A stretch of 43,664 bases of DNA from Escherichia phage Fraca. Where the stretch lies: the sequence record LR597645. One strand, given 5' to 3'. Shown here in pieces: positions 1-43,664 of this stretch. The position numbers were made by a program, and so were the translations under genes. A model generated the notes under the pieces. The model had not been told where the DNA came from and made no database searches. It saw nothing but the letters and a program-made list of their open reading frames with translations. Within the stretch, counting starts at the first letter, position 1. Every line of letters begins with the position of its first letter.

Positions 1-127
1 GGCGCGCGCCAGGTGGACACGTTCATGCGGATTTTAAATTCTGGCTGCCGGAGGGACGCCTTGAGAAGTGTTCACGCCAGATGGCAGAGCTCTATCGTAA
101 GTGGGCCGAGATGGACAAGCTGATCCT
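1..127. repeat. Exact duplicate of 1843-1969 (internal to the large terminase gene) placed at the contig start; likely assembly or circularisation artifact
   Basis: Base-by-base identity of 1-127 with 1843-1969; junction at 125-127 shares CCT microhomology with 43602-43604. Confidence 0.85.
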
Positions 128-187
128 CTTTTCACATCGCCGCAGGTTAGAAAACTTTTTTTAGGGGTCCCCCACTCGATGATTAAT
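125..187. repeat. Exact copy of the window end (43602-43664); terminal redundancy showing the sequence is circularly closed
   Basis: Identity of 125-187 with 43602-43664, including the 7-T tract and AGGGGTCCCCCACTCGATGATTAAT. Confidence 0.85.
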
Positions 188-201
188 AGGAGTTTTCTAT
201 T

Positions 202-675
202 ATGTCTGGACCACCGAAAACCCCGACCCATCTACGTTTGGTGAGGGGTAACCCATCAAAACGCCCGATTAATGAAAACGAACCTAAGCCAGCTGCAGGG
301 GTACCCCCAACGCCGAAGCATTTCGACAAGCAGGGGAAGTACTGGTTTAAACGGATGGCCGACGAGCTCGATGCTATCGGTGTGATGTCTCAACTGGACG
401 CCAGAGCCCTTGAGCTGCTGGTTGAGGCTTATACCGAATACCGGCACCACTGCGACACGCTTGAAATTGAGGGGTACACCTACCGGACCGAAACACAGAG
501 CGGGGATGTGATGATCAAAGCTCACCCGGCAGCCATCATGAAAGCTGATGTCTGGAAACGCCTTCGCGCCATGCTCGGAGAGTTCGGGATGACACCAGCC
601 AGCCGCTCGAAAGTGAATGCAAAAGGTCCTGATGCGGTTGACCCGCTGGCCGAGTTTATGAAAGCGAGGGATTAA
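202..675 (+). CDS. Terminase small subunit (P27-family-like)
   Basis: 157 aa ORF with AGGAG RBS at 189-193; immediately upstream of and overlapping the large terminase; basic N-terminus typical of terS. Confidence 0.75.
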   Translation: MSGPPKTPTHLRLVRGNPSKRPINENEPKPAAGVPPTPKHFDKQGKYWFKRMADELDAIGVMSQLDARALELLVEAYTEYRHHCDTLEIEGYTYRTETQSGDVMIKAHPAAIMKADVWKRLRAMLGEFGMTPASRSKVNAKGPDAVDPLAEFMKARD

Positions 676-2411
676 TGGCTAAGGTTGCAGAAGGCATCCG
701 CTACGCCGAGAGGGTGGTGGCGGGGGAAATAATTGCCTGTGAGTATGTGCGCCTTGCCTGCCAGCGTTTTCTTGACGATCTGGCACACGGCGAAGAGCGC
801 GGTATTTTCTTCAGTGAGCCACGCGCGCAGCACATTCTGAATTTCTATAATTTTGTTCCTCACGTAAAGGGCGCGCTGGCAGGCCAGCCTATTGAGCTGA
901 TGGACTGGCATGTTTTCATCCTGATTAATATTTTTGGTTTTGTTATCCCGCTGGTTAACGAAGAGACGGGGGAAACCGTTCTGCGTAACGACGGCAGCGG
1001 TCGGCCGGTGATGGTTCGGCGTTTCCGTACAGCAGATGTTGAGGTGGCCCGTAAAAATGCCAAATCAACACTTTGCTCCGGCGTTGGGCTCTATATGGCT
1101 GGCGCTGACGGCGAGGGTGGTGCGGATGTTTATTCCGCTGCAACCACCCATGACCAGGCGCGAATTGTTTTTGAAGACGCAAAAAATATGGTCAAGAAGG
1201 CGAAAGCCACTCTTGGGCGGATCTTCGAATTCAACAAGCTCGCTATCTACCAGGAGCAAACGGCCTCCAAATTCGAGCCTTTATCATCAGATGCGAACAA
1301 CCTGGACGGCCTGAACATTCATTGCGCCATCGTCGACGAGCTGCATGCTCATAAAACCCGTGACGTCTGGGACGTTCTTGAGACGGCCACCGGCGCGCGC
1401 CTGCAATCGCTGCTTTTCGGTATCACCACCGCCGGCTTCAACAAAGAAGGTATCTGTTACGAGCTGCGTGATTACGCCATCAAGGTCCTGCGTGGTCTGG
1501 TAAAAGACGATACGTTTTTTGCCATCATCTACACGTTAGACGAAGGTGACGATCCCTTTGATGAAAAAGTCTGGCAGAAGGCGAATCCGGGGCTGGGTAT
1601 CTGTAAGCGCTGGGATGACCTGCGCCGCCTGGCTAAAAAGGCGAAAGAGCAGGTTTCGGCCAGGATTAACTTTTTCACCAAGCACATGAATATCTGGGTT
1701 ACCGCTGAGTCGGCCTGGATGGACATGATGAAATGGGAAAAATGCGAGTGTATCGCCCCGCAGCACGAACTTAAAACCTATCCCTCCTGGGTGGGCGTTG
1801 ACCTTTCAAACAAAATTGATATCTGTGCAGCCGCTAAAGTCTGGCGCGCGCCAGGTGGACACGTTCATGCGGATTTTAAATTCTGGCTGCCGGAGGGACG
1901 CCTTGAGAAGTGTTCACGCCAGATGGCAGAGCTCTATCGTAAGTGGGCCGAGATGGACAAGCTGATCCTTACCGACGGGGATGTAATCGACCATGCTCAG
2001 ATTAAGGAAGAGCTGCAGGTGTGGGTTGCTGGCGAGAGTCTGAAAGAAATTGGCTTCGACCCGTGGAGTGCGACGCAGTTCAGCCTTGCGCTGGCAGAAG
2101 AAGGGCTGCCGCTGGTGGAAGTGCCGCAGACGGTTCGCAATTTCTCTGAGGCGATGAAAGAGGTCGAAGCACTGGTATACGGTGGCCGCTTCCATCACAG
2201 CGATCACCCGGTAATGAACTGGATGATGTCCAACGTAACCGTCAAACCTGACCGGAACGAGAACATTTTCCCGAACAAGTCCACACCAGAGGCCAAGATT
2301 GATGGCCCGGCGGCATTGTTCACAGCAATGAGCCGCGTTCTGGTTAACGGTGGCAACGACCAGCAGGATCTCTCCGGATTCTTCAATAATCCCATCATGG
2401 TAGGTTTCTGA
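675..2411 (+). CDS. Terminase large subunit
   Basis: 578 aa; ATG overlaps terS stop; size and position upstream of portal; terminase ATPase/nuclease-like sequence. Confidence 0.85.
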   Translation: MAKVAEGIRYAERVVAGEIIACEYVRLACQRFLDDLAHGEERGIFFSEPRAQHILNFYNFVPHVKGALAGQPIELMDWHVFILINIFGFVIPLVNEETGETVLRNDGSGRPVMVRRFRTADVEVARKNAKSTLCSGVGLYMAGADGEGGADVYSAATTHDQARIVFEDAKNMVKKAKATLGRIFEFNKLAIYQEQTASKFEPLSSDANNLDGLNIHCAIVDELHAHKTRDVWDVLETATGARLQSLLFGITTAGFNKEGICYELRDYAIKVLRGLVKDDTFFAIIYTLDEGDDPFDEKVWQKANPGLGICKRWDDLRRLAKKAKEQVSARINFFTKHMNIWVTAESAWMDMMKWEKCECIAPQHELKTYPSWVGVDLSNKIDICAAAKVWRAPGGHVHADFKFWLPEGRLEKCSRQMAELYRKWAEMDKLILTDGDVIDHAQIKEELQVWVAGESLKEIGFDPWSATQFSLALAEEGLPLVEVPQTVRNFSEAMKEVEALVYGGRFHHSDHPVMNWMMSNVTVKPDRNENIFPNKSTPEAKIDGPAALFTAMSRVLVNGGNDQQDLSGFFNNPIMVGF

Positions 2412-3715
2412 TGAAAAAAAACAAACAGCCAGGCAGGGTGAAAAGCGCTCTGCTTAACTGGCTTGGTGTGCCTATCAGCCTGACTACCGGCACGTTCTGG
2501 GAGGAATGGTTTGGCACCAGCAGCAGCGGAAAGGTGGTCACGGCCGATAAAGCCATCCAGCTATCGGCTGTGTGGGCATGCGTAAGACTGTTAAGCGAGT
2601 CTATTTCAACCCTTCCGCTGAAAATATACGTTCGACAGCCTGACGGTTCGCGTAAAGCGGCAACCGATCATCCGGCCTATTCGATACTGTGCCGCCGACC
2701 CAATTCAGAAATGACACCATCACGCTTTATGTTGATGGTGGTCGCCAGTATTTGCCTGCGCGGGAACGCCTTCATTGAGAAGAAATTCATCGCAAACCGC
2801 CTGGTTTCGCTGGTGCCTTTGCTGCCGCAGAACATGGTGGTTAAACGCCTCACTACCGGTGCGCTGGAATACAAATACACTGAAAACGGAAACGAGCGCG
2901 TCATTCCGGTCAAAAACATCATGCACATTCGCGGGTTCGGCCTGGACGGTGTTTGCGGCATGATGCCGATGAAGACTGGCCGGGATGTGATCGGTTCAGC
3001 AATGGCCGTTGAAGAGTCCGCGGCGAAGATATTCGAGCAGGGTCTGCAGAGCTCAGGTTTTCTCTCCGCTGATAATGCGCTGACAGACGATCAACGTGAA
3101 AGACTTCGTGGCTATATGGCATCATTCACCGGCTCCAAAAACGCCGGAAAAATTATGGTTCTTGAAGGTGGCCTGAAATATCAGGGCGTGACCATGAACC
3201 CGGAAGATGCTCAGATGCTCGAAAGCCGCGCATTTAGCATTGAGGAAATCTGCCGATGGTTTCGCGTGCCGCCTTTCATGGTTGGTCACATCACGAAACA
3301 AAGCAGCTGGGCATCAAGCCTGGAAGGTATGAACCTGCAGTTCCTGACTCATACACTTCGACCGCTGCTGGTGAATATTGAGCAGGAAATTGGCCGGTGC
3401 TTACTCGACAGCGATGACGAAGTGTTTGCAGAATTCTCTGTTGAAGGTCTACTGCGAGCCGATAGTGCAGGTCGCGCGGCATACTATACCAGCGCGCTTC
3501 AAAATGGCTGGATGTCCCGTAATGACGTTCGTCGTCTTGAGAACATGCCGCCAATTGAAGGGGGCGATATTTACACCGTTCAGCTCAACCTGACGCAACT
3601 GAAAAATCTCGAAAGCAGCAACCCTGCTGTTCAGGCACTGGCCCTGCGAGAGCTGCATAACCACGTATTCCCCGATATTTACTTTGAACAATCTCCGCTG
3701 AAACAGGCCGCTTAG
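2411..3715 (+). CDS. Portal protein (HK97 family)
   Basis: 434 aa; start overlaps terL stop (ATGA); canonical terL-portal-protease-capsid order. Confidence 0.85.
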   Translation: MKKNKQPGRVKSALLNWLGVPISLTTGTFWEEWFGTSSSGKVVTADKAIQLSAVWACVRLLSESISTLPLKIYVRQPDGSRKAATDHPAYSILCRRPNSEMTPSRFMLMVVASICLRGNAFIEKKFIANRLVSLVPLLPQNMVVKRLTTGALEYKYTENGNERVIPVKNIMHIRGFGLDGVCGMMPMKTGRDVIGSAMAVEESAAKIFEQGLQSSGFLSADNALTDDQRERLRGYMASFTGSKNAGKIMVLEGGLKYQGVTMNPEDAQMLESRAFSIEEICRWFRVPPFMVGHITKQSSWASSLEGMNLQFLTHTLRPLLVNIEQEIGRCLLDSDDEVFAEFSVEGLLRADSAGRAAYYTSALQNGWMSRNDVRRLENMPPIEGGDIYTVQLNLTQLKNLESSNPAVQALALRELHNHVFPDIYFEQSPLKQAA

Positions 3716-3728
3716 GAGCACTTTCCTG

Positions 3729-4577
3729 ATGAGCAAAAAACAACTTCCGGTAGCACCGGCGGGTCGCCCCTGCGCGCGCGTTACCTGTGAAACATTACCG
3801 TCCGCACTGGACCGCTGGGACGGCGGGATCAAAGCGGCGGCCACCGACGATAACAGTATTTCTGTTTTTGATGTTATCGGGCAGGACTACTGGGGCGAAG
3901 GGGTAACAGCTAAACGTATTGCTGGTGCGCTTCGGGCTATGAACGGCGCCGACGTCACGGTGAATATCAACTCACCGGGCGGCGACATGTTCGAAGGTCT
4001 GGCTATTTATAACCTGCTCCGCGAATACGAAGGCCGTGTCACGGTGAAGGTGCTCGGTATTGCCGCCAGCGCCGCCTCGGTCATTGCGATGGCCGGGGAT
4101 GATATTCAGATCGGTCGTGGTGCCTTCCTGATGATCCACAACTGCTGGGTCTACGCGATGGGTAACCGCCATGATTTTGCTGAACTGGCACAGTCACTGG
4201 AACCCTTCGATACCGCTATGGCTGATATCTACGCGGCGCGCTCCGGCCTTGATATGGTAGCCGTTCAGAAACTGATGGACGCCGAGAGTTATATCGGTGG
4301 CAGTGACGCTGTGGCGAAGGGACTGGCAGACAGCCTGCTTTCTGCTGATGCGGTCAGCGACGGCGACGAATCGCCTGCAGCCGCGCTTCGCAAACTTGAT
4401 GCATTGCTGGCTAAAACCAACACCCCGCGCTCTGAGCGCAGAAAACTCATTAAAGCCGTATCCGGTGGCATGCCTGGCGCTGTCACCACCCACGACGGTA
4501 CGCCGGGCGCTGCCGAAGATATCAAACCTGAAACCCTCAATTCACTTGAAAGCGCTCTTGCGGCGTTAGTCAAATAA
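3729..4577 (+). CDS. Prohead maturation protease (ClpP/S14-like)
   Basis: 282 aa with ClpP-like motifs NSPGGDMFEGLAIYN and GIAASAASVIAMAGD; between portal and capsid. Confidence 0.85.
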   Translation: MSKKQLPVAPAGRPCARVTCETLPSALDRWDGGIKAAATDDNSISVFDVIGQDYWGEGVTAKRIAGALRAMNGADVTVNINSPGGDMFEGLAIYNLLREYEGRVTVKVLGIAASAASVIAMAGDDIQIGRGAFLMIHNCWVYAMGNRHDFAELAQSLEPFDTAMADIYAARSGLDMVAVQKLMDAESYIGGSDAVAKGLADSLLSADAVSDGDESPAAALRKLDALLAKTNTPRSERRKLIKAVSGGMPGAVTTHDGTPGAAEDIKPETLNSLESALAALVK

Positions 4578-4586
4578 GGACCCTTT

Positions 4587-5807
4587 ATGTCTGAAGTAAA
4601 CGAAATTCTGAAAAAAGTCACTGCCAGCATTGAAGAGGCAACCGGCAAATTCAACGCGAAAGCAGAAGACGCACTCAAAGAGGCGCAGAAGTCAGGCAGG
4701 CTGTCAGAAGAAACAAAAGCTGCCGTTGATAAAATGGCTTCTGAGTTCAATGCGCTGCGTGAAGCTGAAAAAACCCTGAAGGCCGCAATGGGCGAACTGG
4801 AGCAACATGTTGCCCAGATGCCGCTGGCCAACGCTGCAAAGGTGATCGAGACCGTTGGCCAGACCGTCATCAGCAGCGAAGCACTGAAAGCATTCGCGGC
4901 AAGCGTGGAAGGCGGTAAGCGCGTCAGCGTACCGGTGAACGCCGCGCTTATTTCCACGGATGTCGTCACCGGCGTGGTTGAACCGCAGCGTCTGCCGGGT
5001 ATCGACACCGCACCGAAACAGCGCCTTTTCATCCGCGATCTGATCGCGCCTGGCCGCACCTCAGCACCGGCCATCTTCTGGGTGCAGCAAACCGGCTTCA
5101 CCAATGCGGCGAAAGTTGTGCCGGAAGGCACCGCCAAGCCGTACAGCGATATCCAGTTCGCCACGCAGATCACGCCGGTCACCACCATCGCGCACATGTT
5201 CAAGGCGTCCAAACAGATTCTGGATGACTTCGCGCAGCTGCAGTCCACTATCGACGCCGAGATGCGTTACGGACTGAAGTATGTGGAAGAACAGGAAATT
5301 CTCTTTGGCGACGGTACCGGTGCGCACCTGAAAGGCATCGTGCCGCAGGCCTCGGCGTACGATGCTGCGTTCGCCGTAGAACAACAGAACGGCATCGACG
5401 ATCTGCGCCTCGCAATGCTGCAGGCTCAGCTGGCACGCTTCCCGGCTTCCGGCCACGTCCTGCACTTCATCGACTGGGCGAAGATTGAACTCACCAAAGA
5501 CACGCTGGGCCGCTATATCCTGGCGAACCCAGCGGCCCTGACTGGTCCTACCCTTTGGGGCCTGCCGGTGGTAGCAACCGAAGCCGCAGCATTCCAGGGC
5601 AAGTTCCTGACCGGTGCATTCAACGCTGCGGCACAGCTGTTTGACCGTGAAGACGCCAACGTGGTGATCTCCACTGAGAACGCCGACGACTTTGAGAAAA
5701 ACATGATCTCGATTCGCTGCGAAGAGCGTCTGGCCCTGGCGGTGAAACGCCCTGAAGCGTTCATCTACGGCTCCTTCACTGCGCCTGCAGCAGGTGGCGG
5801 CGCGTAA
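4587..5807 (+). CDS. Major capsid protein (HK97-like fold)
   Basis: 406 aa following the protease; AAGGA RBS; N-terminal coiled-coil delta-like region typical of HK97-type capsid precursors. Confidence 0.8.
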   Translation: MSEVNEILKKVTASIEEATGKFNAKAEDALKEAQKSGRLSEETKAAVDKMASEFNALREAEKTLKAAMGELEQHVAQMPLANAAKVIETVGQTVISSEALKAFAASVEGGKRVSVPVNAALISTDVVTGVVEPQRLPGIDTAPKQRLFIRDLIAPGRTSAPAIFWVQQTGFTNAAKVVPEGTAKPYSDIQFATQITPVTTIAHMFKASKQILDDFAQLQSTIDAEMRYGLKYVEEQEILFGDGTGAHLKGIVPQASAYDAAFAVEQQNGIDDLRLAMLQAQLARFPASGHVLHFIDWAKIELTKDTLGRYILANPAALTGPTLWGLPVVATEAAAFQGKFLTGAFNAAAQLFDREDANVVISTENADDFEKNMISIRCEERLALAVKRPEAFIYGSFTAPAAGGGA

Positions 5808-5848
5808 TCCTTAACGGCGGCCTGCGGGCCGCTTTCACAGGTGGGAAA

Positions 5849-6097
5849 ATGAAACTGATCGCACTCAAACCGATTTATTTCGGCGGTACCGTCGTTACTG
5901 AAGGGCTTCCGCTGGAAACTCTGGAACAGCACGGGCGCGAGCTCATCAAGAAAGGTTATGCGAAGCTCGAAGAATCAGAAAATCCTGCAAAGCAGGAACA
6001 GCAGCAGGAACAGCAGCAGGAACAGCAGCAGGAACAGCAGCAGGAACAGCAGCAGGAACAGCCGGAATTAAAAGCGGAAAAGAAGGCGAAAAAATAA
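5849..6097 (+). CDS. Small head-region protein with EQQQ tandem-repeat tract
   Basis: 82 aa ORF between capsid and connector genes; contains (EQQQ)x5 encoded by a 12-bp tandem repeat. Confidence 0.55.
   Translation: MKLIALKPIYFGGTVVTEGLPLETLEQHGRELIKKGYAKLEESENPAKQEQQQEQQQEQQQEQQQEQQQEQPELKAEKKAKK
5993..6060 (+). repeat. Tandem repeat, 12-bp unit GAACAGCAGCAG x about 5.5
   Basis: Direct reading of 5992-6066. Confidence 0.9.
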
Positions 6098-6423
6098 TGG
6101 TCGATCTTGATGTGGTGAAACAGCACTGCCGCATTGATACCGATTTTTCCGGAGACGATGCCCTGCTGACTTTATACACCGGTGCGGCGGCGCGTTACGT
6201 CCAGACATGGACAAGGCGAACGCTCTATGAAAACCAGAGCTCCCCTGGCTACGCAGATGACCCGGACCCGATTCTACTGAATGATGATGTTAAAGCGGCC
6301 ATGTTATTGCTGATAGGTCACTGGTATGCCAACAGAGAATCAGTTTCCGTCGGTCAGACTGTTGCAGAGGTCCCGTTTGCAGTTGAAGCCTTGCTGCAGC
6401 CATACCGAATTTACGGGGTATAG
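6097..6423 (+). CDS. Head-tail connector / DNA packaging protein (gp6-like)
   Basis: 108 aa; start overlaps upstream stop; position and sequence typical of phage gp6-like head-tail connector. Confidence 0.7.
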   Translation: MVDLDVVKQHCRIDTDFSGDDALLTLYTGAAARYVQTWTRRTLYENQSSPGYADDPDPILLNDDVKAAMLLLIGHWYANRESVSVGQTVAEVPFAVEALLQPYRIYGV

Positions 6424-6432
6424 GAGGACTTT

Positions 6433-6771
6433 ATGCAGGCCGGAAGACTGAGAGACAGGGTGGTGGTTCAGAACCTCACAACATCCAGAGATCCTTCTGG
6501 CCAGCCTGTTGAAGCATGGCATGACGGCGCAGAAACCTGGGCAGAAGTAAAGGGCATTAGTGGGCGCGAGTTGGTAGCCGCTGGTGCTGAAACCGCAGTC
6601 GCCACTATCAGGGTATGGACACGATTTCGTAGCGATATAACTGCTGCGTCCAGACTCAGGGTTATGACTGGCGCGTTCAAGGGGGCCATTTTGAATATCA
6701 TTGGTCCGCCAATCCCTGACTCTCGCGGTATTCAGCTCGAAATTCTTTGCAAACAGGGTACCGAAAAATGA
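6433..6771 (+). CDS. Head closure / head-tail adaptor protein
   Basis: 112 aa; AGGAGG RBS at 6422-6427; position after connector. Confidence 0.7.
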   Translation: MQAGRLRDRVVVQNLTTSRDPSGQPVEAWHDGAETWAEVKGISGRELVAAGAETAVATIRVWTRFRSDITAASRLRVMTGAFKGAILNIIGPPIPDSRGIQLEILCKQGTEK

Positions 6772-7217
6772 TTGAGACGAGCCTTGATTTTTCCGGGCTG
6801 AATGACATCGCAAAGGATCTGGAAGCGCTTAGCCGCGCTGAAAACAACAAGGTTCTGCGTGATGCCACGCGAGCCGGTGCCGAAGTGCTTAAGGAAGAAG
6901 TGATCGCCCGAGCTCCTGTGCGTACCGGGAAACTGAAAAAAAACGTGGTGGTGGTGACCCAAAAAAGCCGACGCCGCGGGGAAATTTCTTCCGGTGTCCA
7001 CATTCGTGGTGTTAACCCGCGCACCGGGAACAGCGATAACACGATGAAGGCGAATAACCCGAGAAACGCCTTTTACTGGCGATTCGTCGAAATGGGTACC
7101 GTTAACATGCCGCCGCACCCTTTCATTCGTCCCGCGTTCGATGTACGCCAGGAGCAGGCGACGGAGGTCGCGATCAGGCGCATGAACCAGGCCATTGACG
7201 AGGCATTAAGCAAATGA
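6768..7217 (+). CDS. HK97 gp10-like tail component
   Basis: ATG at 6768 overlaps upstream stop (ATGA); the track ORF 6747-7217 is trimmed to this start. Confidence 0.65.
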   Translation: MIETSLDFSGLNDIAKDLEALSRAENNKVLRDATRAGAEVLKEEVIARAPVRTGKLKKNVVVVTQKSRRRGEISSGVHIRGVNPRTGNSDNTMKANNPRNAFYWRFVEMGTVNMPPHPFIRPAFDVRQEQATEVAIRRMNQAIDEALSK

Positions 7218-7561
7218 CGGAAGACGATCTCTATCCTCTGCTTGAGTCGCTGGCCGGAGGGCAGGTCTATCCCTATGTTGCCCCACTCGGCAGTGACGGG
7301 AAGCCTTCAGTCTCGCCGCCCTGGGTAATTTTCTCAATTATTACCGACGTGGCCGCAGACGTTCTTTGCGGTCAGGCTGAATCTGCCGTTTCTGTGCAGG
7401 TTGATGTCTATTCCAGCACCATCGCTGAAGCGCGCACGATCAGGAATATGGCGCTTGATGCTCTGCAGGTGCTGAAGCCGGAAAGCATTGTGAAAACGCC
7501 GGGCTATGAGCCTGATCTGCGCTATCACCGGGCGACACTTGAATTTCAGGTAACCGTTTAA
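7214..7561 (+). CDS. Tail terminator / tail completion protein (DUF3168-like)
   Basis: 115 aa; ATGA overlap with upstream gene; directly precedes major tail protein. Confidence 0.65.
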   Translation: MTEDDLYPLLESLAGGQVYPYVAPLGSDGKPSVSPPWVIFSIITDVAADVLCGQAESAVSVQVDVYSSTIAEARTIRNMALDALQVLKPESIVKTPGYEPDLRYHRATLEFQVTV

Positions 7562-7577
7562 CCTTACCCACCATAAC

Positions 7578-7601
7578 AGACCGCTTCGGCGGTCTTTTTT
7601 T
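7578..7601 (+). terminator. Intrinsic terminator hairpin upstream of major tail gene
   Basis: AGACCGCTTCGGCGGTCT stem-loop followed by a T7 tract. Confidence 0.7.
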
Positions 7602-7614
7602 AACTGGAGAAACC

Positions 7615-8085
7615 ATGACCAGTAAGTATGAAGTCACGAAGGGGATGACATTTGCCGTCTCCGACGCACCCGTAACCGCTGATGATTTTAATTCACCAAC
7701 TTTCCCGGGGGCTGGCATTACCTGGCTGGAAGCGGCCTGTGCAACGAAGGAGATCACCTTCACCGGCGGCCAGAAAGGGGATATCGACGTCACCACGCTT
7801 TGTTCAACCGAACAGGAGCAAACCAATGGCCTTGCCGCGCCTGCTGAAATGAGCATTACCCGTAACTGGGTTGGCGATGAAGCAGCACAGGAGGCACTGC
7901 AGACCGCTTACGAAAATGACGAACTGCGCGCGCTGCGCGTGGTATTCCCGTCTGGCAACGGTTTCTACGTGCTGGTGGAGGTACGCCAGAGCTCATGGTC
8001 TGCTGCAACCTCTTCCGTTGTTGGCGCAACCTATTCTCTGCGTGTACGCGGCAAACCTAAACGCATCTACGCGTCTGGTTCCTGA
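7615..8085 (+). CDS. Major tail tube protein
   Basis: 156 aa; position between tail terminator and G/T chaperone; flanked by intrinsic terminators as for highly expressed tail tube genes. Confidence 0.8.
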   Translation: MTSKYEVTKGMTFAVSDAPVTADDFNSPTFPGAGITWLEAACATKEITFTGGQKGDIDVTTLCSTEQEQTNGLAAPAEMSITRNWVGDEAAQEALQTAYENDELRALRVVFPSGNGFYVLVEVRQSSWSAATSSVVGATYSLRVRGKPKRIYASGS

Positions 8086-8107
8086 GCGGCTTCGGCCGCT
8101 TTTTTTA
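8085..8107 (+). terminator. Intrinsic terminator downstream of major tail gene
   Basis: AGCGGCTTCGGCCGCT hairpin followed by a T7 tract. Confidence 0.7.
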
Positions 8108-8139
8108 TCCCTCCGATCATGTAACAAGAGAAAAATGAA

Positions 8140-8541
8140 ATGCAGCAAAAAACATCACAGAATTCATTACGCAACATGGCGCTTACAGCATCGAAAGCCT
8201 ATCGCACCAAAGAAGGTATCACGGTCCCTGAATGGGATGGCGCAAAGGTAACGCTGCGTGAACCCTCTGGCGATGCCTGGGTGAAATTCCGGGAGATCGT
8301 TAATCCCCAGCTCGCCGAGGGCGAAGAGGCACCGACGCTGACGGAGGCGGAAAAGTTTTTGCGTAACAAAGAGGCTGATGTGGTTCTGTTTATTGACGTT
8401 CTGCTTGATGAAAACGGCGAGCGAGTATTCAGCGATGAGGATCAGGAGCAGGTATCTAAAATTTATGGTCCTGTGCACTCCCGCCTGCTGGCTCAGGCCC
8501 TCAACCTCGGCATGAGCCAAGAAGAAGCGGGAAAGCCGTAA
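8140..8541 (+). CDS. G: Tail assembly chaperone (lambda gpG analogue)
   Basis: 133 aa ORF preceding the tape measure gene; ends with a GGGAAAG slippery site. Confidence 0.8.
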   Translation: MQQKTSQNSLRNMALTASKAYRTKEGITVPEWDGAKVTLREPSGDAWVKFREIVNPQLAEGEEAPTLTEAEKFLRNKEADVVLFIDVLLDENGERVFSDEDQEQVSKIYGPVHSRLLAQALNLGMSQEEAGKP

Positions 8542-8828
8542 AGCAGCCGCTGACCTTCTTCCTGATGTCGCTGGCGCTCCGGTTGGGGCGCACTCTCCAC
8601 GAACTGCGCCAGACCATGACAGCCAGCGAGCTCAAAATGTGGATCGAGTTCGACCGCATCAGTCCGATTGGTGACTGGCGCGCCGATGCTCAGGCGGCGC
8701 AGATCTCCGTTGCAATGCTGAACTCTCAGGGCGGGAAATTCACCATTCCTGACGTGATGCTGAAATGGGGTGAGCAGGAAGAAGGCGCTGAAGTCTCTGA
8801 ACTTGAAGAATGGATGTCCAGTCTTTGA
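8140..8828 (+). CDS. Tail assembly chaperone G-T fusion made by programmed -1 frameshift at 8529-8535
   Basis: Slippery heptamer G_GGA_AAG in the zero frame at 8529-8535; the -1 frame matches ORF 8565-8828 (frame congruent 0 mod 3). Confidence 0.75.
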
Positions 8829-8829
8829 T

Positions 8830-8851
8830 GCCCGCGGCTGCGGGCTTTTTT
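8830..8851 (+). terminator. Hairpin plus T-tract immediately upstream of tape measure start
   Basis: GCCCGCGGCTGCGGGC followed by TTTTTT, then ATG at 8863. Confidence 0.6.
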
Positions 8852-8862
8852 ATGGGTGAAAT

Positions 8863-11800
8863 ATGGCAACGCTGCGCGAGCTAATCATCAAAATTTCGGC
8901 GAACTCTTCTTCTTTCCAGTCAGAGATCGCCAGAGCGTCCCGCATGGGAACCGATTACTACCGCACTATGGAACAGGGCGGGAAAAAAGCTGCAGCGGCC
9001 ACGCGTGAAACTCAGCGGTCTTTGGCTGACCTGAATTCTCAGCTTGCAACCGTGCGATCCTCTGCTGCCGGGCTTGCCGGTGCGTGGGCTGGTGCATTTG
9101 CCACGCATCAGCTGATTCAGTTTGCCGACACGTGGAACCAGTTGAATGGGCGTCTTCGCCTTGCGTCCTCTTCCAGTGAGGATTACGTGCAATCCCAGCG
9201 CGTGCTGATGGAGATTAGCCAGCGCACCGGAACATCCCTCGAGGCAAACAGCAACCTGTACAGCAGAATTGCGCAGTCCCTGCGAGATGCCGGTTACGCT
9301 TCTGCTGACGTCGCAAAAGTTACGGAAACCGTAGCAACCTCACTGAAGCTGTCTGGCGCCAGTACCGAAGAGGCAAGTTCTGTTATCACCCAGCTTAGCC
9401 AGGCACTTGGCTCAGGCGTTTTGCGAGGTGAAGAATTTAACTCCATCATGGAGAACGGTGGCCGCCTGGCGAAACTGCTGGCTGATGGGCTGGGTACCAC
9501 TGTTGGTGGCCTGCGAAATATGGCCAACAACGGCGATCTGACGACCAACAAGATCGTCCCGCTGCTGACCAACGTTGAGATCCTCCGTAAAGAATTCGAC
9601 ACCCTTCCTGCATCCATCAGCGGATCTGCACAGAAAGTGCAAAACGCCTTTCTCGCATGGGTTGGCGGGGCGAATGATGCTGTCGGCGCATCATCCACGC
9701 TTTCTGGCGTGCTGGATGGTCTGGCGAATAACATCGATGATGTGGCAAATACAGCCGGTCTTCTGGTTGGTGTTGGCCTCGCTCGTTATTTTGGCAACAT
9801 GGTCGGCAGCGTTGCTCAGTCAACCCGGGCAGTCCTCGCTAATACGGCCGCCGAGGTCGCGCTGGCGCAGGCTCAGGTCCGTGGAGCTCAGGTTAGCGTT
9901 GCTGCTGGTCGCCAGGCTGTTTACCGCGCTCAACAGGCGCGTGCAGCGGCGACGAGTATTGAGGCTCAGATTGTAGCTGAGCGTAATCTTGCTGCTGCTC
10001 AGGCATCACTGAATACGGCGCTTGCTGGCAGGACTTCGGCCGTTAATAACCTCACCAATACAGCCTCGGTGATGTCCCGCCTGGGTAGTGGCGTTCTTGG
10101 TATTCTCGGTGGCTGGCCTGGAGTGATTATCGGTGCCGGCGCTGCGATGTATGGCCTGTATCAGCATACCCAGCAGGTGCACCGTGAGGCGGTAGGTTTT
10201 GCCAACAACCTCGACGAGATCAACACCAAGCTCCAGCAGATGTCGGTGCTTGGCCTGCGTTCGACCGCGGCTGATGCCCGTACATCTTTACAGGCGCAAA
10301 AACAGGACCTGGCCGACCTCGACTCTCAGATCGCGAAGGTGAAAGACAGCCTTAAGGCGGTTGACCAAATCCAGCAGGACTATAACCGCCATCCGACGCT
10401 GACCCTGATTAACACTTTCATGGACCAGGCCGACATCACGGCCAAAAATATCGAGCTGACCGATAAGCTGAACCAGCTGGAGTACCAGCGCGAACAGGCA
10501 GCCTCAAAAGTCGAGCAAACGCAGAAGCTGGTAAACCAGGCCAGCGATCTGGCCACGCAAAAGGCTATCGAACAGGCTGGCGCCGTCTCTATCCTGAAAG
10601 GTGCGTATGACCTGCTTAACCGCTCAATGTCAGCGACCGCTGGCGCCAAGCCGCCGCAATATGCCGGGCCCGTCGTTTCACTGGCAAACGCAACGCCTCA
10701 ACAGCAAACTGCACTGGAGCGCTCGCGCCGAGATAACGAGCTGGCCAGCCTAAGCGGTTTAGAGAAACTCCATCAGCAGCACGTGTATGAAGCAGAAGAC
10801 CTGAAGCTGACGGGAGCACTTTACACCCAGTACATCTACAACAAGGATCAGGCAGCCAAAAAAGATGCAGCGGCTGCGGAGGCAAAAAAAACCTCTACCG
10901 CCGCCTCGAAAGCACAGAGTAAAGCCGAGCGCGAAGCGGCCAGCACCGCCGAACAGTATTCCCGGAAAATGGCCGATCTGAGTGTGGCTATCGACGTGCA
11001 ACGCGTCAGGGCGACGGAAGGCGAAAAAGCCTCCGAGCTTTACGCGGCATCGCACCAGGCAGGCACTAAATGGACCGACGAGCAGCGCAGGGCGATCCAG
11101 GCATCATCAGCAGAGCTGGCAAAATGGACGCAAAAAGCCGACGAGAACGTGCGCAAGCAGCGCGAACAAGCTGATGCCCTGAAAGATTTAACTGAAGCGG
11201 CCCGAAAGTTCAGGGATGAGGCGACGCTGACAACCGAAACCGCAGGCATGAGCGATCGCCAGCGTAGCCGTTTCGACGAGACGCAACAGATCGACCGTGT
11301 TTTTGCTAAAACGGACGGCGGTACCGAGGCCATCGCGCAGCGCGCCGCAGCCCTCGATGCTCTGGATAAGAAATACAAGGCTATTGCAGCAGCTGAAGCG
11401 GATTGGATGTCCGGAGTATCACGCGGCTATGCAAACTGGTTTGATGAAATCAGCAATGTTTCCGGCACGGTTTCTGACGGGGTGAAAACCACACTCGACA
11501 GCGCGTTTAGTAATGTCACCTCAATGCTCGAAGGCAATAAGGTCAGCTGGAAATCCTGGGGTATCTCTGTTTTACAGATTATCGAAAAAGTGGCTCTGCA
11601 GATGGCGGTGGTAAGCGCGATGGGTGGGGCCTCTTCCGGTTCTGGCATCTTTGGCTCTCTCATCGGCAGTGTAGGCAGCTTCTTCGGGGGCGGGGCGGGA
11701 GCATCAGCCAGCACCGGTACGGCGGTTTCCAGTTACGGATCGAACTTCCAGTTTAACGCCAAAGGCGGCGTTTATGACTCTCCATCTCTGAGCGCTTTCA

Positions 11801-12144
11801 GTAATGGGATCGTCAGAAACCCCACCATGTTCGCTTTCGCGAAAGGCGGGGCCGGAATCATGGGCGAGGCCGGGCCGGAGGCAATCATGCCGCTGACTCG
11901 CGCACCGGATGGTTCACTCGGTGTTCGTGCGGTCGGCGCTAGTGGTGGTCAGTCTGTATCTTCGGCGCCACAGGTTTATATCACCATCGATGGCAACGGA
12001 AATACCTCCACGCAGACTTCACCCGGTCTTGAGCAATTTGGTGCTGATGTCGGTAAATATGTTGATCAGCGATATAAGCAGAACATCATGCGAGATATTC
12101 GCCCTGGCGGTGACATCTGGAACGCAATGAAAGGAACCCGATAA
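8863..12144 (+). CDS. Tail tape measure protein
   Basis: 1093 aa, Ala/Gln-rich coiled-coil protein downstream of the G/T chaperone. Confidence 0.9.
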   Translation: MATLRELIIKISANSSSFQSEIARASRMGTDYYRTMEQGGKKAAAATRETQRSLADLNSQLATVRSSAAGLAGAWAGAFATHQLIQFADTWNQLNGRLRLASSSSEDYVQSQRVLMEISQRTGTSLEANSNLYSRIAQSLRDAGYASADVAKVTETVATSLKLSGASTEEASSVITQLSQALGSGVLRGEEFNSIMENGGRLAKLLADGLGTTVGGLRNMANNGDLTTNKIVPLLTNVEILRKEFDTLPASISGSAQKVQNAFLAWVGGANDAVGASSTLSGVLDGLANNIDDVANTAGLLVGVGLARYFGNMVGSVAQSTRAVLANTAAEVALAQAQVRGAQVSVAAGRQAVYRAQQARAAATSIEAQIVAERNLAAAQASLNTALAGRTSAVNNLTNTASVMSRLGSGVLGILGGWPGVIIGAGAAMYGLYQHTQQVHREAVGFANNLDEINTKLQQMSVLGLRSTAADARTSLQAQKQDLADLDSQIAKVKDSLKAVDQIQQDYNRHPTLTLINTFMDQADITAKNIELTDKLNQLEYQREQAASKVEQTQKLVNQASDLATQKAIEQAGAVSILKGAYDLLNRSMSATAGAKPPQYAGPVVSLANATPQQQTALERSRRDNELASLSGLEKLHQQHVYEAEDLKLTGALYTQYIYNKDQAAKKDAAAAEAKKTSTAASKAQSKAEREAASTAEQYSRKMADLSVAIDVQRVRATEGEKASELYAASHQAGTKWTDEQRRAIQASSAELAKWTQKADENVRKQREQADALKDLTEAARKFRDEATLTTETAGMSDRQRSRFDETQQIDRVFAKTDGGTEAIAQRAAALDALDKKYKAIAAAEADWMSGVSRGYANWFDEISNVSGTVSDGVKTTLDSAFSNVTSMLEGNKVSWKSWGISVLQIIEKVALQMAVVSAMGGASSGSGIFGSLIGSVGSFFGGGAGASASTGTAVSSYGSNFQFNAKGGVYDSPSLSAFSNGIVRNPTMFAFAKGGAGIMGEAGPEAIMPLTRAPDGSLGVRAVGASGGQSVSSAPQVYITIDGNGNTSTQTSPGLEQFGADVGKYVDQRYKQNIMRDIRPGGDIWNAMKGTR

Positions 12145-12146
12145 AA

Positions 12147-12485
12147 ATGGCTATCGAAACTTTCACCTGGTGCCCACGAATTAACGCTGAGGCAGATATA
12201 AATTTCCGCGTCAGGAAAGCACAGTTTGGTGATGGATATGAGCAGGTTTCAGGGGATGGATTGAATACCAGAACCCAGCAGTGGACGCTCAACTTTACTG
12301 GCAACGAAACCTACATTTCCGCCATTAAATCTTTTCTCGACAGGCATGAAGGGACGAAAGCCTTTCAGTGGAAGCCACCGCTCGAACCTTTAGGTTTGTA
12401 TCGTTGCGAAACGTATAAACCCACCGGGCTCGGCGCTGGGAAATTCAACCTTGAAGCAACATTCATCCAGGCATTTAAACCATGA
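12147..12485 (+). CDS. M: Minor tail protein (lambda gpM-like)
   Basis: 112 aa directly after the tape measure; sequence resembles lambda M. Confidence 0.8.
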   Translation: MAIETFTWCPRINAEADINFRVRKAQFGDGYEQVSGDGLNTRTQQWTLNFTGNETYISAIKSFLDRHEGTKAFQWKPPLEPLGLYRCETYKPTGLGAGKFNLEATFIQAFKP

Positions 12486-13240
12486 GCTTAAACGCAGACT
12501 ATCAGAAGCTGGAATCAGGGAACGACGTTCGCCTGATTGAGGTGGACGGTTCTTCTTTTGGACTGACGGAAGTTCTCCGCTTTCACAATTACAACATTCC
12601 CCACACCGAAGCGGAAATAGTCGCCGCCGGCGGGGATGAGGCCAAGCTCCCGGCGAAACCAATCTGGTGGCAGGGTAATGAATATTCCGCCTGGCCGTAT
12701 CAGCTGGAAGGGTTGGAGAAATCGACCAGTGGCAGCAATGCGACGCCATCACTGACGGTCGCGAACATCGAAAGCTCTATTTCTGCCCTGTGTCTTGCGT
12801 ATGACGATTTGCTTCAGGCCAAGGTCACTATTCACGACACAAAGTCAAAATATCTCGATGCGAAAAACTTCGCAGGCGGTAACCCTACAGCAGATCCGAC
12901 TCAGGAGAAAATTCAGGTCTGGTATATCGACGGGAAAACGACCGAGCTTGCCGGCGAAACCATCGAGTTTGCACTGTCTAGCCCTATGGATCTTCAGGGG
13001 CAAATGATCCCGACACGGCAGCTTCATTCCCTGTGTACATGGTGCATTCGTAATAAGTACCGCACCGGCGACGGCTGCGACTATGCCGGCACGCGCTATT
13101 TCGACAAAAACAACAACCCGGTAAGCGATCCGTCACTGGATGAATGCAACGGCACACTGACGGCCTGCAAACTTCGGTTCGGTGAAAGCAACGAACTCTC
13201 GTTTGGTGGGTTCCCGGGTACGTCGCTGATCAGGAGTTGA
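12482..13240 (+). CDS. L: Minor tail protein (lambda gpL-like)
   Basis: 252 aa; ATGA overlap with M; C-terminal cysteine cluster as in gpL. Confidence 0.8.
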   Translation: MSLNADYQKLESGNDVRLIEVDGSSFGLTEVLRFHNYNIPHTEAEIVAAGGDEAKLPAKPIWWQGNEYSAWPYQLEGLEKSTSGSNATPSLTVANIESSISALCLAYDDLLQAKVTIHDTKSKYLDAKNFAGGNPTADPTQEKIQVWYIDGKTTELAGETIEFALSSPMDLQGQMIPTRQLHSLCTWCIRNKYRTGDGCDYAGTRYFDKNNNPVSDPSLDECNGTLTACKLRFGESNELSFGGFPGTSLIRS

Positions 13241-13241
13241 T

Positions 13242-13952
13242 ATGCGTCAGAAAACCATTGATGCTATTATGGCGCATGCAGCCGCTGAACATCCACGTGA
13301 GTGCTGTGGTGTGGTGGCGCAGAAAAGCCGCGTTGAACGTTATTTTCCTTGCCGGAATCTTGCCGCGGCGCCGGAGGACAATTTTGTCCTTTGCCCCGAA
13401 GATTATGCATCTGCTGAGGACTGGGGTACGGTGATCGCCATCGTTCACAGCCACCCTGACGCCACTACGCAGCCGAGCGAACTGGATAAAGCGCAATGCG
13501 ACGCAACGCTTTTACCCTGGCATATCGTGAGCTGGCCGGAGGGGGATTTACGCACCATCCAGCCGCGCGGAGAGCTGCCGTTGCTGGAGCGTCCTTTTGT
13601 GCTTGGTCACTTTGACTGCTGGGGGCTGGTAATGAGCTATTTCCGGCAAACTCATGGTATCGAACTCCACGATTACCGGGTTGATTATCCCTGGTGGGAA
13701 AACGACTACCCGGACAACTTCTATCAGGATTGCTGGTACGAATGCGGATTCCGTGAATTCGACGGGCCGCCGAAACCTGGCGATATGGTGATCATGCAGG
13801 TGCAGGCTGATAAGTGGAACCACGCGGGTATATTGCTGGAGGGCAATATGCTGCTGCACCACCTGTACGGTCACCTGAGTCAGCGAGTACCATATGGCGG
13901 TTACTGGCAGGAACGAACGATGAAGATTCTCCGTTACAAATCTCTGTGCTAA
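13242..13952 (+). CDS. K: Tail assembly protein K (JAB/MPN plus NlpC/P60-like)
   Basis: 236 aa; HSHP metal-binding motif and Cys-containing C-terminal half, as in lambda gpK. Confidence 0.8.
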   Translation: MRQKTIDAIMAHAAAEHPRECCGVVAQKSRVERYFPCRNLAAAPEDNFVLCPEDYASAEDWGTVIAIVHSHPDATTQPSELDKAQCDATLLPWHIVSWPEGDLRTIQPRGELPLLERPFVLGHFDCWGLVMSYFRQTHGIELHDYRVDYPWWENDYPDNFYQDCWYECGFREFDGPPKPGDMVIMQVQADKWNHAGILLEGNMLLHHLYGHLSQRVPYGGYWQERTMKILRYKSLC

Positions 13953-13984
13953 CCTTTTGCAAAACGAAAAAAGGGGTTAGGGAT

Positions 13985-14332
13985 ATGAGGAAATTTCTTT
14001 CGATATTAGCGTGTAGCCTGATTATTGTTGGTTGCACACCTTCTGAAAAGGATTTTATTGACATGGGGGAGTCCTTGGTCAAAGACACCCTTAAAGATCC
14101 GGACAGTGCCAAGTTTGAATCATTTTTCCGTGATTTTGGTGAAAATTCTGGATATGTTTGCGGTTATGTGAATGCTAAAAATTCATACGGCGCATACACG
14201 GGTAAAAAACCATATTATGTGCGGATTGAGGTCAAAGATGGAAAGGTCAATAATCATGGACCAATCATCATTATTAATGACCAAGACCAGAAGAAAATTG
14301 ATTCCTATGAGTCAATCTGTCAAAGGGACTGA
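13985..14332 (+). CDS. Lipoprotein (moron in the tail module)
   Basis: ATG at 13985 with GGGG RBS; signal peptide MRKFLSILACSLIIVGC with lipobox; AT-rich relative to neighbours. Confidence 0.65.
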   Translation: MRKFLSILACSLIIVGCTPSEKDFIDMGESLVKDTLKDPDSAKFESFFRDFGENSGYVCGYVNAKNSYGAYTGKKPYYVRIEVKDGKVNNHGPIIIINDQDQKKIDSYESICQRD

Positions 14333-14338
14333 TATGCC

Positions 14339-14674
14339 ATGAAAAAGATTATCCTCCCAATTTTTATCTTCCTGCTGATGGGATGTTCTGTTTCTTCACT
14401 AGAAGAACAAAAACCTATCCTATCAGAGCATTCAACAAAAACTGTTGATGAGGTTAATCGTTGCCTTTCTCCTAAATGGGTGGAGCTACGATCTTCAAGC
14501 TCAAGCATACCCACTGAATCAGGATACAAAATCACAGCATCAGACGATATATTCGGTGCTCTTTCGGTGGTGAATATCGATAAATCAGCGACAGGCGGAA
14601 GCGATATAAAGGTTTATGCCGTCGCGAAAGGATGGAACGACCACTGGGCTACGGCCGCCAGATCATGTCTTTGA
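14339..14674 (+). CDS. Lipoprotein (second moron in the tail module)
   Basis: 111 aa; signal peptide MKKIILPIFIFLLMGC with lipobox; AT-rich. Confidence 0.65.
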   Translation: MKKIILPIFIFLLMGCSVSSLEEQKPILSEHSTKTVDEVNRCLSPKWVELRSSSSSIPTESGYKITASDDIFGALSVVNIDKSATGGSDIKVYAVAKGWNDHWATAARSCL

Positions 14675-14692
14675 AAACCCTAAAATAATCTA

Positions 14693-14717
14693 AGCCACCT
14701 TCGGGTGGCTTTTTTTA
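14693..14717 (+). terminator. Intrinsic terminator after the lipoprotein morons
   Basis: AGCCACCTTCGGGTGGCT hairpin followed by a T7 tract. Confidence 0.75.
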
Positions 14718-14723
14718 TGGAGA

Positions 14724-15329
14724 ATGAAAATGTCAGAGGTTATGACCAGAATTGAGCTCGGCGGTGTTTTGGGTAAAACCTACGGGAAGGTTCACCATCG
14801 TCTAATAAGAACAACCGCAGAAGCGATAAACTCACTTACAAAAACAATAGACGGGCTGGAGAAATTTTTGATAACCAGCAAAGCAAGGGGCCTGACCTAC
14901 GCCGTCTTTAAAGATAAAAAAAATATCGGAAAAGATGATTTTGGTTTTCCGGTAACAGGTGAAGTTATTCGAATTGTCCCTGTAGTGATCGGAAGTAAAA
15001 AAGCTGGAGTTTTACAGACAATTCTTGGAGCTGTTCTTGTCGTTGCGGGGATTGCAGTTGGAATGCTTTCTGGTGGAACACTATCTGCTGTTGGTTACGG
15101 AGCCGCGAAGTTTGGTGCAGCTATGATCGCTGGTGGAGTTGTTCAGATGCTATCGCCTCAACCCGGGGGCCTGGCCAGCAAACAAAGCGCAGATAACCGT
15201 GCATCGTATGCGTTCGGCGGGGTGACAAATACCGCCGCACAGGGTTACCCGGTTCCGCTCCTTTACGGCCGCCGGCGAATCGGCGGGGCAATTATTTCCG
15301 CCGGAATTTATGTCGAAGATCAGCAGTAG
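14724..15329 (+). CDS. I: Tail assembly protein I (lambda gpI-like)
   Basis: 201 aa with a Gly/Ala-rich hydrophobic C-terminal half, as in gpI; position between K and J. Confidence 0.8.
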   Translation: MKMSEVMTRIELGGVLGKTYGKVHHRLIRTTAEAINSLTKTIDGLEKFLITSKARGLTYAVFKDKKNIGKDDFGFPVTGEVIRIVPVVIGSKKAGVLQTILGAVLVVAGIAVGMLSGGTLSAVGYGAAKFGAAMIAGGVVQMLSPQPGGLASKQSADNRASYAFGGVTNTAAQGYPVPLLYGRRRIGGAIISAGIYVEDQQ

Positions 15330-15347
15330 AGAACAAACCTTTTTACA

Positions 15348-15371
15348 AGCCACCCCCGGGTGGCTTTTTTT
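15348..15371 (+). terminator. Intrinsic terminator upstream of J, near-identical to the 14693 element
   Basis: AGCCACCCCCGGGTGGCT hairpin followed by a T7 tract, then ATG at 15383. Confidence 0.7.
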
Positions 15372-15382
15372 ATGGGCGCGAT

Positions 15383-18300
15383 ATGGCTAAAACAATTACC
15401 GGACGAAAAGGGGGGAGCTCCAGTTCCCGAACTCCTACCGAACAGCCTGATGATCTGCAATCTGTAGCGAAGGCAAAGATCCTCGTTGCGCTTGGGGAAG
15501 GGGAGTTTGCTGGACAGCTCACCGGGAAGGATATCTACCTGGACGGAACGGCGCTGGAGAACGCCGACGGCTCCCAAAACTTCAGCGGCGTTACGTGGGA
15601 ATTCCGCGCGGGTACACAGGCCCAGAAGTACATTCAGGGCATTCCCGGTACCGAAAACGAAATCAGCGTGGGCACCGAGGTAACGAGCGCTACAGCGTGG
15701 ACACGAACCTTCACCAATACACAGCTTTCAGCGGTTCGTTTACGCCTGAAATGGCCTTCGCTTTTCAAGCAGGAGGACGATGGCGATCTGGTTGGTTACT
15801 CGGTTAATTATGCGATTGACTTGCAGACGGACGGCGGGACATGGCAGACAGTCCTCAATACCAGTGTGACCGGGAAAACGACCTCAGGTTATGAGCGTAG
15901 CCACCGTATTGATTTACCTCAGGCGGGCAGCACCTGGACAATCAGACTACGCAAAATTACCGCTGACGCCAACAGCGCGAAAATCGGCGACACGATGACG
16001 CTACAGAGCTTCACTGAGGTGATTGATGCGAAATTGCGATATCCGAACACCGCGCTGCTGTACATTGAATTCGACTCCAGCCAGTTTAATGGTTCTATAC
16101 CTCAGATCTCCTGTGAGCCTCGTGGCCGCGTTATTCGGGTTCCTGATACTTACGACCCGGAAACTCGATCTTACAGCGGGACATGGACCGGGGCGTTTAA
16201 GTGGGCATGGACGGATAACCCTGCGTGGATTTTTTACGATCTGGTTGTTTCTGACCGGTTCGGCCTCGGTCACCGTTTGACTGCTGCTAACATCGATAAA
16301 TGGACGCTTTATCAGGTCGCCCAGTATTGCGATCAGATGGTACCGGACGGTAAGGGTGGCGATGGAACAGAACCACGCTATACCTGCAACGTGTACATTC
16401 AGGACCGGAACGACGCTTACACAGTCCTGCGTGATTTTGCTGCTATTTTCCGTGGCATGACGTACTGGGGTGGCGATCAGATCGTTGCTCTGGCCGATAT
16501 GCCCCGTGATGTGGATTACAGCTACACGCGCGCTAATGTTGTTGGCGGTCGCTTCACCTATTCAAGCAGCACCACGAAAACCCGCTACACTACAGCGCTG
16601 GTTTCATGGTCCGATCCCGGTAACGCCTATGCTGACGCGATGGAACCCGTATTTGAGCAGGCTCTGGTGGCGCGGTACGGCTTCAATCAGCTGGAAATGA
16701 CAGCCATCGGCTGTACCAGGCAGTCAGAAGCGAACCGAAAGGGGCGCTGGGGTATTCTCACCAACAACAAGGATCGCGTTGTTTCGTTTGATGTCGGGCT
16801 GGACGGAAACATACCGCAGCCTGGCTATATCATCGCTGTGGCAGACGAGCTGCTTTCCGGAAAGGTTATGGGCGGACGCATCAGCGCCGTTAATGGTCGC
16901 GTTATCAAACTTGACCGTGTAGCTGATGCGGCAGCAGGTGATCGCCTTATCCTCAACCTTCCCTCCGGAGCGTCACAGAGCAGGACCATTCAGGCGGTTA
17001 ACGGGGAATCGGTCACAGTCACCACCGCGTACAGTGAGACGCCTCAGGTCGAAGCTGTCTGGGTGGTTGAGTCAAACGAACTCTACGCGCAGCAGTATCG
17101 TGTTGTGAGTGTCGCTGATAACGATGATGGCACTTTCACCATTACCGGTGCATGGCACGATCCGGATAAATATGCCCGAATCGATACCGGAGCCATCATT
17201 GACCAGCGGCCGGTGAGCGTGATCCCGCCGGGCAACCAGTCGCCGCCTGCGAACATCGTGATCAGCTCGTTTTCTGTGGTGCAGCAAAATATCAGCGTCG
17301 AAACGATGCGGGTGAGCTGGGACCAGGCGCAGAACGCTATCGCCTATGAAGCTCAATGGCGCCGCAACGACGGGAACTGGGTTAACGTGCCGCGCAGCTC
17401 CACCACGTCATTCGACGTTCCGGGGATTTATGCCGGGCGCTACCTGGTGCGCGTGCGCGCAATCAACGCCGCTGAAATTTCTTCCGGATGGGGGTATTCA
17501 GAAGAGAAAACGCTGACGGGTAAAGTGGGCAATCCACCGAAGCCGGTGGGTTTCATCGCGTCTGAAAACGTGGTTTTCGGTATCGAGCTGAACTGGGGAT
17601 TCCCGGCGAATACCGACGACACGCTGAAGACGGAAATTCAGTACAGCCTTACCGGTACCGAAGACGATGCGATGCTGCTGGCCGATGTGCCTTACCCGCA
17701 GCGCAAATATCAGCAGATGGGACTTAAGGCTGGGCAGATTTTCTGGTACCGCGCGCAGCTGGTGGACCGTAGCGGCAACGAATCAGGTTATACCGAATGG
17801 GTGCGAGGACAGGCCAGCATCGATGTTTCCGACATCACAGACGTGATCCTGGAGGAAATTAAGGACTCCGATACGTTCAAAGACCTGATCGAGAACGCGG
17901 TGGACAGCAACGAAAAAATTGCTGGCATGGCTGACGAAATCAAAAACCATGCTGACGAACTCGAGCAGCAGGCGAAAGACATCCAGGAGAACGCTGACGG
18001 GCTGGCTCAGGCCGAAGTGAAGATAGACGAGATCTCTGTGTCGATGGACGGCATGACGGGAGGTGTGAAGAACTCGGCAATTGCGATAATCCAGGCCAAT
18101 CTCGCTCAGGTGGCCACGCGTAAAACGCTGTCGGCATCGGTAGCCGGTAACAGCGCGCAGCTGGACCGCATTGATGAGGTGATCGTCACTGACAGGGAGG
18201 CAACGGCACGCGCATTGCTGAGCCTGCAGACGAACGTCAACGGCAATACGGCATCCATCAACAGTCTGAGCCAGACGGTTTCGAATTACCAGCAGACCAC

Positions 18301-18829
18301 GGCGACGCAGATAAACGCCATCACTGCGACCATAAACGGAAATACGGCGGCGATAACAACGAACGCCCAGGCAATTGCGAACGTAAACGGCCAACTCAGC
18401 GCGATGTACAACATCAAAGTTGCGGTAACGAGTAATGGCCAGTATTACGCCGCAGGCATGGGGATCGGGGTGGAGAATACGCCATCAGGGATGCAGTCGC
18501 AGGTAATCTTCCTGGCCGACCGTTTTGCCGTCACTACGGCAGCAGGAAACAGCGTGGCGTTGCCATTTGTGATCCAGAATGGTCAGACGTTCATCAGGGC
18601 CAGCTTCATTCAGGACGGTACCATTGAGAACGCCAAAATCGGTAACTATATCCAGTCGAATAACTATGTGGCTGGCTCGGCAGGCTGGAAACTTGATAAA
18701 GGCGGCACCTGGGAAAACTACGGCAGCGACGGTCAGGGAGCAAGAAAATCCACCAATGTCACTGACAGTATCAGGGATTCAAATGGCGTGCTCCGCGTGC
18801 AAATCGGCAAACTTACAGGGGTGTTTTGA
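15383..18829 (+). CDS. J: Host specificity / tip attachment protein J (central tail fibre)
   Basis: 1148 aa ORF in the lambda J position; fibronectin-like middle region and C-terminal receptor-binding region. Confidence 0.9.
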   Translation: MAKTITGRKGGSSSSRTPTEQPDDLQSVAKAKILVALGEGEFAGQLTGKDIYLDGTALENADGSQNFSGVTWEFRAGTQAQKYIQGIPGTENEISVGTEVTSATAWTRTFTNTQLSAVRLRLKWPSLFKQEDDGDLVGYSVNYAIDLQTDGGTWQTVLNTSVTGKTTSGYERSHRIDLPQAGSTWTIRLRKITADANSAKIGDTMTLQSFTEVIDAKLRYPNTALLYIEFDSSQFNGSIPQISCEPRGRVIRVPDTYDPETRSYSGTWTGAFKWAWTDNPAWIFYDLVVSDRFGLGHRLTAANIDKWTLYQVAQYCDQMVPDGKGGDGTEPRYTCNVYIQDRNDAYTVLRDFAAIFRGMTYWGGDQIVALADMPRDVDYSYTRANVVGGRFTYSSSTTKTRYTTALVSWSDPGNAYADAMEPVFEQALVARYGFNQLEMTAIGCTRQSEANRKGRWGILTNNKDRVVSFDVGLDGNIPQPGYIIAVADELLSGKVMGGRISAVNGRVIKLDRVADAAAGDRLILNLPSGASQSRTIQAVNGESVTVTTAYSETPQVEAVWVVESNELYAQQYRVVSVADNDDGTFTITGAWHDPDKYARIDTGAIIDQRPVSVIPPGNQSPPANIVISSFSVVQQNISVETMRVSWDQAQNAIAYEAQWRRNDGNWVNVPRSSTTSFDVPGIYAGRYLVRVRAINAAEISSGWGYSEEKTLTGKVGNPPKPVGFIASENVVFGIELNWGFPANTDDTLKTEIQYSLTGTEDDAMLLADVPYPQRKYQQMGLKAGQIFWYRAQLVDRSGNESGYTEWVRGQASIDVSDITDVILEEIKDSDTFKDLIENAVDSNEKIAGMADEIKNHADELEQQAKDIQENADGLAQAEVKIDEISVSMDGMTGGVKNSAIAIIQANLAQVATRKTLSASVAGNSAQLDRIDEVIVTDREATARALLSLQTNVNGNTASINSLSQTVSNYQQTTATQINAITATINGNTAAITTNAQAIANVNGQLSAMYNIKVAVTSNGQYYAAGMGIGVENTPSGMQSQVIFLADRFAVTTAAGNSVALPFVIQNGQTFIRASFIQDGTIENAKIGNYIQSNNYVAGSAGWKLDKGGTWENYGSDGQGARKSTNVTDSIRDSNGVLRVQIGKLTGVF

Positions 18830-19131
18830 TGTCATGGGGTATACAAACATGGGATGCGTCGGGTAAACCCAACAACTACGGTATCAAGCCAGTTTCAGTT
18901 GTTGGGCGTATACAGCTGGCTGCCGGACAAAACTCCGGCAACTGGTCTTTCGCGGTGCCCTCAGGAATGAAGGTCGGCTTTGTGCTCACACTTGATGAAG
19001 GAGGAAGCAGCGTAGGGAGGCGCATTGTCGCGTCAGGGAACACAATAACTGTAACTGCTGCCTCTTCTGTAGGCCTGGGAAATTACCCGGCCTCTAAGTG
19101 TGAGGTGATCGTTTTCATGGAGAAAGCATAG
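18829..19131 (+). CDS. Hypothetical protein downstream of J
   Basis: ATG at 18829 overlaps J stop; contains a WDASGK motif shared with the next gene. Confidence 0.55.
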   Translation: MSWGIQTWDASGKPNNYGIKPVSVVGRIQLAAGQNSGNWSFAVPSGMKVGFVLTLDEGGSSVGRRIVASGNTITVTAASSVGLGNYPASKCEVIVFMEKA

Positions 19132-19805
19132 TGTCTGACTTTGGCGCAATGATATTAATGGAGAACGGCAATCCCTTTGTTACACCACAATCAACGCCTT
19201 TCTGCCTCTACGGAAAATACTCCTTCAATTCCTCAGCTAATGGCAGCTCTCAGCAGGTGGCGCAATATCTTTCGGTTCCTGACGATTATCCGGTAATGGT
19301 CTTCATAAAAACGACTAATACTGCGCAGCCGACTCCGGCCATGTCATATCGGATAGGAGGAAATGTCTATATTAGTGGCGTAAATCCCTATAACCAGGGC
19401 TTTACGCTGACAGCATATGTATTTGCAATTTTTCCGCAAACACTTCCCGCGTGGGGATTTGCTATCTGGGATGCCTCCGGGAAGCTTGTTCTGACGAACG
19501 AATCAAGGGTGCTTTCTGATCTTCAAACAGTGGGCACGCCAGGTGCAAGCGGCGGGATTAATATTGACCAGACGCTGAGCGGGTCATGGGCTGTTGCGCC
19601 TGCACAGCTTGGGCAGACCATCGTTGTGAATAACTCCACCCAGCCTCCGACCATCTACACCATCAATGCTTATTCGGCTTGCAGGTTTGACGGGACTAAT
19701 ACGAGGATAAATGCAGGGGGAACCTCCACCGGAACAGGTTCTCCGGGAGGTGGAACGAATACTGGCATTTCCTTGACCGCGATAAATACAGCGGCCTATG
19801 ACTGA
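19131..19805 (+). CDS. Hypothetical tail-associated protein, paralogous to the preceding gene
   Basis: 224 aa; GTG start overlapping upstream stop with GGAGAAAG RBS; WDASGK motif; Gly/Thr-rich C-terminus. Confidence 0.55.
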   Translation: MSDFGAMILMENGNPFVTPQSTPFCLYGKYSFNSSANGSSQQVAQYLSVPDDYPVMVFIKTTNTAQPTPAMSYRIGGNVYISGVNPYNQGFTLTAYVFAIFPQTLPAWGFAIWDASGKLVLTNESRVLSDLQTVGTPGASGGINIDQTLSGSWAVAPAQLGQTIVVNNSTQPPTIYTINAYSACRFDGTNTRINAGGTSTGTGSPGGGTNTGISLTAINTAAYD

Positions 19806-19916
19806 TTGATCGTTTTGAGCGATCAATAACAAATAATTGATCTATCTAATCAATTATACCCGTTTCTTTCATGTTGGTATTGTCTAAGTTCATGAATACC
19901 TCTGGATACCATCAAT

Positions 19917-20150
19917 ATGATTAAGCTACTTATCTGCATGGCTGGCGCTGTCATGCTTTCAGGCTGCGCTGGAGTAATTGAGAAACAGGAACCAATTTGC
20001 AGCGGAACGGCCATCGTTGGCGGTCAGGAAAATACCGTCCAGATTTACGGTGTTCGTAAACAAAATAACCAGACGCAGTACCGAGCCGGTGATCCCTTTA
20101 ACTGGCGCTGGGTAGGTGCAAATACATTCACTGGCACTACCTGTAAATAA
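19917..20150 (+). CDS. Small lipoprotein
   Basis: 77 aa; signal peptide MIKLLICMAGAVMLSGC with lipobox; preceded by an AT-rich palindromic region. Confidence 0.6.
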   Translation: MIKLLICMAGAVMLSGCAGVIEKQEPICSGTAIVGGQENTVQIYGVRKQNNQTQYRAGDPFNWRWVGANTFTGTTCK

Positions 20151-20208
20151 CCCACCTCATTCGAATACAACTTCGCTCCGGCGGGGTTTTTTGTTGCCTG
20201 GAGAAAAT

Positions 20209-21528
20209 ATGCTTTATAACACTGGCACCATTGCTATCAACGGAAATACCGCCACCGGGACGGGTACAAACTGGACGGCACCCGCCAGCCAGGTTCGCGC
20301 TGGCCAGACGATTATCGTCATGTCGAGCCCGGTACAAATTTTCCAGATCTCAAGCGTGGACAGTTCCACCTCAATGACGGTTACACCTGCCGCCGCTCCG
20401 GCACTTAGTGGCCAGAAGTATGGAATCCTGGTGTCCGACAATATCTCTGTCGACGGACTGGCACAGGCCATGTCGCAACTCATCAAAGAGTATGACGAGA
20501 ATATTGGCGCGTGGGAGACGTTCGCCACAACCTCAGCCAATCAGAGCATCACTGTAACCATCAACGGCACCTCCGTAACCATCCCTGGCATCGGTAAGCT
20601 GGCACAGAAAGGGAGCAACGGCGCGCTAGCTGTCGAAGACGGCGGAACCGGGGCAACCACGGCAGAAGGCAGTCGCACAAACCTCGGTTTGGGAAACAGC
20701 GCCACCAGGAGTGTTGGGACGGTAACTGGTACCGTAGCTGCTGGCGATGATTCTCGCATCACTGGTGCCCTTCAAAAAACTGGCGGGACACTAACAGGTC
20801 AGCTGAATTTGAAAAGCGCGCCAATCGCTGCCGATGCTAACTCTGTTATTTCTGCCAACGGTGGGCTTGATGTTGATCTTTCTAAGGGGTTCGTTTTAAA
20901 AGGAAAGGTGCAGAAGGGGGCAGGTAGGGACAATAATATACTTACAATCTCGGGTGATGGAGATACGCCAACAACAGGATATGTAGGCGCGTTTCAGTAT
21001 AACTGGTATGCCGATGGCTGGATTGCAGGTATCACGCGTGGATCAGGAACAAACACAATTGCGTATTCGATTTACTATAACGGTGCATCATATGGCACTG
21101 GGTCAAAGTTTTGGAGCTTTAATTATGATGGCTCAGCCACTTCTCAGGGCGCCTGGGTTAATGGTTCTGACGAGCGCCACAAGTCGAATATTGAGGCTGT
21201 AGCCAAGCCTCTTCCCGCAGTACTCGCTATGCGTGGCGTGACTTACGATATTAAGGATGGCGGACGAGGCGTTGGCCTTATAGCCCAGGATGTTGAAAAG
21301 TGGTGTCCGGATGCTGTCAAATCATATGGAGACCGCAAGTTTAGCGACGGTGCGGTGATTGAGAATTTTAAATTTCTTGATACATCAGGCGTGGCTGCCG
21401 CCTACCATACTGAAGCAATCAAAGAACTCTTCAATCTGGTGGAACTGGCGCTTAACGATCCGGACAAGGCTCGTGATATTATTAAAGCGGTGAAAGCTGC
21501 CTCAGAGCTTAGCCAGTCAGGTTCGTGA
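20209..21528 (+). CDS. Tail fibre protein with C-terminal intramolecular chaperone (peptidase S74-like) domain
   Basis: ATG at 20209 with GGAGAAAA RBS; C-terminal SDERHKSNI motif characteristic of self-cleaving chaperone domains; the track start at 20116 lies inside a terminator-like region. Confidence 0.75.
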   Translation: MLYNTGTIAINGNTATGTGTNWTAPASQVRAGQTIIVMSSPVQIFQISSVDSSTSMTVTPAAAPALSGQKYGILVSDNISVDGLAQAMSQLIKEYDENIGAWETFATTSANQSITVTINGTSVTIPGIGKLAQKGSNGALAVEDGGTGATTAEGSRTNLGLGNSATRSVGTVTGTVAAGDDSRITGALQKTGGTLTGQLNLKSAPIAADANSVISANGGLDVDLSKGFVLKGKVQKGAGRDNNILTISGDGDTPTTGYVGAFQYNWYADGWIAGITRGSGTNTIAYSIYYNGASYGTGSKFWSFNYDGSATSQGAWVNGSDERHKSNIEAVAKPLPAVLAMRGVTYDIKDGGRGVGLIAQDVEKWCPDAVKSYGDRKFSDGAVIENFKFLDTSGVAAAYHTEAIKELFNLVELALNDPDKARDIIKAVKAASELSQSGS

Positions 21529-21558
21529 ATGATATAGCCAGGCGGCGGGCAAGGAAAC

Positions 21559-21590
21559 CGCCTCCCGTCGTATGCAAAAACGGGAGGCGG
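21559..21590. terminator. Bidirectional terminator between the tail fibre and DinI-like genes
   Basis: Perfect 10-bp stem CCGCCTCCCG / CGGGAGGCGG with 12-nt loop. Confidence 0.7.
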
Positions 21591-21646
21591 CAGGTTGCTT
21601 AGTGTTCATGTCCGAGCAAACGTGGGGAAAATTACACGATAGATAG

Positions 21647-21913
21647 TTAAAGCCCAACCTGGCGAACTGTCGGGAACTCAGAAACAAGCCACATATCTGC
21701 TTCTTCAAACATTTCCTCCAGCATGCGGTTCAGTTTTTCCCGATCGCTTTTGCTGGCATCGCTATTTAAGGCGTTTGCCTGCATCGGCTTCACCTTCACT
21801 TCGGCATCAGGGAAAATCTGGTGCACCCGCTTCGTCAGCTCGGCCAGTATGATCTCTCTGGCCCCTTCGAGCCCCTCAACATTACGCTTGTCATAAATCA
21901 GTTCTACGAACAT
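21647..21913 (-). CDS. dinI: DinI-like protein
   Basis: About 88 aa from ATG at 21913; C-terminal EEMFEEADMWLVSEF resembles the DinI signature ETWESADDWFVSE. Confidence 0.7.
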   Translation of the reverse strand: MFVELIYDKRNVEGLEGAREIILAELTKRVHQIFPDAEVKVKPMQANALNSDASKSDREKLNRMLEEMFEEADMWLVSEFPTVRQVGL

Positions 21914-21989
21914 ACGTGCTCCGCTAACTACTGTTTTAATATACAGTATTTTTGCTTTGGCAGTTTTGTCTGTCAAGGCATCAACCATT

Positions 21990-22267
21990 TGTTTTTAAAT
22001 TTTGGGAAATTTACTGCGGGTGAGCATGCTGCCTTTTTGGCGTGTAGGGCCGATGCTGCCTGAGGTTGGCTAAAATTATCTGTGGGGCATGGATGGGGCA
22101 AAAGTGGTCTGTGAAGTTCGTTAAAGTTCGTTAATCAACCTTTATCTCGATCTCTCTCATCCCTTGTTTAAAGCGCTCCTGGACGATCTTTATCGATTTT
22201 AAAAACTATGAGTTCATATTATACAAATGTAGCGATATGACTGCTAACCACTTGAATTTAAGGTTTT
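21990..22267. other. Candidate attP region adjacent to the integrase 3' end
   Basis: AT-rich non-coding stretch with repeated TGGGGCA motifs (four copies) and direct repeat GTTCGTTAAAGTTCGTTAA. Confidence 0.45.
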
Positions 22268-23560
22268 CTACTGCGCTACTACCATGCTTTGGGGCAGTGA
22301 TGGGGCAGCGTGTGAAAGCGCCTGGTTGAGCAGAGCAACCTGCTCTCCACTCTTCTCTGACATCCACTTTCCATACACCTTGTAAACCATCTGTGCATCG
22401 GTATGTCCCATCTGAGTTGCTATAAAGTTCGGGTTAGCACCAGCCGATAATGACCAGCACGCATAGGTATGCCGTGACTGATAAGCGTTGCGGTAACGAA
22501 TACCGGCGCGCTTGATTATCGGAGCCCAAATTTTATTAATCGAATTAACCGCGTAGTGATATCCTGTGCGAGACCCACGTTTGACGCATTGAGGGCTGAA
22601 AACGAAAGTGCATGGATGTATGACTGACTGGCCATATTCCCGCAAATTCACTTCAACCTCATGCTGCCGGCCAAGGCGCGTCAGTTGGGCCTGATCCCTA
22701 AGGGCATCAATAGCTGGTTGTATGAGATAAATCACCCTGTCAGTGCCTGCCTCGGTTTTTGGCAGGGTGAACTCATACGTTTGGGTAAGGTTACGCTTAA
22801 CCGTAATGGTTCCCGCGGTGAGATCGATGTCTTCCCATGCAAGACCACATAATTCCCCATGCCTCATTCCGGTATAAACGGCGACGGTCCAGAGATTTCG
22901 CATCTGCTGGTGGCCGCATGCCTGAATGAACCTGATGAACTCGTCTGTAGTGAGTGGATCTGGTTCGTCTTTTGCCTTCCTGAGACGGTTAATTCCGCTA
23001 AACGGGTTTTCCTTTGCGTAGCCGTTATCAGCTCCAAACTGGAAGATCTCGGCCATCAGCATCATGTAATTATTCACCGTGGAAGACTTCCGGCCTTTTA
23101 CCTGTGTCCGGTGATCCTTCTTCATTACATGGAAGCCCGTCAGCAACTCCTTCCTTACATACAGCAAATCTTCAGTGGTAACCGCAGAAACCATTTTATT
23201 TTCGCCGATGCGCGGAAGCATGTTTTTTATGATGGATTCGTACCTACTCATGGTATTAGAGCTGATCTCCATTCTCTTCAGCTCTGACCATCTTTCGGTA
23301 AGCTCCAGCACAGTAATTTCCTTTCTATCCTGACCGAACCGGGCAAGGTTCGGTGAGTTTGGGAATTTTTCTGCATAGTTAAAATTCCCCATTCTTATCG
23401 CAAAACAAACCGAAGAACGCAGCTCGCCAGCTATCTTGCGATTTTTTGCAGTGTCAGGGACACCTAGGTTTTCCCTGACACGTTTACCTTTATACAGAAA
23501 CCAGATGCGGAGCGAACCGCCGTGGTTTTCGACGCCTGTCGGGTATGATGCATTAGCCAT
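22268..23560 (-). CDS. int: Tyrosine integrase
   Basis: ATG at 23560 with AGGAGGG RBS; C-terminal catalytic region with R...HxxR...Y (RHTYACWSL...MVYKVYGKW). Confidence 0.85.
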   Translation of the reverse strand: MANASYPTGVENHGGSLRIWFLYKGKRVRENLGVPDTAKNRKIAGELRSSVCFAIRMGNFNYAEKFPNSPNLARFGQDRKEITVLELTERWSELKRMEISSNTMSRYESIIKNMLPRIGENKMVSAVTTEDLLYVRKELLTGFHVMKKDHRTQVKGRKSSTVNNYMMLMAEIFQFGADNGYAKENPFSGINRLRKAKDEPDPLTTDEFIRFIQACGHQQMRNLWTVAVYTGMRHGELCGLAWEDIDLTAGTITVKRNLTQTYEFTLPKTEAGTDRVIYLIQPAIDALRDQAQLTRLGRQHEVEVNLREYGQSVIHPCTFVFSPQCVKRGSRTGYHYAVNSINKIWAPIIKRAGIRYRNAYQSRHTYACWSLSAGANPNFIATQMGHTDAQMVYKVYGKWMSEKSGEQVALLNQALSHAAPSLPQSMVVAQ

Positions 23561-23604
23561 TGATCCCTCCTGACGTCCAGGAGCGTGGACGAGTGTACTG
23601 CTTT

Positions 23605-23862
23605 TCATGCTGTCTTCGCACCTGGTTGATTTTTTTTCTGCGCCTCGATCCACAGATCAACGGCTTTCCTGTTGTACATGCATTCGCTCGAAGGCTTGGG
23701 ATTACCATCTGGTGAAATGTGCAGGTACTCGCGGCCCAGCATCCAGGATTCTTTTCTGGCGCGGGTGATGGTTCCGGGCTTGAGCCCGGTAACCGCAATC
23801 AGAACCTTTTCGCTAACCCAGTCATTCGGCACCAGAAGAACGATTTCAGCACTGGTTTGCAT
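23605..23862 (-). CDS. xis: Excisionase-like protein
   Basis: About 85 aa from ATG at 23862 with GGAGGA RBS; basic small protein immediately upstream of int. Confidence 0.6.
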   Translation of the reverse strand: MQTSAEIVLLVPNDWVSEKVLIAVTGLKPGTITRARKESWMLGREYLHISPDGNPKPSSECMYNRKAVDLWIEAQKKNQPGAKTA

Positions 23863-24217
23863 GGATCTCCTCCATTTTCTCTTTAGCCAGACGCACGCAA
23901 CGCGCAAAAGAGGAGGGCGTTACGATTTCGCGCAGAGCCTGAACCAGGAAGTCGTTGTGCTGCTGGTGTAGCTCCAGGTTGCGCTCTTTTTCCTCATGAC
24001 GCAGAACTGCCAAACGAGCTGTGATGATTCGACGCTTCCCTTTGATCAGCCGCAGCACGTTCTCTGCCTTTTTGCGCCATGTGCTCCAGTCACTACTGCT
24101 GTTCGATCTCGCCAGTTGCTCTTCAATACTGAGCTGCGCTTCTTCTGCGTTAACAAGCTGCTGCAGGCAATCGCTGATAGTGTCCAGGTTGTTTGTCTCC
24201 ACGAAGAATTTGTGCAT
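23846..24217 (-). CDS. Hypothetical coiled-coil protein
   Basis: ATG at 24217 with GGGAGGG RBS; 123 aa. Confidence 0.5.
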   Translation of the reverse strand: MHKFFVETNNLDTISDCLQQLVNAEEAQLSIEEQLARSNSSSDWSTWRKKAENVLRLIKGKRRIITARLAVLRHEEKERNLELHQQHNDFLVQALREIVTPSSFARCVRLAKEKMEEIHANQC

Positions 24218-24219
24218 TC

Positions 24220-24963
24220 TTAACCCTCCCACCCAATCGCCTGGAACAGGCCCATTTTAGGGTGATACCAGCGGGTGCCGCGCGGTTCAGCTTCTGACAT
24301 CATCTGGCGAAACGCGGCCATAAACGGCTCCAGTTCGACGATAGCCCTACGTGACAAAAGCCCGTCTGGAGTCATAAATTCGTGCGTGTCTGTCGGGATG
24401 CGGTAGGCATTGACCAAATTCCGGCACTTGGCGTCACTCATTCCGCTTTTGGCTACCACCTGGCGGTAACCGACATATCCGGCGCGCATGGTCCCGCGTT
24501 TGATGTTCTCCACAGCTTCAGTGACCGTTTCGATCTGCTCTTCAACATGATTCAGGCGCTTCTGCTGGCGAACGGCATCGGCGGCCATTGCGGCGATCAT
24601 CTCGATTTCCGTCAGCGGCGCGCGAGTGCGGAAATAGCTGTTAACCAGCTCACGCTGAACCTGCCAGGCCAGATCGTCCGTGAGTGACTTCGCCACCATC
24701 AGATATCCAGATTCGAAAAGCACAATTCCAGAGGGCGCAAACTTAGAAAACACACCTTCTGGAAGGTCCCGGCGTATAACGTCGGAACCTAATTCAACGT
24801 AATCGACCCCCTCGACAAAGTAGTTCCTGTTTTCACGAAAATTACGTCCTGCTGTTCCATCTGGTCGTTGGTGAGCTTCGTCAATCATTGCGAATGTCAC
24901 AACGCGCTGACCGCGATATTCGACTGCCGGCAGCTGTTTGTTATTGATCGTTACTGTGTTCAT
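24220..24963 (-). CDS. ORF6N-domain-like protein (antirepressor-related family)
   Basis: 247 aa; N-terminal region resembles ORF6N-type phage proteins; family assignment from memory only. Confidence 0.5.
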   Translation of the reverse strand: MNTVTINNKQLPAVEYRGQRVVTFAMIDEAHQRPDGTAGRNFRENRNYFVEGVDYVELGSDVIRRDLPEGVFSKFAPSGIVLFESGYLMVAKSLTDDLAWQVQRELVNSYFRTRAPLTEIEMIAAMAADAVRQQKRLNHVEEQIETVTEAVENIKRGTMRAGYVGYRQVVAKSGMSDAKCRNLVNAYRIPTDTHEFMTPDGLLSRRAIVELEPFMAAFRQMMSEAEPRGTRWYHPKMGLFQAIGWEG

Positions 24964-25008
24964 GCTCGATATCCTTCTGAGTGCCCGGCTTTACGCCGGG
25001 CTGGTGAA

Positions 25009-25836
25009 TCACTTAACCTGGATAAATGGAGTATTGGCGCCGCTGGTCATGTACTGGGGCAGAGTGCCGTTCCATTTGTTGATGGCCTCCAGTTGAAGCA
25101 CTTCAGGGTTTTCGCGCATGGCCTGCCCACGAATCTGGATAGACTTCGCTTCCGCTTCCGCCAGCTTCAACTTTGCGTCTGCCTGGCCATCTGCTTCAGC
25201 GCGCAGCATGTTTGCTTCGGCTTCACGCTGTTTCACTTCTTGCTCGCGCTGCAGGGTCTTCTGGTTGGCGGTGACTTTGGCGTTGATGCTGTCGATAACA
25301 GTCGGCGGGTACTCCGGACGGCCGACGTAAGAAAGGCTGATAACCTGGATTCCTACCGGACCCATGTCGGACTGAATCTCTTTCAGAGCATTTTCAAGCA
25401 GTTCAGCTTTCCCGCCGTCAATGAACTTATCGGTGCTCATGCGGCTTGCGAGACGATTAAGGGCATCGGCAATCTTTTGGCGCAAATCGGTGTCGGTGAT
25501 GTCGTCCACGCCTTTCCGATAGGTCTGAAACACCGTCGTCACTTTGGTCGGATCAACTTTATAGGCGACGCCGATGTGATAGCCGATGGTTGTGCCGTCA
25601 CTCATCTGGAAGTTGAAAGCGTCGTCGTAGGTTTTCATCTGTTTGAAGGTCGGGAAGATGTAAACCTCTGTGTTCCAGCCAGTCCAATAGCGGCCAACGC
25701 CTACCACTTCGCCAACGCCTTTATCGTCACCCAGCTTGTTGACCTTAATCCCAACGTTGCCAGGCTCAACACGATCACAACCAACGAGACCGACGGCAGA
25801 AAGCGCGATAATTGAAGCCATAATTGCTTTTTTCAT
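25009..25836 (-). CDS. SPFH (band 7 / prohibitin-like) domain lipoprotein
   Basis: 275 aa; signal peptide with lipobox LVGC; SPFH-like core and C-terminal Ala/Glu-rich coiled coil; start overlaps upstream stop (ATGA). Confidence 0.7.
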   Translation of the reverse strand: MKKAIMASIIALSAVGLVGCDRVEPGNVGIKVNKLGDDKGVGEVVGVGRYWTGWNTEVYIFPTFKQMKTYDDAFNFQMSDGTTIGYHIGVAYKVDPTKVTTVFQTYRKGVDDITDTDLRQKIADALNRLASRMSTDKFIDGGKAELLENALKEIQSDMGPVGIQVISLSYVGRPEYPPTVIDSINAKVTANQKTLQREQEVKQREAEANMLRAEADGQADAKLKLAEAEAKSIQIRGQAMRENPEVLQLEAINKWNGTLPQYMTSGANTPFIQVK

Positions 25837-26027
25837 TTTTTTTCCTTAGTTACGGTTACAACAAGACCCTTACAGATGACGTAGATGCACGGCGGGGTCA
25901 GAATCGCCAGGGCAAAACCGGATATAACTGCTGTTGTGTCCTTCATCGAAATGAGGATCGGAACGAACAGCCCATAAACGCTGGCGACAATCACCACCGA
26001 TAGAACAACGCGTAAGTAAGCAATCAT
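25833..26027 (-). CDS. Small two-TM membrane protein coupled to the SPFH gene
   Basis: About 64 aa from ATG at 26027; two hydrophobic segments; ATGA overlaps on both sides. Confidence 0.55.
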   Translation of the reverse strand: MIAYLRVVLSVVIVASVYGLFVPILISMKDTTAVISGFALAILTPPCIYVICKGLVVTVTKEKK

Positions 26028-26434
26028 CAGTTGATCCCTTCTGGTTTGCTGGCCTGGAGCTCCGCTTGCTCTTTCACGTAGCGGTCGTGCATGGAGTCCC
26101 ATTTCGCCAGCCACTTACGTGCTTCGCGCTTGCGTTCCAGAATTCGCCGAATGCGCCGCATACAGCGGTTGTGTGCAAAGAGATATTGCTGAGTGTGCTG
26201 GCCCATTCGATTGACGAGCACACCGTTGCTGAACACAGGCTCGTCTGGTTCGTTGGTATTCAAACCGGCCCGGCGAAATGTTTTGGTTACCATGTAGTGA
26301 GCCAGGTTGCTGATCGCCGCACTTCTGCTGAGGAAACGGCGCGAGTAACCGTGCCTCGATACGACATAAACTGGCTGCAACTCCGTAGTAAACGCTCTGT
26401 CGATTGAGGTGGTAGTAATGCGTTTATCGTTCAT
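26027..26434 (-). CDS. Hypothetical basic protein
   Basis: 135 aa; ATGA overlap with upstream and downstream genes. Confidence 0.5.
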   Translation of the reverse strand: MNDKRITTTSIDRAFTTELQPVYVVSRHGYSRRFLSRSAAISNLAHYMVTKTFRRAGLNTNEPDEPVFSNGVLVNRMGQHTQQYLFAHNRCMRRIRRILERKREARKWLAKWDSMHDRYVKEQAELQASKPEGIN

Positions 26435-26652
26435 TTGCGGTCCTTAACTTTGTTGTATCGTTCATGACTCATAACTTCCCAGTTCTGGCCTCCATCTCGT
26501 GAAAGCAGCCTCCAACGCAGGTTCACTTTTAGGCTGAGGTATCCAGTCCTGCGCATTCGCCGCGGTGAAATCCGCTGCTGCCGGAATTGCAGGAGAATTT
26601 TCACTGCCTGAAAGTGAACCCACTCAGGAATTCGTATCGCTGTCAGCGCCAT
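26431..26652 (-). CDS. Hypothetical small protein
   Basis: 73 aa; ATGA overlaps at both ends. Confidence 0.45.
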   Translation of the reverse strand: MALTAIRIPEWVHFQAVKILLQFRQQRISPRRMRRTGYLSLKVNLRWRLLSRDGGQNWEVMSHERYNKVKDRK

Positions 26653-27059
26653 CAGATCCGGGCCTCCACTTTTTGTTTTTTGACGAACTCAACCAGCTCA
26701 GAAATGAGCTCGTCGATTAATTCCTTTCCGCTATCTGTGAGGAATTCACCGCTGCCATTAACATCAACAGAGCTGCTGTAAATTCCCTTAATAGCTTTTA
26801 CGCCTTCGACATTCCCGTACTCACTAATCGCGAGCCTTTCGAATTTTCGTAATAATCCATCGAGAAGAATCTCTGTTAACTCGACCGTGTTAATACCGCC
26901 TTTATTGAGCTTAATAACAAGGCAGTTACTGCCCGTTTTACGCTGGTGGCGTAATAACGCTGCCTTTAAAATTCGGCGGCGGTAGGTTTCAATTACGTTG
27001 TTTTTCACGACGTTCAAACTCCGAATCCATCCACATTGAGACCTGAGCCGACAAGTCAA
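26652..27059 (-). CDS. Hypothetical protein (start uncertain)
   Basis: 135 aa track ORF with no internal Met; overlaps 26989-27192, so the true start may be a GTG/TTG near 27008. Confidence 0.4.
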   Translation of the reverse strand: MTCRLRSQCGWIRSLNVVKNNVIETYRRRILKAALLRHQRKTGSNCLVIKLNKGGINTVELTEILLDGLLRKFERLAISEYGNVEGVKAIKGIYSSSVDVNGSGEFLTDSGKELIDELISELVEFVKKQKVEARI

Positions 27060-27192
27060 GGCAGAGGCCAGACAGAGAAATTATGTGCTCGATATCCATA
27101 TCAATAATATTGGAGTTAATTAATTCCATTAATTGATACAGGTTATCTGCTGTGTTTTTTGCGGTTTCTAGAGAGCTGTCTTTACTGAGCAT
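26989..27192 (-). CDS. Hypothetical small acidic protein
   Basis: 67 aa from ATG at 27192. Confidence 0.4.
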   Translation of the reverse strand: MLSKDSSLETAKNTADNLYQLMELINSNIIDMDIEHIISLSGLCLDLSAQVSMWMDSEFERREKQRN

Positions 27193-27384
27193 ATTCAGAC
27201 CCCGTAAGCTTTGCGCATGAAAAGGTTAGAGATATGGCGGTATTCCTCACCATAGGTCGCGAAGAAAAGCCGTGCTGTTAAATACGCAGATTTATCTTTG
27301 ATGAATGTCATTTTTAACCTAATCCTGTTTTCAGGTTGCAGGAAGCCACACCAGTGAAGGTGTTATTTGTTTTATTATTTAGCG

Positions 27385-27813
27385 TTACTTATTGAATTCG
27401 ATCTTGTCCGCTTTAGAGCTAATAATGCTCTGCATTTCATCCAGTTTTTGGGAGACGAGACTTAAAACCCCAATTGAGTTTGATTCTGTTGGTATATCAT
27501 CCATTGAATTATAAACGGCAAGCTTACAATCGCCGATATCACAAGCCCAAGAGTTAAGTTGATTAGCTAGCGCTGTTGGCGACTCTAATTTTTGTCCCCG
27601 TTGACATTCAGCTCCAGCATGGATGCTAAGTTGCTCCACATACTCGTAAGCAGTTTGGCTGGTCTTTAGCATAGAACGAATCAGGCAGGCAATTGTGTTA
27701 TCGGCTTCCGGTGAAAATTCATTTATGCGGTAAATAACCTCCAGTAACGAAGCATTCTCAGTGATTTCCGCAGCAATATCATTTAGCATTTCGATTGGAT
27801 TTTTCATTAACAT
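27385..27813 (-). CDS. Hypothetical acidic protein in AT-rich island
   Basis: 142 aa; overlaps the upstream 66-aa gene by 7 nt; AT-rich codon usage unlike the structural genes. Confidence 0.5.
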   Translation of the reverse strand: MLMKNPIEMLNDIAAEITENASLLEVIYRINEFSPEADNTIACLIRSMLKTSQTAYEYVEQLSIHAGAECQRGQKLESPTALANQLNSWACDIGDCKLAVYNSMDDIPTESNSIGVLSLVSQKLDEMQSIISSKADKIEFNK

Positions 27814-28007
27814 TTATCCCATTCATTTTTATGGGCCTCGTTTGCATAGTTGCAGACAAACGCGAGAAGAATGTCGCTAATTTCTCTATACTCGTCATCA
27901 TCAACCGCCGATAACAAACTAGCTGCTTCAACAATCAAGGACATATTCTTGAAAGCATCACAAGGATGGATGGACAACCCCTTAAATGTTTTTATCTTCT
28001 GAGACAT
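27807..28007 (-). CDS. Hypothetical small protein, first gene downstream of the putative PL
   Basis: 66 aa ORF starting about 50 bp left of the OL-like operator cluster. Confidence 0.45.
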   Translation of the reverse strand: MSQKIKTFKGLSIHPCDAFKNMSLIVEAASLLSAVDDDEYREISDILLAFVCNYANEAHKNEWDKC

Positions 28008-28029
28008 TTTCTATCACCTCTGAGTTGAT

Positions 28030-28140
28030 TTGATAGAATGATGATAGAGCCTGCTATTGGTATTTGCAATAGATATTGCTATTTAAAATGCTATTGATTT
28101 TTATGTCTTTGATATCAAAAATAAAAAAAATCTATTGCTG
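28030..28140. promoter_or_regulatory. Putative OL/PL operator-promoter region
   Basis: Multiple CTATTG / CAATAG half-sites (28054-28096, 28132-28138) and palindrome TTTGATATCAAA, mirroring the motifs right of cI. Confidence 0.55.
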
Positions 28141-28426
28141 ATGTGTTTGTAACAGCACGGTAGAAATAATTGTCCTTTAGACAGTGATCTACCAATACAT
28201 GAGATATCGGGAGTTGGAGCATCGAAGCTTGAGAATTAAATGGACTGTGAAAGGGCGAGATACTCGCAGAGAGCAAGAGGGTAGGGTAGGAGTTCCGATC
28301 AGGTAGTCGCCCGCCTGGTTGACTGGTGGTTACTATTGTGGGGGCACATAGAAAACCCGACGCACTGGCCGGGTTAAGAATCCATTCAGCTTGTTATGCG
28401 TAAGTTTTTATTTTAATTTGCATTAT

Positions 28427-29134
28427 TCACCCATGCTTCCTGTAGGTCTGCGGCATGCTGCCGATCACCTTTCCGAAGATGAAAATTTTGTTCATCTCTT
28501 CCTTCTCGATTGGTTCCCATGGTAGATAGGTATGGTTGTCAGAGATAACTAAGAGTTTGTCTTTCATCTTTTGTAAGCGCTTAACATGCGATGTGTCATC
28601 GTAGATGAACGCGTATATACCGTCGCCGTCGAAATGCTGAACGCTGATATCGACGAAGAGTAAGTCCCCTGGCTCTATGGTGCCAGACATGCTATCACCT
28701 CGAACGTTGATGATGCGTATCTGCTCCTGTTTCCGGCCATTAAACATTTGACGGGCATCTTCAACTGAGTATTCCACGGAGCGCAGCACCTCCACGAATT
28801 CGCTGTTAATTATGCCCGGGCCAGCACTTACGGTAAGGTCGAGTACGTCAACTCTGAAGATGGCTGGATCTTTTTTGTTATTCATCGGTGGGGGTGGTTG
28901 TTGGTCGTCACCCCTCATTGGTCCAGTACCGTTTGATAGCCACTCCGAACGAACACCCAGGGCATTAGCTATTTCAACGATTTTGGTTGTGCCTCTAGCA
29001 TTTCCAGATGTTATTCGCCATATGGTTGGTTGTGCCATATTCGCCGCTTTGGCTAACTGACCCTGGCTCATGCCCATCTCATGCATTGCGTAGTTAAGTC
29101 TGTCAGCTAGCGTCTTAAGTGTTCTCTCTTGCAT
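28427..29134 (-). CDS. cI: CI-like repressor (HTH plus S24 LexA-like peptidase domain)
   Basis: ATG at 29134 with GGAGG RBS; N-terminal HTH; C-terminal GDSM...K catalytic dyad motif. Confidence 0.85.
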   Translation of the reverse strand: MQERTLKTLADRLNYAMHEMGMSQGQLAKAANMAQPTIWRITSGNARGTTKIVEIANALGVRSEWLSNGTGPMRGDDQQPPPPMNNKKDPAIFRVDVLDLTVSAGPGIINSEFVEVLRSVEYSVEDARQMFNGRKQEQIRIINVRGDSMSGTIEPGDLLFVDISVQHFDGDGIYAFIYDDTSHVKRLQKMKDKLLVISDNHTYLPWEPIEKEEMNKIFIFGKVIGSMPQTYRKHG

Positions 29135-29179
29135 ATTTATAGCCTCCGCTATCACATTCTAGTCAAGCATGATAAACAA

Positions 29180-29229
29180 GTCTATTGCTCATTCCAATAG
29201 CAATTGCTATTATAAGTTCGATAGCAACT
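29180..29229. promoter_or_regulatory. Putative OR/PRM/PR operator region between cI and cro
   Basis: Overlapping palindromes CTATTGCTCATTCCAATAG (29182-29200), AATAGCAATTGCTATT (29196-29211) and TTGCTAT-N10-ATAGCAA (29204-29227). Confidence 0.6.
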
Positions 29230-29248
29230 GAACGGGATTAGCAAAAAA

Positions 29249-29467
29249 ATGAAATCAGCAATTGAAAGAGCTATTGATGCTGCTGGAGGAGTAAATGCTC
29301 TAGCTCGCGCTATAGGTGTAAAACAACCCTCTGTCTCTCGCTGGAGAAAGGTTGGTGTTGTTGGGGTGGAACATGTGCCTGATGTTGCGGCCTTTACTGG
29401 GATTCCCGCCCATGAACTGAGACCTGACAAACCAAAATTATTCCCTCACCCGGGCAATGAGGTGTGA
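29249..29467 (+). CDS. cro: Cro-like HTH regulator
   Basis: 72 aa divergent from cI across the operator cluster; HTH region GGVNALARAIGVKQPSVSRW. Confidence 0.7.
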   Translation: MKSAIERAIDAAGGVNALARAIGVKQPSVSRWRKVGVVGVEHVPDVAAFTGIPAHELRPDKPKLFPHPGNEV

Positions 29468-29468
29468 C

Positions 29469-29678
29469 ATGTCACACCCAATCACTACCGAAAACCAAAT
29501 TAAGCCATTGGATATCGATTATCGCGATCCGCGCGGTGTGATTGTGCATGTCACCGGCTGGAATCGGGATAAACAGCAGGTGTATTTCACCAGACAGAAT
29601 TATCCGCATGAATGCATGCAGCCTGTCTGGAAGTTCCAACAATATTTTACGAAGGTCTCGGAGGCGCAAAATGCGTGA
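29469..29678 (+). CDS. Hypothetical protein (cII position)
   Basis: 69 aa; ATG at 29469 with GAGGTG RBS, 2 nt after the cro stop. Confidence 0.45.
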   Translation: MSHPITTENQIKPLDIDYRDPRGVIVHVTGWNRDKQQVYFTRQNYPHECMQPVWKFQQYFTKVSEAQNA

Positions 29679-30693
29679 TTACGGAAAGGTGTCTCCTCAC
29701 TTCTGGATTGGCAGAACAGGCAAAGAGCTGCGTCAGGCTGGGCCAGAGTCTCAGCTTGTGGCGTTGTACCTGCTTACCAGTCCGCACGCCAATATGATCG
29801 GTCTTTATTACATGCCCCTTGCGTTCCTGTCTCATGAGACTGGATTAACCTTGGAAGGGGCTAAGAAGGGGCTTAATAGCGCCATTAAAGCCGGGTTTTG
29901 TAAGTACGACGAGCATTCAGAGATGGTGTGGGTCATCGAAATGGCAACGCATCAAATCGGCGAGGCGCTGAAACCCGGAGACAAGCGCTGTACTGGAGTA
30001 CAGAACGAATACAACAAAGTATCGGATAACCTATTTCTTTCAGAGTTTTACGAGAAATATTCGAAGCAGTTCAATATGACCTGTCCCCGTAGTAGTGAGC
30101 TCCAGATCCCGGAAGTAAATGAAGGGGCTTCAAAGGGGCTTGCAAGCCAAGAGCAGGAACAGGAGCAGGAGAAAGAACAAGATCAAACTAATTTGTCCGA
30201 TTCGAATCGGACTGATGGCGATAAACCTGACGAGTCGAAAGGGAAACCTTCACAGGAAAAACCTGATTCAGAATCAGATGATGCTGAAGGCCAAGATCCA
30301 GTCGATGTCGCTTTCGAAAATATTTTTTGGGGGGCAGGTCTGAGAAAGGATGCCAAGGTCAAGGCTAAGTCAGCGTTCAGGACCAAATATCGCGACTGGA
30401 AAAAAGCGAACCGAGGTACGCCTGAGAACTTCGCCGTTATGCTGGCTGAAGATATCAGCCTCCGGGTGAAAACACAGCAAATGGGGTTCGACAAACTCCT
30501 GCCAGCGTCATACCTGAACGGAGAGCGCTGGAACGATGAAAAACCAAATGGAGCTCCTCAGATATCCGCAAGCGCAAACGCCATCGGTGGGACAGGTGCT
30601 TCCTGGTTCGCAAAACCAAGTGACGGTTCGGCTGAGGTATTTATCAGCCAGGCAGCCATTGACCGCATGAAGCGCGGAGCTAACCGCCCATGA
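29671..30693 (+). CDS. Putative replication initiation / DNA-binding protein with acidic low-complexity linker
   Basis: 340 aa from ATG at 29671; lies upstream of the primase-helicase; EQ/D-rich linker around 30130-30300. Confidence 0.45.
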   Translation: MRDYGKVSPHFWIGRTGKELRQAGPESQLVALYLLTSPHANMIGLYYMPLAFLSHETGLTLEGAKKGLNSAIKAGFCKYDEHSEMVWVIEMATHQIGEALKPGDKRCTGVQNEYNKVSDNLFLSEFYEKYSKQFNMTCPRSSELQIPEVNEGASKGLASQEQEQEQEKEQDQTNLSDSNRTDGDKPDESKGKPSQEKPDSESDDAEGQDPVDVAFENIFWGAGLRKDAKVKAKSAFRTKYRDWKKANRGTPENFAVMLAEDISLRVKTQQMGFDKLLPASYLNGERWNDEKPNGAPQISASANAIGGTGASWFAKPSDGSAEVFISQAAIDRMKRGANRP

Positions 30694-30796
30694 AAAGAAT
30701 CCTCAAACGTCTACTGGTTGCTGGCTATAACCGCGGCTTTTTGCGTGAGGAATTCGTGACTATGTGCTTTATAAAATTCGATTTACGGAGTGTGTG

Positions 30797-32668
30797 ATGA
30801 CCCCTGCTGAGTTATCTGAAAAATTATGGGACAACGCCGAAAGAGTTGCGAAATACCTGCTTCCACGAGGACACCTCGAGGGCAAGGAGTGGTGCGCTGG
30901 TAATACCAATGGTGATGCCGGTAAGAGCCTGAAAATTAATCTCGGTGGTAAGAAGACTTGGGCAGATTTTGCAAGCGGCGACAGCGGAGACCTGCTTGAT
31001 CTTTGGGTTCTGGTGCGTAACTGCCAGCTGCACGACGCTATGCGGGAAGCGAAAGAGTTCCTTGGGCTGAAGGACGACGATAACCACTTCGAGGCGAAGA
31101 AAAAAACCTTCTCACGTCCAACCAAAAAAGGCGTTAAAAAGGCGAGCCATTGCTACGACTACCTCTCTTCCCGTGGCATCACCCGAGAGACAGCTGATCA
31201 ATTCCGTGTTTCGGACGCAGTCGTCTGGTACCACGATGAAAACCGCGAAATTCCGGCAGTGGCGTTTCCGTATCTTCGCAACGGTGAGCTTTTGCAGGTA
31301 AAGCGAATCGGCACTGAACGACCAAATGGCAAAAAGTTGATCATGGCTGAAGCTGATTGCGAGCCATGTCTGTTTGGCTGGCAGGCTATGGACGCGAAAG
31401 CTCGCGCTGTTGTGCTTTGCGAAGGAGAGATTGACTGTATGACCTACTCGCAATTCGGTATCAGTGCTCTATCGGTACCGTTCGGCGGTGGAAAAGGGGC
31501 CAAACAGCAATGGATCGAATACGAGTATCACAACCTCGACCGATTCGAAGAAATTTGGTTAAGCCTCGATAACGATGATGTAGGGCGCGAAGCCGCAAAA
31601 GAAATTGCTCGTCGTCTAGGGGAGCATCGTTGCCGCCTGGTAGAGCTGCCGCACAAAGATATCAATGAATGCCTGACCTCCGGGATGAGCGAGGATGAAA
31701 TCTGGCACTACTTGGGGACCGCTAAATTCTTTGACCCTGATGAACTCTGCTCTGCGGGTGATCTCCTTCAGGAAACACTGGATGCGTTCGAGCATCGAGA
31801 CGTTGGATTATTTTCCAGCCCGTGGGATTCGCTGAACAGTAATTTCAAATTCCGCGCCGGCGAGCTGACGCTGGTTAACGGAGTAAACGGCCACGGAAAA
31901 ACCGAGCTGGTGGGACATATCGCCGTCAATGCCATGAGCCAGGGAGTCCGGGTATGCATTGCCTCGCTGGAGCTTAAGCCTGGGAAAATGTTGGCTCGTC
32001 TTACCCGGCAAACCATTTGTAGAAAAAACCCAGAACGTACTGAAATCATCATGACTAACGAGTGGTTTTCTGATCGTCTTTGGGTGTTCAAACTCACCGG
32101 AACAGCCAAGGCCGATCGCCTGCTGGAAATATTTGCCTATGCCAGACGCCGCTATGGAATCGATCTTTTCGTTATCGACAACTTGGCAAAATGTGGACTC
32201 GATGAAGAGGACTACGGTGGACAAAAAGAATTTATCGATACCCTCTGCGACTTTAAAAACGAGCACAACTGCCATGTTCTGCTGGTAACGCATGCCAGAA
32301 AAACAAACGAAGCTGCACCAACAGGGAAAATGGATGTTAAAGGCACTGGCGCTTTAACTGACATGCCCGACAACGTTATGGCCGTCTGGCGTAATATCCC
32401 GCGCGAACTGGCGCAGCGCAAAGCTGAAAGAATGGGGTATGAGAGCCTTGATAAGGACGAACAGACTGCTATCCAAATGCCCGCTTCGATGATCCGCCTG
32501 TTGAAACAACGTGAAGGGGAAGGCTGGATCGGAGACATAGGGGCTAACTTTGATTCCCGCTCACACCAGTTTATCGAGGGTGATAAAGGGCCCTTCAATT
32601 ACTTGGCCGGCAAACAGCAAAGTGAACTTGATATTGAGTGGGAAGCCACCAACGCAACGAGGTATTAA
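30797..32668 (+). CDS. DNA primase-helicase (Toprim plus DnaB/RecA-like ATPase)
   Basis: ATG at 30797; Toprim-like VLCEGEIDCMT; Walker A GVNGHGKTE; Walker B-like LFVIDNL. Confidence 0.75.
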   Translation: MTPAELSEKLWDNAERVAKYLLPRGHLEGKEWCAGNTNGDAGKSLKINLGGKKTWADFASGDSGDLLDLWVLVRNCQLHDAMREAKEFLGLKDDDNHFEAKKKTFSRPTKKGVKKASHCYDYLSSRGITRETADQFRVSDAVVWYHDENREIPAVAFPYLRNGELLQVKRIGTERPNGKKLIMAEADCEPCLFGWQAMDAKARAVVLCEGEIDCMTYSQFGISALSVPFGGGKGAKQQWIEYEYHNLDRFEEIWLSLDNDDVGREAAKEIARRLGEHRCRLVELPHKDINECLTSGMSEDEIWHYLGTAKFFDPDELCSAGDLLQETLDAFEHRDVGLFSSPWDSLNSNFKFRAGELTLVNGVNGHGKTELVGHIAVNAMSQGVRVCIASLELKPGKMLARLTRQTICRKNPERTEIIMTNEWFSDRLWVFKLTGTAKADRLLEIFAYARRRYGIDLFVIDNLAKCGLDEEDYGGQKEFIDTLCDFKNEHNCHVLLVTHARKTNEAAPTGKMDVKGTGALTDMPDNVMAVWRNIPRELAQRKAERMGYESLDKDEQTAIQMPASMIRLLKQREGEGWIGDIGANFDSRSHQFIEGDKGPFNYLAGKQQSELDIEWEATNATRY

Positions 32669-32669
32669 A

Positions 32670-32981
32670 ATGGATCGCCTAATTAGAGAAATGTCGTATC
32701 TCTTTACCAAGCAGCGTTTTATGGAGCTTCAGGAAACGGCAAAAGACATCGCAATCGGTCATAGTGATTTTCCTGAGTGTTTCGGTCTTATTGCTGACGC
32801 CATCGCTGAATTTGTTGAAGACACTCCTGATGATGAGTGGCGAGAGCATGAAAAAATCCTTATGCACTACGTTGCTATGCGTGTTCTGACGCTGTGGGGT
32901 AACGGCGATAAAGTGACTGATGTCCAGTGGGCACACCCTGGCTGGTTTGGCACTGCTGAAAAGGGGGAAACCATTCAATGA
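32670..32981 (+). CDS. Hypothetical protein
   Basis: 103 aa; ATG at 32670 two nt after the primase-helicase stop; overlaps the next start. Confidence 0.5.
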   Translation: MDRLIREMSYLFTKQRFMELQETAKDIAIGHSDFPECFGLIADAIAEFVEDTPDDEWREHEKILMHYVAMRVLTLWGNGDKVTDVQWAHPGWFGTAEKGETIQ

Positions 32982-33760
32982 AGTTGGAAGCATCACTAAA
33001 ACACTTTAGCCCTCAGGGTGTGCACATCAGCGACGACGTGAAAGGAACCTCTCCGGATCGTCTCACCGGCACTGATGTAATGGCGGCAATTGGCACCACC
33101 AGCAGCCGTGCGCGCTTCGGACTGGCGGCGTTCTTCGGTAAAGCGGGAATCAGCAAAACGGATGAACAGCTCGCAGTTCAGGCGCTGGCGCGATATGCGA
33201 TGGATGTCGCACCGAAGAATGTTCGCAAAGCAGCTGGTGGGCAGTTCGGATGGTGCATGCAGATGCTGGCACAATTTGCCTTTGCTGATTACTCCCGTTC
33301 AGCGGCTACCAGCGTGACGTGTCACAGCTGCAGTGGTACCGGGTTTATCTTCGGTAATGAGGATGTGGTTAAACATCCTGGTATTTTCGATGCAGACGGT
33401 GCCGAAGTGGTGGCTCCGAAGATAAAAAATGAGCTGGTGAAAAGGGTTTGCGGAACATGCGGAGGAAAGAAAGTGATCCTTGCCCGGTGCAGGTGCGGCG
33501 GTAAAGGCGAAGTGTTGGACCGCAAAGCGACTAAAGACAGCGGCGCACCGGTTTTCAAAACGTGTGAACGTTGCTCTGGTAATGGCTTCTCTGCTATCTC
33601 CTCGGCGACGGTACACCGTGCCATTCTGAAGCGTCTCCCTGACCTCCATCAGTCCTCATGGTCACGCAACTGGAAACCCTTTTATGAAATGCTGGTGGAC
33701 ACTCTGCGCCAGGGGGAGCGTCATGCAGCAGTGGAATTTGAGAAGGCGACAACTTATTAA
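32978..33760 (+). CDS. Putative late antiterminator Q-like protein with DnaJ-type zinc finger repeats
   Basis: 260 aa with four CxxCxGxG motifs; sits between replication genes and the late promoter/lysis region. Confidence 0.5.
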   Translation: MKLEASLKHFSPQGVHISDDVKGTSPDRLTGTDVMAAIGTTSSRARFGLAAFFGKAGISKTDEQLAVQALARYAMDVAPKNVRKAAGGQFGWCMQMLAQFAFADYSRSAATSVTCHSCSGTGFIFGNEDVVKHPGIFDADGAEVVAPKIKNELVKRVCGTCGGKKVILARCRCGGKGEVLDRKATKDSGAPVFKTCERCSGNGFSAISSATVHRAILKRLPDLHQSSWSRNWKPFYEMLVDTLRQGERHAAVEFEKATTY

Positions 33761-33802
33761 TATGATCGGAACAAATGGCGACACTTTTTTGCACGTTAGT
33801 GT

Positions 33803-33840
33803 TGACTTTGCATAAAACTGTCCTGTATGCTTCTGATTAT
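33803..33840 (+). promoter_or_regulatory. Candidate late promoter (PR'-like)
   Basis: TTGACT at 33803-33808, then 17-18 nt spacer and weak -10 (TATGCT); followed about 40 nt later by a terminator. Confidence 0.35.
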
Positions 33841-33876
33841 GGAGTATAGCGCCTGTAGATAATTAACCTCTAAAAG

Positions 33877-33903
33877 CCCGCCACGTTGCGGGTTTTTTTA
33901 TTT
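33877..33903 (+). terminator. Intrinsic terminator (tR'-like) in the late leader
   Basis: CCCGCCACGTTGCGGG hairpin followed by an 11-nt T-rich tract. Confidence 0.7.
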
Positions 33904-34195
33904 CCAGCAAGGTTTTTCTTCATTGCGTTTGTTATGTTGTGTTTTTTAACTGAGGGTCAGTTGATGAGCGCAGATGAAAACTTGTTGAGTAAAATTCAGG
34001 AAGTACGGACGGTAGAGGATGTGGAGCAAGTCAATTTGGGCCTTTCTAAAGGCTGGGTGATTTTGATGATCACCGAGAGCTCTACAGTCTGGGAAGATGG
34101 CAGCAAAAGCAGCCTTGTTACATATCACATGGGCAAGCCGAAGGCATTGCCGGTCTGATCAAGCCTTACCAAATCAAAAATTTCAATCATATATA

Positions 34196-34219
34196 GGCCA
34201 CCTCACGGTGGCCTTTTTT
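34196..34219 (+). terminator. Intrinsic terminator
   Basis: GGCCACCTCACGGTGGCC hairpin followed by a T6 tract. Confidence 0.7.
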
Positions 34220-34436
34220 GTTTCCCCTCGTTCTGAGAGGACTCATGGCAATGATGCATTGACCGTAGGAATGAATTCGGCGTAACTTATTTATGTGGTG
34301 AATTCTTTCTAAGCGAAAGGGCGTTCCAGTCAACTGCTATTTGCAGGTATGCGCGCGTCTTTGCTAACTGGGGCAGAGACACCGGGAGGCACCCGGCACC
34401 ATGACAACAACAATACAATTTTGAAATTCCTTGAGA

Positions 34437-34464
34437 GCCTGCCATAAAACGCAGGCCTTTTTTT
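34437..34464 (+). terminator. Intrinsic terminator
   Basis: GCCTGCCATAAAACGCAGGC hairpin followed by a T7 tract. Confidence 0.6.
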
Positions 34465-34613
34465 ATGGTTTTGTTAACTGCTGCTACGCTTTGAGTTGTG
34501 GGAAGTTCCTGAATGCCCGGTGGTTCTCCTGAACCTGGCGTGAATCAGCCGATACAGCTTCATCCGGGATGCAAGATCAACTCACACCTACCTCACAAAT
34601 AGTCAACTCATTG

Positions 34614-34641
34614 GCCCGCTTCATAAGAGCGGGCTTTTTTT
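34614..34641 (+). terminator. Intrinsic terminator upstream of the holin
   Basis: GCCCGCTTCATAAGAGCGGGC hairpin followed by a T7 tract. Confidence 0.7.
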
Positions 34642-34682
34642 ATTCTTACGCACAACACCCGCACACAGCGAGGTGAGAGACC

Positions 34683-34985
34683 ATGAAAATGAATGATTCA
34701 GGGAACATTTTCACGCAGTTCTTCGCGTGGGTAGCGGCTCTGGCGTCTGCAATCGGATTTACCACTCAGGATCTGGTGTTCATGTTCTTTGGCGCGGCTG
34801 GTCTGCTTTTATCCCTCGCCTCCTACGTGAACGGGCGTGTGGATGCCCGCCGAAAGCGCAGGGAAGACGAAAAGCGCACCCAGATGGTTAATGACTACCT
34901 GAAAGGTGTAGGTGATAAGCCTCTCCATGAACGGCCAGCAGCGGCAAGTGTAGTTGTTGAGGCCTTACAAAAGGAAAGTGAGTAA
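34683..34985 (+). CDS. Holin (class II, pinholin-like)
   Basis: 100 aa with two TM segments and a charged C-terminus; MKM dual-start-like N-terminus; immediately precedes the SAR endolysin. Confidence 0.65.
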   Translation: MKMNDSGNIFTQFFAWVAALASAIGFTTQDLVFMFFGAAGLLLSLASYVNGRVDARRKRREDEKRTQMVNDYLKGVGDKPLHERPAAASVVVEALQKESE

Positions 34986-35521
34986 TGGGAACCAGGGCAA
35001 AGTTAAGCGCGGCAGTTCTGGGGCTCGTCCTCGCTGGAGCTCCGGCTTCAGTTATCCTCGATAAGTTTCTGGATGAGAAGGAGGGCAACAGCCTGACGGC
35101 CTATAAAGATGGCTCCGGGATCTGGACTATTTGTCGTGGTGCCACAATGGTTGACGGTAAGCCAGTTGTGCAGGGCATGAAGTTAACGCAAGCCAAATGC
35201 GACAAGGTTAATGCCATCGAACGGGATAAGGCTCTGGCGTGGGTTGACCGCAATATCAAAGTTCCTCTGACCGAACCGCAGAAAGCCGGAATCGCATCTT
35301 TCTGCCCGTACAACATAGGCCGAGGCAAATGCTTCCCATCGACGTTCTATAAGCGTCTTAATGCAGGCGACCGCAAAGGGGCCTGCGAGGCTATCCGATG
35401 GTGGATAAAAGATGGAGGCCGTGACTGCCGACTGACAAAGGGTCAGAAGAATGGGTGCTACGGGCAGGTTGAACGCCGTGACCAGGAAAGTGCACTTGCC
35501 TGCTGGGAGATAGAAAAGTGA
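34985..35521 (+). CDS. SAR endolysin (lysozyme, GH24-like)
   Basis: 178 aa; N-terminal Gly/Ala-rich weakly hydrophobic signal-anchor segment; lysozyme-like [20 protein letters not shown]. Confidence 0.75.
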
Positions 35522-36063
35522 ATCCGTCTCCGTTAATTGCAGCAATAAAAGCCTGGTGGAAGCCGTTTTTAGTATTGATTGTTGTGGTCGCCGCGTTTAT
35601 CGCTGGCAATGTCTGGAGTAACCGGGCATGGGAAAAAAAGTGGGCAGACCGTGATAGTGCCGAGTCCTCGCAACAAGTCAACGCGCAGACCGCCGCCAGA
35701 ATGATAGAGCAAGGGCGAATTATTGCCCGTGATGAGGCCGTTAAAGATGCTCAAGAGAAAGCAGCTGCCGCGCGTGATGTTTCTGCCCGTTTGGCTGGCA
35801 CTGTTAGTCAGCTGCAGCAACAGGCAAGAAAACTCGCCACCCGCCTGGACGCCGCAAAGCACACCGCAGATCTTGCCGCTGCCGTCAGAGGCAAAACAGC
35901 CGGAGCCAACGCCACAATGCTCGCCGACATGCTCGGAGGTCTTGCAGCAGAAGCTAAATATTATGCTGAACGATCTGACGAAAGCTATCGAGCAGGAATG
36001 ACCTGTCAGCGTATTTATGACTCGGTGAGAGAGTCAAACAACCAATCTGGAGCCTCGCAATAG
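35518..36063 (+). CDS. Rz-like i-spanin
   Basis: 181 aa; N-terminal TM segment then Ala/Gln-rich coiled coil; GTG start overlapping the endolysin stop. Confidence 0.7.
35777..36001 (+). CDS. Rz1-like o-spanin lipoprotein embedded in the +1 frame of Rz
   Basis: ATG at 35777 encodes [14 protein letters not shown] (lipobox) followed by a Pro-rich sequence, wholly inside the Rz gene. Confidence 0.65.
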
Positions 36064-36074
36064 TGGGGCTTTTT
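36052..36074 (+). terminator. Terminator hairpin, copy 1 of a duplicated element
   Basis: GCCTCGCAATAGTGGGGC (7-bp stem with wobble pairs, AAUA loop) followed by T5. Confidence 0.55.
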
Positions 36075-36092
36075 ACTAACCGAGGAAACCAA

Positions 36093-36317
36093 ATGTCCGT
36101 TCGCGCTAAATTCCGCTGCCACTTCATTCAGAAAGCAGAAGACGATTCACACCGCACAATCTACATGAGTCCTGTAACTGCAGATACCACCGAAAACAAG
36201 TCGTGGTCAAAGTATACACCTGGCGGCCAGCTGCAGATGGTCATCTCGAACCCTGCAGCGTTCGAACTCTTCGAGCAAGGCAAAGAATACTTCATCGACA
36301 TACAACCGGCGAAGTAG
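36093..36317 (+). CDS. Hypothetical protein (moron bracketed by duplicated terminators)
   Basis: ATG at 36093 with GAGGAAACC RBS; 74 aa. Confidence 0.5.
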   Translation: MSVRAKFRCHFIQKAEDDSHRTIYMSPVTADTTENKSWSKYTPGGQLQMVISNPAAFELFEQGKEYFIDIQPAK

Positions 36318-36331
36318 TAAAGAAATTTCCA

Positions 36332-36354
36332 GCCTCGCAATAGCGGGGCTTTTT
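36332..36354 (+). terminator. Terminator hairpin, copy 2 of the duplicated element
   Basis: GCCTCGCAATAGCGGGGC followed by T5; near-identical to 36052-36074. Confidence 0.6.
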
Positions 36355-36381
36355 ATTACCAGAAGAAGCAGGAGAAGAAGC

Positions 36382-36609
36382 ATGTTAACAGTAAAAGTAA
36401 TGTCGCCTGGCGGCGGCGAAGAGATTCATTGTGGTCTGAGTGTGGGTTTCAATCCGGCGCAGCAGAGTATCGCCGTGTCCGGTATGGACAAAAATGTTTT
36501 CCTGAAACCCGGTGAGGTTGCCTACGTGATGAACCAGAACGGGAAGACGGTATCTCGTTACGAGCATATCGCGCGTCAGGAAGTGCTGCATAATGCGGTG
36601 GAATCGTAG
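36382..36609 (+). CDS. Hypothetical protein
   Basis: 75 aa; GGAGAAG RBS. Confidence 0.5.
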   Translation: MLTVKVMSPGGGEEIHCGLSVGFNPAQQSIAVSGMDKNVFLKPGEVAYVMNQNGKTVSRYEHIARQEVLHNAVES

Positions 36610-36699
36610 CCATTACAAAGCTCACCTGCTGGTGGGCTTGATAATGGTTATCCCAACGAGCGGATAAGACAATCAACATACCCACCAGAGGATTAGAGC

Positions 36700-36894
36700 A
36701 TGGCAAGCATGCCAATGTCCGTTCATCACGAAGGGAAAGACTGGTACCCGTTCTCTGTTAACTTTTCCGATGCAGATGGGCGTTCTTTCTCCTTCACTAT
36801 ATACGCCGTAAACCGTGAGCATGCCTCCTATATTGTCCAGGAGATACGCGAGACGGCTACTCTCGGCGATCAGATTGACAGCATCGTCAAATAG
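36700..36894 (+). CDS. Hypothetical protein
   Basis: 64 aa ORF. Confidence 0.4.
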   Translation: MASMPMSVHHEGKDWYPFSVNFSDADGRSFSFTIYAVNREHASYIVQEIRETATLGDQIDSIVK

Positions 36895-37015
36895 CCAACC
36901 TTGAGCGCATCGCACGCGCACATCAAAGAAAGTCTTTCAGCTGTGAGCCTGGGCAAACCGTTAACTTTAGGCGGCTTTGCCGTGCGACAGGCTCACGCCT
37001 AAAAGGAAACACCAA

Positions 37016-37858
37016 ATGAAACATTTACCACTTAAAGCCGTTATGACAGGGCTGGAAATCATCGAAACTGATGAAGGTTGTGAGCTGCACAGTCCAGCTG
37101 GCGAGGCGAAATACGATGCATGGGGTGCCCGCCGTGAAGTGAACGGCATACCGGAATACTTCCCGTTATCGATTTCAATGAAAAAGCGTGTACCTGCTGC
37201 AACAGACGTTAAAAAGGCTGAGAACATTACTTTATCCGGCGCTGCGACGGATGTTCTGTATTCGCTGTTCTTTCGTGGTGCATTGCAATGCGCTGAGCTG
37301 CCATCTAAATCTGGTGCTGCTGAGCTTCGCGAACTGGGGTTCGCGGTAACCCGATATACAGCGACGGAATATCTGAAGGAAAGTTATTTCACCTTCCTGA
37401 CCGCTGAAGGGCAGGAATTTGCCATTAAGCACCTGGCAGATACGCGCTTTGGTAAGCCGGTTGATAAACAGTATCGCGGCGCAATCACTATTGGCGTTGA
37501 GCTGGACACCTCAGACGTACAAAAAGCTATTGATGAGATGGACGAAAAAATCCGTAACAGCGAGGCATTCAAGATCCTTAAAGATGGCTGGAAGCATGAA
37601 AAAAACGGAACGATGATTATTAATAAAGGCCAGGTGTTCATTCGCGATGAGAAGAGTGCAGTAACCGTTCGCGTCGGTAAATTTGGTATTCATAGCGGCG
37701 TCGATATAAACCTTGATGAAATCATAAAAAACGCCCTAGCTTCTGATGCCGCTATTCAGCAAATCAGAAAGGATATTGCAACGGTTGTGGAAGATGAGAT
37801 TGCCAAAAAGCTTAAGCCCGGTGGCACAATATGGGATTGCTTACGACGTGGATTCTGA
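37016..37858 (+). CDS. Hypothetical protein upstream of the glycosyltransferase
   Basis: 280 aa from ATG at 37016; AAGGAAA RBS; no recognisable motif. Confidence 0.55.
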   Translation: MKHLPLKAVMTGLEIIETDEGCELHSPAGEAKYDAWGARREVNGIPEYFPLSISMKKRVPAATDVKKAENITLSGAATDVLYSLFFRGALQCAELPSKSGAAELRELGFAVTRYTATEYLKESYFTFLTAEGQEFAIKHLADTRFGKPVDKQYRGAITIGVELDTSDVQKAIDEMDEKIRNSEAFKILKDGWKHEKNGTMIINKGQVFIRDEKSAVTVRVGKFGIHSGVDINLDEIIKNALASDAAIQQIRKDIATVVEDEIAKKLKPGGTIWDCLRRGF

Positions 37859-37869
37859 CGGGAGGTTTT

Positions 37870-39327
37870 ATGCAGGTCACTATTGATGGTGTCCCGTTTG
37901 TTCCTGCGTGTGCTTCAGCGTCACGGGTTGGCATTGCCATTACTACCCACAATAGGCCAGACGTTTTAAAGCGCGCCATTGAGCAGCACATGAAACATCT
38001 GCCAGCCGGTGCGCTGGTGGTTGTTATCGATGATGGTTCCTACCCTGCAGCAGTAGTGCCTGACGGCGTGCAGCTGCTTCGCCATGAAAAATCACTCGGC
38101 ATTGTTGCCTCGAAGAACGCCAGCCTGTCAGCCCTGATGGATGCCGGGTGCGAGCATCTTTTTCTGTGGGATGATGATGCATGGCCCATCGCCGATAACT
38201 GGCACCTCCCTTACATCGAATCACCTGAGCCACACCTGGCTTACCAGTTTCTCGATCTGGCTGGCCGCAACAAGCTGAATGACCTTTCGGTGCTTTACCG
38301 TGATGATAAGCATGTTGCTTACACCGGGCAGCGTGGCGTGATGCTTTACTACCACCGCAGTGCCATTGAGAAGGTTGGAGGATTCGATCCGGTATATGGT
38401 CGCGGCATGTACGAACACAGCGACCTCGCCCTGCGCATTCATAACGCTGGATTGACTACGTGGTCTTATGCCGATGTGACTGATTCAGAAAAGCTGATTC
38501 ATTCTCTCGATGAGCATGAGGCCGTGGAGCGTTCGGTACCGAAACCAGACCGTCAGGCGCTGGTGGAACGTAACGTAAAAATCCACAACGAACGGCGTGA
38601 TACCGGGTTTACCGGTTATGTGGAGTACCGGCGGCAACGCGATGTGGTAATCACTACGCTACTGACCAGTCAGCCAGATCCGCAGCGTGGTACCAGACTG
38701 AAGCCAGAGCAGGCGCTTATTGCGAAATGGGTCGCATCTATCAAAGGCGGCGAAGCGGTAATTCTCGCTGACGAGTTTGAATATTCTCCACCGGGCCAGC
38801 TTACGGTGCGTGTGCCTGCGGTCGATATGAACGTGTATTTCCGCCGCTGGCTGCATATCTGGCAGCACCTGCGTGATCATCCTGAATACCGGTTCGTCTG
38901 GTGTACCGATGGAACCGATGTCGAAATGCTTCGCGCGCCGTGGGAAGAAATGGAAGCCGGAAAGGTGTATGTCGGTTCAGAACCAAAGACCTACGCCGAT
39001 ACCTGGGCAAAGCAGAATCATCCGGAGCGCATCTATCAGGAGTTCATTGAAGCGCACCGAAACGATGTAATGCTTAACGCTGGGCTGCTGGGTGGTACCC
39101 GCGCTGATGTGATGGCGTTCGCCCACGGAATTATTCGCCTTTACTACCGGATCGAGAGTTATCGTTTCTGGAAGAAAGAACAGGCTGGCACCGCGGTGGG
39201 GGATATGATCGCTTTTGGCATTGTCGCTAAGTCTTTTGGCGATCGCATTGTCACCGGCCCGCGCATCCACACAGTTTTTAAGACTGATGGTATTGGCAAA
39301 GAATGCGCTTGGTTTAAACACAAATAG
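37870..39327 (+). CDS. Glycosyltransferase family 2 (GT-A fold) protein with extra C-terminal domain
   Basis: ATG at 37870 with GGAGG RBS; GT2-like motifs GIAITTHNRP, VIDDGS and WDDDAW; about 250 aa C-terminal extension. Confidence 0.7.
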   Translation: MQVTIDGVPFVPACASASRVGIAITTHNRPDVLKRAIEQHMKHLPAGALVVVIDDGSYPAAVVPDGVQLLRHEKSLGIVASKNASLSALMDAGCEHLFLWDDDAWPIADNWHLPYIESPEPHLAYQFLDLAGRNKLNDLSVLYRDDKHVAYTGQRGVMLYYHRSAIEKVGGFDPVYGRGMYEHSDLALRIHNAGLTTWSYADVTDSEKLIHSLDEHEAVERSVPKPDRQALVERNVKIHNERRDTGFTGYVEYRRQRDVVITTLLTSQPDPQRGTRLKPEQALIAKWVASIKGGEAVILADEFEYSPPGQLTVRVPAVDMNVYFRRWLHIWQHLRDHPEYRFVWCTDGTDVEMLRAPWEEMEAGKVYVGSEPKTYADTWAKQNHPERIYQEFIEAHRNDVMLNAGLLGGTRADVMAFAHGIIRLYYRIESYRFWKKEQAGTAVGDMIAFGIVAKSFGDRIVTGPRIHTVFKTDGIGKECAWFKHK

Positions 39328-39333
39328 GCTGAT

Positions 39334-39843
39334 ATGAAAAAGACCAGAACTTTCAGTGAAAGATTCTGGGAAAAGGTCGTTGTTGCCTCTCCAGATGAAT
39401 GCTGGATCTGGAATGCGGCTAAGAGAAAGAGTCCTATAGGCGGTGGGAAGTATTTATTTTACGGGCATTTGAAAGCTGGAGTTACTGCTGGCGGGCCTGG
39501 AAAGATGATTCTTGCACACAGAGCTTCATGGGAACTTTGCAACGGACCTATCCCAGACGGATATTTGATTGACCATACCTGCCATAACACTCTTTGCGTC
39601 AACCCAAAACATCTTCGAATAGCAACACCAAAACAAAACGCTGAAAACAGGCATCGTCACTCCTCTGCGTCAGGATTTCGTGGCGTTACTTGGAATCGGG
39701 ATATGAAGAAATGGTGTGCTCACTATAAAGAGCATGGTACCCGTCATCACCTTGGTTACTTTGACTGTAAGCATGAAGCCGCTGAGGTTGCACGACGAGC
39801 CCGTAATAAGGTGTTTACCCATAATGATGCTGACAGATATTAA
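39334..39843 (+). CDS. HNH endonuclease with AP2-like DNA-binding domain
   Basis: 169 aa; HNH-like region around IDHTCHNTLCVNPKHLRIATPKQN; AP2-like FRGVTWNRDMKKWCAHYKEHGTRHHLGYF. Confidence 0.7.
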   Translation: MKKTRTFSERFWEKVVVASPDECWIWNAAKRKSPIGGGKYLFYGHLKAGVTAGGPGKMILAHRASWELCNGPIPDGYLIDHTCHNTLCVNPKHLRIATPKQNAENRHRHSSASGFRGVTWNRDMKKWCAHYKEHGTRHHLGYFDCKHEAAEVARRARNKVFTHNDADRY

Positions 39844-40414
39844 GTTTGTGGTGGTCGGTCATGTCTCTCGCATAGGTCATGCACAACGTCTTGCTGCGCT
39901 GCTGGATGCTCATCTGCTTATTGATGACGGTAACCACGGTGCGAACTGGAATCACCGCCGCGCGCTTGAGTGGGCAGCAGAACAAACCTGCCGGGTAGTT
40001 GTTGTTGAAGATGATGCGATGCCAGTGGACTTGTTCTTCACTTCAGTCACGAGCTGGCTTAACCGCTTCCCGGAATCTCTGGTGAGTTTTTACCTGGGCA
40101 CTGGCCGACCACCACAGTATCAGATGCAGGTAGCCGAACGTCTGATAGTTGCTGATAAGACTCAGGCTGACTACATCACACTGCCGCGGCTGATACACGG
40201 CGTTTGTTATAGCGTACCTTCTCAGCATATTGAACGAGTCCTTTCTCGATGGGACAGCAGCAAGCCCGCCGATTACGCTGTGGGTGATGCCTGGGGCGGT
40301 TCAGTGGTCTATCCGTGTTACTCGCTGGTGGATCATGCTGATGGTGAGCCTGTTGAGCGTCACCCTGATTCAGCGCAACGAACAGAACGCCGTCGAGCGT
40401 GGAGGTTAGCCTGA
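39824..40414 (+). CDS. Hypothetical protein, possibly nucleotide-sugar transferase-like (start uncertain)
   Basis: ATG at 39824 or 39827; VVVGHV...LLIDDG and VVVVEDDAMP resemble a GT-A-like Rossmann core. Confidence 0.4.
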   Translation: MMLTDIKFVVVGHVSRIGHAQRLAALLDAHLLIDDGNHGANWNHRRALEWAAEQTCRVVVVEDDAMPVDLFFTSVTSWLNRFPESLVSFYLGTGRPPQYQMQVAERLIVADKTQADYITLPRLIHGVCYSVPSQHIERVLSRWDSSKPADYAVGDAWGGSVVYPCYSLVDHADGEPVERHPDSAQRTERRRAWRLA

Positions 40415-40770
40415 TGCCTGCGTTAATACCGAGAGCATGCCGCAAGCGTGGCTGTCCTGGCACAACCACAGACCGCTCAGGCTATTGCCCCAAACACCTT
40501 AACGAAGGCTGGCAGCAGCATCAGCGGGGACAGAGCAGGCATCAGCGCGGTTATGGCAGTAAGTGGGACAGGCTGCGCCCAATCGTTCTCGACAGAGATA
40601 AACACCTTTGTCAGGAATGCCTGCGAAATGGAAGGTATACACCCGCTGAGACGGTGGACCACATAAAGCCGAAAGCTCACGGTGGCACTGACGATCTTTC
40701 TAATCTGGAATCAATTTGCCGCGGCTGCCATAAAGCTAAGACAGCACGCGAGCGCCTGAACAGAAATTAA
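40414..40770 (+). CDS. HNH endonuclease (HK97 gp74-like)
   Basis: ATG at 40414 with GGAGG RBS; Cys pairs and HIKPKAHGG...CRGCH HNH motif. Confidence 0.7.
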   Translation: MPALIPRACRKRGCPGTTTDRSGYCPKHLNEGWQQHQRGQSRHQRGYGSKWDRLRPIVLDRDKHLCQECLRNGRYTPAETVDHIKPKAHGGTDDLSNLESICRGCHKAKTARERLNRN

Positions 40771-40964
40771 GGGGTATTCGGAAAAGAGTGTGTACAGATC
40801 TTAGGTGTAGGTATAGAATCTAGTTGTTGCGATTCGGATTATAGTGAGTATCAGCAACATGAAAAAGGGCCGGGTGGCCGCTACCAACGAACCCACCCAG
40901 CCCAGCCAGTGGAACGAGTTAACCACTGGCTATGTGATTAGACCAAAAACGAGGAGAGTTGAGA

Positions 40965-41231
40965 ATGAATAGCCATCTAAAAGTTGAGCTTAACGCCACC
41001 AAGTTAGTTATCTCTATAGGCAAAGAAACTCTGTTACATGCTATTGAAACAGGTCGGTCTTATGGCCTTGGTGACATCAAAATCACAGACAAAGAGCTGT
41101 TTCTTGAAGAGGTTGTTCGTGAGCTCAACGCTGAGAGTGAGGATGGATCCACCCTAATACATGAGGCACTTGACCAAGCGGTTAGTAACGCACTTGATAA
41201 TGGCGCTGATGGCGTTGAATACGATGATTAA
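40965..41231 (+). CDS. Hypothetical acidic protein
   Basis: ATG at 40965 with GAGGAGAG RBS. Confidence 0.45.
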   Translation: MNSHLKVELNATKLVISIGKETLLHAIETGRSYGLGDIKITDKELFLEEVVRELNAESEDGSTLIHEALDQAVSNALDNGADGVEYDD

Positions 41232-41246
41232 TAGGGGGGAGGCGTG

Positions 41247-41465
41247 ATGATTACGTTAAGCGGTAAAGACTTGATGGAGCTACTTGATTACATCAGCCCA
41301 GACCGAGAGAGCGACCCTGAGCAGCTGGAGACTGAGGTAAGCGTCATCAAGATGGACAAGACGTTTGCCTCTAGCGAGGGGGATATCAGGCCGGCAGGTG
41401 TGTACGCATATCTGACAGAGTACCCTGAAGAAGGGCTTTATGGCCCGATTGGATCAGTTGAATAA
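41247..41465 (+). CDS. Hypothetical acidic protein
   Basis: ATG at 41247 with GGGGGAGG RBS. Confidence 0.45.
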   Translation: MITLSGKDLMELLDYISPDRESDPEQLETEVSVIKMDKTFASSEGDIRPAGVYAYLTEYPEEGLYGPIGSVE

Positions 41466-41477
41466 GCCGGGGGAACG

Positions 41478-42791
41478 TTGCTCAACCTACCAAATGTTGT
41501 GATTACCGGCAGGGATGAGGATGAGGAGAGTTACCTCATCCATGCCGAATCAGAAGCCACAGTCAGGTTGTGCCCTGGCTGTGGCTCTTTCAATTCCGTG
41601 GTGATCGGGAGCCGTAATCAGCCGTTCGTAGACACGCAGATGCATGCCAAGACGGTGCGGATCCTATTCACCCGCAAGCGCCTTAAGTGCAAGGACTGCG
41701 GAAAGACCTACTTTGAGCTGCTTGAGTGGCTACATGAGGACTTCCGCATGCCAACCCGCACCGTTGACTACATCATCAAGCGAGCGGCCAGAGTGCCGTT
41801 CCTGAGCGTAGCCAGCGAGCTGGGCGTTGATGAGAAGACCGTGCGCAACGTGTTCGCCAACTATGTGGAGTTCATCGAGAGCAAACACGACTGGCAGGCT
41901 CCGAGGGTACTCGGGATCGATGAAACACATTTCAGCCAAAAGATGCATCTAGTCCTGACGGATATCGAGCGAAAGACCCTGCTCGACCTCCGGCGAGACC
42001 GCTCTCAAGAGGCAGCCAAAAGCGCCATCGTTCGCCTTCGTGGATGGGCGGGCATTGAGATTGTCTGCATGGATATGTGGCGACCGTACAGGAACGCAGT
42101 GCGTGACATCCTGCCCAATGCAGTGGTTGTCATCGACAGGTTCCACGTTGCCAGGATGGCGAACGAGGCAATGGAGGCGGCCCGCAAGGGCCTGCGAGCA
42201 TCACTATCGAAGAAGGAGCGGATCAGGTTGAAGGATGACCGCAAGATACTGCTCAAGCGCCGAGACAACATCACCGGACTGAATGAGCTCGCCAGCTTCC
42301 ATTTCTGGACTGAGGAATATCCAGAGCTGATGTCTGTCTATAACGCCAAAGAGGCGTTCCTAGACCTGTGGCTCATGCCTACCAGGGACGATGCAATGGA
42401 GTATTGGGAGAACTGGCTGCGTATCACTGACAGCGAAACCAAGAAGCATTTCTCCCAGGCGGTCACGGCAATGAGGAACTGGCATGAGGAGATCTTCAAC
42501 TGGTGGGACTTCCGGTACACGAACGCGCTGACTGAAAGCCTGAACAACCTGATCAAGGCAGCTTTCAGATCTGGTCGTGGTTACAGTTTTGAGGTGCTCA
42601 GGGCCAAGCTGTTGTTCACGAAAGGGGGTCTTGAGACCACCGCAGAATCTCTCAACAAGCCGAGACCAGAACCCACTGAGATGATCCTGATCGAGGAGCC
42701 TGAGCTGTTTCTCCATGGCACCAGAATTGACATGCCAGTGCTTGCTTTTGATCTGGTTGCGGATCATACAGATACACACAACCAGAGTTGA
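41478..42791 (+). mobile_element. ISL3-family transposase gene (IS element or remnant; element ends not identified)
   Basis: 437 aa; N-terminal zinc ribbon CPGCGS...CKDCGK; DDE region with GIDETHF and VVVIDRFHV; TTG or GTG start. Confidence 0.7.
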
Positions 42792-42799
42792 TCTGATAA

Positions 42800-42833
42800 G
42801 AGCATTGATTTGATTGATATTTAATCAATGCTC
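42800..42833. repeat. Perfect 11-bp inverted repeat hairpin just after the transposase gene
   Basis: GAGCATTGATT-N12-AATCAATGCTC. Confidence 0.8.
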
Positions 42834-42872
42834 ACTCTAATCCGCATACCCAAATTAAGTAACGAGGTGAAG

Positions 42873-43523
42873 ATGACTGAATCGAAACATGGTTCAGGGC
42901 TTCCGCACGCCCATGCTGCCTGCATTGTGGATGGATGCGAATTATCGGTACGATCCCGTAACAGCCACTACTGTGAAAAGCATTACATGCGCGTCCGGCG
43001 TCATGGAACGACAGAGAAGCTCAGCACAAGAAAGGATGGCAAGCTGGAGCACACTGGCGGATATCTGCTGGTGTATGCGCCCGATCATCCTTTGGCATGT
43101 GGGAGTCCTCGTGTTTACGAGCACCGGAAAGTCTATTACGACAAACATGGGGCTGGACCGTTCCGTTGTCACTGGTGTGCAAAAACCGTTGGCTGGGACA
43201 CCCTTCACATCGACCACCTCGATGACTGTAAGACCAATAACGAGCCTGACAATCTTGTGCCAAGTTGCCCTGTGTGCAATCAGAAGCGAGGCGTAGACAA
43301 GATGAGAAAGACAATGCGAGAGAACTCCGACCGCAGATATACCGCTCACGGCAAGACGATGTGTCTTAACGAATGGGCGGATTACCTGGGTATTTCGAGA
43401 AACTCCATTGAGTATCGACTGAAGGCAGGCTGGGACATCAGTAAGGTGTTCAGCCCTCGCATTGGTAACAGTGGTCCCCCGAGCCGGAAACTGGCGAAAA
43501 TCGTGCATGAGTCGGTTAAATGA
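42873..43523 (+). CDS. HNH endonuclease adjacent to the terminase
   Basis: ATG at 42873 with GAGGTGA RBS; HNH motif CHWCAKTVGWDTLHIDHLDD...CPVCNQKRG. Confidence 0.7.
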   Translation: MTESKHGSGLPHAHAACIVDGCELSVRSRNSHYCEKHYMRVRRHGTTEKLSTRKDGKLEHTGGYLLVYAPDHPLACGSPRVYEHRKVYYDKHGAGPFRCHWCAKTVGWDTLHIDHLDDCKTNNEPDNLVPSCPVCNQKRGVDKMRKTMRENSDRRYTAHGKTMCLNEWADYLGISRNSIEYRLKAGWDISKVFSPRIGNSGPPSRKLAKIVHESVK

Positions 43524-43664
43524 TATCTGCTCTCATTTGCGCGGTCTTGGGGAGGGCGGGTAAAAACCTCAGGGAAATCACCCTAAAGGACCGCCGCCTA
43601 ACCTCTTTTCACATCGCCGCAGGTTAGAAAACTTTTTTTAGGGGTCCCCCACTCGATGATTAAT
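43524..43664. other. Non-coding packaging (cos/pac) region continuing into 188-201 upstream of terS
   Basis: Non-coding stretch between the HNH and small terminase genes with GGGGTCCCCC palindrome and T7 tract; exact site undetermined. Confidence 0.4.

Follow-up and report, generated by a model that had tools for sequence, protein, structure and literature searches.

Small acidic proteins of predicted helical-hairpin modules at the probable start of a CI-repressed early-left phage operon

Which genes does this phage transcribe first from its early-left promoter PL, and what might they do in the position that N occupies in phage lambda? An earlier note on this 43,664-nt stretch of DNA (hereafter the window) had described an AT-rich island of small acidic genes leftward of a putative PL, at the place where an N-type antiterminator would be expected, and had considered RNA-based antitermination and a recently acquired anti-defence or exclusion cassette. 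The stretch is very probably the promoter-proximal cassette of a CI-repressed early-left operon in a temperate phage that infects Enterobacteriaceae and is kin to SaltyDalty, LMessi, the Stx2f phage phi467 and Fels-1-type prophages (features in Table 1). The GC scan bore out the atypical composition: positions 27196-28007 have a GC content of 0.404 vs 0.516 for the whole window (z = -2.8) and rank in the lowest 1.7% of 812-bp windows, and the low-GC tract extends over ∼26594-28773, wider than had been described. There are two low-GC tracts of this kind in the window, the second at 13770-15086. The proposed recent acquisition did not hold. In all 125 related loci the interval from cI to the 38-aa gene (the slot) is AT-rich (mean GC 0.39; 0.36-0.42 in every relative irrespective of gene content, and 0.51 downstream), thus its AT-richness is no sign of recent acquisition; this cassette is also found at 95-100% identity in many phages. 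The island is nearly missing from 5,426 complete E. coli genomes (four partial matches, none of the four spanning A or B-C), and Enterobacter, or something closely related to it, is the likelier host. The literature on related phages, on lambdoid early-left anti-defence and on N-less phages yielded nothing bearing on the cassette genes.

Table 1. Coordinates of the early-left features in the window.
Feature	Position	Strand	Basis or remark
73-aa protein, ParE-like toxin domain	26431..26652	minus	PF24732, E = 3e-21
118-aa basic protein, PHROG 1737	26652..27008	minus	'Fels-1 prophage protein' per one source
67-aa acidic protein, pI 4.4, PHROG 8959	26989..27192	minus	within AT-rich tract
38-aa basic protein, pI 9.6, consensus MTFIxDKxAY...RKAYG	27195..27311	minus	conserved homologues and dN/dS
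RNA hairpin at 3' edge of cassette	27348..27363	minus	covariation and RNAalifold
Gene B-C, 140 aa from ATG at 27807 (142 aa from 27813)	27385..27807	minus	homologue-supported start
Gene A, 66 aa, pI 4.9, PHROG 4587	27807..28007	minus	ORF, homologues and dN/dS
PL promoter TTGCAA-17-TATCAT	28041..28069	minus	promoter match and mirror of PR/OR
OL operator cluster	28054..28142	none	four CTATTG half-sites (within 85 bp) and near-palindrome
Intrinsic terminator 3' of cI	28354..28375	minus	8-bp stem, then T run
CI repressor gene	28427..29155	minus	HTH and S24 peptidase

The placement of the two acidic genes as the first genes of PL was supported by a repressor-controlled promoter that mirrors the other early promoter: the 33-nt stretch 28041-28073 mirrors the PR/OR region 29181-29213 (76% complementary), and the near-palindrome AATAGATATTGCTATT at 28068-28083 corresponds to the palindrome AATAGCAATTGCTATT of OR. 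The transcript probably starts near 28034, leaving a leader of ∼27 nt before the first ATG, and on derepression PL very probably transcribes gene A and gene B-C directly via this leader. The cI terminator (28375-28354) lies upstream of PL, with the same hairpin found after cI in relatives, and shields the PL operon from cI transcription. The spacer between cI and PL was also considered as an sRNA or a small gene and rejected (fold z-score of only -1.5, no conserved ORF established, no Rfam match).

Both acidic ORFs were present as described. Gene A is preceded by a strong Shine-Dalgarno sequence (GAGGTGA); its product (pI 4.88, net charge -4.3) starts with MSQKIKTFKGL, is predicted to fold into a short beta-hairpin and a helical hairpin (AF2 pLDDT 81) and matches PHROG 4587 over its full length (E = 1e-28). 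Related slots contain one or two copies of A, always with B directly 3'; A without B was never found. For gene B-C, the longest ORF (27385-27813) encodes 142 aa (pI 4.44, net charge -10.4 over 142 aa) and gives the 7-nt overlap with gene A that was noted before. However, all homologues begin at the second ATG (MKNPIE/MKTPI, 140 aa; here MKNPIEMLND), as in the SaltyDalty annotation, and with this start the overlap of the A stop and the B-C start is 1 nt (TAATG). The two genes are very probably translationally coupled. The B module comprises residues 3-62 (motif ACLIRS, PHROG 6882) and the C module residues ∼79-138, joined by a hypervariable linker; the profile matches of B-C/B to PHROG 27579/6882 have E values of 1.1e-51 and 1.7e-21. 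Four helices are predicted in B-C with moderate confidence only (pLDDT 77 for the best AF2 model, 49-58 for the other four of five). Full-length homologues of A and B-C share 49-97% identity, and dN/dS values of 0.06-0.37 place both acidic genes under purifying selection.

Functional assignment of any module was not obtained by homology or structure (Pfam, NCBIfam, PADLOC, PDB and fold libraries). The A, B-C, 38-aa and 67-aa proteins have no match in Pfam, NCBIfam or PADLOC, the last of which covers defence systems and not anti-defence; the PHROGs that contain A, B-C and the 67-aa protein are families without known function, and the 38-aa protein matches none. Foldseek comparison of the AF2 models with PDB and BFVD returned generic helical bundles only (all E > 0.008), and profile search against PDB gave nothing meaningful, one match being a designed repeat protein. 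The A and B-C products are very probably small, moderately acidic, all-helical proteins composed of exchangeable modules with a predicted helical-hairpin fold.

The slot is a mosaic of such modules. Among the 125 related loci, five modules (A, B, C, D, and E) are exchanged: B stands by itself (63-76 aa) or combines as B-C, D-B and B-E, and C is likewise found by itself (78 aa). Since hhalign found no significant similarity among the five, we do not claim that they are homologous. An exhaustive HMM search of 1.84 billion proteins recovered only 58 clusters, from Enterobacteriaceae prophages wherever the source was named. In other phages the same slot is occupied by fusions of modules to HTH domains, which are of XRE type in the B and C fusions: B-HTH (P0057, P0072, P0089, P0094), B-HTH-HTH (P0081, P0083), C-HTH-HTH (P0095) and the HTH-C protein of LMessi (P0054); an A-like-HTH fusion, the 'DicA' of phi467, is weakly supported (E = 0.009). 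In protein P0007 a B domain is joined to a C domain that is identical at 54 of 56 positions to the C domain of LMessi HTH-C. The two fusion genes with annotated flanks (P0083 and P0072) lie directly 3' of an HTH+S24 repressor gene in the same orientation; for P0095, on a contig of 2.4 kb, the gene upstream carries no recorded Pfam annotation, and the LMessi HTH-C gene is 3' of cI with one small ORF between. All plasmid and genome matches with inspected annotated context were in the same prophage context. The sharing of a helical domain by free modules and XRE-type HTH regulators is at the family level, across phages; phi467 is the only within-genome case, at the weak E value given above. In the window phage, a scan of 10 kb (22001-32000) detected none of the modules A, B and C in an HTH protein.

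The view of the island as a cassette was well founded in that the stretch is exchangeable: phages in which the gene 3' of the slot is 93-99% identical across cassette classes carry quite different genes in the slot. The cassette class follows immunity. Within each cI cluster (at least 70% identity) a single cassette class occurs; B-type cassettes adjoin five different cI clusters, and no cI cluster mixes B-type and HTH-C-type cassettes. The cassette, cI, cro and the operators very probably move together as a single immunity block; the correlation of cassette type with cI type could be due to physical linkage alone, because cassette and cI are ∼1 kb apart.

A conserved RNA hairpin very probably closes the cassette, and the conserved backbone of the operon begins 3' of it. 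On the transcript the hairpin reads A-CACC-uucacu-GGUG-U (stem of 4-5 bp), with an A/U-rich run on its 5' side and GG plus a C/A-rich stretch on its 3' side; it is not an intrinsic terminator, since a U tract is absent. It was found across nearly all related loci, with a loop-closing mismatch in ∼8 of them (L019 type). Two pairs show compensatory changes and there are four G-U intermediates, a pattern that fits the sense strand exclusively, and RNAalifold independently recovered the same four pairs. A plus-strand scan had flagged the element as the terminator of an antisense RNA; this was rejected because the G-U pairs in 4 of 20 distinct variants would be A-C mismatches on that strand. The first backbone gene encodes the 38-aa protein, which has 35-38-aa homologues at the same position in nearly all of the 125 loci (dN/dS 0.08-0.26). 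This possible ORF of the earlier note is a real gene that abuts the next one (2-nt spacer before the 67-aa gene), with its coordinates one base off (27195-27311, not 27196-27312); the label of small acidic genes fits the 66-aa and 142-aa proteins and not this basic one. The 67-aa gene is present in many relatives, not in all. The 118-aa protein has an arginine-rich N-terminal helix (YRRRIxxAALxRxxRKTG) kept in all family members; its gene is coupled to the ParE-like gene and in some relatives fused in frame with the ParE-like domain. The PL operon further encodes an SPFH protein, an ORF6N protein, excisionase, and integrase.

Next, we examined whether an N/nut or put system operates here. The absence of an arginine-rich N-terminus in A and B-C was confirmed from the sequences; such a helix occurs only in the fifth gene of the PL operon, that of the 118-aa protein. 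In the N-family scan, nine proteins from PL to 25833 were compared with Pfam and PHROGs and the next three (SPFH, ORF6N, and excisionase) with Pfam only, and none of these 12 left-operon proteins belongs to an N family by these profiles; for the 128-aa ORF at 23846-24232 the scan covered PADLOC and NCBIfam only. The expectation of an N-type antiterminator was not supported by the layout of the early operons either. No convincing intrinsic terminator was found between PL and int or between PR and Q: terminator-like matches there do not exceed chance, and the two lying on the strand transcribed from PL both fall within coding sequence; Rho-dependent sites are not predictable from sequence. A Q-family antiterminator is present (PF03589, E = 1e-52), followed by four strong terminators, and these serve the late genes. 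Matches to boxA were at chance level with none correctly placed, and no boxA/boxB pair was found. A put-like RNA in the PL leader, raised before as an alternative, finds little room in ∼27 nt; Rfam gave nothing at gathering thresholds (whole window) or at permissive ones (26900-29300), although the put model is perhaps not in Rfam. The sole non-coding gap in the first 1.5 kb of the operon is 73 nt with the one conserved stem, which occurs once in the early region, no second copy being found in the PR operon. The leaders of the 38-aa gene and cro share 25 nt at 80% similarity; a nutL/nutR role was rejected and the similarity treated as chance, because relatives with the same operators have unrelated cro leaders. 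Nothing shows that A and B-C replace an N antiterminator.

What, then, could the first two genes do? Our tentative proposal is that A and B-C, as immediate-early proteins, bind other proteins and thereby modulate the early regulatory circuit of the phage itself. Elsewhere B and C, and more weakly the A-like module, would constitute the non-DNA-binding domain of XRE-type HTH proteins in the same slot. Because the modules are fused to HTH domains in other phages, the HTH-less A and B-C may act via the same protein-protein interface, as adaptors or as antagonists/decoys in the manner of SinI against SinR, rather than as RNA-binding, N-like antiterminators. As candidate targets we consider an XRE-type regulator, RNA polymerase or some other host factor; no module-bearing HTH protein was detected in the scanned 10 kb, and a decoy would therefore need another target or that of another phage.

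A possible though somewhat doubtful alternative is that A and B-C are anti-defence or host-takeover effectors at an arms-race hot spot, the HTH of the fused relatives serving autoregulation only. The proteins are small, acidic and expressed first, from an AT-rich, hypervariable and mosaic slot between conserved flanks; the taxonomic range is as narrow as the 58 clusters indicate, and fusion to HTH is repeated. HTH fusion is a known theme among anti-CRISPRs, whose genes are autoregulated by Aca proteins; since fusions are thus also typical of self-regulating anti-defence genes (anti-CRISPR-Aca), they do not discriminate between the readings. On the other hand, A and B-C show no likeness to solved or predicted structures of known inhibitors, their net charges (-4 and -10) are moderate and far below those of DNA mimics, and the dN/dS values do not point to diversifying selection. 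Wherever context was inspected, the modules sat in the slot next to cI, and the cassette class follows the cI class. If this alternative is true, the slot would be a compact hot spot for mining new inhibitors.

We regard as unlikely an extension of the regulatory reading, in which the slot houses an undescribed early regulatory system of interchangeable helical-hairpin modules with or without their own HTH. Free modules such as B-C and HTH-fused ones would pair, within one phage or between co-resident phages, and together with the boundary hairpin would set early-left expression; this leans on the nearly identical C domains of P0007 B-C and LMessi HTH-C. Such a system would reproduce the N/nut logic with protein modules and might let prophages cross-talk.

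Early antitermination by protein alone appears improbable. The hairpin and the C-rich sequence 3' of it would then form a factor-dependent stop (e.g., Rho) like tL1, which a cassette product lets RNA polymerase pass; that product would be HTH-tethered to DNA in some phages, and in this one it would contact RNA polymerase or Rho directly. The order of promoter, first cassette and conserved RNA element in almost all relatives is that of lambda PL-N-tL1, the covariation and G-U pairs fit the transcript strand exclusively, and a stem of 4-5 bp is too weak to fold stably alone, which suggests the involvement of a factor. Yet the hairpin lacks a U tract, ∼8 loci carry the loop-closing mismatch, and loop sequences (TTCACT, TTTCTT, TTTTAG) vary among phages with near-identical downstream genes. 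The PR operon has no equivalent element, no convincing early intrinsic terminator calls for overriding, and Rho dependence is not predictable from sequence.

We give very little credence to a displaced N-like system in which the 118-aa basic protein is the N analogue and its arginine-rich helix binds the hairpin as boxB. The motif is at the N-terminus of all family members and the hairpin lies upstream in the same transcript; against this, the protein has no N assignment in Pfam or PHROG, boxA is lacking, the PR operon contains no second hairpin, and hairpin loops differ beside 118-aa proteins that are 93-99% identical. N protein is disordered, unlike the 118-aa protein as judged from conservation and fusion: its residues after the N-terminal motif are mostly conserved, and in some relatives the whole protein is fused in frame to the ParE-like domain. 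Translational coupling of its gene to the ParE-like toxin-domain gene points to a role as toxin partner. Equally remote is the reading that the lysogen expresses a foreign cassette, acquired recently, for defence or superinfection exclusion: composition is atypical and the cassette exchangeable, but all relatives have a slot just as AT-rich, the cassette is widespread at 95-100% identity, PADLOC gave no match, and the genes sit behind a repressor-controlled promoter, 3' of the cI terminator, so A and B-C should be silent in the lysogen.

Among known systems, there is direct sequence membership in PHROG 4587, 27579/6882, and 8959 (E = 1e-28 to 1e-51), which gives no function because those families have no characterised member; for now the locus is a well-delimited, uncharacterised early gene set, a common thing in temperate phages. 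The DNA mimics Ocr and ArdA differ from A and B-C in charge (-4.3 over 66 aa and -10.4 over 142 aa here) and have no fold or sequence match to them. HK022 put consists of two adjacent long stem-loops (∼65-70 nt) shortly 3' of both PL and PR, in contrast to the ∼27-nt leader and the single short stem without PR counterpart found here. With anti-CRISPR/Aca loci (e.g., AcrIIA1-type HTH fusions) the cassette shares small early proteins at the start of an operon, a variable locus and an HTH fused or adjacent; it differs in having no homology to any Acr or Aca, in expression governed by CI operators and in modules that are confined to one slot and follow immunity type.

The likeness to lambda N/nut (also P22 gp24 and phage 21 N) is one of position only: the first genes 3' of a CI-controlled PL, a conserved RNA element after them and inheritance with the immunity region, as for N in imm21. 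Lambda N is basic and disordered, whereas A and B-C are acidic and predicted to be folded helical bundles, with no arginine-rich motif and no N homology; this phage also has no boxA, no paired nutL/nutR and no convincing early intrinsic terminators. The SinI/SinR (SlrA/SlrR) pairs of Bacillus subtilis consist of a small antagonist and an XRE-type HTH repressor that have a helical oligomerisation domain in common. Here too modules of two helices are found as free small proteins and in fusion with XRE-type HTH domains, and in phi467 the free A gene adjoins the gene for the weakly A-like-HTH fusion; the differences are that no likeness to SinI or SinR was found in sequence, and none of significance in structure, and no HTH partner with A, B or C in the scanned part of the window. 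We take the SinI/SinR parallel as a lead, with heterodimerisation putative. The early regulation of induction is of some medical interest, phi467 being a Shiga-toxin 2f phage. Should the modules indeed regulate, they would represent a second solution to the job of the first PL genes in lambdoid phages, via protein-protein contacts and HTH modules instead of N/nut RNA, and this would account for the joint inheritance of the first cassette with cI, cro and the operators.

The two small acidic genes predicted at the start of the early-left operon, A (66 aa) and B-C, are both present (pI 4.88 and 4.44) and evolve under purifying selection (dN/dS 0.06-0.37). The 7-nt overlap assigned to them in the earlier note holds for the longest reading of B-C (142 aa); since every B-C homologue starts at the second ATG (140 aa, in agreement with the SaltyDalty annotation), the true junction is a 1-nt TAATG overlap. 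We concluded that A and B-C are translationally coupled. The possible 38-aa ORF proved to be a real, conserved gene, encoding a basic protein (dN/dS 0.08-0.26); almost every related locus has a homologue of 35-38 aa in this place. A 25-nt similarity (80%) between the translation-initiation regions of this gene and cro is probably due to chance, as cro leaders are unrelated in relatives with the same operators. The island is AT-rich as described: its GC content (27196-28007) is 0.404, whereas the window as a whole has 0.516 (z = -2.8), which places it among the lowest 1.7% of windows, and the low-GC tract reaches ∼26594-28773. The window has a second AT-rich island (GC 0.39-0.43), with three plus-strand ORFs that gave no Pfam match and a 1148-aa ORF immediately downstream.

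The window is the genome of a temperate phage, in which the Cro/YdaS-like gene is followed by an O-like gene, a primase/helicase gene, and then Q. PL, separated from the cI terminator by a ∼280-nt spacer, lies within a 33-nt stretch that corresponds to PR/OR in inverted orientation; four CTATTG half-sites surround it within 85 bp, and the predicted transcript start near 28034 is only ∼27 nt before the first ATG, which argues that PL is repressor-controlled. We concluded that CI controls the first cassette (the genes between cI and the 38-aa gene) via PL and that the cassette occupies an immediate-early position. The spacer has no convincing ORF, a C-rich and G-poor transcribed strand (GC skew +0.17, plus strand) and a fold z-score of only -1.5; a 55-aa ORF is annotated here in SaltyDalty. 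It may be what remains of a gene, or a back-up stop that loads Rho.

Features of the early regions and the late leader
Feature	Coordinates	Strand	Remarks
A	27807-28007	-	66 aa
B-C	27385-27807/27813	-	140/142 aa
Boundary hairpin	27348-27363	-	ACACC-ttcact-GGTGT; in 73-nt gap after B-C
38-aa gene	27195-27311		
118-aa gene	26652-27008		PHROG 1737
118-aa/ParE-like pair	26431-27008	-	
SPFH/Band 7 gene and overlapping 93-aa gene	25009-26114	-	
PL	28069-28041		sigma-70-like, TTGCAA-17-TATCAT
33-nt stretch at PL; counterpart at PR/OR	28041-28073; 29181-29213		inverted
Spacer, cI terminator to PL	28070-28354		
Intrinsic terminator downstream of cI	28375-28354		
CI repressor gene	28427-29155	-	HTH + S24 peptidase
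25-nt similarity, 38-aa gene; cro	27305-27329; 29231-29255		
Cro/YdaS-like gene	29249-29467	+	
Q-family antiterminator gene	32978-33760		PF03589, E = 1e-52
PR'-like promoter	33738-33766		TTGAGA-17-TATGAT
Four strong intrinsic terminators	33872-33897, 34195-34214, 34437-34456, 34613-34635		after PR'-like promoter
Late leader	33738-34635		
Second AT-rich island	13770-15086		
Its three ORFs	13814-14332, 14339-14674, 14724-15329	+	
1148-aa ORF	15383-18829		

The earlier note had expected an N-type antiterminator here and, failing that, suggested that the phage may use a put-like RNA or another mechanism. The N family gave no match in the left operon (nine proteins against Pfam and PHROGs, three more against Pfam only), boxA-like matches stayed at chance level, Rfam gave no match, and the PL leader is too short for put-like elements. 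Terminator-like matches from PL to int and from PR to Q were likewise at chance level in a scan covering intrinsic, not Rho-dependent, terminators; with the other negatives, this makes the premise of an N-type factor weak. The analysis lends no support to the specific N and put speculation. Just after Q, behind a PR'-like promoter that overlaps the Q gene at its end, come the four strong terminators; this late leader is unusually long and multi-terminator, and no tRNA genes were found.

The 118-aa protein is basic and has a conserved arginine-rich N-terminal helix (YRRRIxxAALxRxxRKTG). It is unlikely to be an N analogue, given its coupling to a ParE-like protein, to which it is fused in some relatives, and a boundary hairpin loop that does not co-vary with it. 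The 118-aa gene overlaps by 1 nt the start of the next gene (73 aa), whose product has a ParE-like toxin domain (PF24732), and the two form one ORF in several relatives (L015, L109, and L121; proteins P0116, P0129, and P0130). The gene arrangement suggests a putative toxin-partner pair inside the early-left operon. The same operon encodes a 275-aa SPFH/Band 7 protein, a probable lipoprotein, and, overlapping its gene, a 93-aa membrane protein; the SPFH gene position is kept in relatives, including plasmid-carried prophages.

Next, we compared the island with its relatives. It shares 95% identity with Escherichia phage SaltyDalty and hardly occurs in 5,426 complete E. coli genomes; close homologues were found in prophages of Enterobacter, Citrobacter, Klebsiella, and Salmonella and, at 97%, on a 40-kb Enterobacter hormaechei 'plasmid'. 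One 756-bp contig, labelled Kocuria sabuli and 99% identical to the island, is probably contamination, and the host labels of 'Elizabethkingia phage EKP1' and 'Aeromonas phage AsXd-1' look doubtful, as both have this enterobacterial-type early region (L011, L003, and phage record MH178096). Genes were mapped with profiles in 125 related loci, where the kept order is cI, PL spacer, first cassette, 38-aa gene, [67-aa gene], 118-aa gene, [ParE-like gene], 135-aa gene (PHROG 1886), ..., ORF6N protein. Even among loci whose 118-aa genes are 93-99% identical, the first cassette is a mosaic: the window's form, [A][B-C], is found in 31 loci, LMessi's [HTH-C][S24-only protein] in 17, [97-aa acidic protein][S24-only protein] in 13, [A][B] in 8, [A][A][B-C] in 4, and [D-B]..., [B-E], and others in fewer each. 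The slot is AT-rich in every case (mean GC 0.394 vs 0.513 in the 2 kb downstream); AT-richness is thus a stable property of the slot and does not mark a recent acquisition in this phage, the possibility raised in the earlier note. Each of ten cI clusters (≥70% identity) has one cassette class, and B-type cassettes occur with five different cI clusters. Since cassette class follows cI class, the exchange unit is cro-cI-operators-first cassette, and the first cassette is co-inherited with the immunity genes. In LMessi (L004 3258-4142) and 17 IMG/VR loci, the HTH-C protein is followed by the hairpin and a 130-aa protein with an S24 peptidase domain only, a pair resembling a split CI repressor.

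AlphaFold2 models showed a short beta-hairpin and a helical hairpin for A (pLDDT 81) and four helices in two hairpins for B-C (pLDDT 77, only one of five models being good). Module B (residues 3-62, motif ACLIRS) stands alone in the Stx2f phage relative phi467 and in EKP1, directly preceded by an A homologue; module C (residues 79-138) shares 50% identity with the C-terminus of an HTH protein from LMessi, and in P0007 a B domain is linked to a C domain identical to LMessi's at 54/56 positions. When 1.84 billion representatives were searched exhaustively with profiles, only 58 clusters matched, among them the architectures B-HTH, B-HTH-HTH, C-HTH-HTH, HTH-C, B-E, and D-B. The fusion genes with annotated flanks (P0083 and P0072) have an HTH+S24 repressor gene immediately upstream in the same orientation; P0095 is on a short contig with its upstream gene unannotated. 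The plasmid and genome matches with annotated context that we inspected lie in the same prophage context. The phi467 'DicA' looks like a weak A-like domain plus HTH (E = 0.009). No module matched a known fold or family, and mutual homology of the modules was not detectable. We concluded that the architecture is helical and modular, and that fusions of B and C with XRE-type HTH domains recur at this slot.

A hairpin follows the first cassette in most related loci, irrespective of the next gene. Its 4-bp core is paired in 79/80 cells (20 distinct variants), with compensatory changes at two pairs (one from A-U to G-C in four variants, the other from C-G to G-C in two) and G-U intermediates, tolerable on the transcript strand only, in four; RNAalifold recovered the same four pairs independently, and phi467 and L123 (a related locus) supplied further variants. 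These results support a genuine RNA structure within the PL transcript. The G-U intermediates exclude a terminator of an antisense RNA, and an intrinsic terminator is rejected as there is no U tract. The loop differs among phages sharing near-identical downstream genes, its closing pair is mismatched in about eight loci, and no second copy was found in the PR operon. The hairpin may act in processing or stability, or as an early stop that depends on a factor.

The finding stands, with clear boundaries, and belongs to an ordinary class: early genes of a temperate phage, accessory or regulatory, that have yet to be characterised. Two testable details are new and moderately interesting: the modular architecture that includes HTH fusions, and the covariation in the boundary hairpin. 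Our tentative reading, which may well prove wrong, is that the modules serve as protein-protein interaction units in early regulators. The main rival, an anti-defence or host-takeover role in which the HTH domains would serve autoregulation, seems to us rather unlikely. Protein-only antitermination or an anti-Rho role, with the hairpin as early stop, is very improbable and has little in its favour. As interaction units, the HTH-less A and B-C would work via the same interfaces as the HTH-fused modules, and might be adaptors, or antagonists or decoys of the SinI/SinR type.

Follow-up and report, generated by a model that had tools for sequence, protein, structure and literature searches.

Which DNA sequence is recognised by the repressor of Escherichia phage Fraca, and whether that specificity belongs to this phage alone, are the questions raised by the region around its cI gene. 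The DNA analysed, called here the window, was the whole 43,664-nt stretch of sequence record LR597645, and the region under study was located at positions 28030-29229 of it. In a first-pass annotation this had been called an immunity region with CTATTG/CAATAG half-sites on both sides of cI, the resulting operator consensus being proposed to define the immunity specificity of the phage. Taken as a whole, the window is that of a mosaic siphovirus of lambdoid type, in which the structural genes resemble those of mEp235/HK97 and the early region resembles that of SaltyDalty; judged from its sequence, the region under study is a conventional lambdoid immunity region of a temperate phage. The assignment was borne out by a CI-like repressor, a divergent Cro-like gene, and half-sites that lie over promoter-like elements and, together with the recognition helix of the repressor, are conserved in about 100 related loci. 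The genes and the terminator of the region were as follows:

27807..28007, minus strand: first gene of the PL operon, 66 aa, no assigned function (PHROG 4587, 1e-28)
28354..28375, minus strand: intrinsic terminator of cI, AACCCGGCCAGTGCGTCGGGTT and then TTCTATG
28427..29134, minus strand: gene for the cI-type repressor, 235 aa, with its ATG at 29134 and GGAGG 8 nt upstream
29249..29467, plus strand: cro-like gene of 72 aa, 114 bp from cI and transcribed divergently

The cI product was matched by Pfam Peptidase_S24 (1.7e-17) and HTH_3 (1.2e-5), both above cut-offs, and by PHROG 4, transcriptional repressor (1e-62). CI residues 9-70 align to residues 2-63 of the N-terminal domain of the 434 repressor (phmmer, E 6e-6, 62 residues), which is the closest solved homologue of the CI DNA-binding domain. 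The protein also carries Ala104-Gly105, Ser148 (in GDSM) and Lys185 (in VKRL), i.e. the LexA-type cleavage and catalytic residues; the roles of the Ala-Gly, Ser and Lys residues in cleavage and catalysis are established for the S24 family. The Cro-like protein was matched by Pfam YdaS_toxin (4.5e-12) and P22_Cro (2.6e-5) and by PHROG 35, and among structures in the PDB by the Xylella prophage Cro (3bd1 / XPH1, 2e-7). After cro come genes for a DUF4222 protein, a DnaD/O-like initiator and a primase-helicase. Searches of these neighbours with Pfam and PHROG detected no homologue of cII; the cII/PRE pathway is not universal in lambdoid phages. The 288-bp gap between cI and the left operators (28139-28426) contains the cI terminator and approximately 215 bp of GC-richer DNA, the latter present in the closest relatives only. 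An RNA gene in this gap was considered and rejected (neither an Rfam match at E ≤ 1 nor a tRNA, and a fold z-score of only -1.6), and no convincing small ORF was found there.

The hexamer CTATTG, counted on either strand, is present in 21 copies window-wide, which is about the expected total. Eight of the 21 are within 28030-29280, a 1.25-kb segment whose share of the window is 2.9% (binomial P = 7e-8). As first noticed, the half-sites flank cI, with the left-hand copies at 28054, 28067, 28091 and 28132, and their clustering is beyond chance. Exact matches to CTATTG-N7-CAATAG were found only at 28054 and 29182 in the whole window. When one mismatch or fewer was allowed, AATAG-N6-CTATT was found four times in the window, always at 28043-29275, against 0.63 expected, and none of 100 shuffles reached four. 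The enrichment was retested by shuffling the AT-rich intergenic segments alone, and the signal persisted: the OL segment has five pentamer half-sites versus 0.7 expected (0 of 2000 shuffles), and the OR segment has three 16-mers with two mismatches or fewer versus 0.16 expected (1 of 2000 shuffles). The two intergenic regions hold no further repeated palindrome.

The CI operator is probably a 16-mer whose consensus reads AATAGCAA in its left part and TTGCTATT in its right part, with the invariant core (A)ATAG-N6-CTAT(T). We infer that CI dimers would bind such 16-bp operators, three of them in the gap that separates cI from cro (the perfect OR1, the weak OR2, and OR3) and two to the left of cI (OL1 and OL2). 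The predicted operators, together with the predicted promoters that they overlap, were placed as follows:

28041..28069, minus strand: predicted promoter PL, TTGCAA-17-TATCAT, found by promoter scan, conserved, reading leftward into 27807-28007 and beyond
28043..28058: predicted operator OL1, GATAGAGCCTGCTATT, one mismatch, between the PL -35 and -10
28068..28083: predicted operator OL2, AATAGATATTGCTATT, no mismatches, 25 bp from OL1
29138..29153: predicted operator OR3, TATAGCCTCCGCTATC (GATAGCGGAGGCTATA in cI orientation), over the cI Shine-Dalgarno and the predicted PRM start
29156..29184, minus strand: PRM candidate (b), TAGACT-17-TAGAAT, start at about 29149-29150, leader of about 15 nt
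29169..29197, minus strand: PRM candidate (a), TTGGAA-17-TATCAT, which would set OR1 at -41.5, an activating position
29171..29186: predicted weak operator OR2, GATAAACAAGTCTATT (AATAGACTTGTTTATC in cI orientation), overlapping the -35 of PR and the -35 of PRM candidate (b)
29185..29213, plus strand: predicted promoter PR, TTGCTC-17-TATTAT, start at about 29220, transcribing cro
29196..29211: predicted operator OR1, AATAGCAATTGCTATT, a perfect 16-bp palindrome between the PR -35 and -10 and overlapping the -10

OR2 is 25 bp from OR1, and both OR2 and OR3 have two mismatches across the ten outer positions. The promoter-proximal end of OL2 shares 2 bp with the PL -35, and the same holds for OR2 and the PR -35. 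Where two 16-mers are spaced 25 bp apart, the junction between them necessarily reads CTATT-N9-AATAG, which is a 19-bp pattern; each of the junction palindromes CTATTG-N7-CAATAG contains a -35 box, one that of PR and the other that of PL. This bears on the three overlapping palindromes that had been reported to the right of cI. All three were found where described (the perfect 16-mer at 29196-29211, CTATTGCTCATTCCAATAG at 29182-29200 and GCTATTATAAGTTCGATAGC at 29206-29225), and the 16-mer is retained here as the predicted operator OR1, while the other two are read as junctions between operators. The third predicted right operator (29138-29153), which covers the ribosome-binding site of cI, had not been listed in the first-pass annotation.

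No published description of the operator was found in literature searches, which included the strings AATAGCAAT and TTGCTATT, BTP1 and the mEp immunity groups; the coverage of the literature was incomplete, so an earlier description may exist. Published binding results for CI, or for any member of its family, were likewise not found in the searchable literature.

Conservation was examined by scans with the 81-aa N-terminal domain, which gave 108 loci (80 viral contigs and 28 species-representative genomes). The 99 non-redundant loci were sorted into five groups (A-E) with 64-100% N-terminal identity. In 98 of the 99, a 16-mer with one mismatch or fewer lies upstream of cI at a distance of no more than 160 bp, and in most groups it is at -77, -86 or -89. 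Of the 81 non-redundant loci in groups A-C, 72 have a pair of 16-mers exactly 25 bp apart on the downstream side of cI. Across loci of about 5 kb nearly every match with one mismatch or fewer is at an OR or OL position.

Footprint alignments were made from 18 distinct OR and 27 distinct OL sequences. The AATAGCA/CTATT half-sites and the -10 boxes are constant in them, while the six central bp, the 9-bp spacers between operators and the transcribed leaders vary. In OR1, AATAGCAA and CTATT are unchanged in all 18 OR sequences apart from A or G at the first base, and the centre is variable. Relatives keep AATAGAC and TTAT of OR2, and the equivalent +25 position in the BTP1/4A7 group reads AATAGCAAAACGTGTT. 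For OR3, ATAGCGGAGGCTATA is unchanged throughout groups A and B, and 16-mers corresponding to OR3 immediately precede cI in both the BTP1/4A7 group (AATACGCAAGCGTATA) and the Symbiopectobacterium group (AATAGCGAATGCTATA). On the left side, ATAGCA...CTAT(C/T)AT of OL1 and the core ATAG-N7-CTATT of OL2 are unchanged in relatives.

The recognition helix AQPTIWR(I/L)TSGNA(R/K)G is kept throughout groups A-E, with Q for N in the most distant one. In homologues more distant still the helix is altered, and so is the palindrome: AATAC...GTATT at loci L106 and L107 and GTTAC...GTAAC at L108. Relatives of the CI N-terminal domain are encoded in at least 575 viral-contig stretches. Among 5,426 complete E. 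coli genomes, searched at megablast sensitivity, no copy of the module of HTH domain plus operator was found; the cI C-terminal domain alone is present in 36 of the 5,426, at 76-84% identity.

The predicted promoters suggest how such operators would work. The PR and PL promoter-operator blocks are mirror images of each other (inverted repeat I1, 33 nt, 76%). PR was missed by the promoter scan because its -35 matches the consensus at three of six positions; its -10 is TATTAT or TATCAT in every relative. In both PR and PL the half-site CTATTG would supply the TTG of the -35, and CTAT/TAT the start of the -10. Since half-sites lie within the promoter hexamers, repressor on OR1/OR2 and OL1/OL2 would occlude the early promoters. 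Repression would then be lifted by RecA-stimulated cleavage at Ala104-Gly105.

Transcription of cI itself is probably from PRM candidate (b). This promoter is kept as TAGAC(T/A)-17-TA(G/A/C)AAT in groups A and B and as TAGACA-17-TACAAT in the 75% group. Candidate (a) is not kept in the 75% group, where the corresponding sequence is TTCCAC...TATAGA. A leaderless PRM, TTGACT-19-TATAAA, was also tried and rejected, TTGACT not being conserved and the geometry being wrong. As the -35 of candidate (b) lies inside OR2, and its start and the Shine-Dalgarno lie inside OR3, we infer negative autoregulation of a promoter that would be active without CI. Such activity agrees with the lack of cII. It may be added that cooperative filling of OR1 and OR2 would silence candidate (b) along with PR, which would be an awkward design.

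Several half-sites fall outside the five predicted operators:

28089..28096: additional half-site TGCTATTG without a partner half; it starts 12 bp from the near end of OL2
28121..28138: weak additional half-site TCTATTGC, possibly an OL3; in some relatives the sequence here is AATAGATTTTTTTATT, the window having one additional T in the run
29220..29227: orphan half-site GATAGCAA, at about +1 to +8 of PR, without a recognisable partner half

At 29220, TTGCTAT(C/T)GA is kept in most group A relatives (TAGCTATTGA in locus L026), where the flanking leader has diverged; in group B the half-site is weaker (TTTGCTATCAA, TTTTCTATCAA). At 28089, AATAGC is kept in the 83-100% group and not in the 75% group. 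A third left operator at 28121-28138 was rejected, as a 16-mer with one mismatch is present there in some near-identical relatives only and is absent from more distant groups. The half-sites at 29220, 28089 and 28131 go beyond a simple model of one dimer per 16-mer. Codons 4-9 of cro (29260-29275) also contain a 16-mer with one mismatch, AATTGAAAGAGCTATT, which encodes Ala-Ile-Glu-Arg-Ala-Ile. In relatives there are synonymous changes within its half-sites (ATT to ATC), and the 75% group has GCAATAGAT at this place. It was not accepted as a fourth operator, being inseparable from the coding constraint, and is most likely a by-product of coding.

Other readings of the same repeats were weighed against the 16-mer. 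The operator unit might instead be the 19-bp CTATTG-N7-CAATAG (29182-29200 and 28054-28072), in which the half-sites face the opposite way and the 16-mer is a by-product. Its only two exact matches in the window each lie over a -35 region, and the pattern is present in the OR of groups A-D. The geometry, however, is lost elsewhere: in the Enterobacter-type group the OL 16-mers are 45 bp apart and the 19-mer is absent there, and in the Symbiopectobacterium group the OR holds three complete 16-mers, spaced 19 and 35 bp apart, and almost no 19-mer. In the window itself a third junction is spaced 18 rather than 19, and OR3 is a 16-mer without a 19-mer partner. Moreover, the 13 bp between half-site centres would be unsuited to a 434-like dimer. 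The 19-mer was rejected as the unit because its spacing is not kept in the Enterobacter-type and Symbiopectobacterium groups, and we regard it as very unlikely. Even less credence is given to the view that the motif is repeated simply because promoter sequence was duplicated (the -35 with its TTG, the -10 with its TAT) and that CI binds elsewhere. It is true that the half-sites overlap both hexamers of PR and of PL, and that these promoters are mirror copies, but the AATAGCA and CTATT bases beyond the hexamers are constant, OR3 has the motif without these promoter elements, and the motif follows the recognition helix across phages of differing promoter layout. The want of any other repeated palindrome in the two intergenic regions also speaks against CI binding elsewhere.

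It is likewise improbable that the Cro-like protein, or some other factor of the phage or host, is what mainly binds these sites, or else the orphan half-sites and the 19-mers. Cro is a different HTH protein, of P22/Xfaso1 type, and the conserved orphans at 29220 and 28089 are otherwise unaccounted for; against this, the motif changes in step with the N-terminal domain of cI, in a comparison that left the cro genes of groups C-E aside. In characterised lambdoid switches Cro and CI use common operators. A role of Cro at these sites would for that reason complement the model of 16-bp CI operators and not exclude it.

With the 16-bp operator as the preferred reading, the expectation that the consensus gives the immunity specificity of Fraca can be kept in part. 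A concrete consensus was obtained; the specificity, as far as the compared sequences indicate, is not unique to Fraca and is common to a large enterobacterial phage family that includes BTP1, ST104, 4A7 and ASU11. It is conceivable, if rather doubtful, that the wiring of the switch is unlike that of lambda, 434 or P22, i.e. a constitutive cI promoter, negative autoregulation only, no need of cII, and auxiliary orphan half-sites. A separate and equally doubtful possibility is that an identical recognition helix makes Fraca cross-immune with BTP1-type phages of Salmonella and 4A7-type phages of E. coli; if true, this would amount to an immunity 'supergroup' across genera. The work provides an operator consensus for a repressor family widespread in enterobacterial prophages, including BTP1, a prophage of clinically relevant Salmonella ST313. 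Such a consensus can be used in the design of virulent or immunity-insensitive mutants, in the prediction of homo- and hetero-immunity, and in the correct annotation of PR, PL and PRM, and it offers an extra orthogonal repressor/operator pair.

Among known phages the closest is SaltyDalty (PP925825.1), with 98.3% identity over 27800-29500, the first 81 aa of cI identical (DNA-binding-domain identity 100%) and all half-sites the same. It differs at a few positions within operator centres and spacers. The SaltyDalty OR1 is AATAGCAATTGCTATC, with TATCAT as the PR -10, and so is an imperfect palindrome. Operators are not annotated in the record.

DNA-binding-domain identity is 78% for E. coli 4A7, Lambda_4C10, Perceval and PhiR30_1, 77% for Klebsiella ST11-VIM1phi8.2, 75% for ASU11, and 73% for Salmonella BTP1, ST104, ST160 and SE1. 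The BTP1/4A7-type phages and ASU11 resemble Fraca in a near-identical recognition helix, in AATA(G/C)-N6-(C/G)TATT operators and in the 25-bp distance of OR1 from OR2 and of OL1 from OL2; the BTP1/ST104/4A7 type differs from it in helix 2 and in operator position 5. The layout of the BTP1/4A7 group is more lambda-like, with OR3 25 bp from OR2 and a TTGACC -35 in between; its cI is without a Shine-Dalgarno, and 1-2 kb of cargo (bstA in BTP1) is located between cI and OL. Transcriptomics of BTP1 gave a cI-bstA operon with a single start (PMC7067206), and the same paper describes the gap between cI and N as a hotspot of accessory genes and names no operators.

Set against known lambdoid operators, the Fraca consensus is of the same site type as that of BTP1 and has the 4-6-4 layout of 434. 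The 434 operator is 14 bp, ACAA-N6-TTGT. Both have four outer, six variable central and four outer bp, and in both repressors Gln opens the recognition helix. The half-site is ATAG in Fraca versus ACAA in 434, the helix is QPTIWRIT versus QQSIEQLE, and the Fraca operator adds one conserved base per side (A...T).

Compared with those of lambda, the Fraca operators are 16 bp and of another sequence, there are only two clear OL sites, the cI leader has a strong Shine-Dalgarno inside OR3, and no cII homologue was found by cro. As the -35 of the best-conserved Fraca PRM lies inside OR2, activation from OR2 in the manner of lambda is not evident. Shared with lambda are divergent cI and cro with a three-site OR between them, an OL before the leftward early operon, operators over the PR and PL core promoters at a spacing of about 24-25 bp, a self-cleavage domain of the S24 type, and variable cargo or a gap separating cI and OL. 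In concept the Fraca region would be another lambdoid switch.

The predicted operator OR1 (29196-29211), between the repressor gene cI and cro, was compared over 29196-29213, and a perfect palindrome was present only in the window and in one related locus (L016). In most of the near-identical relatives (loci L002-L015 and SaltyDalty, L001, were compared) the outer base on the cro side was G as opposed to A. This base doubles as position 4 of the -10 element of the predicted cro promoter PR, which reads TATTAT in the window and TATCAT in the relatives carrying the outer G.

Further sequences resembling the predicted operators or their half-sites, and a hairpin-flanked ORF, were located as follows:

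28089-28096, conserved orphan half-site TGCTATTG, beginning 12 bp away from the nearer end of the predicted operator OL2
28131-28138, conserved orphan half-site TCTATTGC
29220-29227, conserved orphan half-site GATAGCAA, at the predicted PR start
29260-29275, operator-like 16-mer AATTGAAAGAGCTATT with one mismatch, in cro codons 4-9
36050-36076 and 36331-36357, a pair of almost identical hairpins resembling terminators, AGCCTCGCAATAG(T/C)GGGGCTTTTT, with CAATAG in their loops
36094-36318, small ORF (~74 aa) flanked by the hairpins

No recognisable partner half was found for any of the three orphan half-sites. The 16-mer within cro, separated from the centre of OR1 by 64 bp, may act as an auxiliary site, or its presence may be a coincidence of coding; in the relatives with 75% N-terminal identity the same cro residues are encoded by GCA ATA GAT, so that the opposite strand carries a CAATAG half-site. 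The CAATAG in the hairpin loops has no relation to the operators, and the hairpins and the ORF that they enclose look like a self-contained accessory-gene cassette.

When complete E. coli genomes were compared with window 27800-29500, prophage matches (36 of 5,426 genomes, 76-84% identity) were limited to the C-terminal (S24) part of cI, which makes the repressor gene a mosaic joined at its domain boundary.

Between the OL operators and the cI terminator lies one further feature:

28139-28353, GC-richer stretch of ~215 bp

It was confined to the near-identical relatives and contained no convincing ORF; searches against Rfam and for tRNAs gave no match, and the fold z-score was -1.6. The 55-aa hypothetical CDS annotated in this slot in SaltyDalty, where it overlaps OL, is probably spurious. 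In the 4A7/BTP1-type relatives (loci L038-L081), which are otherwise similar phages, the OL operator pair lay at distances ranging from ~1.4 to 2.7 kb from the start of cI, and different cargo has therefore been inserted between cI and OL. The equivalent slot is filled by the accessory gene bstA in BTP1 and by rexAB in lambda, as it is by accessory genes in other lambdoid phages.

Follow-up and report, generated by a model that had tools for sequence, protein, structure and literature searches.

A 340-residue protein encoded by Escherichia phage Fraca is probably a lambda-O-like initiator, non-homologous to O itself, whose gene also contains the origin from which the phage replicates. When more than 200 related viral loci are compared, the region coding for its linker proves to be conserved at the level of DNA and not of peptide. 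Because this DNA is itself conserved, in the form of binding-site repeats, a purine-rich tract and a palindrome, it is most likely the replication origin; from these patterns we infer binding, unwinding, helicase recruitment and origin activity. The idea of an origin in the initiator gene is thereby supported computationally. The layout is much like that of ori-lambda, in a protein family that is uncharacterised. Coordinates refer to the window, the whole 43.7-kb stretch of DNA analysed (43,664 nucleotides, LR597645). The features discussed are:

29671-30693, + strand: initiator gene, ATG 29671 to TGA 30693, 340 aa (ORF, PHROG matches and AlphaFold2 model)
29671-30105, + strand: region coding for the N-terminal winged-helix domain, aa 1-145, with a predicted recognition helix at aa 61-73
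29854-29875, + strand: iteron pair 1, GAAGGGGCTAA GAAGGGGCTTA, two 11-bp units; encodes EGAKKGL, with which the recognition helix begins
30109-30291, + strand: region coding for the disordered acidic linker, aa 147-207 (pLDDT < 50; composition)
30121-30147, + strand: iteron pair 2 and a partial third unit, GAAGGGGCTTC AAAGGGGCTTG CAAGC; encodes EGASKGLAS
30148-30171, + strand: purine-rich hexamer tract, (CARGAR)x4; encodes QEQEQEQE (Tandem Repeats Finder)
30172-30194, + strand: A-rich spacer, AAAGAACAAGATCAAACTAATTT, 23 bp, 78% AT (from the sequence)
30195-30212, no strand assigned: perfect 18-bp palindrome, GTCCGATTCGAATCGGAC; encodes SDSNRT, the start of the shared C-module
30298-30690, + strand: helical C-terminal domain and tail, aa 210-340 (AlphaFold2; phrog_33384 and phrog_270)
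30690-30797, + strand: conserved 35-aa ORF, coupled to both adjoining genes by ATGA overlaps; annotated in phage LMessi and called in L082-L084
30797-32668, + strand: T7-gp4-like primase-helicase (Toprim_2, AAA_25, DnaB_C; phrog_239, E 5e-147)

The initiator gene and its neighbours

On one side of the gene is a CI/Cro-type switch, on the other the T7-gp4-like primase-helicase, and its surroundings in the window comprise genes for a CI-like repressor, a Cro-like protein, the primase-helicase and a Q antiterminator. A longer ORF of 383 aa with a TTG start was rejected as the initiator gene because GGAGG stands 7 nt 5' of ATG 29671 and every homologue begins with the peptide MRDYGKVSP. The ORF, the EQ-rich tract and the neighbour named in the preliminary description, which placed a 340-aa protein 5' of a primase-helicase, are all present. 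In the latter protein, whose start at 30797 was taken from the LMessi annotation, a Pfam scan locates Toprim_2 at aa 217-304, fused to AAA_25/DnaB_C at aa 363-603. This enzyme is presumed to be the partner loaded at the origin. LMessi and CharmingMan are relatives that can be cultivated.

The initiator matches phrog_1701, phrog_270 and phrog_6251, all of which are labelled as replication, the labels being annotations. The match to phrog_1701 ('DnaD-like helicase loader') spans aa 1-244 (E 1e-64), and that to phrog_270 ('replication initiation protein') spans aa 129-323. A Pfam scan of the protein found no family at E <= 0.1, and NCBIfam yielded none; PDB sequences yielded nothing meaningful when queried with the protein alone or with a profile of the N-domain, and complete E. 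coli genomes contained no megablast match to the gene. The proposal of an initiator-like protein agrees with the gene position, the replication PHROGs and the confident winged-helix N-domain, and no match to a non-replicative family was found that would speak against it.

Domain organisation and link to the helicase

AlphaFold2 models aa ~4-130 with confidence as a winged helix and aa 147-207 as disordered; the C-domain that follows is predicted to be helical, with helices at residues 210-221, 226-247, 251-267 and 278-283. The 61 residues of the linker include 19 D/E, 7 K/R and 7 Q. Foldseek against the PDB gave weak generic winged-helix matches only (E > 0.1), and the structural similarity of the N-domain to plasmid initiators is no better than to CRP-type regulators.

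A search with the N-domain retrieved 1,948 protein clusters at E <= 0.001. The domain is joined to C-domains of many kinds, and the kind of C-domain goes with the gene that follows, if there is one: DnaC/IstB-like, G39P-like, HerA-like or gp4-like. The C-domain of the window adjoins the same gp4-like primase-helicase in 8/8 and 65/65 loci, and the two co-occur whichever N-domain family is attached. Other C-domains are followed by other replication genes or by none, the sampled cases including DnaC-like, G39P-like and HerA-like proteins. The C-domain is accordingly proposed to be the module that recruits the primase-helicase. The earlier suggestion of a flexible linker joining a DNA-binding to a helicase-recruiting domain fits both the low pLDDT of aa 147-207 and the tracking of C-domain type with the downstream gene.

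Conserved repeats within the coding sequence

A search of the initiator gene for iterons, as the preliminary description had envisaged, revealed two pairs of 11-bp near-palindromic repeats of the form GAAG-SSS-CTTC, each pair spaced by 11 bp, which may also be described as CTTnnAAG palindromes with G3/C3 spacing. These pairs, written AAGGGGCTT, are the proposed sites of the N-domain. The motif AAGGGGCT occurs four times in the window, as two pairs 11 bp apart, and all four copies fall within the initiator gene; the expectation for both strands of the whole window is 1.4 copies. Across the related loci, exact AAG(GGG|CCC)CTT reaches 3.1 per kb inside the genes versus 0.028 per kb outside, a 113-fold enrichment over the flanks.

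The first pair lies within the N-domain. Among 49 representatives with <85% nucleotide identity, its codons GAA GGG GCT nnn AAG GGG CTT are near-invariant at synonymous sites, whereas every synonymous codon occurs at invariant residues nearby. In these representatives, iteron codons have a relative synonymous entropy of 0.17 and other conserved codons one of 0.86 (Mann-Whitney p = 1e-8). Part of the amino-acid conservation is structural, since the pair sits in recognition-helix codons, but the structural role of this helix cannot explain the fixed synonymous positions. At the second site, homologues carry 2-4 units in either orientation, mostly the one opposite to that of the window (GAAGCCCCTTC), and translation of the units makes use of each of the three frames and gives SPFEAPSKPLRS peptides.

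These repeats might instead be cis-regulatory operators through which the initiator represses its own gene, blocks transcription or controls copy number, with the true origin elsewhere. The initiators of iteron plasmids commonly autoregulate through their own binding sites. One subclade has extra motif copies 24-38 nt 5' of the start codon, and the window holds only 2 + 2 iterons in clusters split by 267 bp; a classical origin has at least three sites, side by side. We nevertheless consider the operator explanation unlikely. The motif is absent from the rest of the 43.7-kb window, so there is no alternative iteron cluster to act as an origin, and an operator has no need of the conserved elements beside the sites (purine tract, A-rich spacer, palindrome). 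The layout, moreover, is like that of ori-lambda (PMC7466680), and autoregulation and origin function are not mutually exclusive.

The purine-rich tract and A-rich spacer

The second iteron pair runs into a hexamer tract that reads, by eye, CAAGAG CAGGAA CAGGAG CAGGAG; Tandem Repeats Finder gives GAGCAG x3.5 at 30151-30171 as its sole report. The preliminary description had placed repetitive GAG/CAG-rich DNA at about 30130-30300, and the repeats are real at 30148-30171, while the remainder, 30172-30300, is biased (purine-rich and A-rich) and not repetitive. With a GC content of about 50-60%, the tract is GC-neutral and purine-rich, unlike a classical AT-rich unwinding element. An AT-rich stretch does exist near the iterons, in the form of the A-rich spacer, but it is short and set off from them by the repeat tract, which is not AT-rich itself. 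The 30-nt segment starting at 30165, which overlaps the spacer, has 33% GC, among the lowest values in the gene and equalled only by 30000-30074 (30-33%) and 30300-30329. A counterpart of the A-rich spacer exists in every other N-domain family.

Could the tract be a mere low-complexity acidic linker, kept by peptide-level selection or neutral slippage and devoid of any cis-acting DNA function? The predicted disorder of the region, the variation in unit number from 3 to 12 across homologues and the interchangeability of CAA with CAG and of GAA with GAG within the tract would all suit such a linker. Yet five homologues (L064, L068, L070, L077 and L080) read the same DNA repeat in an alternative frame, yielding GAGAGA or GTGTGT peptides in intact genes whose N- and C-domains are homologous. 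The existence of these alternative-frame homologues already largely refutes a peptide-level explanation, which is also at odds with flanking iterons and a palindrome fixed at synonymous sites and with the purine-rich tracts of different sequence found at the same place in other N-domain families; we regard it as scarcely credible. Two further apparent alternative-frame cases, L005 and L081, were rejected, their peptides showing the canonical frame. A signature of the tract junction occurs once per stretch in >120 viral stretches and falls in the initiator family in 115/120.

The palindrome and exchange of modules

The palindrome, which may act as a hairpin or as a protein site, has fixed codons: among 21 representatives, TCC occurs in 21/21, GAT in 21/21, TCG in 18/20 and CGG in 16/17, whereas synonymous sites vary freely in the C-domain proper. 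Its arms are retained when the loop differs or gains 12 nt. Compensatory changes in the stems were never seen, and four lineages have an uncompensated mismatch.

A constraint acting on RNA, either through long-range mRNA pairing of site 1 (GGGG) with site 2 (CCCC) or through a palindrome hairpin controlling translation, stability or an antisense transcript, is very improbable. Site 1 is indeed the reverse complement of site 2 over ~20 nt in most homologues, and the palindrome could fold into a hairpin with a 7-bp stem and has a weak terminator-like score on the minus strand. However, the window and about ten other lineages have two sites of the GGGG type, which are unable to pair and are equally conserved, and the stems, as noted, lack compensatory changes. 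A structured RNA was rejected because the folding of 30100-30240 is not unusually stable (z = 0.28 relative to shuffled controls). Rfam gave no match over 29000-31200 at E <= 1, and in a promoter and terminator scan the counts, including those of terminator-like elements, were at chance level.

The palindrome is also the point at which the same C-module is joined to at least five N-terminal types (MRDYG, MARIRTIKPEFW/MARIRTIKPEFFLH, MAYEW, MANSW and MATSMP). An hhalign comparison of the N-domains of family A and family B (MARIRTIKPEFW) detected no homology, and the two are treated as separate families and not as distant relatives because the probability was only 6%. Family B has repeats of its own, CTCAsTGA (sites also written CTCAGTGAG), arranged as an 11-bp-spaced pair in the middle of the domain and as more copies at its end, often at multiples of 11; a polypurine GGAAGGGAA tract follows and then the same C-module. 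Four more N-domain types (MARIRTIKPEFFLH, MAYEW, MANSW and MATSMP) each have different repeats, followed by a purine-rich or A-rich tract.

Such junctions raise the question of whether the conserved boundary DNA is mainly a recombination joint, in which tract, spacer and palindrome persist for the shuffling of N- and C-modules between phages. Besides the variety of N-terminal types, the homology breakpoint between the window and Enterobacter prophage L082, which coincides exactly with the end of the purine tract, speaks for this explanation. It leaves unexplained the repeats specific to each N-type, their 11-bp phasing and the pair within the N-domain, and selection for evolvability is weak compared with a near-absolute synonymous constraint. 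A conserved origin core would be expected to lead to shuffling at this place, as in lambdoid O genes, and we judge a primary role as a recombination joint to be rather improbable.

Comparison with known initiators

In phage lambda, the origin sits midway through gene O, as iterons to which an AT-rich tract of strand-asymmetric composition is joined (PMC7466680, PMC3349717). Part of the O protein is translated origin DNA; in Stx phages, extra iterons lengthen O by 13 residues (PMC7466680). The window resembles lambda O and its lambdoid/Stx relatives (P27, 933W) in having the gene after a CI/Cro switch, in the predicted roles of an N-terminal domain for origin binding and a C-terminal domain for recruitment of the helicase system, and in a candidate origin placed mid-gene with iterons. 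It differs in several respects. The protein lacks sequence homology to O, matching no Pfam family, Phage_rep_O included, at E <= 0.1. Lambda has four contiguous 18-bp iterons, whereas the window has 11-bp units at 11-bp spacing in clusters 267 bp apart. The 24-bp GC-neutral hexamer tract, of about 58% GC, separates the iterons from the A-rich spacer, which is much shorter than the 38-bp AT-rich tract of lambda (PMC3349717). The partners also differ, lambda using P with host DnaB and the window a self-contained gp4-like primase-helicase.

The window protein shares strong HMM matches with phrog_1701 and phrog_270. PF09524 (TIGR02220, phage C-terminal domain) occurs in some proteins sharing its N-domain, and only in those having other C-domains; the window protein itself matches neither Pfam DnaD nor PF09524. 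Compared with the winged-helix initiators of iteron plasmids (RepE/pi/RepA; the RepA_N-type 'MDR initiator', PDB 4pta), the window protein has one predicted winged helix and not two in tandem, and its sites lie inside the coding sequence; AlphaFold2 and structure comparison showed no tandem pair of winged-helix domains with Rep_3-type similarity.

G38P of Bacillus phage SPP1 is an initiator of the replisome-organizer type, and oriL lies inside gene 38. Repeats in the gene's own coding sequence that are bound by the initiator, and handover to a phage helicase system, would be common to SPP1 and the window, where both are putative, and some relatives of the window's N-domain adjoin a G39P-like loader. 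The differences are the lack of a detectable sequence relationship, another repeat architecture and the Gram-negative host range of the window.

The sequenced Stx phages of EHEC phage replication unit type Eru4 (Shigella phage 75/02 Stx, its representative, and POCJ13) carry a homologue of the initiator gene, with an N-domain of 54.7% identity in the equivalent position beside cI, but with another C-domain and other downstream genes. The Eru4 proteins directly upstream of cI have been listed as 'of unknown function', with no origin described (PMC8951638), and origins and iterons are not discussed in the Stx-phage Eru papers. Literature searches yielded nothing relevant for the QEQEQEQ peptide with replication or for the iteron DNA string.

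A candidate intragenic origin

The suggestion of an origin within the repetitive coding sequence is borne out, as far as conservation can indicate, by iterons, tract and palindrome that are maintained at the DNA level in a layout parallel to ori-lambda. A DnaA-box search detected no enrichment, with one 1-mismatch site at 29600, a chance frequency. In the mechanism we propose, derepression would lead to rightward transcription of the cro-like gene, a DUF4222 ORF, the initiator, the 35-aa ORF and the primase-helicase, expressed as a translationally coupled chain. The N-terminal winged helix would bind the 11-bp iterons, one helical turn apart, in the clusters at 29854-29875 and 30121-30147, and the resulting nucleoprotein complex would open or mark the adjoining zone at 30148-30212, where the (CARGAR)4 tract is followed by the 23-bp A-rich spacer and then the 18-bp palindrome. 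Recruitment of the gp4-like primase-helicase, the product of the downstream gene, would then fall to the disordered linker together with the helical C-domain. For the most part, the EQ-rich peptide would be what results when origin DNA is translated, with the added requirement that the reading frame stays open and the linker flexible.

More tentatively, and with doubt prevailing, the window may exemplify a modular origin cassette widespread in temperate phages of Proteobacteria and beyond, such that the low-complexity linkers of many unrelated initiators (QEQEQE, GKEGKG, EEIELEE) would be the translation of a common tripartite core. This core would comprise family-specific 11-bp-phased iterons, a purine repeat on the coding strand and an A-rich spacer with a palindrome. 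The purine repeat might be more than a passive spacer and serve as a strand-opening or helicase-loading zone, for example through a stable purine-RNA/pyrimidine-DNA R-loop arising from transcription of the gene or through DnaA-trio-like periodic single-strand contacts, and the placement of one iteron pair across the codons for the very recognition helix that would bind it might be no accident.

Reading the conserved DNA as an origin, a compact candidate fragment of ~400 bp, would explain why modules are exchanged between initiators exactly at the tract/palindrome joint. Effective Shiga-toxin production is reported to need phage DNA replication (PMC7466680). If correct, our assignment would provide a sequence-level origin for a large, previously uncharacterised initiator family that covers the 1,948 N-domain protein clusters and the >120 viral stretches with the DNA signature, Stx-converting Eru4 phages included. 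It would also supply a rule for annotation: the conserved low-complexity linker of a phage initiator marks an origin if its DNA sequence is preserved whatever the frame in which it is read.

The initiator gene and its operon

The 340-aa protein that the preliminary description placed upstream of the primase-helicase was recovered as an open reading frame (ORF) at 29671–30693, followed by a gene with Toprim_2 and AAA_25/DnaB_C domains. ATG 29671 is the better supported start, given a GGAGG 7 nt upstream and the MRDYGKVSP opening found in every homologue; the 383-aa reading from TTG 29542 in the ORF listing is disfavored. The gene neighborhood is a lambdoid early-right operon:

28427–29155, minus strand, CI repressor, S24-type
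29249–29467, Cro/YdaS-like protein
29457–29678, DUF4222 ORF
29671–30693, plus strand, initiator ORF, ATG to TGA, 340 aa
30690–30797, 35-aa ORF (MKRILKRLLVAGYNRGFLREEFVTMCFIKFDLRSV) between initiator and primase-helicase
3′ of the 35-aa ORF, primase-helicase (phrog_239, E 5e-147)
32978–33760, Q antiterminator

Stop/start overlaps chain four successive genes, the DUF4222 ORF, initiator, 35-aa ORF, and primase-helicase, with ATGCGTGA at 29671 (29671–29678), ATGA at 30690 (30690–30693), and TGATGA at ~30795 (30794–30799). These overlaps suggest that the four genes are translationally coupled and that the primase-helicase begins at 30797 instead of GTG 30764. The 35-aa ORF is conserved; it has an annotation in phage LMessi and was also called in three Enterobacter prophages (L082–L084). 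Its product could act as a small accessory factor in replication. One 1-mismatch DnaA box (TTATCCGCA, 29600–29608) lies within the DUF4222 ORF, 70 nt 5′ of the initiator start; across the window, 1-mismatch matches occur only at chance frequency.

Domain organization of the initiator

Pfam and NCBIfam scans of the 340-aa protein returned no match. In PHROGs, residues 1–244 match phrog_1701 'DnaD-like helicase loader' (E 1e-64), residues 129–323 match phrog_270 'replication initiation protein' (E 2.5e-17), and a further match is to phrog_6251 'replisome organizer'. An AlphaFold2 model built with a 104-sequence alignment predicts, by element order, a winged helix at residues 11–140 (pLDDT 84–98), consisting of helix 25–36, strand 45–47, helices 50–57 and 61–73, and a wing (77–80/85–88). 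The C-terminal domain is predicted to be helical with moderate confidence (helices 210–221, 226–247, 251–267, and 278–283). Between them, residues 147–207 have pLDDT < 50. The acidic low-complexity segment noted earlier is real: these 61 residues contain 19 D/E, 7 K/R, and 7 Q.

Iterons are conserved as DNA

A search for iterons inside the gene revealed two pairs of 11-bp repeats, which head a compact series of elements:

29854–29875, plus strand, iteron pair 1
30121–30147, plus strand, iteron pair 2
30148–30171, hexamer tract, in-frame CAAGAG CAGGAA CAGGAG CAGGAG
30172–30194, A-rich spacer AAAGAACAAGATCAAACTAATTT, 78% AT
30195–30212, perfect palindrome GTCCGATTCGAATCGGAC, coding for SDSNRT

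The sequence AAGGGGCT occurs four times in the entire window, always on the plus strand and inside the initiator gene, as two pairs spaced by exactly 11 bp (29855/29866 and 30122/30133). Each unit forms an 11-bp near-palindrome, GAAG-SSS-CTTC, which can also be written as CTTnnAAG palindromes spaced by G3 or C3. Pair 1 codes for EGAKKGL, where the predicted recognition helix begins, and pair 2 for EGASKGL, at the end of the N-terminal domain. Among 49 representatives (<85% nucleotide identity) of 80 related viral loci, the pair 1 codons are near-invariant (GAA 44/44, GGG 47/48, GCT 44/49, AAG 44/44, GGG 41/46, CTT 46/49), while the neighboring invariant residues H-E-T-G-L use every synonymous codon. 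Relative synonymous entropy is 0.17 for iteron codons versus 0.86 for other conserved codons (Mann-Whitney p = 1e-8).

Site 2 in most homologues consists of 2–4 tandem units in reversed orientation (GAAGCCCCTTC), and these units, read through all three frames, give rise to the recurrent SPFEAPSKPLRS peptides. The GGGG orientation at both sites is found in the window, L011, L012, L016, L076, and other loci. Pairing of site 1 with site 2 in RNA fails as an explanation, given that sites 1 and 2 are oriented alike in the window and ~10 other lineages; folding gave no signal, and Rfam no match.

The exact 9-mer AAG(GGG|CCC)CTT has 141 copies in the genes (3.1 per kb), compared with 8 across 287 kb of flanks (0.028 per kb). 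All but one of the eight flank copies lie 24–38 nt 5′ of the start codon in a single subclade sharing the N-domain type of the window, family A (L019, L022, L023, L024, L026, and L032), where they could serve in autoregulation as an operator or extend the putative origin. The iterons themselves are possibly such an operator, which is compatible with origin function; an operator-only role, however, would call for another origin, and the window has no cluster of the motif outside this gene to act as one.

The purine tract and palindrome

Repetitive GAG/CAG DNA had been described around 30130–30300. The repeats are confined to 30148–30171, where Tandem Repeats Finder reports GAGCAG x3.5 (30151–30171); the remainder, to ~30300, is A-/purine-biased but not repeated. 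In every homologue, (CARGAR)n adjoins the last iteron, with n = 3–12. Five related loci (L064, L068, L070, L077, and L080) read the tract in another frame, generating GAGAGA or GTGTGT peptides. None of these genes is broken: each has an N-domain homologous to the family and a C-domain matching canonical-frame members (E 4e-7 to 1e-39). Conservation thus lies in the nucleotide repeat rather than in the EQ peptide, which contradicts a role for the tract as a protein linker alone. The coding strand may be purine-biased because the linker it encodes must be hydrophilic; a mechanistic basis, such as a stable purine-RNA/pyrimidine-DNA hybrid from transcription through the origin, is speculation.

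A junction signature, CTTnnAAGCCARGARCARGARCARGAR, is present in more than 120 IMG/VR stretches (a lower bound), one copy per stretch. It ends a family-A N-domain ORF in 115 of the 120 listed; of the other five, two have the signature close to a locus end and no detectable N-domain nearby, and in three the N-domain match is partial or more divergent.

As for an AT-rich stretch beside the iterons, the spacer AAAGAACAAGATCAAACTAATTT belongs to a region whose GC content is among the lowest in the gene, but it is very short and the purine tract intervenes. The palindrome that follows is clearly conserved in sequence and is a candidate hairpin or protein-binding site. Across 21 representatives (<90% nucleotide identity) of the shared C-terminal module, its codons are fixed (TCC 21/21, GAT 21/21, TCG 18/20, CGG 16/17), while the C-domain proper has conserved residues with normal synonymous entropy. 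Differences are almost entirely limited to the four central bases or a 12-nt loop insertion, and the arms are retained; four lineages have one uncompensated arm mismatch each.

N-terminal and C-terminal modules are exchanged

The nearest cultured phages are Escherichia phages LMessi (92.7% nucleotide identity) and CharmingMan, where the gene is annotated as hypothetical; IMG/VR 3300011640_000002 (L002) has an N-domain 99% identical to that of the window. Megablast of the initiator gene (29671–30693) against 5,426 complete E. coli RefSeq genomes gave no match. Yet the closest cultured phages infect E. coli, and a 96%-identical protein takes its name from a draft genome of E. coli O21. Among E. 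coli prophages, the initiator/helicase module thus seems to be uncommon.

A protein database search returned 1,948 clusters at E ≤ 0.001. Among the best 120, the first ~160 residues are common at 45–65% identity and the C-terminal halves diverge, with hosts including Enterobacteria, Acinetobacter, Burkholderiales, and Alteromonadales. Downstream of sampled relatives with other C-domains are DnaC/IstB-like ATPases, a G39P-like loader, a HerA-like helicase, or a more distant gp4-like primase-helicase; some such loci have no recognizable replication gene downstream. The window-type C-domain is followed by the same primase-helicase in 8/8 family-A loci and 65/65 loci with a full-length C-domain, regardless of the N-domain fused. 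Such mixing is what one would expect if a module that binds the origin were joined to one that recruits a specific partner; together with the low pLDDT of residues 147–207, it is consistent with the proposed linker between DNA-binding and helicase-recruiting domains. Some relatives (L210, L211, L214, P0031, P0033, P0049, and P0075) end in a short IP(D/E/P)GFRG tail, which in P0075 and P0049 shows a weak match to the C-terminal end of DnaT, a primosomal protein of the host; L210 lacks a phage helicase gene downstream. This group may rely on direct recruitment of the host primosome.

The Enterobacter kobei prophage L082 shares the operon and C-module of the window, with a different N-domain (MARIRTIKPEFW; family B) for which hhalign detects no homology to family A (probability 6%). 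Its N-domain coding sequence contains CTCAGTGAG / ACTCACTGA repeats, an 11-bp-spaced mid-domain pair with more copies at the domain end, then a 35-nt all-purine tract (GGAAAGGAAGGGAAAGG..., peptide GKEGKGREE); homology to the window restarts 3′ of this tract at the TAAAACTAATTT-palindrome. Diverged family-B members keep this arrangement, their site spacings often multiples of 11. Four more N-domain types on the C-module, read off from 1–3 loci each, appear to carry different repeats, located within the N-domain and once more just 5′ of a purine-/A-rich tract:

MARIRTIKPEFFLH type (N-terminus resembling family B), ACGCG-type repeats
MAYEWIKIEVV type, AGCGTTAC repeats
MANSWLRLWH type, GTCAC-type repeats
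MATSMPKTK type, CCGGGATTATT repeats

Different repeats per type would follow if every N-domain recognized the DNA that encodes it. Were the conserved boundary a recombination joint, the position of module exchange would be accounted for, but not the phased repeats particular to each N-domain type. In L082–L084, whose N-domain is swapped, an HNH endonuclease ORF lies between the DUF4222 ORF and the initiator (locus 3586/3649–4014); a homing endonuclease beside the swapped module may be what drove the swap. Polypurine tracts ~40–80 nt 5′ of the palindrome also vary by non-multiples of three (L186 versus L153, L194 versus L193; +5 nt, −4 nt), splitting family-B initiator genes into N- and C-terminal ORFs, which could reflect slippage/phase variation, pseudogenes, or assembly errors.

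A putative intragenic origin

An intragenic replication origin is probably the best explanation for these elements and is preferred for its layout, which parallels that of ori-lambda in gene O. The earlier suggestion of an origin within the repetitive coding sequence thus gains support from iterons, tract, and palindrome conserved as DNA. The N-domain would bind, the DNA would open, and helicase recruitment would lead to origin firing. Some features misfit a classical origin: there are only 2+2 sites, 267 bp apart, a GC-neutral purine tract stands where an AT-rich unwinding element is expected, and the AT-rich stretch is very short.

In ori-lambda, a palindrome lies to the right of the AT-rich tract, and in SPP1 the origin is inside the initiator gene. 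Origins within initiator genes are well known from lambda and Stx phages. Ori-lambda combines four 18-bp iterons with an AT-rich tract of 38 bp in mid gene O (PMC3349717, PMC7466680), and in Stx-phage O proteins two extra iterons equal 13 added residues (PMC7466680); as in the window, a protein segment is partly dictated by putative or known origin DNA. Our literature search found no description of this initiator family's origin or repeat tract. The Eru4-defining Stx-phage paper lists cI-adjacent proteins as 'of unknown function' (PMC8951638), and the Eru4 representative, Shigella phage 75/02, has a homologue of the initiator gene. Compared with lambda O/ori, the logic is alike, but the protein is non-homologous, the repeat grammar is different, and here a purine-repeat/palindrome core is common to several initiator N-domain types.

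Follow-up and report, generated by a model that had tools for sequence, protein, structure and literature searches.

The window analysed here is a 43,664-nucleotide stretch of DNA from Escherichia phage Fraca (sequence record LR597645), and all of the features located in it below lie on the plus strand. The first genes at its left end are those for the small and the large subunit of terminase; it also encodes a tail fibre protein and an integrase, and the gene that is the subject of this analysis is preceded by genes for a repressor of the CI type, a replication initiator and a primase/helicase. As read from the gene content, the layout is lambdoid with an antiterminator Q gene in its usual place. 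The open reading frame in question is real, with an ATG at 32978 and a stop codon that ends at 33760, and encodes a protein of 260 amino acids. Its start codon overlaps the stop codon of a 103-amino-acid ORF of unknown function (32670–32981; phrog_33270), forming the sequence ATGA, an arrangement that suggests coupled translation; the same small gene precedes Q in phage LMessi. On the other side lies the lysis cassette (34683–36063), comprising the holin, endolysin and Rz-like spanin (phrog_1350, phrog_7 and phrog_312), which are the first late genes. The original prediction, made from the sequence of the window, had assigned the ORF to the Q position, and this assignment holds, given that the gene is located between the replication genes and the lysis cassette and is followed by a late promoter and a terminator. 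The gene order around Q, together with the promoter and the intrinsic terminator, is conserved in relatives.

Several neighbouring parts of the genome show mosaicism or accessory content. The primase/helicase is a fused protein of 634 amino acids (30764–32668; phrog_239), whereas phages ST11-OXA48phi15.1 and ENT39118, with Q proteins 75–84% identical to that of Fraca, encode the helicase and the primase in two genes, so the replication module has been exchanged beside a conserved Q. The right arm beyond the lysis genes (36977–43523) carries accessory genes, including two glycosyl/glucosyltransferases (37831–39327 and 39716–40414) that are possibly involved in surface-sugar modification, three HNH-endonuclease-like ORFs (39334–39843, 40399–40770 and 42828–43523) and a transposase-like ORF (41478–42791) that may represent an insertion sequence.

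A profile search against antiterminator Q families gave a confident match of the 260-amino-acid protein to the Pfam family PF03589 ("Antitermination protein Q"; E-value of 1e-52, 176.6 bits in two stretches, against a curated cut-off of 26.7 bits), the family that Yin et al. 2022 (PMC9388147) define as that of lambda Q. The PHROGs family phrog_127, "anti-termination protein Q-like", spans the full length of the ORF (E = 2.7e-100), so that membership in the Q family, one of the two possibilities that had originally been put forward, is confirmed. A sequence search of the PDB gave no real matches other than lambda Q chains (7UBM/7UBN, E = 2e-35; 4MO1; 7UBJ), with the alignment split into residues 1–122 and 169–245, and a BLASTP comparison with lambda Q yields 32% identity over the whole length with a single large gap. 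The homology encompasses the entire protein, including the N-terminal segment that in lambda Q forms the antitermination nozzle, which argues against the other possibility, namely, that a different zinc-binding regulator has taken over the role of Q.

The fold is likewise that of lambda Q. An AlphaFold2 model, computed from an input of 59 sequences, reached a mean pLDDT of 91.8 and a pTM of 0.80, and contains the expected helical body with a helix-turn-helix and a zinc-ribbon arm. When this model was compared with the PDB using Foldseek, the significant matches were lambda Q chains only, the best of them being 7UBN_Q (E = 3e-14, TM 0.84 on the target), that is, lambda Q within the NusA-containing engaged loading complex. 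The body of lambda Q has been described as a four-helix bundle with a helix-turn-helix (residues 61–113 and 153–207) from which a zinc-ribbon arm (residues 114–152) emerges, and NusA binding causes the N-terminal region to refold as a nozzle at the RNA exit channel (PMC9388147). Each of these elements can be recognized in the Fraca protein. Residues 1–60 (32978–33157) are the counterpart of the nozzle segment, with 29 of 60 positions identical to lambda Q; residues 61–110 (33158–33307; 22 of 50 identical) make up the first half of the helical body, with helices at 60–77 and 80–105 in the model; residues 169–204 (33482–33589; 17 of 36 identical) form the lambda-type zinc ribbon, or arm; and residues 205–260 (33590–33757), assigned by both alignment and model, make up the other half of the body, including the helix-turn-helix, and here SWSRNWKPFYEMLV aligns with TWSRTVKPLYDALV of lambda Q and 18 of 55 residues are identical. 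Between the first half of the body and the arm are 58 residues (111–168; 33308–33481) that are absent from lambda Q.

The feature that had drawn attention to this protein was a set of four CxxCxGxG motifs. Nine cysteines are present, eight of which do form four close pairs (115/118, 158/161, 171/173 and 196/199); of the motifs, however, only two are strict, CHSCSGTG (C115/C118) and CERCSGNG (C196/C199). The second, CGTCGGKK (C158/C161), lacks the final glycine and thus reads CxxCxGxx, and the third, CRCGGKG (C171/C173), has a single residue between its cysteines, so that the string CRCGGKGE, previously counted among the repeats, is a CxC out of register. Among 100,000 shuffles of the protein, 99 contained at least four C-x(1-2)-C pairs. 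Across 25 diverse homologues of the long form (alignment A4), all eight paired cysteines are invariant, so the pattern is not random. In an alignment of 37 sequences (A1), C171, C173, C196 and C199 correspond to C118, C121, C144 and C147 of lambda Q; these four ribbon cysteines are invariant or nearly so across the lambda Q family, and the spacing from knuckle to knuckle is 22 residues in both proteins. The first ribbon knuckle is CxxC in lambda Q but CxC in Fraca Q, as it is in most members of the family. In the model, the arm is built from two strands with a helix between them, as described for the arm of lambda Q (PMC9388147). Binding of zinc through cysteine knuckles, as originally proposed, is accordingly well predicted by the homology of pairs 3 and 4 with the zinc site of lambda Q.

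The two remaining pairs belong to the insertion, and in alignment A1 the short, lambda-type forms lack exactly the stretch that bears them. In the model, residues 111–168 fold into a β-hairpin (strands 123–133 and 148–157), with pairs 1 and 2 at its two ends, and from the alignment and the model we infer that this segment is a second zinc ribbon. Since the hairpin ends carry pairs 1 and 2, and pairs 3 and 4 match the lambda zinc site, the most likely arrangement consists of two tandem zinc sites, 1+2 and 3+4. The likeliest role of pairs 1 and 2 would then be to coordinate a second zinc and to clamp a β-hairpin of variable length at the base of the arm: the spacing between these pairs ranges from 10 to 59 residues among long forms, with poorly conserved sequence, and the hairpin of Fraca Q is slightly acidic (5 K+R versus 6 D+E). 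The simplest view of the additional zinc module is that it braces the arm structurally at its base. An origin of the module by internal duplication was also considered, but a BLASTP comparison of the two arm halves produced only a 10-residue knuckle match (E = 5e-4), which is too short for proof.

This architecture turns out to be common. HMMER, run exhaustively against 1.84 billion cluster representatives, retrieved 244 clusters of the family, and, of the 59 representatives that were listed with 190 amino acids or more, at least 30 have the four-pair form, counted as C-x2-C-x(10-59)-C-x2-C-x9-C-x(1-2)-C-x(22-24)-C-x2-C, while another 15 contain the lambda-type ribbon only. Pairs 2 and 3 are nine residues apart and pairs 3 and 4 are 22 residues apart with practically no variation, in contrast to the widely varying hairpin between pairs 1 and 2. 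The original description of the protein as an unusual Q therefore has to be dropped, the four-pair architecture being the commonest one among the family representatives; judged by these sequences, it is lambda Q that is a shorter form of its own family. In a word-indexed search, the best 120 clusters are all close homologues with at least 79% identity, from Enterobacter, Klebsiella, Citrobacter, Salmonella, Escherichia and Cronobacter, and are mostly named "antitermination protein (Q)". There are 249 matching records among deposited phages, and the identity of Fraca Q to phage homologues is 98.5% for LMessi, 84% for ST11-OXA48phi15.1, 75% for ENT39118 and 66% for phi467. A search of IMG/VR with the single Q protein added 420 relatives, all at 92% identity or more. 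Isolated phages and hundreds of prophages already carry near-identical proteins under the annotation antitermination protein Q; in the searchable literature, we found no papers on the long-arm form of Q and no experiments on Fraca Q. In the P22-like phage MG40, a long form of 257 amino acids lies directly 3' of ninZ, the exact place that gene 23, of 207 amino acids, occupies in P22, from which it follows that the long and short forms are interchangeable alleles. The Shiga-toxin phage phi467 (locus L005, 4854–5813) encodes a long-arm Q of 276 amino acids approximately 1.5 kb upstream of the gene for the Shiga toxin A subunit, and this subtype of Q may also drive toxin expression in some Stx phages.

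Immediately downstream of the Q stop codon lies a candidate late promoter, equivalent to PR'. Its -35 hexamer, TTGACT (33802–33807), is identical to those of lambda and P22 PR' and is conserved in 45 distinct IMG/VR variants of the region; it is followed by an 18-bp spacer (33808–33825) and a -10 hexamer, TATGCT (33826–33831), whose TA...T positions are kept in all variants. The lambda Q-binding element sits between the -35 and -10 hexamers. At the same place in the Fraca spacer (33808–33820), the sequence TTGCATAAAACTG agrees at 11 of 13 bases with TTGAATAAAATTG of lambda and is a candidate Q-binding element. Further downstream, GATTAT followed by GG (33835–33842) is a candidate sigma-dependent pause element, and the hexamer with its GG aligns with the lambda pause element AACGAT-GGG. 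Among the IMG/VR variants, two of which are without the GG, the pattern nATnnT at 33835–33840 is kept at the same position in all of the several otherwise divergent downstream versions, nearly always with GG after it. The alternative -10-like hexamer TATAGC (33845–33850) was rejected, as its key positions are not kept in these variants whereas nATnnT is. The distance from the Q-binding-like block to the pause hexamer is 14 bp in Fraca, lambda and P22. Between the -10 and the pause hexamer, by contrast, lambda, P22 and HK225, a long-form phage, have 6 bp but the Fraca group has 3 bp, which would put a conventional start site inside the hexamer and make the paused RNA shorter than that of lambda; given this spacing, the late start site and the pause position are uncertain. 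The promoter scan by itself performs at chance level (2 sites versus 2.5 expected), and the case for the module is accordingly built on the comparison with other phages. In the same 45 variants, a mosaic joint is apparent at the start of the late transcript (33826–33842), with the sequence from the Q stop codon through the -10 nearly invariant and the transcribed leader and terminator downstream present in several unrelated versions.

The promoter is followed by an intrinsic terminator (33872–33899), the putative tR' equivalent and presumably the first target of Q. Its CCCGC/GCGGG hairpin (33877–33892) precedes a run of seven T and has a centroid fold of -13.6 kcal/mol, in agreement with the terminator that had been placed at 33877. 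In relatives, this position is likewise taken by a GC-rich hairpin that precedes a T run, but the stem sequences differ. Three further terminator-like hairpins (34195–34214, 34437–34456 and 34613–34635) are found before the lysis genes; terminator-like sites are enriched in the scan (7 versus 2.8 expected), and the homologous stretch in phage HK639 carries a terminator annotation. A 64-amino-acid ORF with no PHROG match (33964–34158), between the first late terminator and the hairpin at 34195–34214, is absent at this position in LMessi and ST11-OXA48phi15.1 and looks like a small accessory insert, or moron, in the late leader. A full-length match to the STnc100 small RNA (RF02076) extends over 34266–34468 and scores 46.9 bits (E = 9e-9) against a gathering score of 47.0, and Rfam at gathering thresholds reported nothing within the window; the matching region ends in the terminator-like hairpin at 34437–34456. 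The surrounding segment (34257–34643) is 82.5% identical to a region of HK639 whose sole annotations are terminators and which lies 3' of a shorter Q gene unrelated to that of Fraca. A 2026 preprint links the related PasD small RNA genes to PF03589 Q genes and reports PasD variants that align with STnc100.

Taken together, these observations lead us to conclude with high confidence that the ORF encodes a lambda-family Q, the late-gene antiterminator of the phage, which by analogy would act through the lambda mechanism. Because the protein is homologous to the Q of the solved lambda complexes (PMC9388147), we infer the steps of this mechanism as follows. The helix-turn-helix body and the zinc-ribbon arm of Q would bind the site in the spacer of the late promoter (33802–33831) and engage an RNA polymerase that is held by sigma-70 at the -10-like hexamer at 33835–33840. 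Together with NusA, Q would form a nozzle at the exit channel of the polymerase, such that the hairpin of the terminator at 33872–33899 and those of later terminators would be blocked from forming. The polymerase would thus pass the first terminator and the three further hairpins before the holin gene and transcribe the lysis genes, with the head and tail genes probably following across the joined genome ends.

The main latitude within this scheme concerns the extra zinc module. It is conceivable, although we consider it rather doubtful, that the second zinc module of the long-arm majority is a functional specificity element, lambda Q being a deletion derivative of a four-knuckle ancestor; such an element might make extra contacts with the beta-prime zinc-binding domain of RNA polymerase or with DNA, and might tune the promoters or hosts for a given Q. 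Another reading, which we regard as improbable, is that the module changes how this lambda-family Q is loaded, through a longer DNA site or new contacts with the polymerase near the beta-prime zinc-binding domain. The insertion does sit exactly where residues 110–112, 117 and 122–126 of lambda Q touch the zinc-binding domain of RNA polymerase (PMC9388147), its two cysteine pairs are invariant in the long forms, and the distance between the -10 and the pause hexamer in the Fraca group differs from that in lambda. A hairpin that varies so much in length and is so poorly conserved in sequence speaks against altered loading, however, as does its slightly acidic character, which is unlike that of a DNA-reading surface; moreover, the long-form phages HK225 and YeP2 retain lambda-like promoter and pause sequences, and the Q-binding-like site of Fraca is at the lambda distance from the pause hexamer.

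It is very unlikely that the protein is a chaperone or redox protein with DnaJ-like zinc fingers whose gene occupies the Q position by coincidence. Database records do label some close homologues, 82–88% identical to Fraca Q, as "molecular chaperone" or "putative chaperone". The DnaJ central domain profile (PF00684) does match the protein, but at 22.7 bits, under its cut-off of 32.7; NCBIfam DnaJ matches are faint, and fold searches with the whole model and with the arm by itself returned no significant match to a DnaJ structure. A classification as DnaJ was rejected, and the label "DnaJ-type" that had been attached to the cysteine motifs is not supported either. The chaperone labels are probably mis-annotations that stem from the DnaJ-like cysteine knuckles. 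That Fraca Q is a decayed, non-functional remnant from a defective prophage is hardly credible: although long-form homologues occur in cryptic prophages, and the annotation of HK225 likens its Q to the homologue in the lambdoid prophage Qin, which is defective, the Fraca ORF is intact, its cysteines, promoter and terminator are conserved, the window has the full complement of genes for terminase, tail, integrase, repressor, replication and lysis, and a 98.5% identical protein is encoded by the isolated phage LMessi.

For annotation, the consequences are straightforward. The Fraca gene merits a confident annotation as late antiterminator Q, with the promoter/pause/terminator module as its target, and "molecular chaperone" is probably a misnomer for its close homologues. 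The discovery value is slight, as this is a Q of a common long-arm form that is already catalogued. The solved structures of lambda Q do, though, omit a zinc module that is present in most members of the family.

Compared with the systems already known, Fraca Q is closest to the other long-form Qs of phrog_127 (those of LMessi, ST11-OXA48phi15.1, ENT39118, phi467, HK225 and MG40, and the Qin-prophage-like proteins), which have the same architecture and genome position; Fraca Q is 37–98.5% identical to the phage proteins among them. The members vary in hairpin length and in the sequence downstream of the promoter, and otherwise nothing essential sets them apart from Fraca Q. With the 207-amino-acid lambda Q (4MO1, 7UBJ–7UBN), it shares the nozzle-forming N-terminus, the helix-turn-helix body and the zinc-ribbon arm, as well as the gene position, the resemblance in the late-promoter spacer, the candidate pause hexamer with its GG and the downstream intrinsic terminator. 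The differences are the 58 additional residues before the arm, with their two cysteine pairs and β-hairpin, the shorter distance from -10 to pause hexamer, and a terminated leader of roughly 60 nt as opposed to roughly 190 nt in lambda. The Q21 (PF06530) and Q82 (PF06323) families have the same regulatory role and lambdoid gene position (PMC9388147), but neither matched the ORF in a Pfam scan extended to E = 1. The resemblance to DnaJ is confined to repeated glycine-rich cysteine knuckles that, as predicted for Fraca Q, bind zinc. The spacing pattern is different, a J domain is absent and only two of the motifs are strict. In DnaJ, the zinc sites are interleaved, with pair 1 joined to pair 4 and pair 2 to pair 3, whereas those of Fraca Q are most likely arranged in tandem.

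Follow-up and report, generated by a model that had tools for sequence, protein, structure and literature searches.

Organisation of the interval between the Q and holin genes

In this study, we analysed a 43,664-nucleotide stretch of Escherichia phage Fraca DNA (LR597645; hereafter the window), in which a gap of 922 bp (33761-34682) separates a Q antiterminator gene from a holin gene; a first-pass annotation had put this spacing at about 920 bp. Sequence comparison identified the upstream Q protein as a homologue of lambda Q. It aligned with the lambda Q structures 7UBM and 4MO1 (E 2e-35) over residues 1-122 and 169-245, and the ~46 residues in between (123-168) carry extra CxxC pairs, a zinc-ribbon insert that is additional relative to lambda. 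On the other side, the lysis cassette (34683-36063; family matches phrog_1350, PF00959 and PF10721) was ~85% identical to genes 53-55 of phage N15. Four modules, A to D, were distinguished across 33761-34645 (Table 1). Each closes with one terminator, so that the four terminators appear as the 3' ends of four successive units.

Table 1. Features of the Q-to-lysis region in window coordinates
Feature	Position	Strand	Details
Q antiterminator gene	32978-33760	+	260 aa; PF03589 (1e-52), phrog_127
Module A	33761-33905	+	late promoter, ~60-nt leader, terminator 1
Late promoter	33802-33831	+	-35 TTGACT 33802-33807, 18-nt spacer, -10 TATGCT 33826-33831
Terminator 1	33872-33897	+	stem, then T-tract; ends module A
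Module B	33906-34220	+	64-aa protein gene, ends in terminator 2
64-aa protein gene	33964-34158	+	Shine-Dalgarno GAGGG 33952-33956
Terminator 2	34195-34220	+	GGCCACC-TCAC-GGTGGCC, then T-tract; ends module B
Module C	34221-34465	+	STnc100/PasD-family sRNA gene with its own putative promoter
Recombination scar	34221-34252	+	5' half of holin_8-type leader TTTCCCCTCGTTCTGAGAGGACTCATGGCAAT
sRNA promoter (putative)	34259-34288	+	-35 TTGACC 34259-34264, 18-nt spacer, -10 TAACTT 34283-34288
STnc100/PasD-family sRNA	34293-34464	+	predicted, ~170 nt
sRNA core	34293-34407	+	closing helix, branched inner helices, invariant hairpin CCGGG-AGGCA-CCCGG
Single-stranded linker	34408-34436	+	putative seed UUCCUUGAGAG
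Terminator 3	34437-34464	+	stem 34437-34456, T-tract to 34464; ends sRNA
Module D	34466-34645	+	C-rich spacer, conserved, non-coding, ends in terminator 4
Terminator 4	34613-34642	+	stem 34613-34635, T-tract to 34642; ends module D
Holin gene	34683-34985	+	phrog_1350; begins M-K-M
Endolysin gene	34985-35521	+	Pfam/PHROG match
Rz-like spanin gene	35518-36063	+	Pfam/PHROG match

The best four terminator-like sites in 32500-36000 were 33872-33897, 34195-34214, 34437-34456 and 34613-34635, all on the + strand. A stricter scan placed 13 terminator-like sites on the + strand of the whole 43.6-kb window, four of them in this interval. The four hairpin-plus-T-tract terminators that had been reported between Q and the lysis genes were thus confirmed on the + strand: 1000 dinucleotide-preserving shuffles of the region gave a mean of 0.047 terminators and a maximum of 2, and none reached four. 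All four hairpins were preserved among relatives, with loop changes and compatible stem changes. Terminator 2 was retained in the Citrobacter loci and in SaltyDalty, where the stem changes were wobble-compatible.

Late promoter and the 64-aa gene

The late promoter agreed with the consensus at 9 of 12 positions. The TTGACT -35-like element of the first-pass annotation is present, with its first base at 33802 rather than 33803. Positions 33765-33834 hardly varied among 11 relatives; the leader and hairpin were variable, with stem pairing preserved. The -35 hexamer is identical to that of lambda pR', and the promoter spacer TTGcATAAAAcTG resembles lambda's TTGaATAAAAtTG, with 11 of 13 positions matching; we take the lambda Q-binding element, which is not annotated in the lambda record, to be located in the promoter spacer. 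A candidate sigma-70 pause motif, nATnnTGG, was found at 33835-33842, and its A33836, T33837, T33840, G33841 and G33842 were invariant in the relatives. These bases belong to a -10-like hexamer with GG after it, the arrangement seen in lambda's AACGATGGG. However, the -10 hexamer of the promoter lies 3 nt from the candidate pause motif in the window and 6 nt from it in lambda, so the start site and the pause element are only candidate positions.

A leader of ~60 nt lies between the late promoter and terminator 1. As in lambda pR'-qut-tR' and StxS, a lambda-family Q gene lies directly upstream, the promoter directly follows Q and an intrinsic terminator stands shortly downstream. PR' has been described as always active, with the transcript terminated at tR' giving the sRNA StxS, and RNase E processing turns the leader RNA into the sRNA (PMC7547250). 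The leader of the window differs in length (~60 nt; lambda 6S RNA has 194 nt and the StxS precursor 258 nt), and no sequence similarity to lambda was found in it beyond the promoter.

From the precedents of lambda and the Stx phages, we infer transcription starts, termination and the action of Q as follows. Since terminator 1 lies close to the late promoter, the lysogen should contain a short terminated RNA: without Q, RNA polymerase would start at the late promoter and stop at terminator 1, and the resulting RNA of ~60 nt would be the counterpart of lambda 6S RNA and StxS. After induction, Q would load on polymerase paused just past the promoter and render it terminator-resistant, and a single transcript would then continue past all four terminators and cover the genes for holin, endolysin and spanin. 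Together, the four terminators would make lysis strictly Q-dependent. The first translated product of the Q-driven transcript would be the 64-aa protein.

The small ORF of module B had been called marginal and placed at 33965-34158. The ORF exists, but its coordinates are 33964-34158 (the frame given earlier contains six stops), and it is not marginal. We found 16 homologues that were 73-100% identical, nine of them full-length at 64 aa, and the named ones come from Enterobacter and Citrobacter. The dN/dS of 0.15 at a dS of 0.78 indicates that the ORF is a real gene under purifying selection. An AlphaFold2 model of the protein had a pLDDT of 85, and no Pfam or PHROG match was obtained for it. 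Lambda orf-64 was considered as a counterpart and rejected; its equal length is a coincidence, because there is no similarity.

In four Citrobacter loci, the 64-aa gene always comes after a PF03589 Q gene, and the lysis cassettes behind it are of three different kinds, with three unrelated holin types. The gene also follows this Q type in two contigs matching the window. The 35 nt upstream of its ATG were identical in the Citrobacter loci and contain the Shine-Dalgarno sequence, not a usable promoter; neither a scan nor inspection by eye revealed a promoter-like site in 33900-33963. Neither the 64-aa gene nor module D yielded a promoter, so that we infer their modes of expression; the 64-aa gene is probably the first late gene.

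The sRNA gene of module C and the adjoining module D

Positions 34266-34468 matched Rfam RF02076 (STnc100) along the whole model (positions 1-206 of 206), scoring 46.9 bits (E 1e-8). The gathering score of this family is 47 bits, so that standard annotation would miss the window copy, which lies 0.1 bit below it. Homologues 85-92% identical to the window copy scored 52.6-79.2 bits against the same model. The suggestion that the leader could encode small RNAs is therefore borne out by a family match that runs end to end and by homologues that pass the curated score. No Rfam family reached its gathering score in the window. Weak matches of 15-27 bits (Trp, Leu and Phe leaders, RyhB, isrD, AgvB, STnc230 and others) were rejected as terminator look-alikes because all of them fell on terminator hairpins, far below the cut-offs. 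The scanning for tRNAs and ncRNAs that had been proposed for this region thus yielded no tRNA and an STnc100 match just below the gathering score; ARAGORN found no tRNA or tmRNA in the window, while tRNA genes are present in the relatives L100, L181, L003 and HK639.

Among 24 distinct homologues, TTGAC of the sRNA promoter was invariant and its spacing to the -10 element was fixed except for a 1-nt deletion in one of them. The -10 hexamer held T-A...T, and the spacer and inner bases varied. This conservation pattern is that of a working promoter, as judged from the alignment. Of the 85 distinct STnc100-like cores of the wider family, only 23 are preceded by the promoter in its strict form, so autonomy may not be universal.

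The sRNA folded with a minimum free energy of -58.3 kcal/mol (z -2.9), and the RNAalifold consensus likewise showed the STnc100 structure. In the core of 92 distinct family members, 95.5% of cells were paired and 26 of 37 pairs were compensatory; shuffled controls gave 79% of cells paired, and controls with a slid pairing partner 38-48%. Because the alignment had been fitted to the model, it is somewhat biased towards the structure. The 22-mer hairpin was invariant in at least 120 viral contigs. Enterobacter sichuanensis carries a tandem pair of such sRNA genes; each has a promoter and a terminator of its own, and their linkers differ.

The window copy matches the STnc100 model end to end and shares the structure of the family, with its closing helix, branched core and invariant CACCGGGAGGCACCCGGCACCA hairpin, then a single-stranded linker and an intrinsic terminator. 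It also occupies the same site in the lambdoid late region, downstream of a PF03589 Q gene and ahead of the lysis genes. It differs in its own linker and seed sequence, in belonging to an Enterobacter-type phage rather than to Salmonella or E. coli, and in that its subfamily always occurs with the extra module D. The hallmarks of an STnc100 gene (promoter, terminator 3 and the Q-holin position) are present at the level of sequence. In EHEC EDL933, 11 STnc100 copies are transcribed, and one of them, STnc100_4, was confirmed by Northern blot (PMC5331693). EcOnc27/sRNA103 of E. coli O157, which overlaps a predicted STnc100 locus, binds Hfq (PMC12711010).

On Northern blots, the stability of PasD1 and PasD2 of enteropathogenic E. 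coli E2348/69 depended on Hfq, and RIL-seq showed both sRNAs to be highly connected (PMC8550237); CUCACA is enriched in PasD targets (PMC8550237; bioRxiv 10.64898/2026.05.13.724894). The 5' end of PasD2, GCAUGGUGAAUCC, and that of the window's sRNA, UGUGGUGAAUUC, have GGUGAAUYC in common; the position of the sRNA promoter fits this 5' end, the ends of PasD2 being estimates from RNA-seq coverage and Northern band size. The length of ~170 nt is similar, the closing helix and the linker motif UUCCUUG-N-GAG directly before the terminator are common to PasD2 and the window, and a PF03589 Q gene adjoins both. However, blastn of the window's sRNA against PasD1 and PasD2 gave only chance matches of 8-11 nt, the core model R1 did not match PasD2 (L124) at E 0.001 or below, and PasD lacks the CCGGG/CCCGG hairpin. 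Since only the 5' end, closing helix and linker motif are common, the window's sRNA is a relative of PasD, not a member. The putative seeds are one base apart (UGAGAG in the window, UGUGAG in PasD), so that the predicted target motif is CUCUCA rather than CUCACA. PasA and PasC, antisense-oriented sRNAs adjoining EPEC holin genes, were rejected as counterparts, showing no similarity to the region on either strand, and no T-tract of terminator 4 was found on the minus strand.

On sequence grounds, module C appears to be an sRNA gene of the known prophage family STnc100/PasD. With its own sigma-70 promoter, structured core, seed-like linker and terminator 3, the sRNA would be autonomous. By analogy with the E. 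coli relatives, it would be made in the lysogen, presumably bind Hfq and act as a trans-acting regulator of host and prophage mRNAs.

In each of the 28 loci with a D homologue, D immediately follows the 3' end of C; the underlying 15-mer search of viral contigs gave mostly chance matches, and 28 real homologue loci were left after BLAST filtering. D has a C-rich, G-poor tract at ~34541-34640 with a C/G ratio of 2.1-2.3. It contains conserved sequence blocks, with covariation confined to the terminator and one short hairpin; no compensatory pairs were found in D, and its fold had a z of -0.6. Neither scan nor inspection by eye revealed a promoter in D. A coding role was rejected, as indels and the loss of start codons disrupt the short ORFs of D (29-35 aa) in homologues.

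Most likely, D together with terminator 4 would form a second barrier against read-through from the sRNA promoter into the holin gene, a role suggested by its C-rich composition and its linkage to C. The ~150 conserved non-terminator bases of D exceed the needs of a backup terminator. We tentatively propose, as a somewhat unlikely possibility, that D is an as yet undescribed functional partner of STnc100-type sRNA genes, either as a Rho-loading, C-rich fail-safe barrier or as a Q-released regulatory RNA or sponge. If this were true, the barrier would allow a constitutive sRNA gene directly upstream of the holin gene without lethal read-through, and C and D would form a two-part mobile RNA cassette, not an sRNA gene plus junk.

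D might instead be a second regulatory RNA, a 3'-end-derived sRNA or sponge with the C/A-rich tract before terminator 4 as its seed; it would arise when transcription passes terminator 3 or when the Q-dependent late transcript is processed. Its conserved blocks, the largely unstructured sequence (z -0.6) and the unpaired C/A-rich tract adjoining a strong terminator would fit this, as would two copies of CUCACA, which is enriched in PasD targets, and the StxS precedent of RNase E processing of a leader RNA (PMC7547250). However, D has neither a promoter nor covariation, and duplexes between the C linker and D were no better than shuffles; as the linker of the window reads UGAGAG, not UGUGAG, it would not pair with CUCACA in D. 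We find this explanation of D unlikely.

It is decidedly improbable, in our view, that C and D act only in cis, as parts of the late mRNA leader, and set how stably the lysis genes are expressed, processed or translated, or work in the manner of the HK022/HK639 put RNAs, which modify RNA polymerase, with the TTGAC...TAnnnT upstream of the sRNA being incidental. STnc100-like cores do lie in the late leader of many phages, with the 22-mer invariant in at least 120 viral contigs, the strict promoter pattern occurs at only 23 of 85 distinct cores, and D has no promoter of its own. Nevertheless, the critical promoter bases are fixed while the spacer varies, a terminator stands directly 3' of the sRNA, and C and D are found before at least three unrelated holin leaders. 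Discrete RNAs of the family were seen in uninduced lysogens by Northern blot for STnc100_4 and PasD (PMC5331693, PMC8550237), and EcOnc27 and PasD bind Hfq (PMC12711010, PMC8550237). Duplexes of the linker, or of the C-rich tract of D, with the start regions of the holin gene or ORF64 were no better than shuffles. A put-like antiterminator role for C was rejected because its own constitutive promoter would drive holin expression and kill the lysogen, and because its relatives are discrete terminated RNAs.

An occupied cargo slot

The stretch between modules A and C differs among relatives with the same promoter: it holds an HNH endonuclease, TerB, DUF3927 or tRNA-Arg, or there is nothing; in SaltyDalty, L175, L083 and L140, nothing lies between terminator 1 and the sRNA cassette. 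Given this varied cargo and the 64-aa gene of the window, the site is an occupied cargo slot, not a vacated one. The recombination scar was identified by alignment with the leaders of HK639, SaltyDalty and Citrobacter L237, and in SaltyDalty two copies of the holin_8-type leader flank the C and D cassette.

Like the window, HK639 (HM208537) has four annotated terminators between Q and the lysis genes, and its last two units are homologues of C and D, 82.5% identical. Its C copy passes the STnc100 Rfam score with 52.6 bits. HK639 differs in a shorter Q of another kind (166 aa), in a tRNA in place of the 64-aa gene, in a lysis cassette of the holin_8 type and in its D, which is of a second sequence type, ~74% identical. 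Its late leader was not mentioned in the titles and abstract openings of the ten best-ranked of 21 papers that name HK639.

Morons of lambdoid phages are autonomous cargo units with their own promoter and terminator. Module C resembles them in having its own putative promoter and a terminator, in the leader-motif repeats that flank C and D in SaltyDalty and in a slot whose cargo varies among relatives; it differs in that its cargo is RNA, not protein. In module B, a terminator is present but a promoter could not be recognised, so that it may simply be a late gene.

The first-pass annotation had described the leader as empty but insulated and possibly a recently vacated cargo site. That it was left behind by the loss of toxin or tRNA genes, with the hairpins as its only functional content, is hardly credible and already largely refuted: the window does lack a tRNA and an Rfam family at gathering score, and tRNAs and larger cargo occur at the same position in relatives, but the 64-aa ORF is conserved under purifying selection, modules C and D form a conserved cassette of ~425 bp with C recognisable as an STnc100-family gene, the relatives with the shortest intervals (SaltyDalty and L175) lack module B, so that the window holds more there, not less, and the sole scar is a recombination joint in the holin leader rather than a deletion. 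A conserved protein-coding gene does lie in the interval, where it takes up only 195 of 922 bp.

We consider it likely that 33761-34682 is a lambda-type, Q-dependent late operon leader with two acquired small cargo units. The sequence anatomy, the homology, the purifying selection on the ORF, the covariation of the RNA core and the modular, mosaic distribution were observed. These results leave the picture of late control in lambdoid phages unchanged. The late leader is an ordinary one, and its arrangement is already known from Shiga-toxin phages and other lambdoid phages. A 0.9-kb gap that looked empty in an Enterobacter-type lambdoid phage can now be divided into four units with names. The results also indicate that a curated RNA family can escape routine annotation by 0.1 bit, and the one-base seed difference from PasD offers a testable target prediction. 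STnc100/PasD-type prophage sRNAs are extended from mainly pathogenic E. coli and Salmonella to phages of Enterobacter and Citrobacter, and the interval from tR' to the lysis genes appears as a modular slot in which sRNA, tRNA and small-protein cassettes are exchanged at a conserved holin-leader motif.

The Q-to-holin interval and its terminators

The 922-bp gap between the Q antiterminator gene and the holin gene contains four successive units, designated modules A to D, which end in terminators 1 to 4, respectively. The anatomy, homology, selection and covariation of this region were observed. A terminator scan was performed on 32500-36000, and the best four terminator-like sites were all located in the gap on the + strand. 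With a stricter scan of the + strand of the 43.6-kb window, 13 sites were found, four of them in the gap. Shuffled versions of the region (1000 dinucleotide-preserving shuffles) gave a mean of 0.047 sites and a maximum of 2. The four-terminator leader proposed in the first-pass annotation was thus confirmed. Regions of this type are ordinary and already understood; direct precedents are the four annotated terminators of the relative HK639 (HM208537) and the Stx-phage late regions that sRNAs bookend (PMC7547250). An identical locus is present in ENA vOTU_06661.

Features of the Q-to-holin interval and flanking genes (window coordinates unless a contig is named)
Feature	Position	Strand	Evidence or remark
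Q antiterminator gene	32978-33760	+	PF03589 at 1e-52; phrog_127
Module A, late promoter and terminator 1	33761-33905	+	promoter scan, alignment of relatives
Late promoter -35, TTGACT	33802-33807	+	promoter scan; 18-nt spacer to -10
Late promoter -10, TATGCT	33826-33831	+	promoter scan
Terminator 1	33872-33897	+	terminator scan
64-aa protein gene (module B, 33906-34220)	33964-34158	+	homologues, dN/dS
Terminator 2	34195-34214	+	terminator scan
Module C, predicted STnc100/PasD-family sRNA gene	34221-34465	+	Rfam match, promoter, covariation
Holin-leader 5' half, TTTCCCCTCGTTCTGAGAGGACTCATGGCAAT	34221-34252	+	directly 3' of terminator 2
Terminator 3	34437-34456	+	terminator scan
Module D, conserved spacer with terminator 4	34466-34645	+	homologues
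Terminator 4	34613-34635	+	terminator scan
Holin, then lysozyme-type endolysin, then Rz-like spanin	from 34683	+	holin = phrog_1350
STnc100-like core arrays	L027 1726-3286; L058 4380-5462; L019 373-991; L011 2323-3350; L074 7208-7579

The Q protein matched the solved lambda Q (7UBM) over residues 1-122 and 169-245 (E 2e-35). Compared with lambda Q, the protein has a cysteine-rich insertion at residues 123-168 (about 46 residues) that brings additional CxxC pairs, and a weak match to the DnaJ-type CXXCXGXG was also seen. The holin begins with Met-Lys-Met (34683-34691), the dual-start arrangement from which lambda S yields holin and antiholin; in the lambda record, S and S' are annotated two codons apart as holin/anti-holin.

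Late promoter, 64-aa gene and cargo slot

Copies of the module A block were present in 13 viral contigs and in four Citrobacter prophages. When 11 of these carriers were aligned, there was almost no variation from the 3' end of Q up to and including the -10 hexamer. The transcribed leader and hairpin varied, and every variant kept a GC-rich stem with T's after it (GCCCGCC/GCGGGT, CCCTGCC/GGCGGGG and ACCCGCC/GCGGGT). The -35 hexamer is the same as that of lambda pR', and the spacer is TTGcATAAAAcTG compared with TTGaATAAAAtTG in pR'. In lambda, the Q-binding element lies in this spacer, although the lambda record carries no annotation of it. Shortly after the -10 hexamer, A33836, T33837, T33840, G33841 and G33842 were invariant in the same alignment. 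These bases make up a -10-like hexamer followed by GG, akin to the pause-inducing AACGATGGG of lambda; this candidate pause motif is 3 nt from the -10 hexamer in the window and 6 nt in lambda. The late promoter would yield a terminated RNA, predicted from the sequence to be about 60 nt; lambda 6S RNA and StxS, an sRNA of Stx phages, are produced by the same route. In Stx phages, transcription from PR' is constitutive and, in lysogens, ends at tR' (PMC7547250).

Module B is a real small gene. The ORF seen in the first-pass annotation is present, with its true start one base away, at 33964. Its 64-aa product has 16 homologues with 73-100% identity over the aligned part, nine of which are full-length 64-aa proteins; those named are from Enterobacter hormaechei and Citrobacter freundii. 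Comparison with the Citrobacter alleles gave dN 0.117, dS 0.78 and dN/dS 0.15, and the AlphaFold2 model predicts a confident alpha-beta-alpha-beta-beta domain (pLDDT 85). At four Citrobacter loci, the gene lies about 200 bp 3' of a PF03589 Q gene, with three unrelated lysis cassettes downstream (holin_2; holin_8 with holin_3_7; holin_3_1). The promoter scan found none from terminator 1 to the 64-aa start codon, and the Q-dependent transcript probably has this as its first gene. Downstream of the gene is terminator 2, a hairpin that relatives keep with wobble-compatible changes. Lambda orf-64 (L240 822-1016) also has 64 codons and lies between Q and the holin; the two share no similarity, and the agreement in length and position is a coincidence.

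Module B was wholly absent from the relative phage SaltyDalty and several contigs, and the content between terminator 1 and module C varied among relatives with the same late promoter: an HNH endonuclease, TerB with DUF3927 and tRNA-Arg(UCU), a 96-aa membrane protein, or nothing. Three tRNAs lie 5' of C+D in an E. coli prophage and one in HK639; a tRNA scan of the window found none. Judged from this varied cargo, this is a cargo slot, and in the window it is filled rather than vacated as first suggested.

TTTCCCCTCGTTCTGAGAGGACTCATGGCAAT is also the 5' half of the leader before holin_8-type genes in HK639, SaltyDalty and Citrobacter L237. SaltyDalty has one leader copy 5' of C and a complete copy 3' of D, so C+D behaves like a cassette that was either inserted into a holin_8-type leader or exchanged there. 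In the window, the leader of an N15-like lysis cassette has taken the place of the downstream copy.

At 36050-36075 and 36330-36355 there is a pair of terminator hairpins that are nearly identical, AGCCTCGCAATAG[T/C]GGGGCTTTTTA. Between them, directly after the spanin gene, lies a small ORF (36094-36317); the arrangement resembles a further small cargo unit with a duplicated terminator at its borders. Further 3' of the lysis genes, 36906-40405 has matches to glycosyltransferase/glucosyltransferase genes from the phages mEp390, FSL SP-016 and ENT39118, which suggests O-antigen-modifying (serotype-converting) cargo.

A predicted STnc100/PasD-family sRNA gene

At permissive thresholds, 34266-34468 matched Rfam STnc100 (RF02076) over the whole model with 46.9 bits (E 1e-8), 0.1 bit short of the gathering score of 47. 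Homologues with 85-92% identity, including that of HK639, scored 52.6-79.2 bits. At the curated cut-off, annotation pipelines will therefore miss the window copy but pick up near-identical copies elsewhere. Among 24 distinct homologues, TTGAC was invariant and the spacer sequence variable, and the -35/-10 spacing was essentially fixed (a 1-nt deletion in one). The T, A and final T of the -10 hexamer were kept and its inner bases varied. By sequence, this is the conservation pattern of a working promoter. The predicted start at about 34293-34296 (UGUGGUGAAUUC) matches the mapped 5' end of PasD2 (GCAUGGUGAAUCC), an sRNA of enteropathogenic E. coli. For PasD2 (172 nt), the ends were estimated via RNA-seq coverage and Northern band size (PMC8550237).

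The predicted fold (MFE -58.3 kcal/mol, z -2.9) consists of a closing helix with a branched multi-helix core, a single-stranded linker and terminator 3. A covariance model of the 115-nt core recovered 126 copies from 99 sources. In 92 distinct sequences, aligned by fitting to this model, 95.5% of core pair cells were standard pairs, compared with 79% in column shuffles and 38-48% with a slid partner, and 26 of the 37 core pairs had compensatory changes. The invariant hairpin is uninformative on covariation because it served as the search key. The linker AAAUUCCUUGAGAGCC is invariant within the subfamily and aligns with the PasD seed region UUCCUUGUGAG, from which the proposed seed differs by one base.

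PasD is related to STnc100, and the two share a location, with a PF03589 Q gene on one side and holin/lysozyme genes on the other (bioRxiv 10.64898/2026.05.13.724894). In EDL933, eleven STnc100 copies show transcription, which a Northern blot confirmed for one of them (PMC5331693), and the Hfq-binding sRNA EcOnc27/sRNA103, downstream of stx2, overlaps a predicted STnc100 locus (PMC12711010). In lysogens, members of the family occur as discrete RNAs, and the related EcOnc27 and PasD bind or depend on Hfq (PMC5331693, PMC12711010, PMC8550237).

Enterobacter sichuanensis (L244 6760-7210) has two different STnc100-type genes in tandem within a single late leader, each with a TTGAC promoter and a terminator, and with differing linkers. 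The holin-leader scar upstream of them retains a Shine-Dalgarno sequence and ATG. The core-model search also found tandem arrays of three to five cores in some viral contigs, mostly spaced by about 250-260 nt with a few larger gaps. The 22-mer hairpin sequence CACCGGGAGGCACCCGGCACCA (34380-34401) was identical in at least 120 viral contigs, and the sequence on both sides of it often had 20-40% identity to that of the window.

Module D and proposed regulation

In each of the 28 loci with a copy, module D was directly 3' of C. A search of 50,697 phage records found it only in SaltyDalty and HK639, and in 185,579 species-representative genomes the 3' end of D was found only in Enterobacter vonholyi and Enterobacter sichuanensis. 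There are two sequence types, about 74% identical, with terminator 4 and several sequence blocks in common, among them CTGCTGCTACGC, GGTTCTCCTGAACC, GTGAATCAG and AATAGTC-ACTCATT. The final ~100 nt are C-rich and G-poor (C/G ratio 2.1-2.3). Our best guess is that D is a second transcription barrier, shielding the holin gene from the sRNA promoter. The main alternative is a second, processed RNA. No pair in D had compensatory changes, the predicted structure was limited to the terminator and a 5-bp hairpin, and fold stability was not above that of shuffles (z -0.6). No promoter for D was found, and its short ORFs were not conserved among homologues. Neither the C-rich D tract nor the sRNA linker was predicted to pair with translation start regions nearby any better than chance.

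With D as a barrier, the regulation may be outlined as follows; we infer transcription starts, termination, Q action, Hfq binding and the role of D from lambda, Stx phages and E. coli relatives. In the lysogen, the late promoter would fire and polymerase would halt at terminator 1, the sRNA promoter would fire with a halt at terminator 3, and D with terminator 4 would serve as back-up to terminator 3. Upon induction, Q would allow polymerase to pass all four terminators, leading to expression of the 64-aa protein and the lysis genes. The region adds a new, slightly sub-threshold member from an Enterobacter-type phage to the STnc100 family, together with a conserved, probably late small protein and module D.

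Follow-up and report, generated by a model that had tools for sequence, protein, structure and literature searches.

Phages have mosaic genomes, and an old debate concerns the way in which their modules come to be joined, whether by recombination at short conserved linkers or at random, by illegitimate joining followed by selection. The locus described here raises this question in a concrete form. In a stretch of 43,664 nt (the window, by which we mean the whole of the DNA analysed), which by ORF and domain scan looks like the complete genome of a temperate siphophage, one small gene stands after the lysis cassette between two copies of the same hairpin-forming element, a layout that the original prediction regarded as the footprint of a moron or of a cassette insertion. 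The question is what this element is, whether the enclosed gene is real, how it would be transcribed, and by which route the arrangement came about.

As for the setting, the ORF and domain scan finds the terminase genes at the left end of the window, together with a primase/helicase gene, a CI-like repressor (28427-29155, minus strand) and a lambda-type tyrosine integrase with an Arm-DNA-binding domain (22268-23653, minus strand), which is the sole integrase recognised and lies 13 kb from the region of interest. On the plus strand, as are all features named from here on, a Q-type late antiterminator gene (32978..33760; Pfam Antiterm PF03589, E 1e-52) is accompanied by a late-promoter-like site TTGAGA-17-TATGAT (33738..33766), a consensus match only, at 10 of 12 positions; between this site and the holin gene the consensus scan marks terminator-like sites at 33872, 34195, 34437 and 34613. 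The lysis cassette is of the N15 type: a holin gene in the position of N15 gp53 (34683..34985), collinear with N15 genes 53-55 at 67% nucleotide identity and without a match in the Pfam search; an endolysin of the phage lysozyme family (34985..35521; Pfam Phage_lysozyme, E 2e-25); and a DUF2514 Rz-like spanin gene (35518..36063; Pfam DUF2514, E 1.5e-53; phrog_312). Then follow the first copy of the element, T1 (36052..36074), leader A ACTAACCGAGGAAACCAA (36075..36092) with the SD sequence GAGGA 6 nt upstream of the ATG, the gene g74 (36093..36317), a 14-nt spacer TAAAGAAATTTCCA (36318..36331), the second copy T2 (36332..36354), leader B ATTACCAGAAGAAGCAGGAGAAGAAGC (36355..36381) with the SD sequence AGGAG, and a second small cassette gene g75 (36382..36609; phrog_3909, E 4.6e-36), which has a 66-aa homologue, WP_000958715, in E. 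coli prophages.

The element T and the gene it encloses

The repeat was originally given as GCCTCGCAATAG(T/C)GGGGCTTTTT at 36052-36074 and 36332-36354, and the letters at both places are exactly as claimed: T1 is GCCTCGCAATAGTGGGGCTTTTT, the GTGGGGC variant, and T2 is GCCTCGCAATAGCGGGGCTTTTT, the consensus GCGGGGC form, which is non-coding here. The T/C difference is structure-neutral, since it exchanges a G-U for a G-C pair in the stem. With up to 3 mismatches allowed, the window holds only these two copies, both on the plus strand, while 100 dinucleotide shuffles of the window gave 0 matches. The copies are direct repeats 280 nt apart, and the repeat finder extends their similarity to 44 nt at 82% (36044-36087 vs 36324-36367), which takes in a similar SD-containing leader. 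Both fold into a GC-rich hairpin, with a stem of 8-10 bp capped by an AAUA tetraloop and with U5 behind it; dG is -14.0 kcal/mol for T1 (z -3.4) and -14.2 kcal/mol for T2 (z -3.7). The TTTTT comes directly after both stems on the strand of the upstream gene, T1 overlapping the spanin stop and T2 beginning 14 nt past the stop of g74. Moreover, the consensus terminator scan called T2. With the hairpin, the U5 and this call, the earlier reading of both copies as terminators stands as a prediction, and T would act as an intrinsic terminator.

T1 is at the same time coding, as the last codons of the spanin, GCC TCG CAA TAG (Ala-Ser-Gln-stop, 36052-36063), make up the 5' arm and the loop of the hairpin, and the spanin translation ends in ...GASQ. 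The stop codon lies in the loop, which copies of T outside ORFs are free to change; in several phages a T after the spanin is accompanied by a T-family hairpin with another loop at the far end of the array. The AATA loop retained in T2 fits a recent event. Among the 47 copies sampled via g74 as described below, there is little variation overall and most of it falls in the loop, with one compensatory pair (GTC..GAC) and a few G-U changes, next to four disruptive variants. In Rfam, the whole window gave nothing at the gathering thresholds and T1, T2, hairpin H and block B (both described in the last section) gave nothing at E<=1, the nearest match in the window being STnc100 at 34266-34468. A full-text literature search for an 18-mer of T returned 0 papers, and searches for papers on terminators of lysis cassettes and on the boundaries of mosaic modules brought up nothing on the element. 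In the record of N15 its sole annotation is "putative rho-indep. transcription terminator".

The 74-aa gene at 36093-36317, the reality of which the original prediction had left to conservation analysis, is real and conserved: there are 116 database homologues, and N35, T42, P43, G45 and N53 are invariant in an alignment of 29 sequences. The homologues are mostly 74 aa long and occur in prophages of Enterobacter, Citrobacter, Klebsiella, Raoultella, Salmonella, Pectobacterium and Pantoea, with more distant relatives in Rhizobium, Synechococcus and actinobacterial phages. The protein matches the C-terminal region of phrog_6978 and is predicted by AlphaFold (AF2) with a pLDDT of 87, that is, as a confident small beta-rich fold. 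No family was found in Pfam and no convincing match in a sequence search of the PDB; comparison of folds returned only weak hits to small-barrel ribosomal proteins from the PDB (E>0.1) and only uncharacterised viral proteins from BFVD. The ORF could also be opened at a GTG at 36063 (84 aa), but this start was discarded, as it lies inside the T1 hairpin and the homologues begin with MSVRAKF, with the SD sequence 6 nt upstream. Likewise, a derivation of the spacer TAAAGAAATTTCCA from the 3' end of an o-spanin gene (CAGAAAGAAACCAGA) was considered too weak, at about 10 matching bases.

At the nucleotide level, megablast against complete E. coli genomes finds no g74 and only the T2-g75 part, and the g74 segment has no nucleotide match among the INPHARED phages. 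The nearest phage record, "Elizabethkingia" phage EKP1, has 77% amino acid identity, and its g74 overlaps the Rz stop with no terminator. For a broader view, 80 g74 loci were sampled by protein and not by T, so that the sample is unbiased for T. In 47 of them a T-like hairpin lies upstream of g74, and in nearly all of these the distance from its end to the ATG is exactly 18 nt; about 30 of these 47 copies are exact, including some at loci where g74 itself is only 65% identical. A T downstream of g74 as well is seen in only 2 of the 80. Leader A accompanies g74 in relatives, for instance in the loci L005-L010, L019 and L133.

T as a junction between many modules

The comparison with relatives for presence or absence of the enclosed segment, as had been proposed, found both empty and filled sites. 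In phage N15, homology to the window begins at the holin gene and stops at 36074; N15 has the spanin (93% nucleotide identity to that of the window), one T, and then the unrelated gp56, with no g74. The IMG/VR contig L089, with a spanin 98.3% identical in nucleotides, likewise has one T followed by a gp56 homologue and no g74, and both genomes can be taken as empty sites. In contig L019, the match to the window runs from 34667 to 36354, the very last base of T2, beyond which the contig has a gp56 homologue, so that its order spanin-T-g74-T-gp56 is that of N15 plus T-g74-T. In L133, only 36051-36354 is common with the window (304 nt, 97.7%) and the DNA on both sides is unrelated; in L028 and L214, the gene that stands upstream in L133 is followed by a single T. 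As judged from these alignments, T-g74-T is a discrete cassette in three contexts, namely the window, L019 and L133, and in this respect the cassette-insertion footprint suspected at the outset is borne out. Since the joint between g74, the spacer and T is shared, its exact form AAAGAAATTTCCAGCCTCGCAATAG being found in IMG/VR only in L019 and L211 (the contig of L133) and in 0 GTDB species representatives, the unit probably arose once.

The right-hand copy can be followed in other relatives. In L106 and E. coli H6 the order is X-T-leader B-g75-H, and homology to the window starts at about 36331. Leader B accompanies g75 in relatives: in E. coli H6, ABWA45, L106, L031 and L114 it is preceded by T or by another terminator; it is in ABWA45 that a different terminator hairpin stands upstream of leader B and g75. 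In the commoner arrangement, represented by L007 and L198, the order is T-g74-H, and the window has in addition the spacer, T2, leader B and g75 between g74 and H. Relative to phages of this kind, the segment can equally be described as T2 plus g75 inserted between g74 and H, and because the comparison with L019 and N15 differs from that with L007 and L198, which piece counts as inserted is a matter of the reference phage. Nor do these comparisons polarise gain against loss, as N15 could be a deletion derivative formed by recombination between two copies of T. Arrays of this kind may hold more than one gene, as in L043 and L105, where two genes lie between exact copies.

Moreover, the element is by no means confined to g74. 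At least 120 contigs of IMG/VR carry the exact 23-mer, and all of these copies have the C form. When the flanking sequences of 120 instances are clustered, 40 groups result upstream and 23 downstream, and 59 different pairings of the two are seen; as these loci were fetched with the exact 23-mer, they are biased towards perfect copies. The similarity of the flanks collapses within 1-2 nt of either edge of T. The genes upstream are mostly spanins of four unrelated families (phrog_214, phrog_1275, phrog_312 with DUF2514, and phrog_13), three of which read into T. Of 108 upstream ORFs, 56 enter T in one frame to end in ...ASQ*. Unrelated proteins that share a three-residue tail together with a terminator would be the expected product of crossovers inside T. 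With homology ending at 36074 (N15, L089) or 36354 (L019) and starting at about 36331 (L106, H6), T appears to be, besides a terminator, a recombination junction common to many phages.

The locus is thus a concrete example of a linker, with T lying between dozens of module pairs, breakpoints at its edges, and filled and empty sites in close relatives. The nearest known counterpart is the terminator after gene 55 of N15 (NC_001901, 43982-44005), which has the same GCGGGGC-form sequence, the same orientation and the same overlap with the stop of a DUF2514 spanin, next to lysis genes 67-93% identical to those of the window; the difference is that N15 has one copy and then gp56, while in the window g74 separates two copies and g75 follows the second. 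The linkers of the modular theory of lambdoid phages, or of relaxed Rad52-like recombination (PMC3945230), are similar in being short conserved sequences between interchangeable modules, with breakpoints at them and with the length of T near the minimal pairing segment reported for Red-beta; unlike a generic linker, T is a defined functional element, consisting of a terminator and the last three codons of the upstream gene.

Transcription of g74 and the origin of the arrangement

The gap between T1 and the ATG of g74 is 18 nt and that between T2 and the ATG of g75 is 27 nt, and SD leaders fill both. With 18 nt occupied by the SD sequence and its spacing, leader A has no room for a promoter, and a consensus scan of 33831-38500, restricted to the sigma-70 type, found no promoter-like site. 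Since there is no promoter site between T1 and the ATG, a polymerase reaching g74 must cross T1. In lambda, internal terminators are expected to be overridden by the Q-modified polymerase. The window resembles the Q-antiterminated late operon of lambda in its Q gene, its late-promoter-like site, and its lysis cassette and virion genes on one strand; it differs in the far greater size of its accessory array, which occupies 36.1-43.6 kb between the lysis and the packaging genes and has T, H and block B as its punctuation. By analogy with lambda, the simplest reading is that g74, g75 and a third small gene, g64, would be late genes read through T1 and T2 by a Q-modified, terminator-resistant polymerase, and that in a lysogen T1 and T2 would silence g74 and g75 and insulate the DNA downstream.

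Taking these observations together, we regard it as quite probable that T is a shared lysis terminator and junction at which modules are exchanged, and that g74 is a promoter-less cassette caught between two copies and read late via Q. In many temperate phages of Enterobacterales, T would terminate the lysis cassette and serve as a short patch of homology where phage or host recombinases would swap modules. The leader, g74, the 14-nt spacer and a second T would have entered such a junction to give spanin-T1-g74-T2-g75, and recombination within T would since have brought in or removed the finished unit in at least three contexts; recombination between two copies would equally delete a cassette. 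One illegitimate event would be needed for the first joint of g74, spacer and T, because homologous exchange between the usual T-g74-H and T-g75-H cannot yield it. The minimal segment for efficient pairing is 23-27 bp for Red-beta and 31-34 bp for RecA (PMC3945230), so the exact identity of T, 23-25 nt, is at the lower limit of the length reported for the former and below that for the latter. Exchange within T by a phage Rad52-like or a host recombination function is plausible; among the ORFs of the window that were scanned, none was recognised as coding for a Rad52-like recombinase.

Several other explanations have to be weighed against this one. It is extremely unlikely that T2 arose within this genome by a local tandem duplication, through slippage or unequal crossing-over and with no horizontal transfer implied: the two copies are indeed direct repeats with a similarity reaching slightly into both flanks, but the DNA between them is not duplicated, T-g74-T recurs at 97-98% identity in the two other contexts of L019 and L133, and an upstream T is the rule for g74 in relatives. 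Also very unlikely is convergence, that is, two independent terminators that reached an identical sequence in the small sequence space of strong terminators. The exact 23-mer does occur in 104 stretches of GTDB representatives, and of the 80 for which titles were listed, 36 belong to the Enterobacterales (Proteus, Providencia, Kluyvera, Citrobacter, Pantoea, Yersinia and others), while the rest include Flavobacteriia (Flavobacterium), Colwellia, Shewanella and Chitinophagaceae, where it has A-runs upstream and often follows tRNA genes; these copies we read as probably convergent members of that space. A perfect-stem sibling of T likewise recurs in 16 IMG/VR matches, mostly unrelated phages of 28-38% GC. 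A null of 4^-23 is too generous, since strong terminators occupy a small sequence space, and the common descent of T1 and T2 rests on the extended flanks and the relatives, because the 23-mer is found in unrelated bacteria as well. Against convergence, T has in enteric phages a fixed position, a fixed frame (ASQ*) and a fixed spacing to the downstream starts, and homology with relatives crosses it on one side and stops at its edge on the other. A loop-permuted sibling has 5 IMG/VR matches, all in an enteric lysis context, from which these copies appear to be mutational derivatives of T; this sibling and the perfect-stem one are 8-24 times rarer than T itself. We consider it quite improbable, finally, that T, perhaps with H and block B, is a dedicated exchange site for a specific enzyme, such as a homing or HNH endonuclease or a site-specific recombinase, in an integron-like array. 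Such a site would suit the sharp boundaries and the exactness of T across so many flank combinations, even beside a diverged g74, the T-family stem that is kept while loops are free in non-coding positions, the array-like layout, in which T and block B enclose 0 to n small cassettes, and the three HNH-type nuclease genes in the same late-region stretch; an HNH gene beside the terminase is, on the other side, a normal feature of HK97-type packaging. The likeness to integron cassettes lies in small promoter-less ORFs, hairpin-forming repeats, an array with an upstream promoter, and single copies in many contexts, but it is one of layout only: the window has no IntI integrase or attI beside the array, its only integrase being the distant lambda-type one, and T is a simple 7-8 bp hairpin plus T-run on the sense strand, unlike attC with its R and L boxes and core sites. 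Furthermore, the first 12 nt of T are under coding constraint in most copies, and its conserved length suits general or Red-type recombination (PMC3945230).

The remaining alternative is the classic moron, in which g74 would be autonomous, with a promoter of its own, and would serve the lysogen from the repressed prophage, T2 being its private terminator. A moron is defined as a unit that is transcribed autonomously, from a promoter of its own up to a terminator of its own, is expressed in the repressed prophage and deviates in GC (PMC3594210). Two features speak for a moron here, in that g74 is additional DNA where relatives have two genes side by side and T2 stands behind it, and a glycosyltransferase of the PHROG "moron" category is found 1.5 kb downstream. 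The post-lysis region of lambdoid phages, moreover, often carries lysogenic-conversion genes. On the other hand, the promoter that the definition requires has no place in the 18-nt gap, the scan around it found none, transcripts from upstream must pass T1, and the base composition is like that of the neighbours, with a GC of 0.48-0.49 across g74 vs 0.50-0.56 in the flanking genes. The recurrence of the same layout of terminator, 18 nt and ATG in 47 of the 80 relatives points the same way. The morons of HK97 and HK022 (Juhala/Hendrix; PMC3594210) are likewise extra DNA with a factor-independent terminator and spread horizontally; unlike them, g74 has neither its own promoter nor a GC deviation, and it is flanked by two copies of one pre-existing junction, where they have their promoter to the left and their terminator to the right. 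The moron reading is accordingly improbable, and in the strict sense the label given in the original prediction is not supported. More generally, a terminator on either side of a gene does not by itself make it an autonomous moron. Under the preferred reading of g74 as a promoter-less late cassette, the T-g74-T layout predicts strictly late, Q-dependent expression, which bears on the annotation of small prophage genes as candidates for lysogenic conversion.

The variable array, hairpin H and block B

Beyond g75, the window continues with hairpin H (36606..36651), the third small cassette gene g64 (36700..36894; phrog_10509, E 3.6e-26), and a conserved structured non-coding block, block B (36899..37015), which is the right-hand end of the variable array. 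In comparison with the relatives, the region looks like a variable array, in which T and block B may enclose any number of small late-gene cassettes, from 0 to n; the window has three, namely g74, g75 and g64. One may go further and suppose an organised, integron-like array of promoter-less late cassettes, in which T would be the exchange site while H and the pseudoknotted leader block B would be signals of RNA processing or of translation control belonging to undescribed RNA families; this more elaborate picture we hold to be rather doubtful. Exchange of modules at a conserved junction is a kind of event already well known in lambdoid phages, of which the present locus is an unusually clean new example. 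The biology will hardly surprise phage specialists, and the value lies in how clean the example is and in two neighbouring structured elements that carry no annotation; these RNA-like elements, H and block B, may in fact be more novel than the finding on T.

Hairpin H is a long imperfect hairpin without a U-tract (dG -26.7, z -6.1). In its family, the outer stem CAUUA/UAAUG and a 2x2 internal loop CA/GA are conserved, while the inner stem of 9-10 bp covaries freely; in the alignment of the family, pairing holds in 97.1% of the cells and compensatory changes are seen at 11 of the 16 pairs, a level that 0 of 500 shuffles reach. It is always found on the strand of the late transcript, directly after stop codons and without a U-tract, and in relatives it is the usual 3' boundary of the g74 and g75 cassettes.

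Block B belongs to a family of conserved non-coding stretches of 115-140 nt, which always end in an SD sequence and an ATG, the gene that starts there differing from case to case. Among the right-hand neighbours of T, block B is the most frequent, following it directly in 51 of 120 other instances. Besides a covarying inner stem, the family has a long-range helix TCGCAC/GTGCGA, with the variants TCTCAC/GTGAGA and TCGTAC/GTACGA, and a pairing that involves the anti-SD is possible.

Block B and the start of the gene behind it

At the right-hand end of the small-gene cassette array lies block B (36899-37015, + strand), a conserved non-coding element of 115-140 nt that was found at 53 places in enteric phage loci, for example in L086, L057, L012, L110 and L096. 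On its upstream side it usually adjoins the T-run of a terminator, and its 3' end always reads CTAAAAGGAAA-N-ATG, where the ATG belongs to differing genes. As for structure, the stem GAGCCUG/CAGGCUC is invariant, a second, inner stem covaries, and a pseudoknot-like long-range helix has two compensatory variants. In the alignment of the block (A3), 97.6% of cells are paired, a value matched by none of 500 shuffles, and a search of Rfam returned no match to it. An anti-SD pairing within the block is possible.

The TTG with which the listed ORF 36977-37858 (+ strand) begins lies within block B. The position of the SD and the comparison with relatives favour the ATG at 37016 (MKHLPLK...) as the true start, and PHROG matches to this ORF start only at residue 81 or beyond.

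The T element and hairpin H

The 23-nt terminator element T flanks g74, the gene of a 74-aa protein, with copies at 36052-36074 and 36332-36354, and in coding copies its loop holds a stop codon. At eight loci (L136, L152, L172, L176, L113, L010, L004 and L179), terminators with the T stem GCCTCGC/GCGGGGC stand immediately upstream of block B with other loops, such as ACCT, ACCA, ACTC, GAAC, TTAT and ATAA among others, which indicates that the stem is kept without an overlapping ORF while the loop drifts. The exact 23-mer, including its T-G wobble and AATA loop, is also present in genome contigs of unrelated bacteria (L212-L315), namely Flavobacterium, Cryomorpha, Colwellia, Shewanella, Chitinophagaceae, Oceanospirillaceae and others. 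There it is frequently located 3' of tRNA genes with A-runs upstream, and in L240 and L264 it is duplicated inside tRNA arrays; these copies are probably convergent.

After g75, hairpin H (36606-36651, + strand) recurs in L004, L007, L033, L046, L093, L126 and most g74 loci, in 73 distinct versions. The outer stem CAUUA/UAAUG and a CA/GA internal loop are conserved, while the inner stem of 9-10 bp is hypervariable and covarying; pairing holds in 97.1% of the cells of its alignment (A2), and compensatory changes occur at 11 of 16 pairs. The hairpin lies in every case on the late-transcript strand, immediately 3' of stop codons. It has no U-tract and found no match in Rfam, and in layout it is similar to RNase III processing sites of the T7 type or to 3' stabilisers.

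Other features of the late region and its relatives

The stretch 34266-34468 (+), which follows the late promoter region and precedes the holin gene, matches the sRNA family STnc100 near threshold (46.9 bits against a gathering score of 47, E 3e-8), with terminator-like hairpins on its flanks. Within the DUF2514 spanin gene, in the +1 frame, the ORF 35723-36001 (+), with a lipobox-resembling LVSC and a proline-rich tail, looks from its sequence like an embedded Rz1-type o-spanin.

L004 (OM284015, 'Elizabethkingia phage EKP1') has the enterobacterial-style order Q, holin, lysozyme, Rz, g74 and block B, and its g74 shares 77% aa identity with that of the window; the stated host Elizabethkingia looks doubtful.

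Further downstream, a homing-endonuclease-type HNH_3 and AP2 domain protein is encoded at 39334-39843 (+), immediately 3' of the glycosyltransferase gene 37831-39327. The ISL3-family transposase gene 41478-42791 (+) is an insertion sequence within the phage late region; two HNH-type genes flank it (40399-40770 and 42828-43523), and the terminase genes lie shortly downstream.
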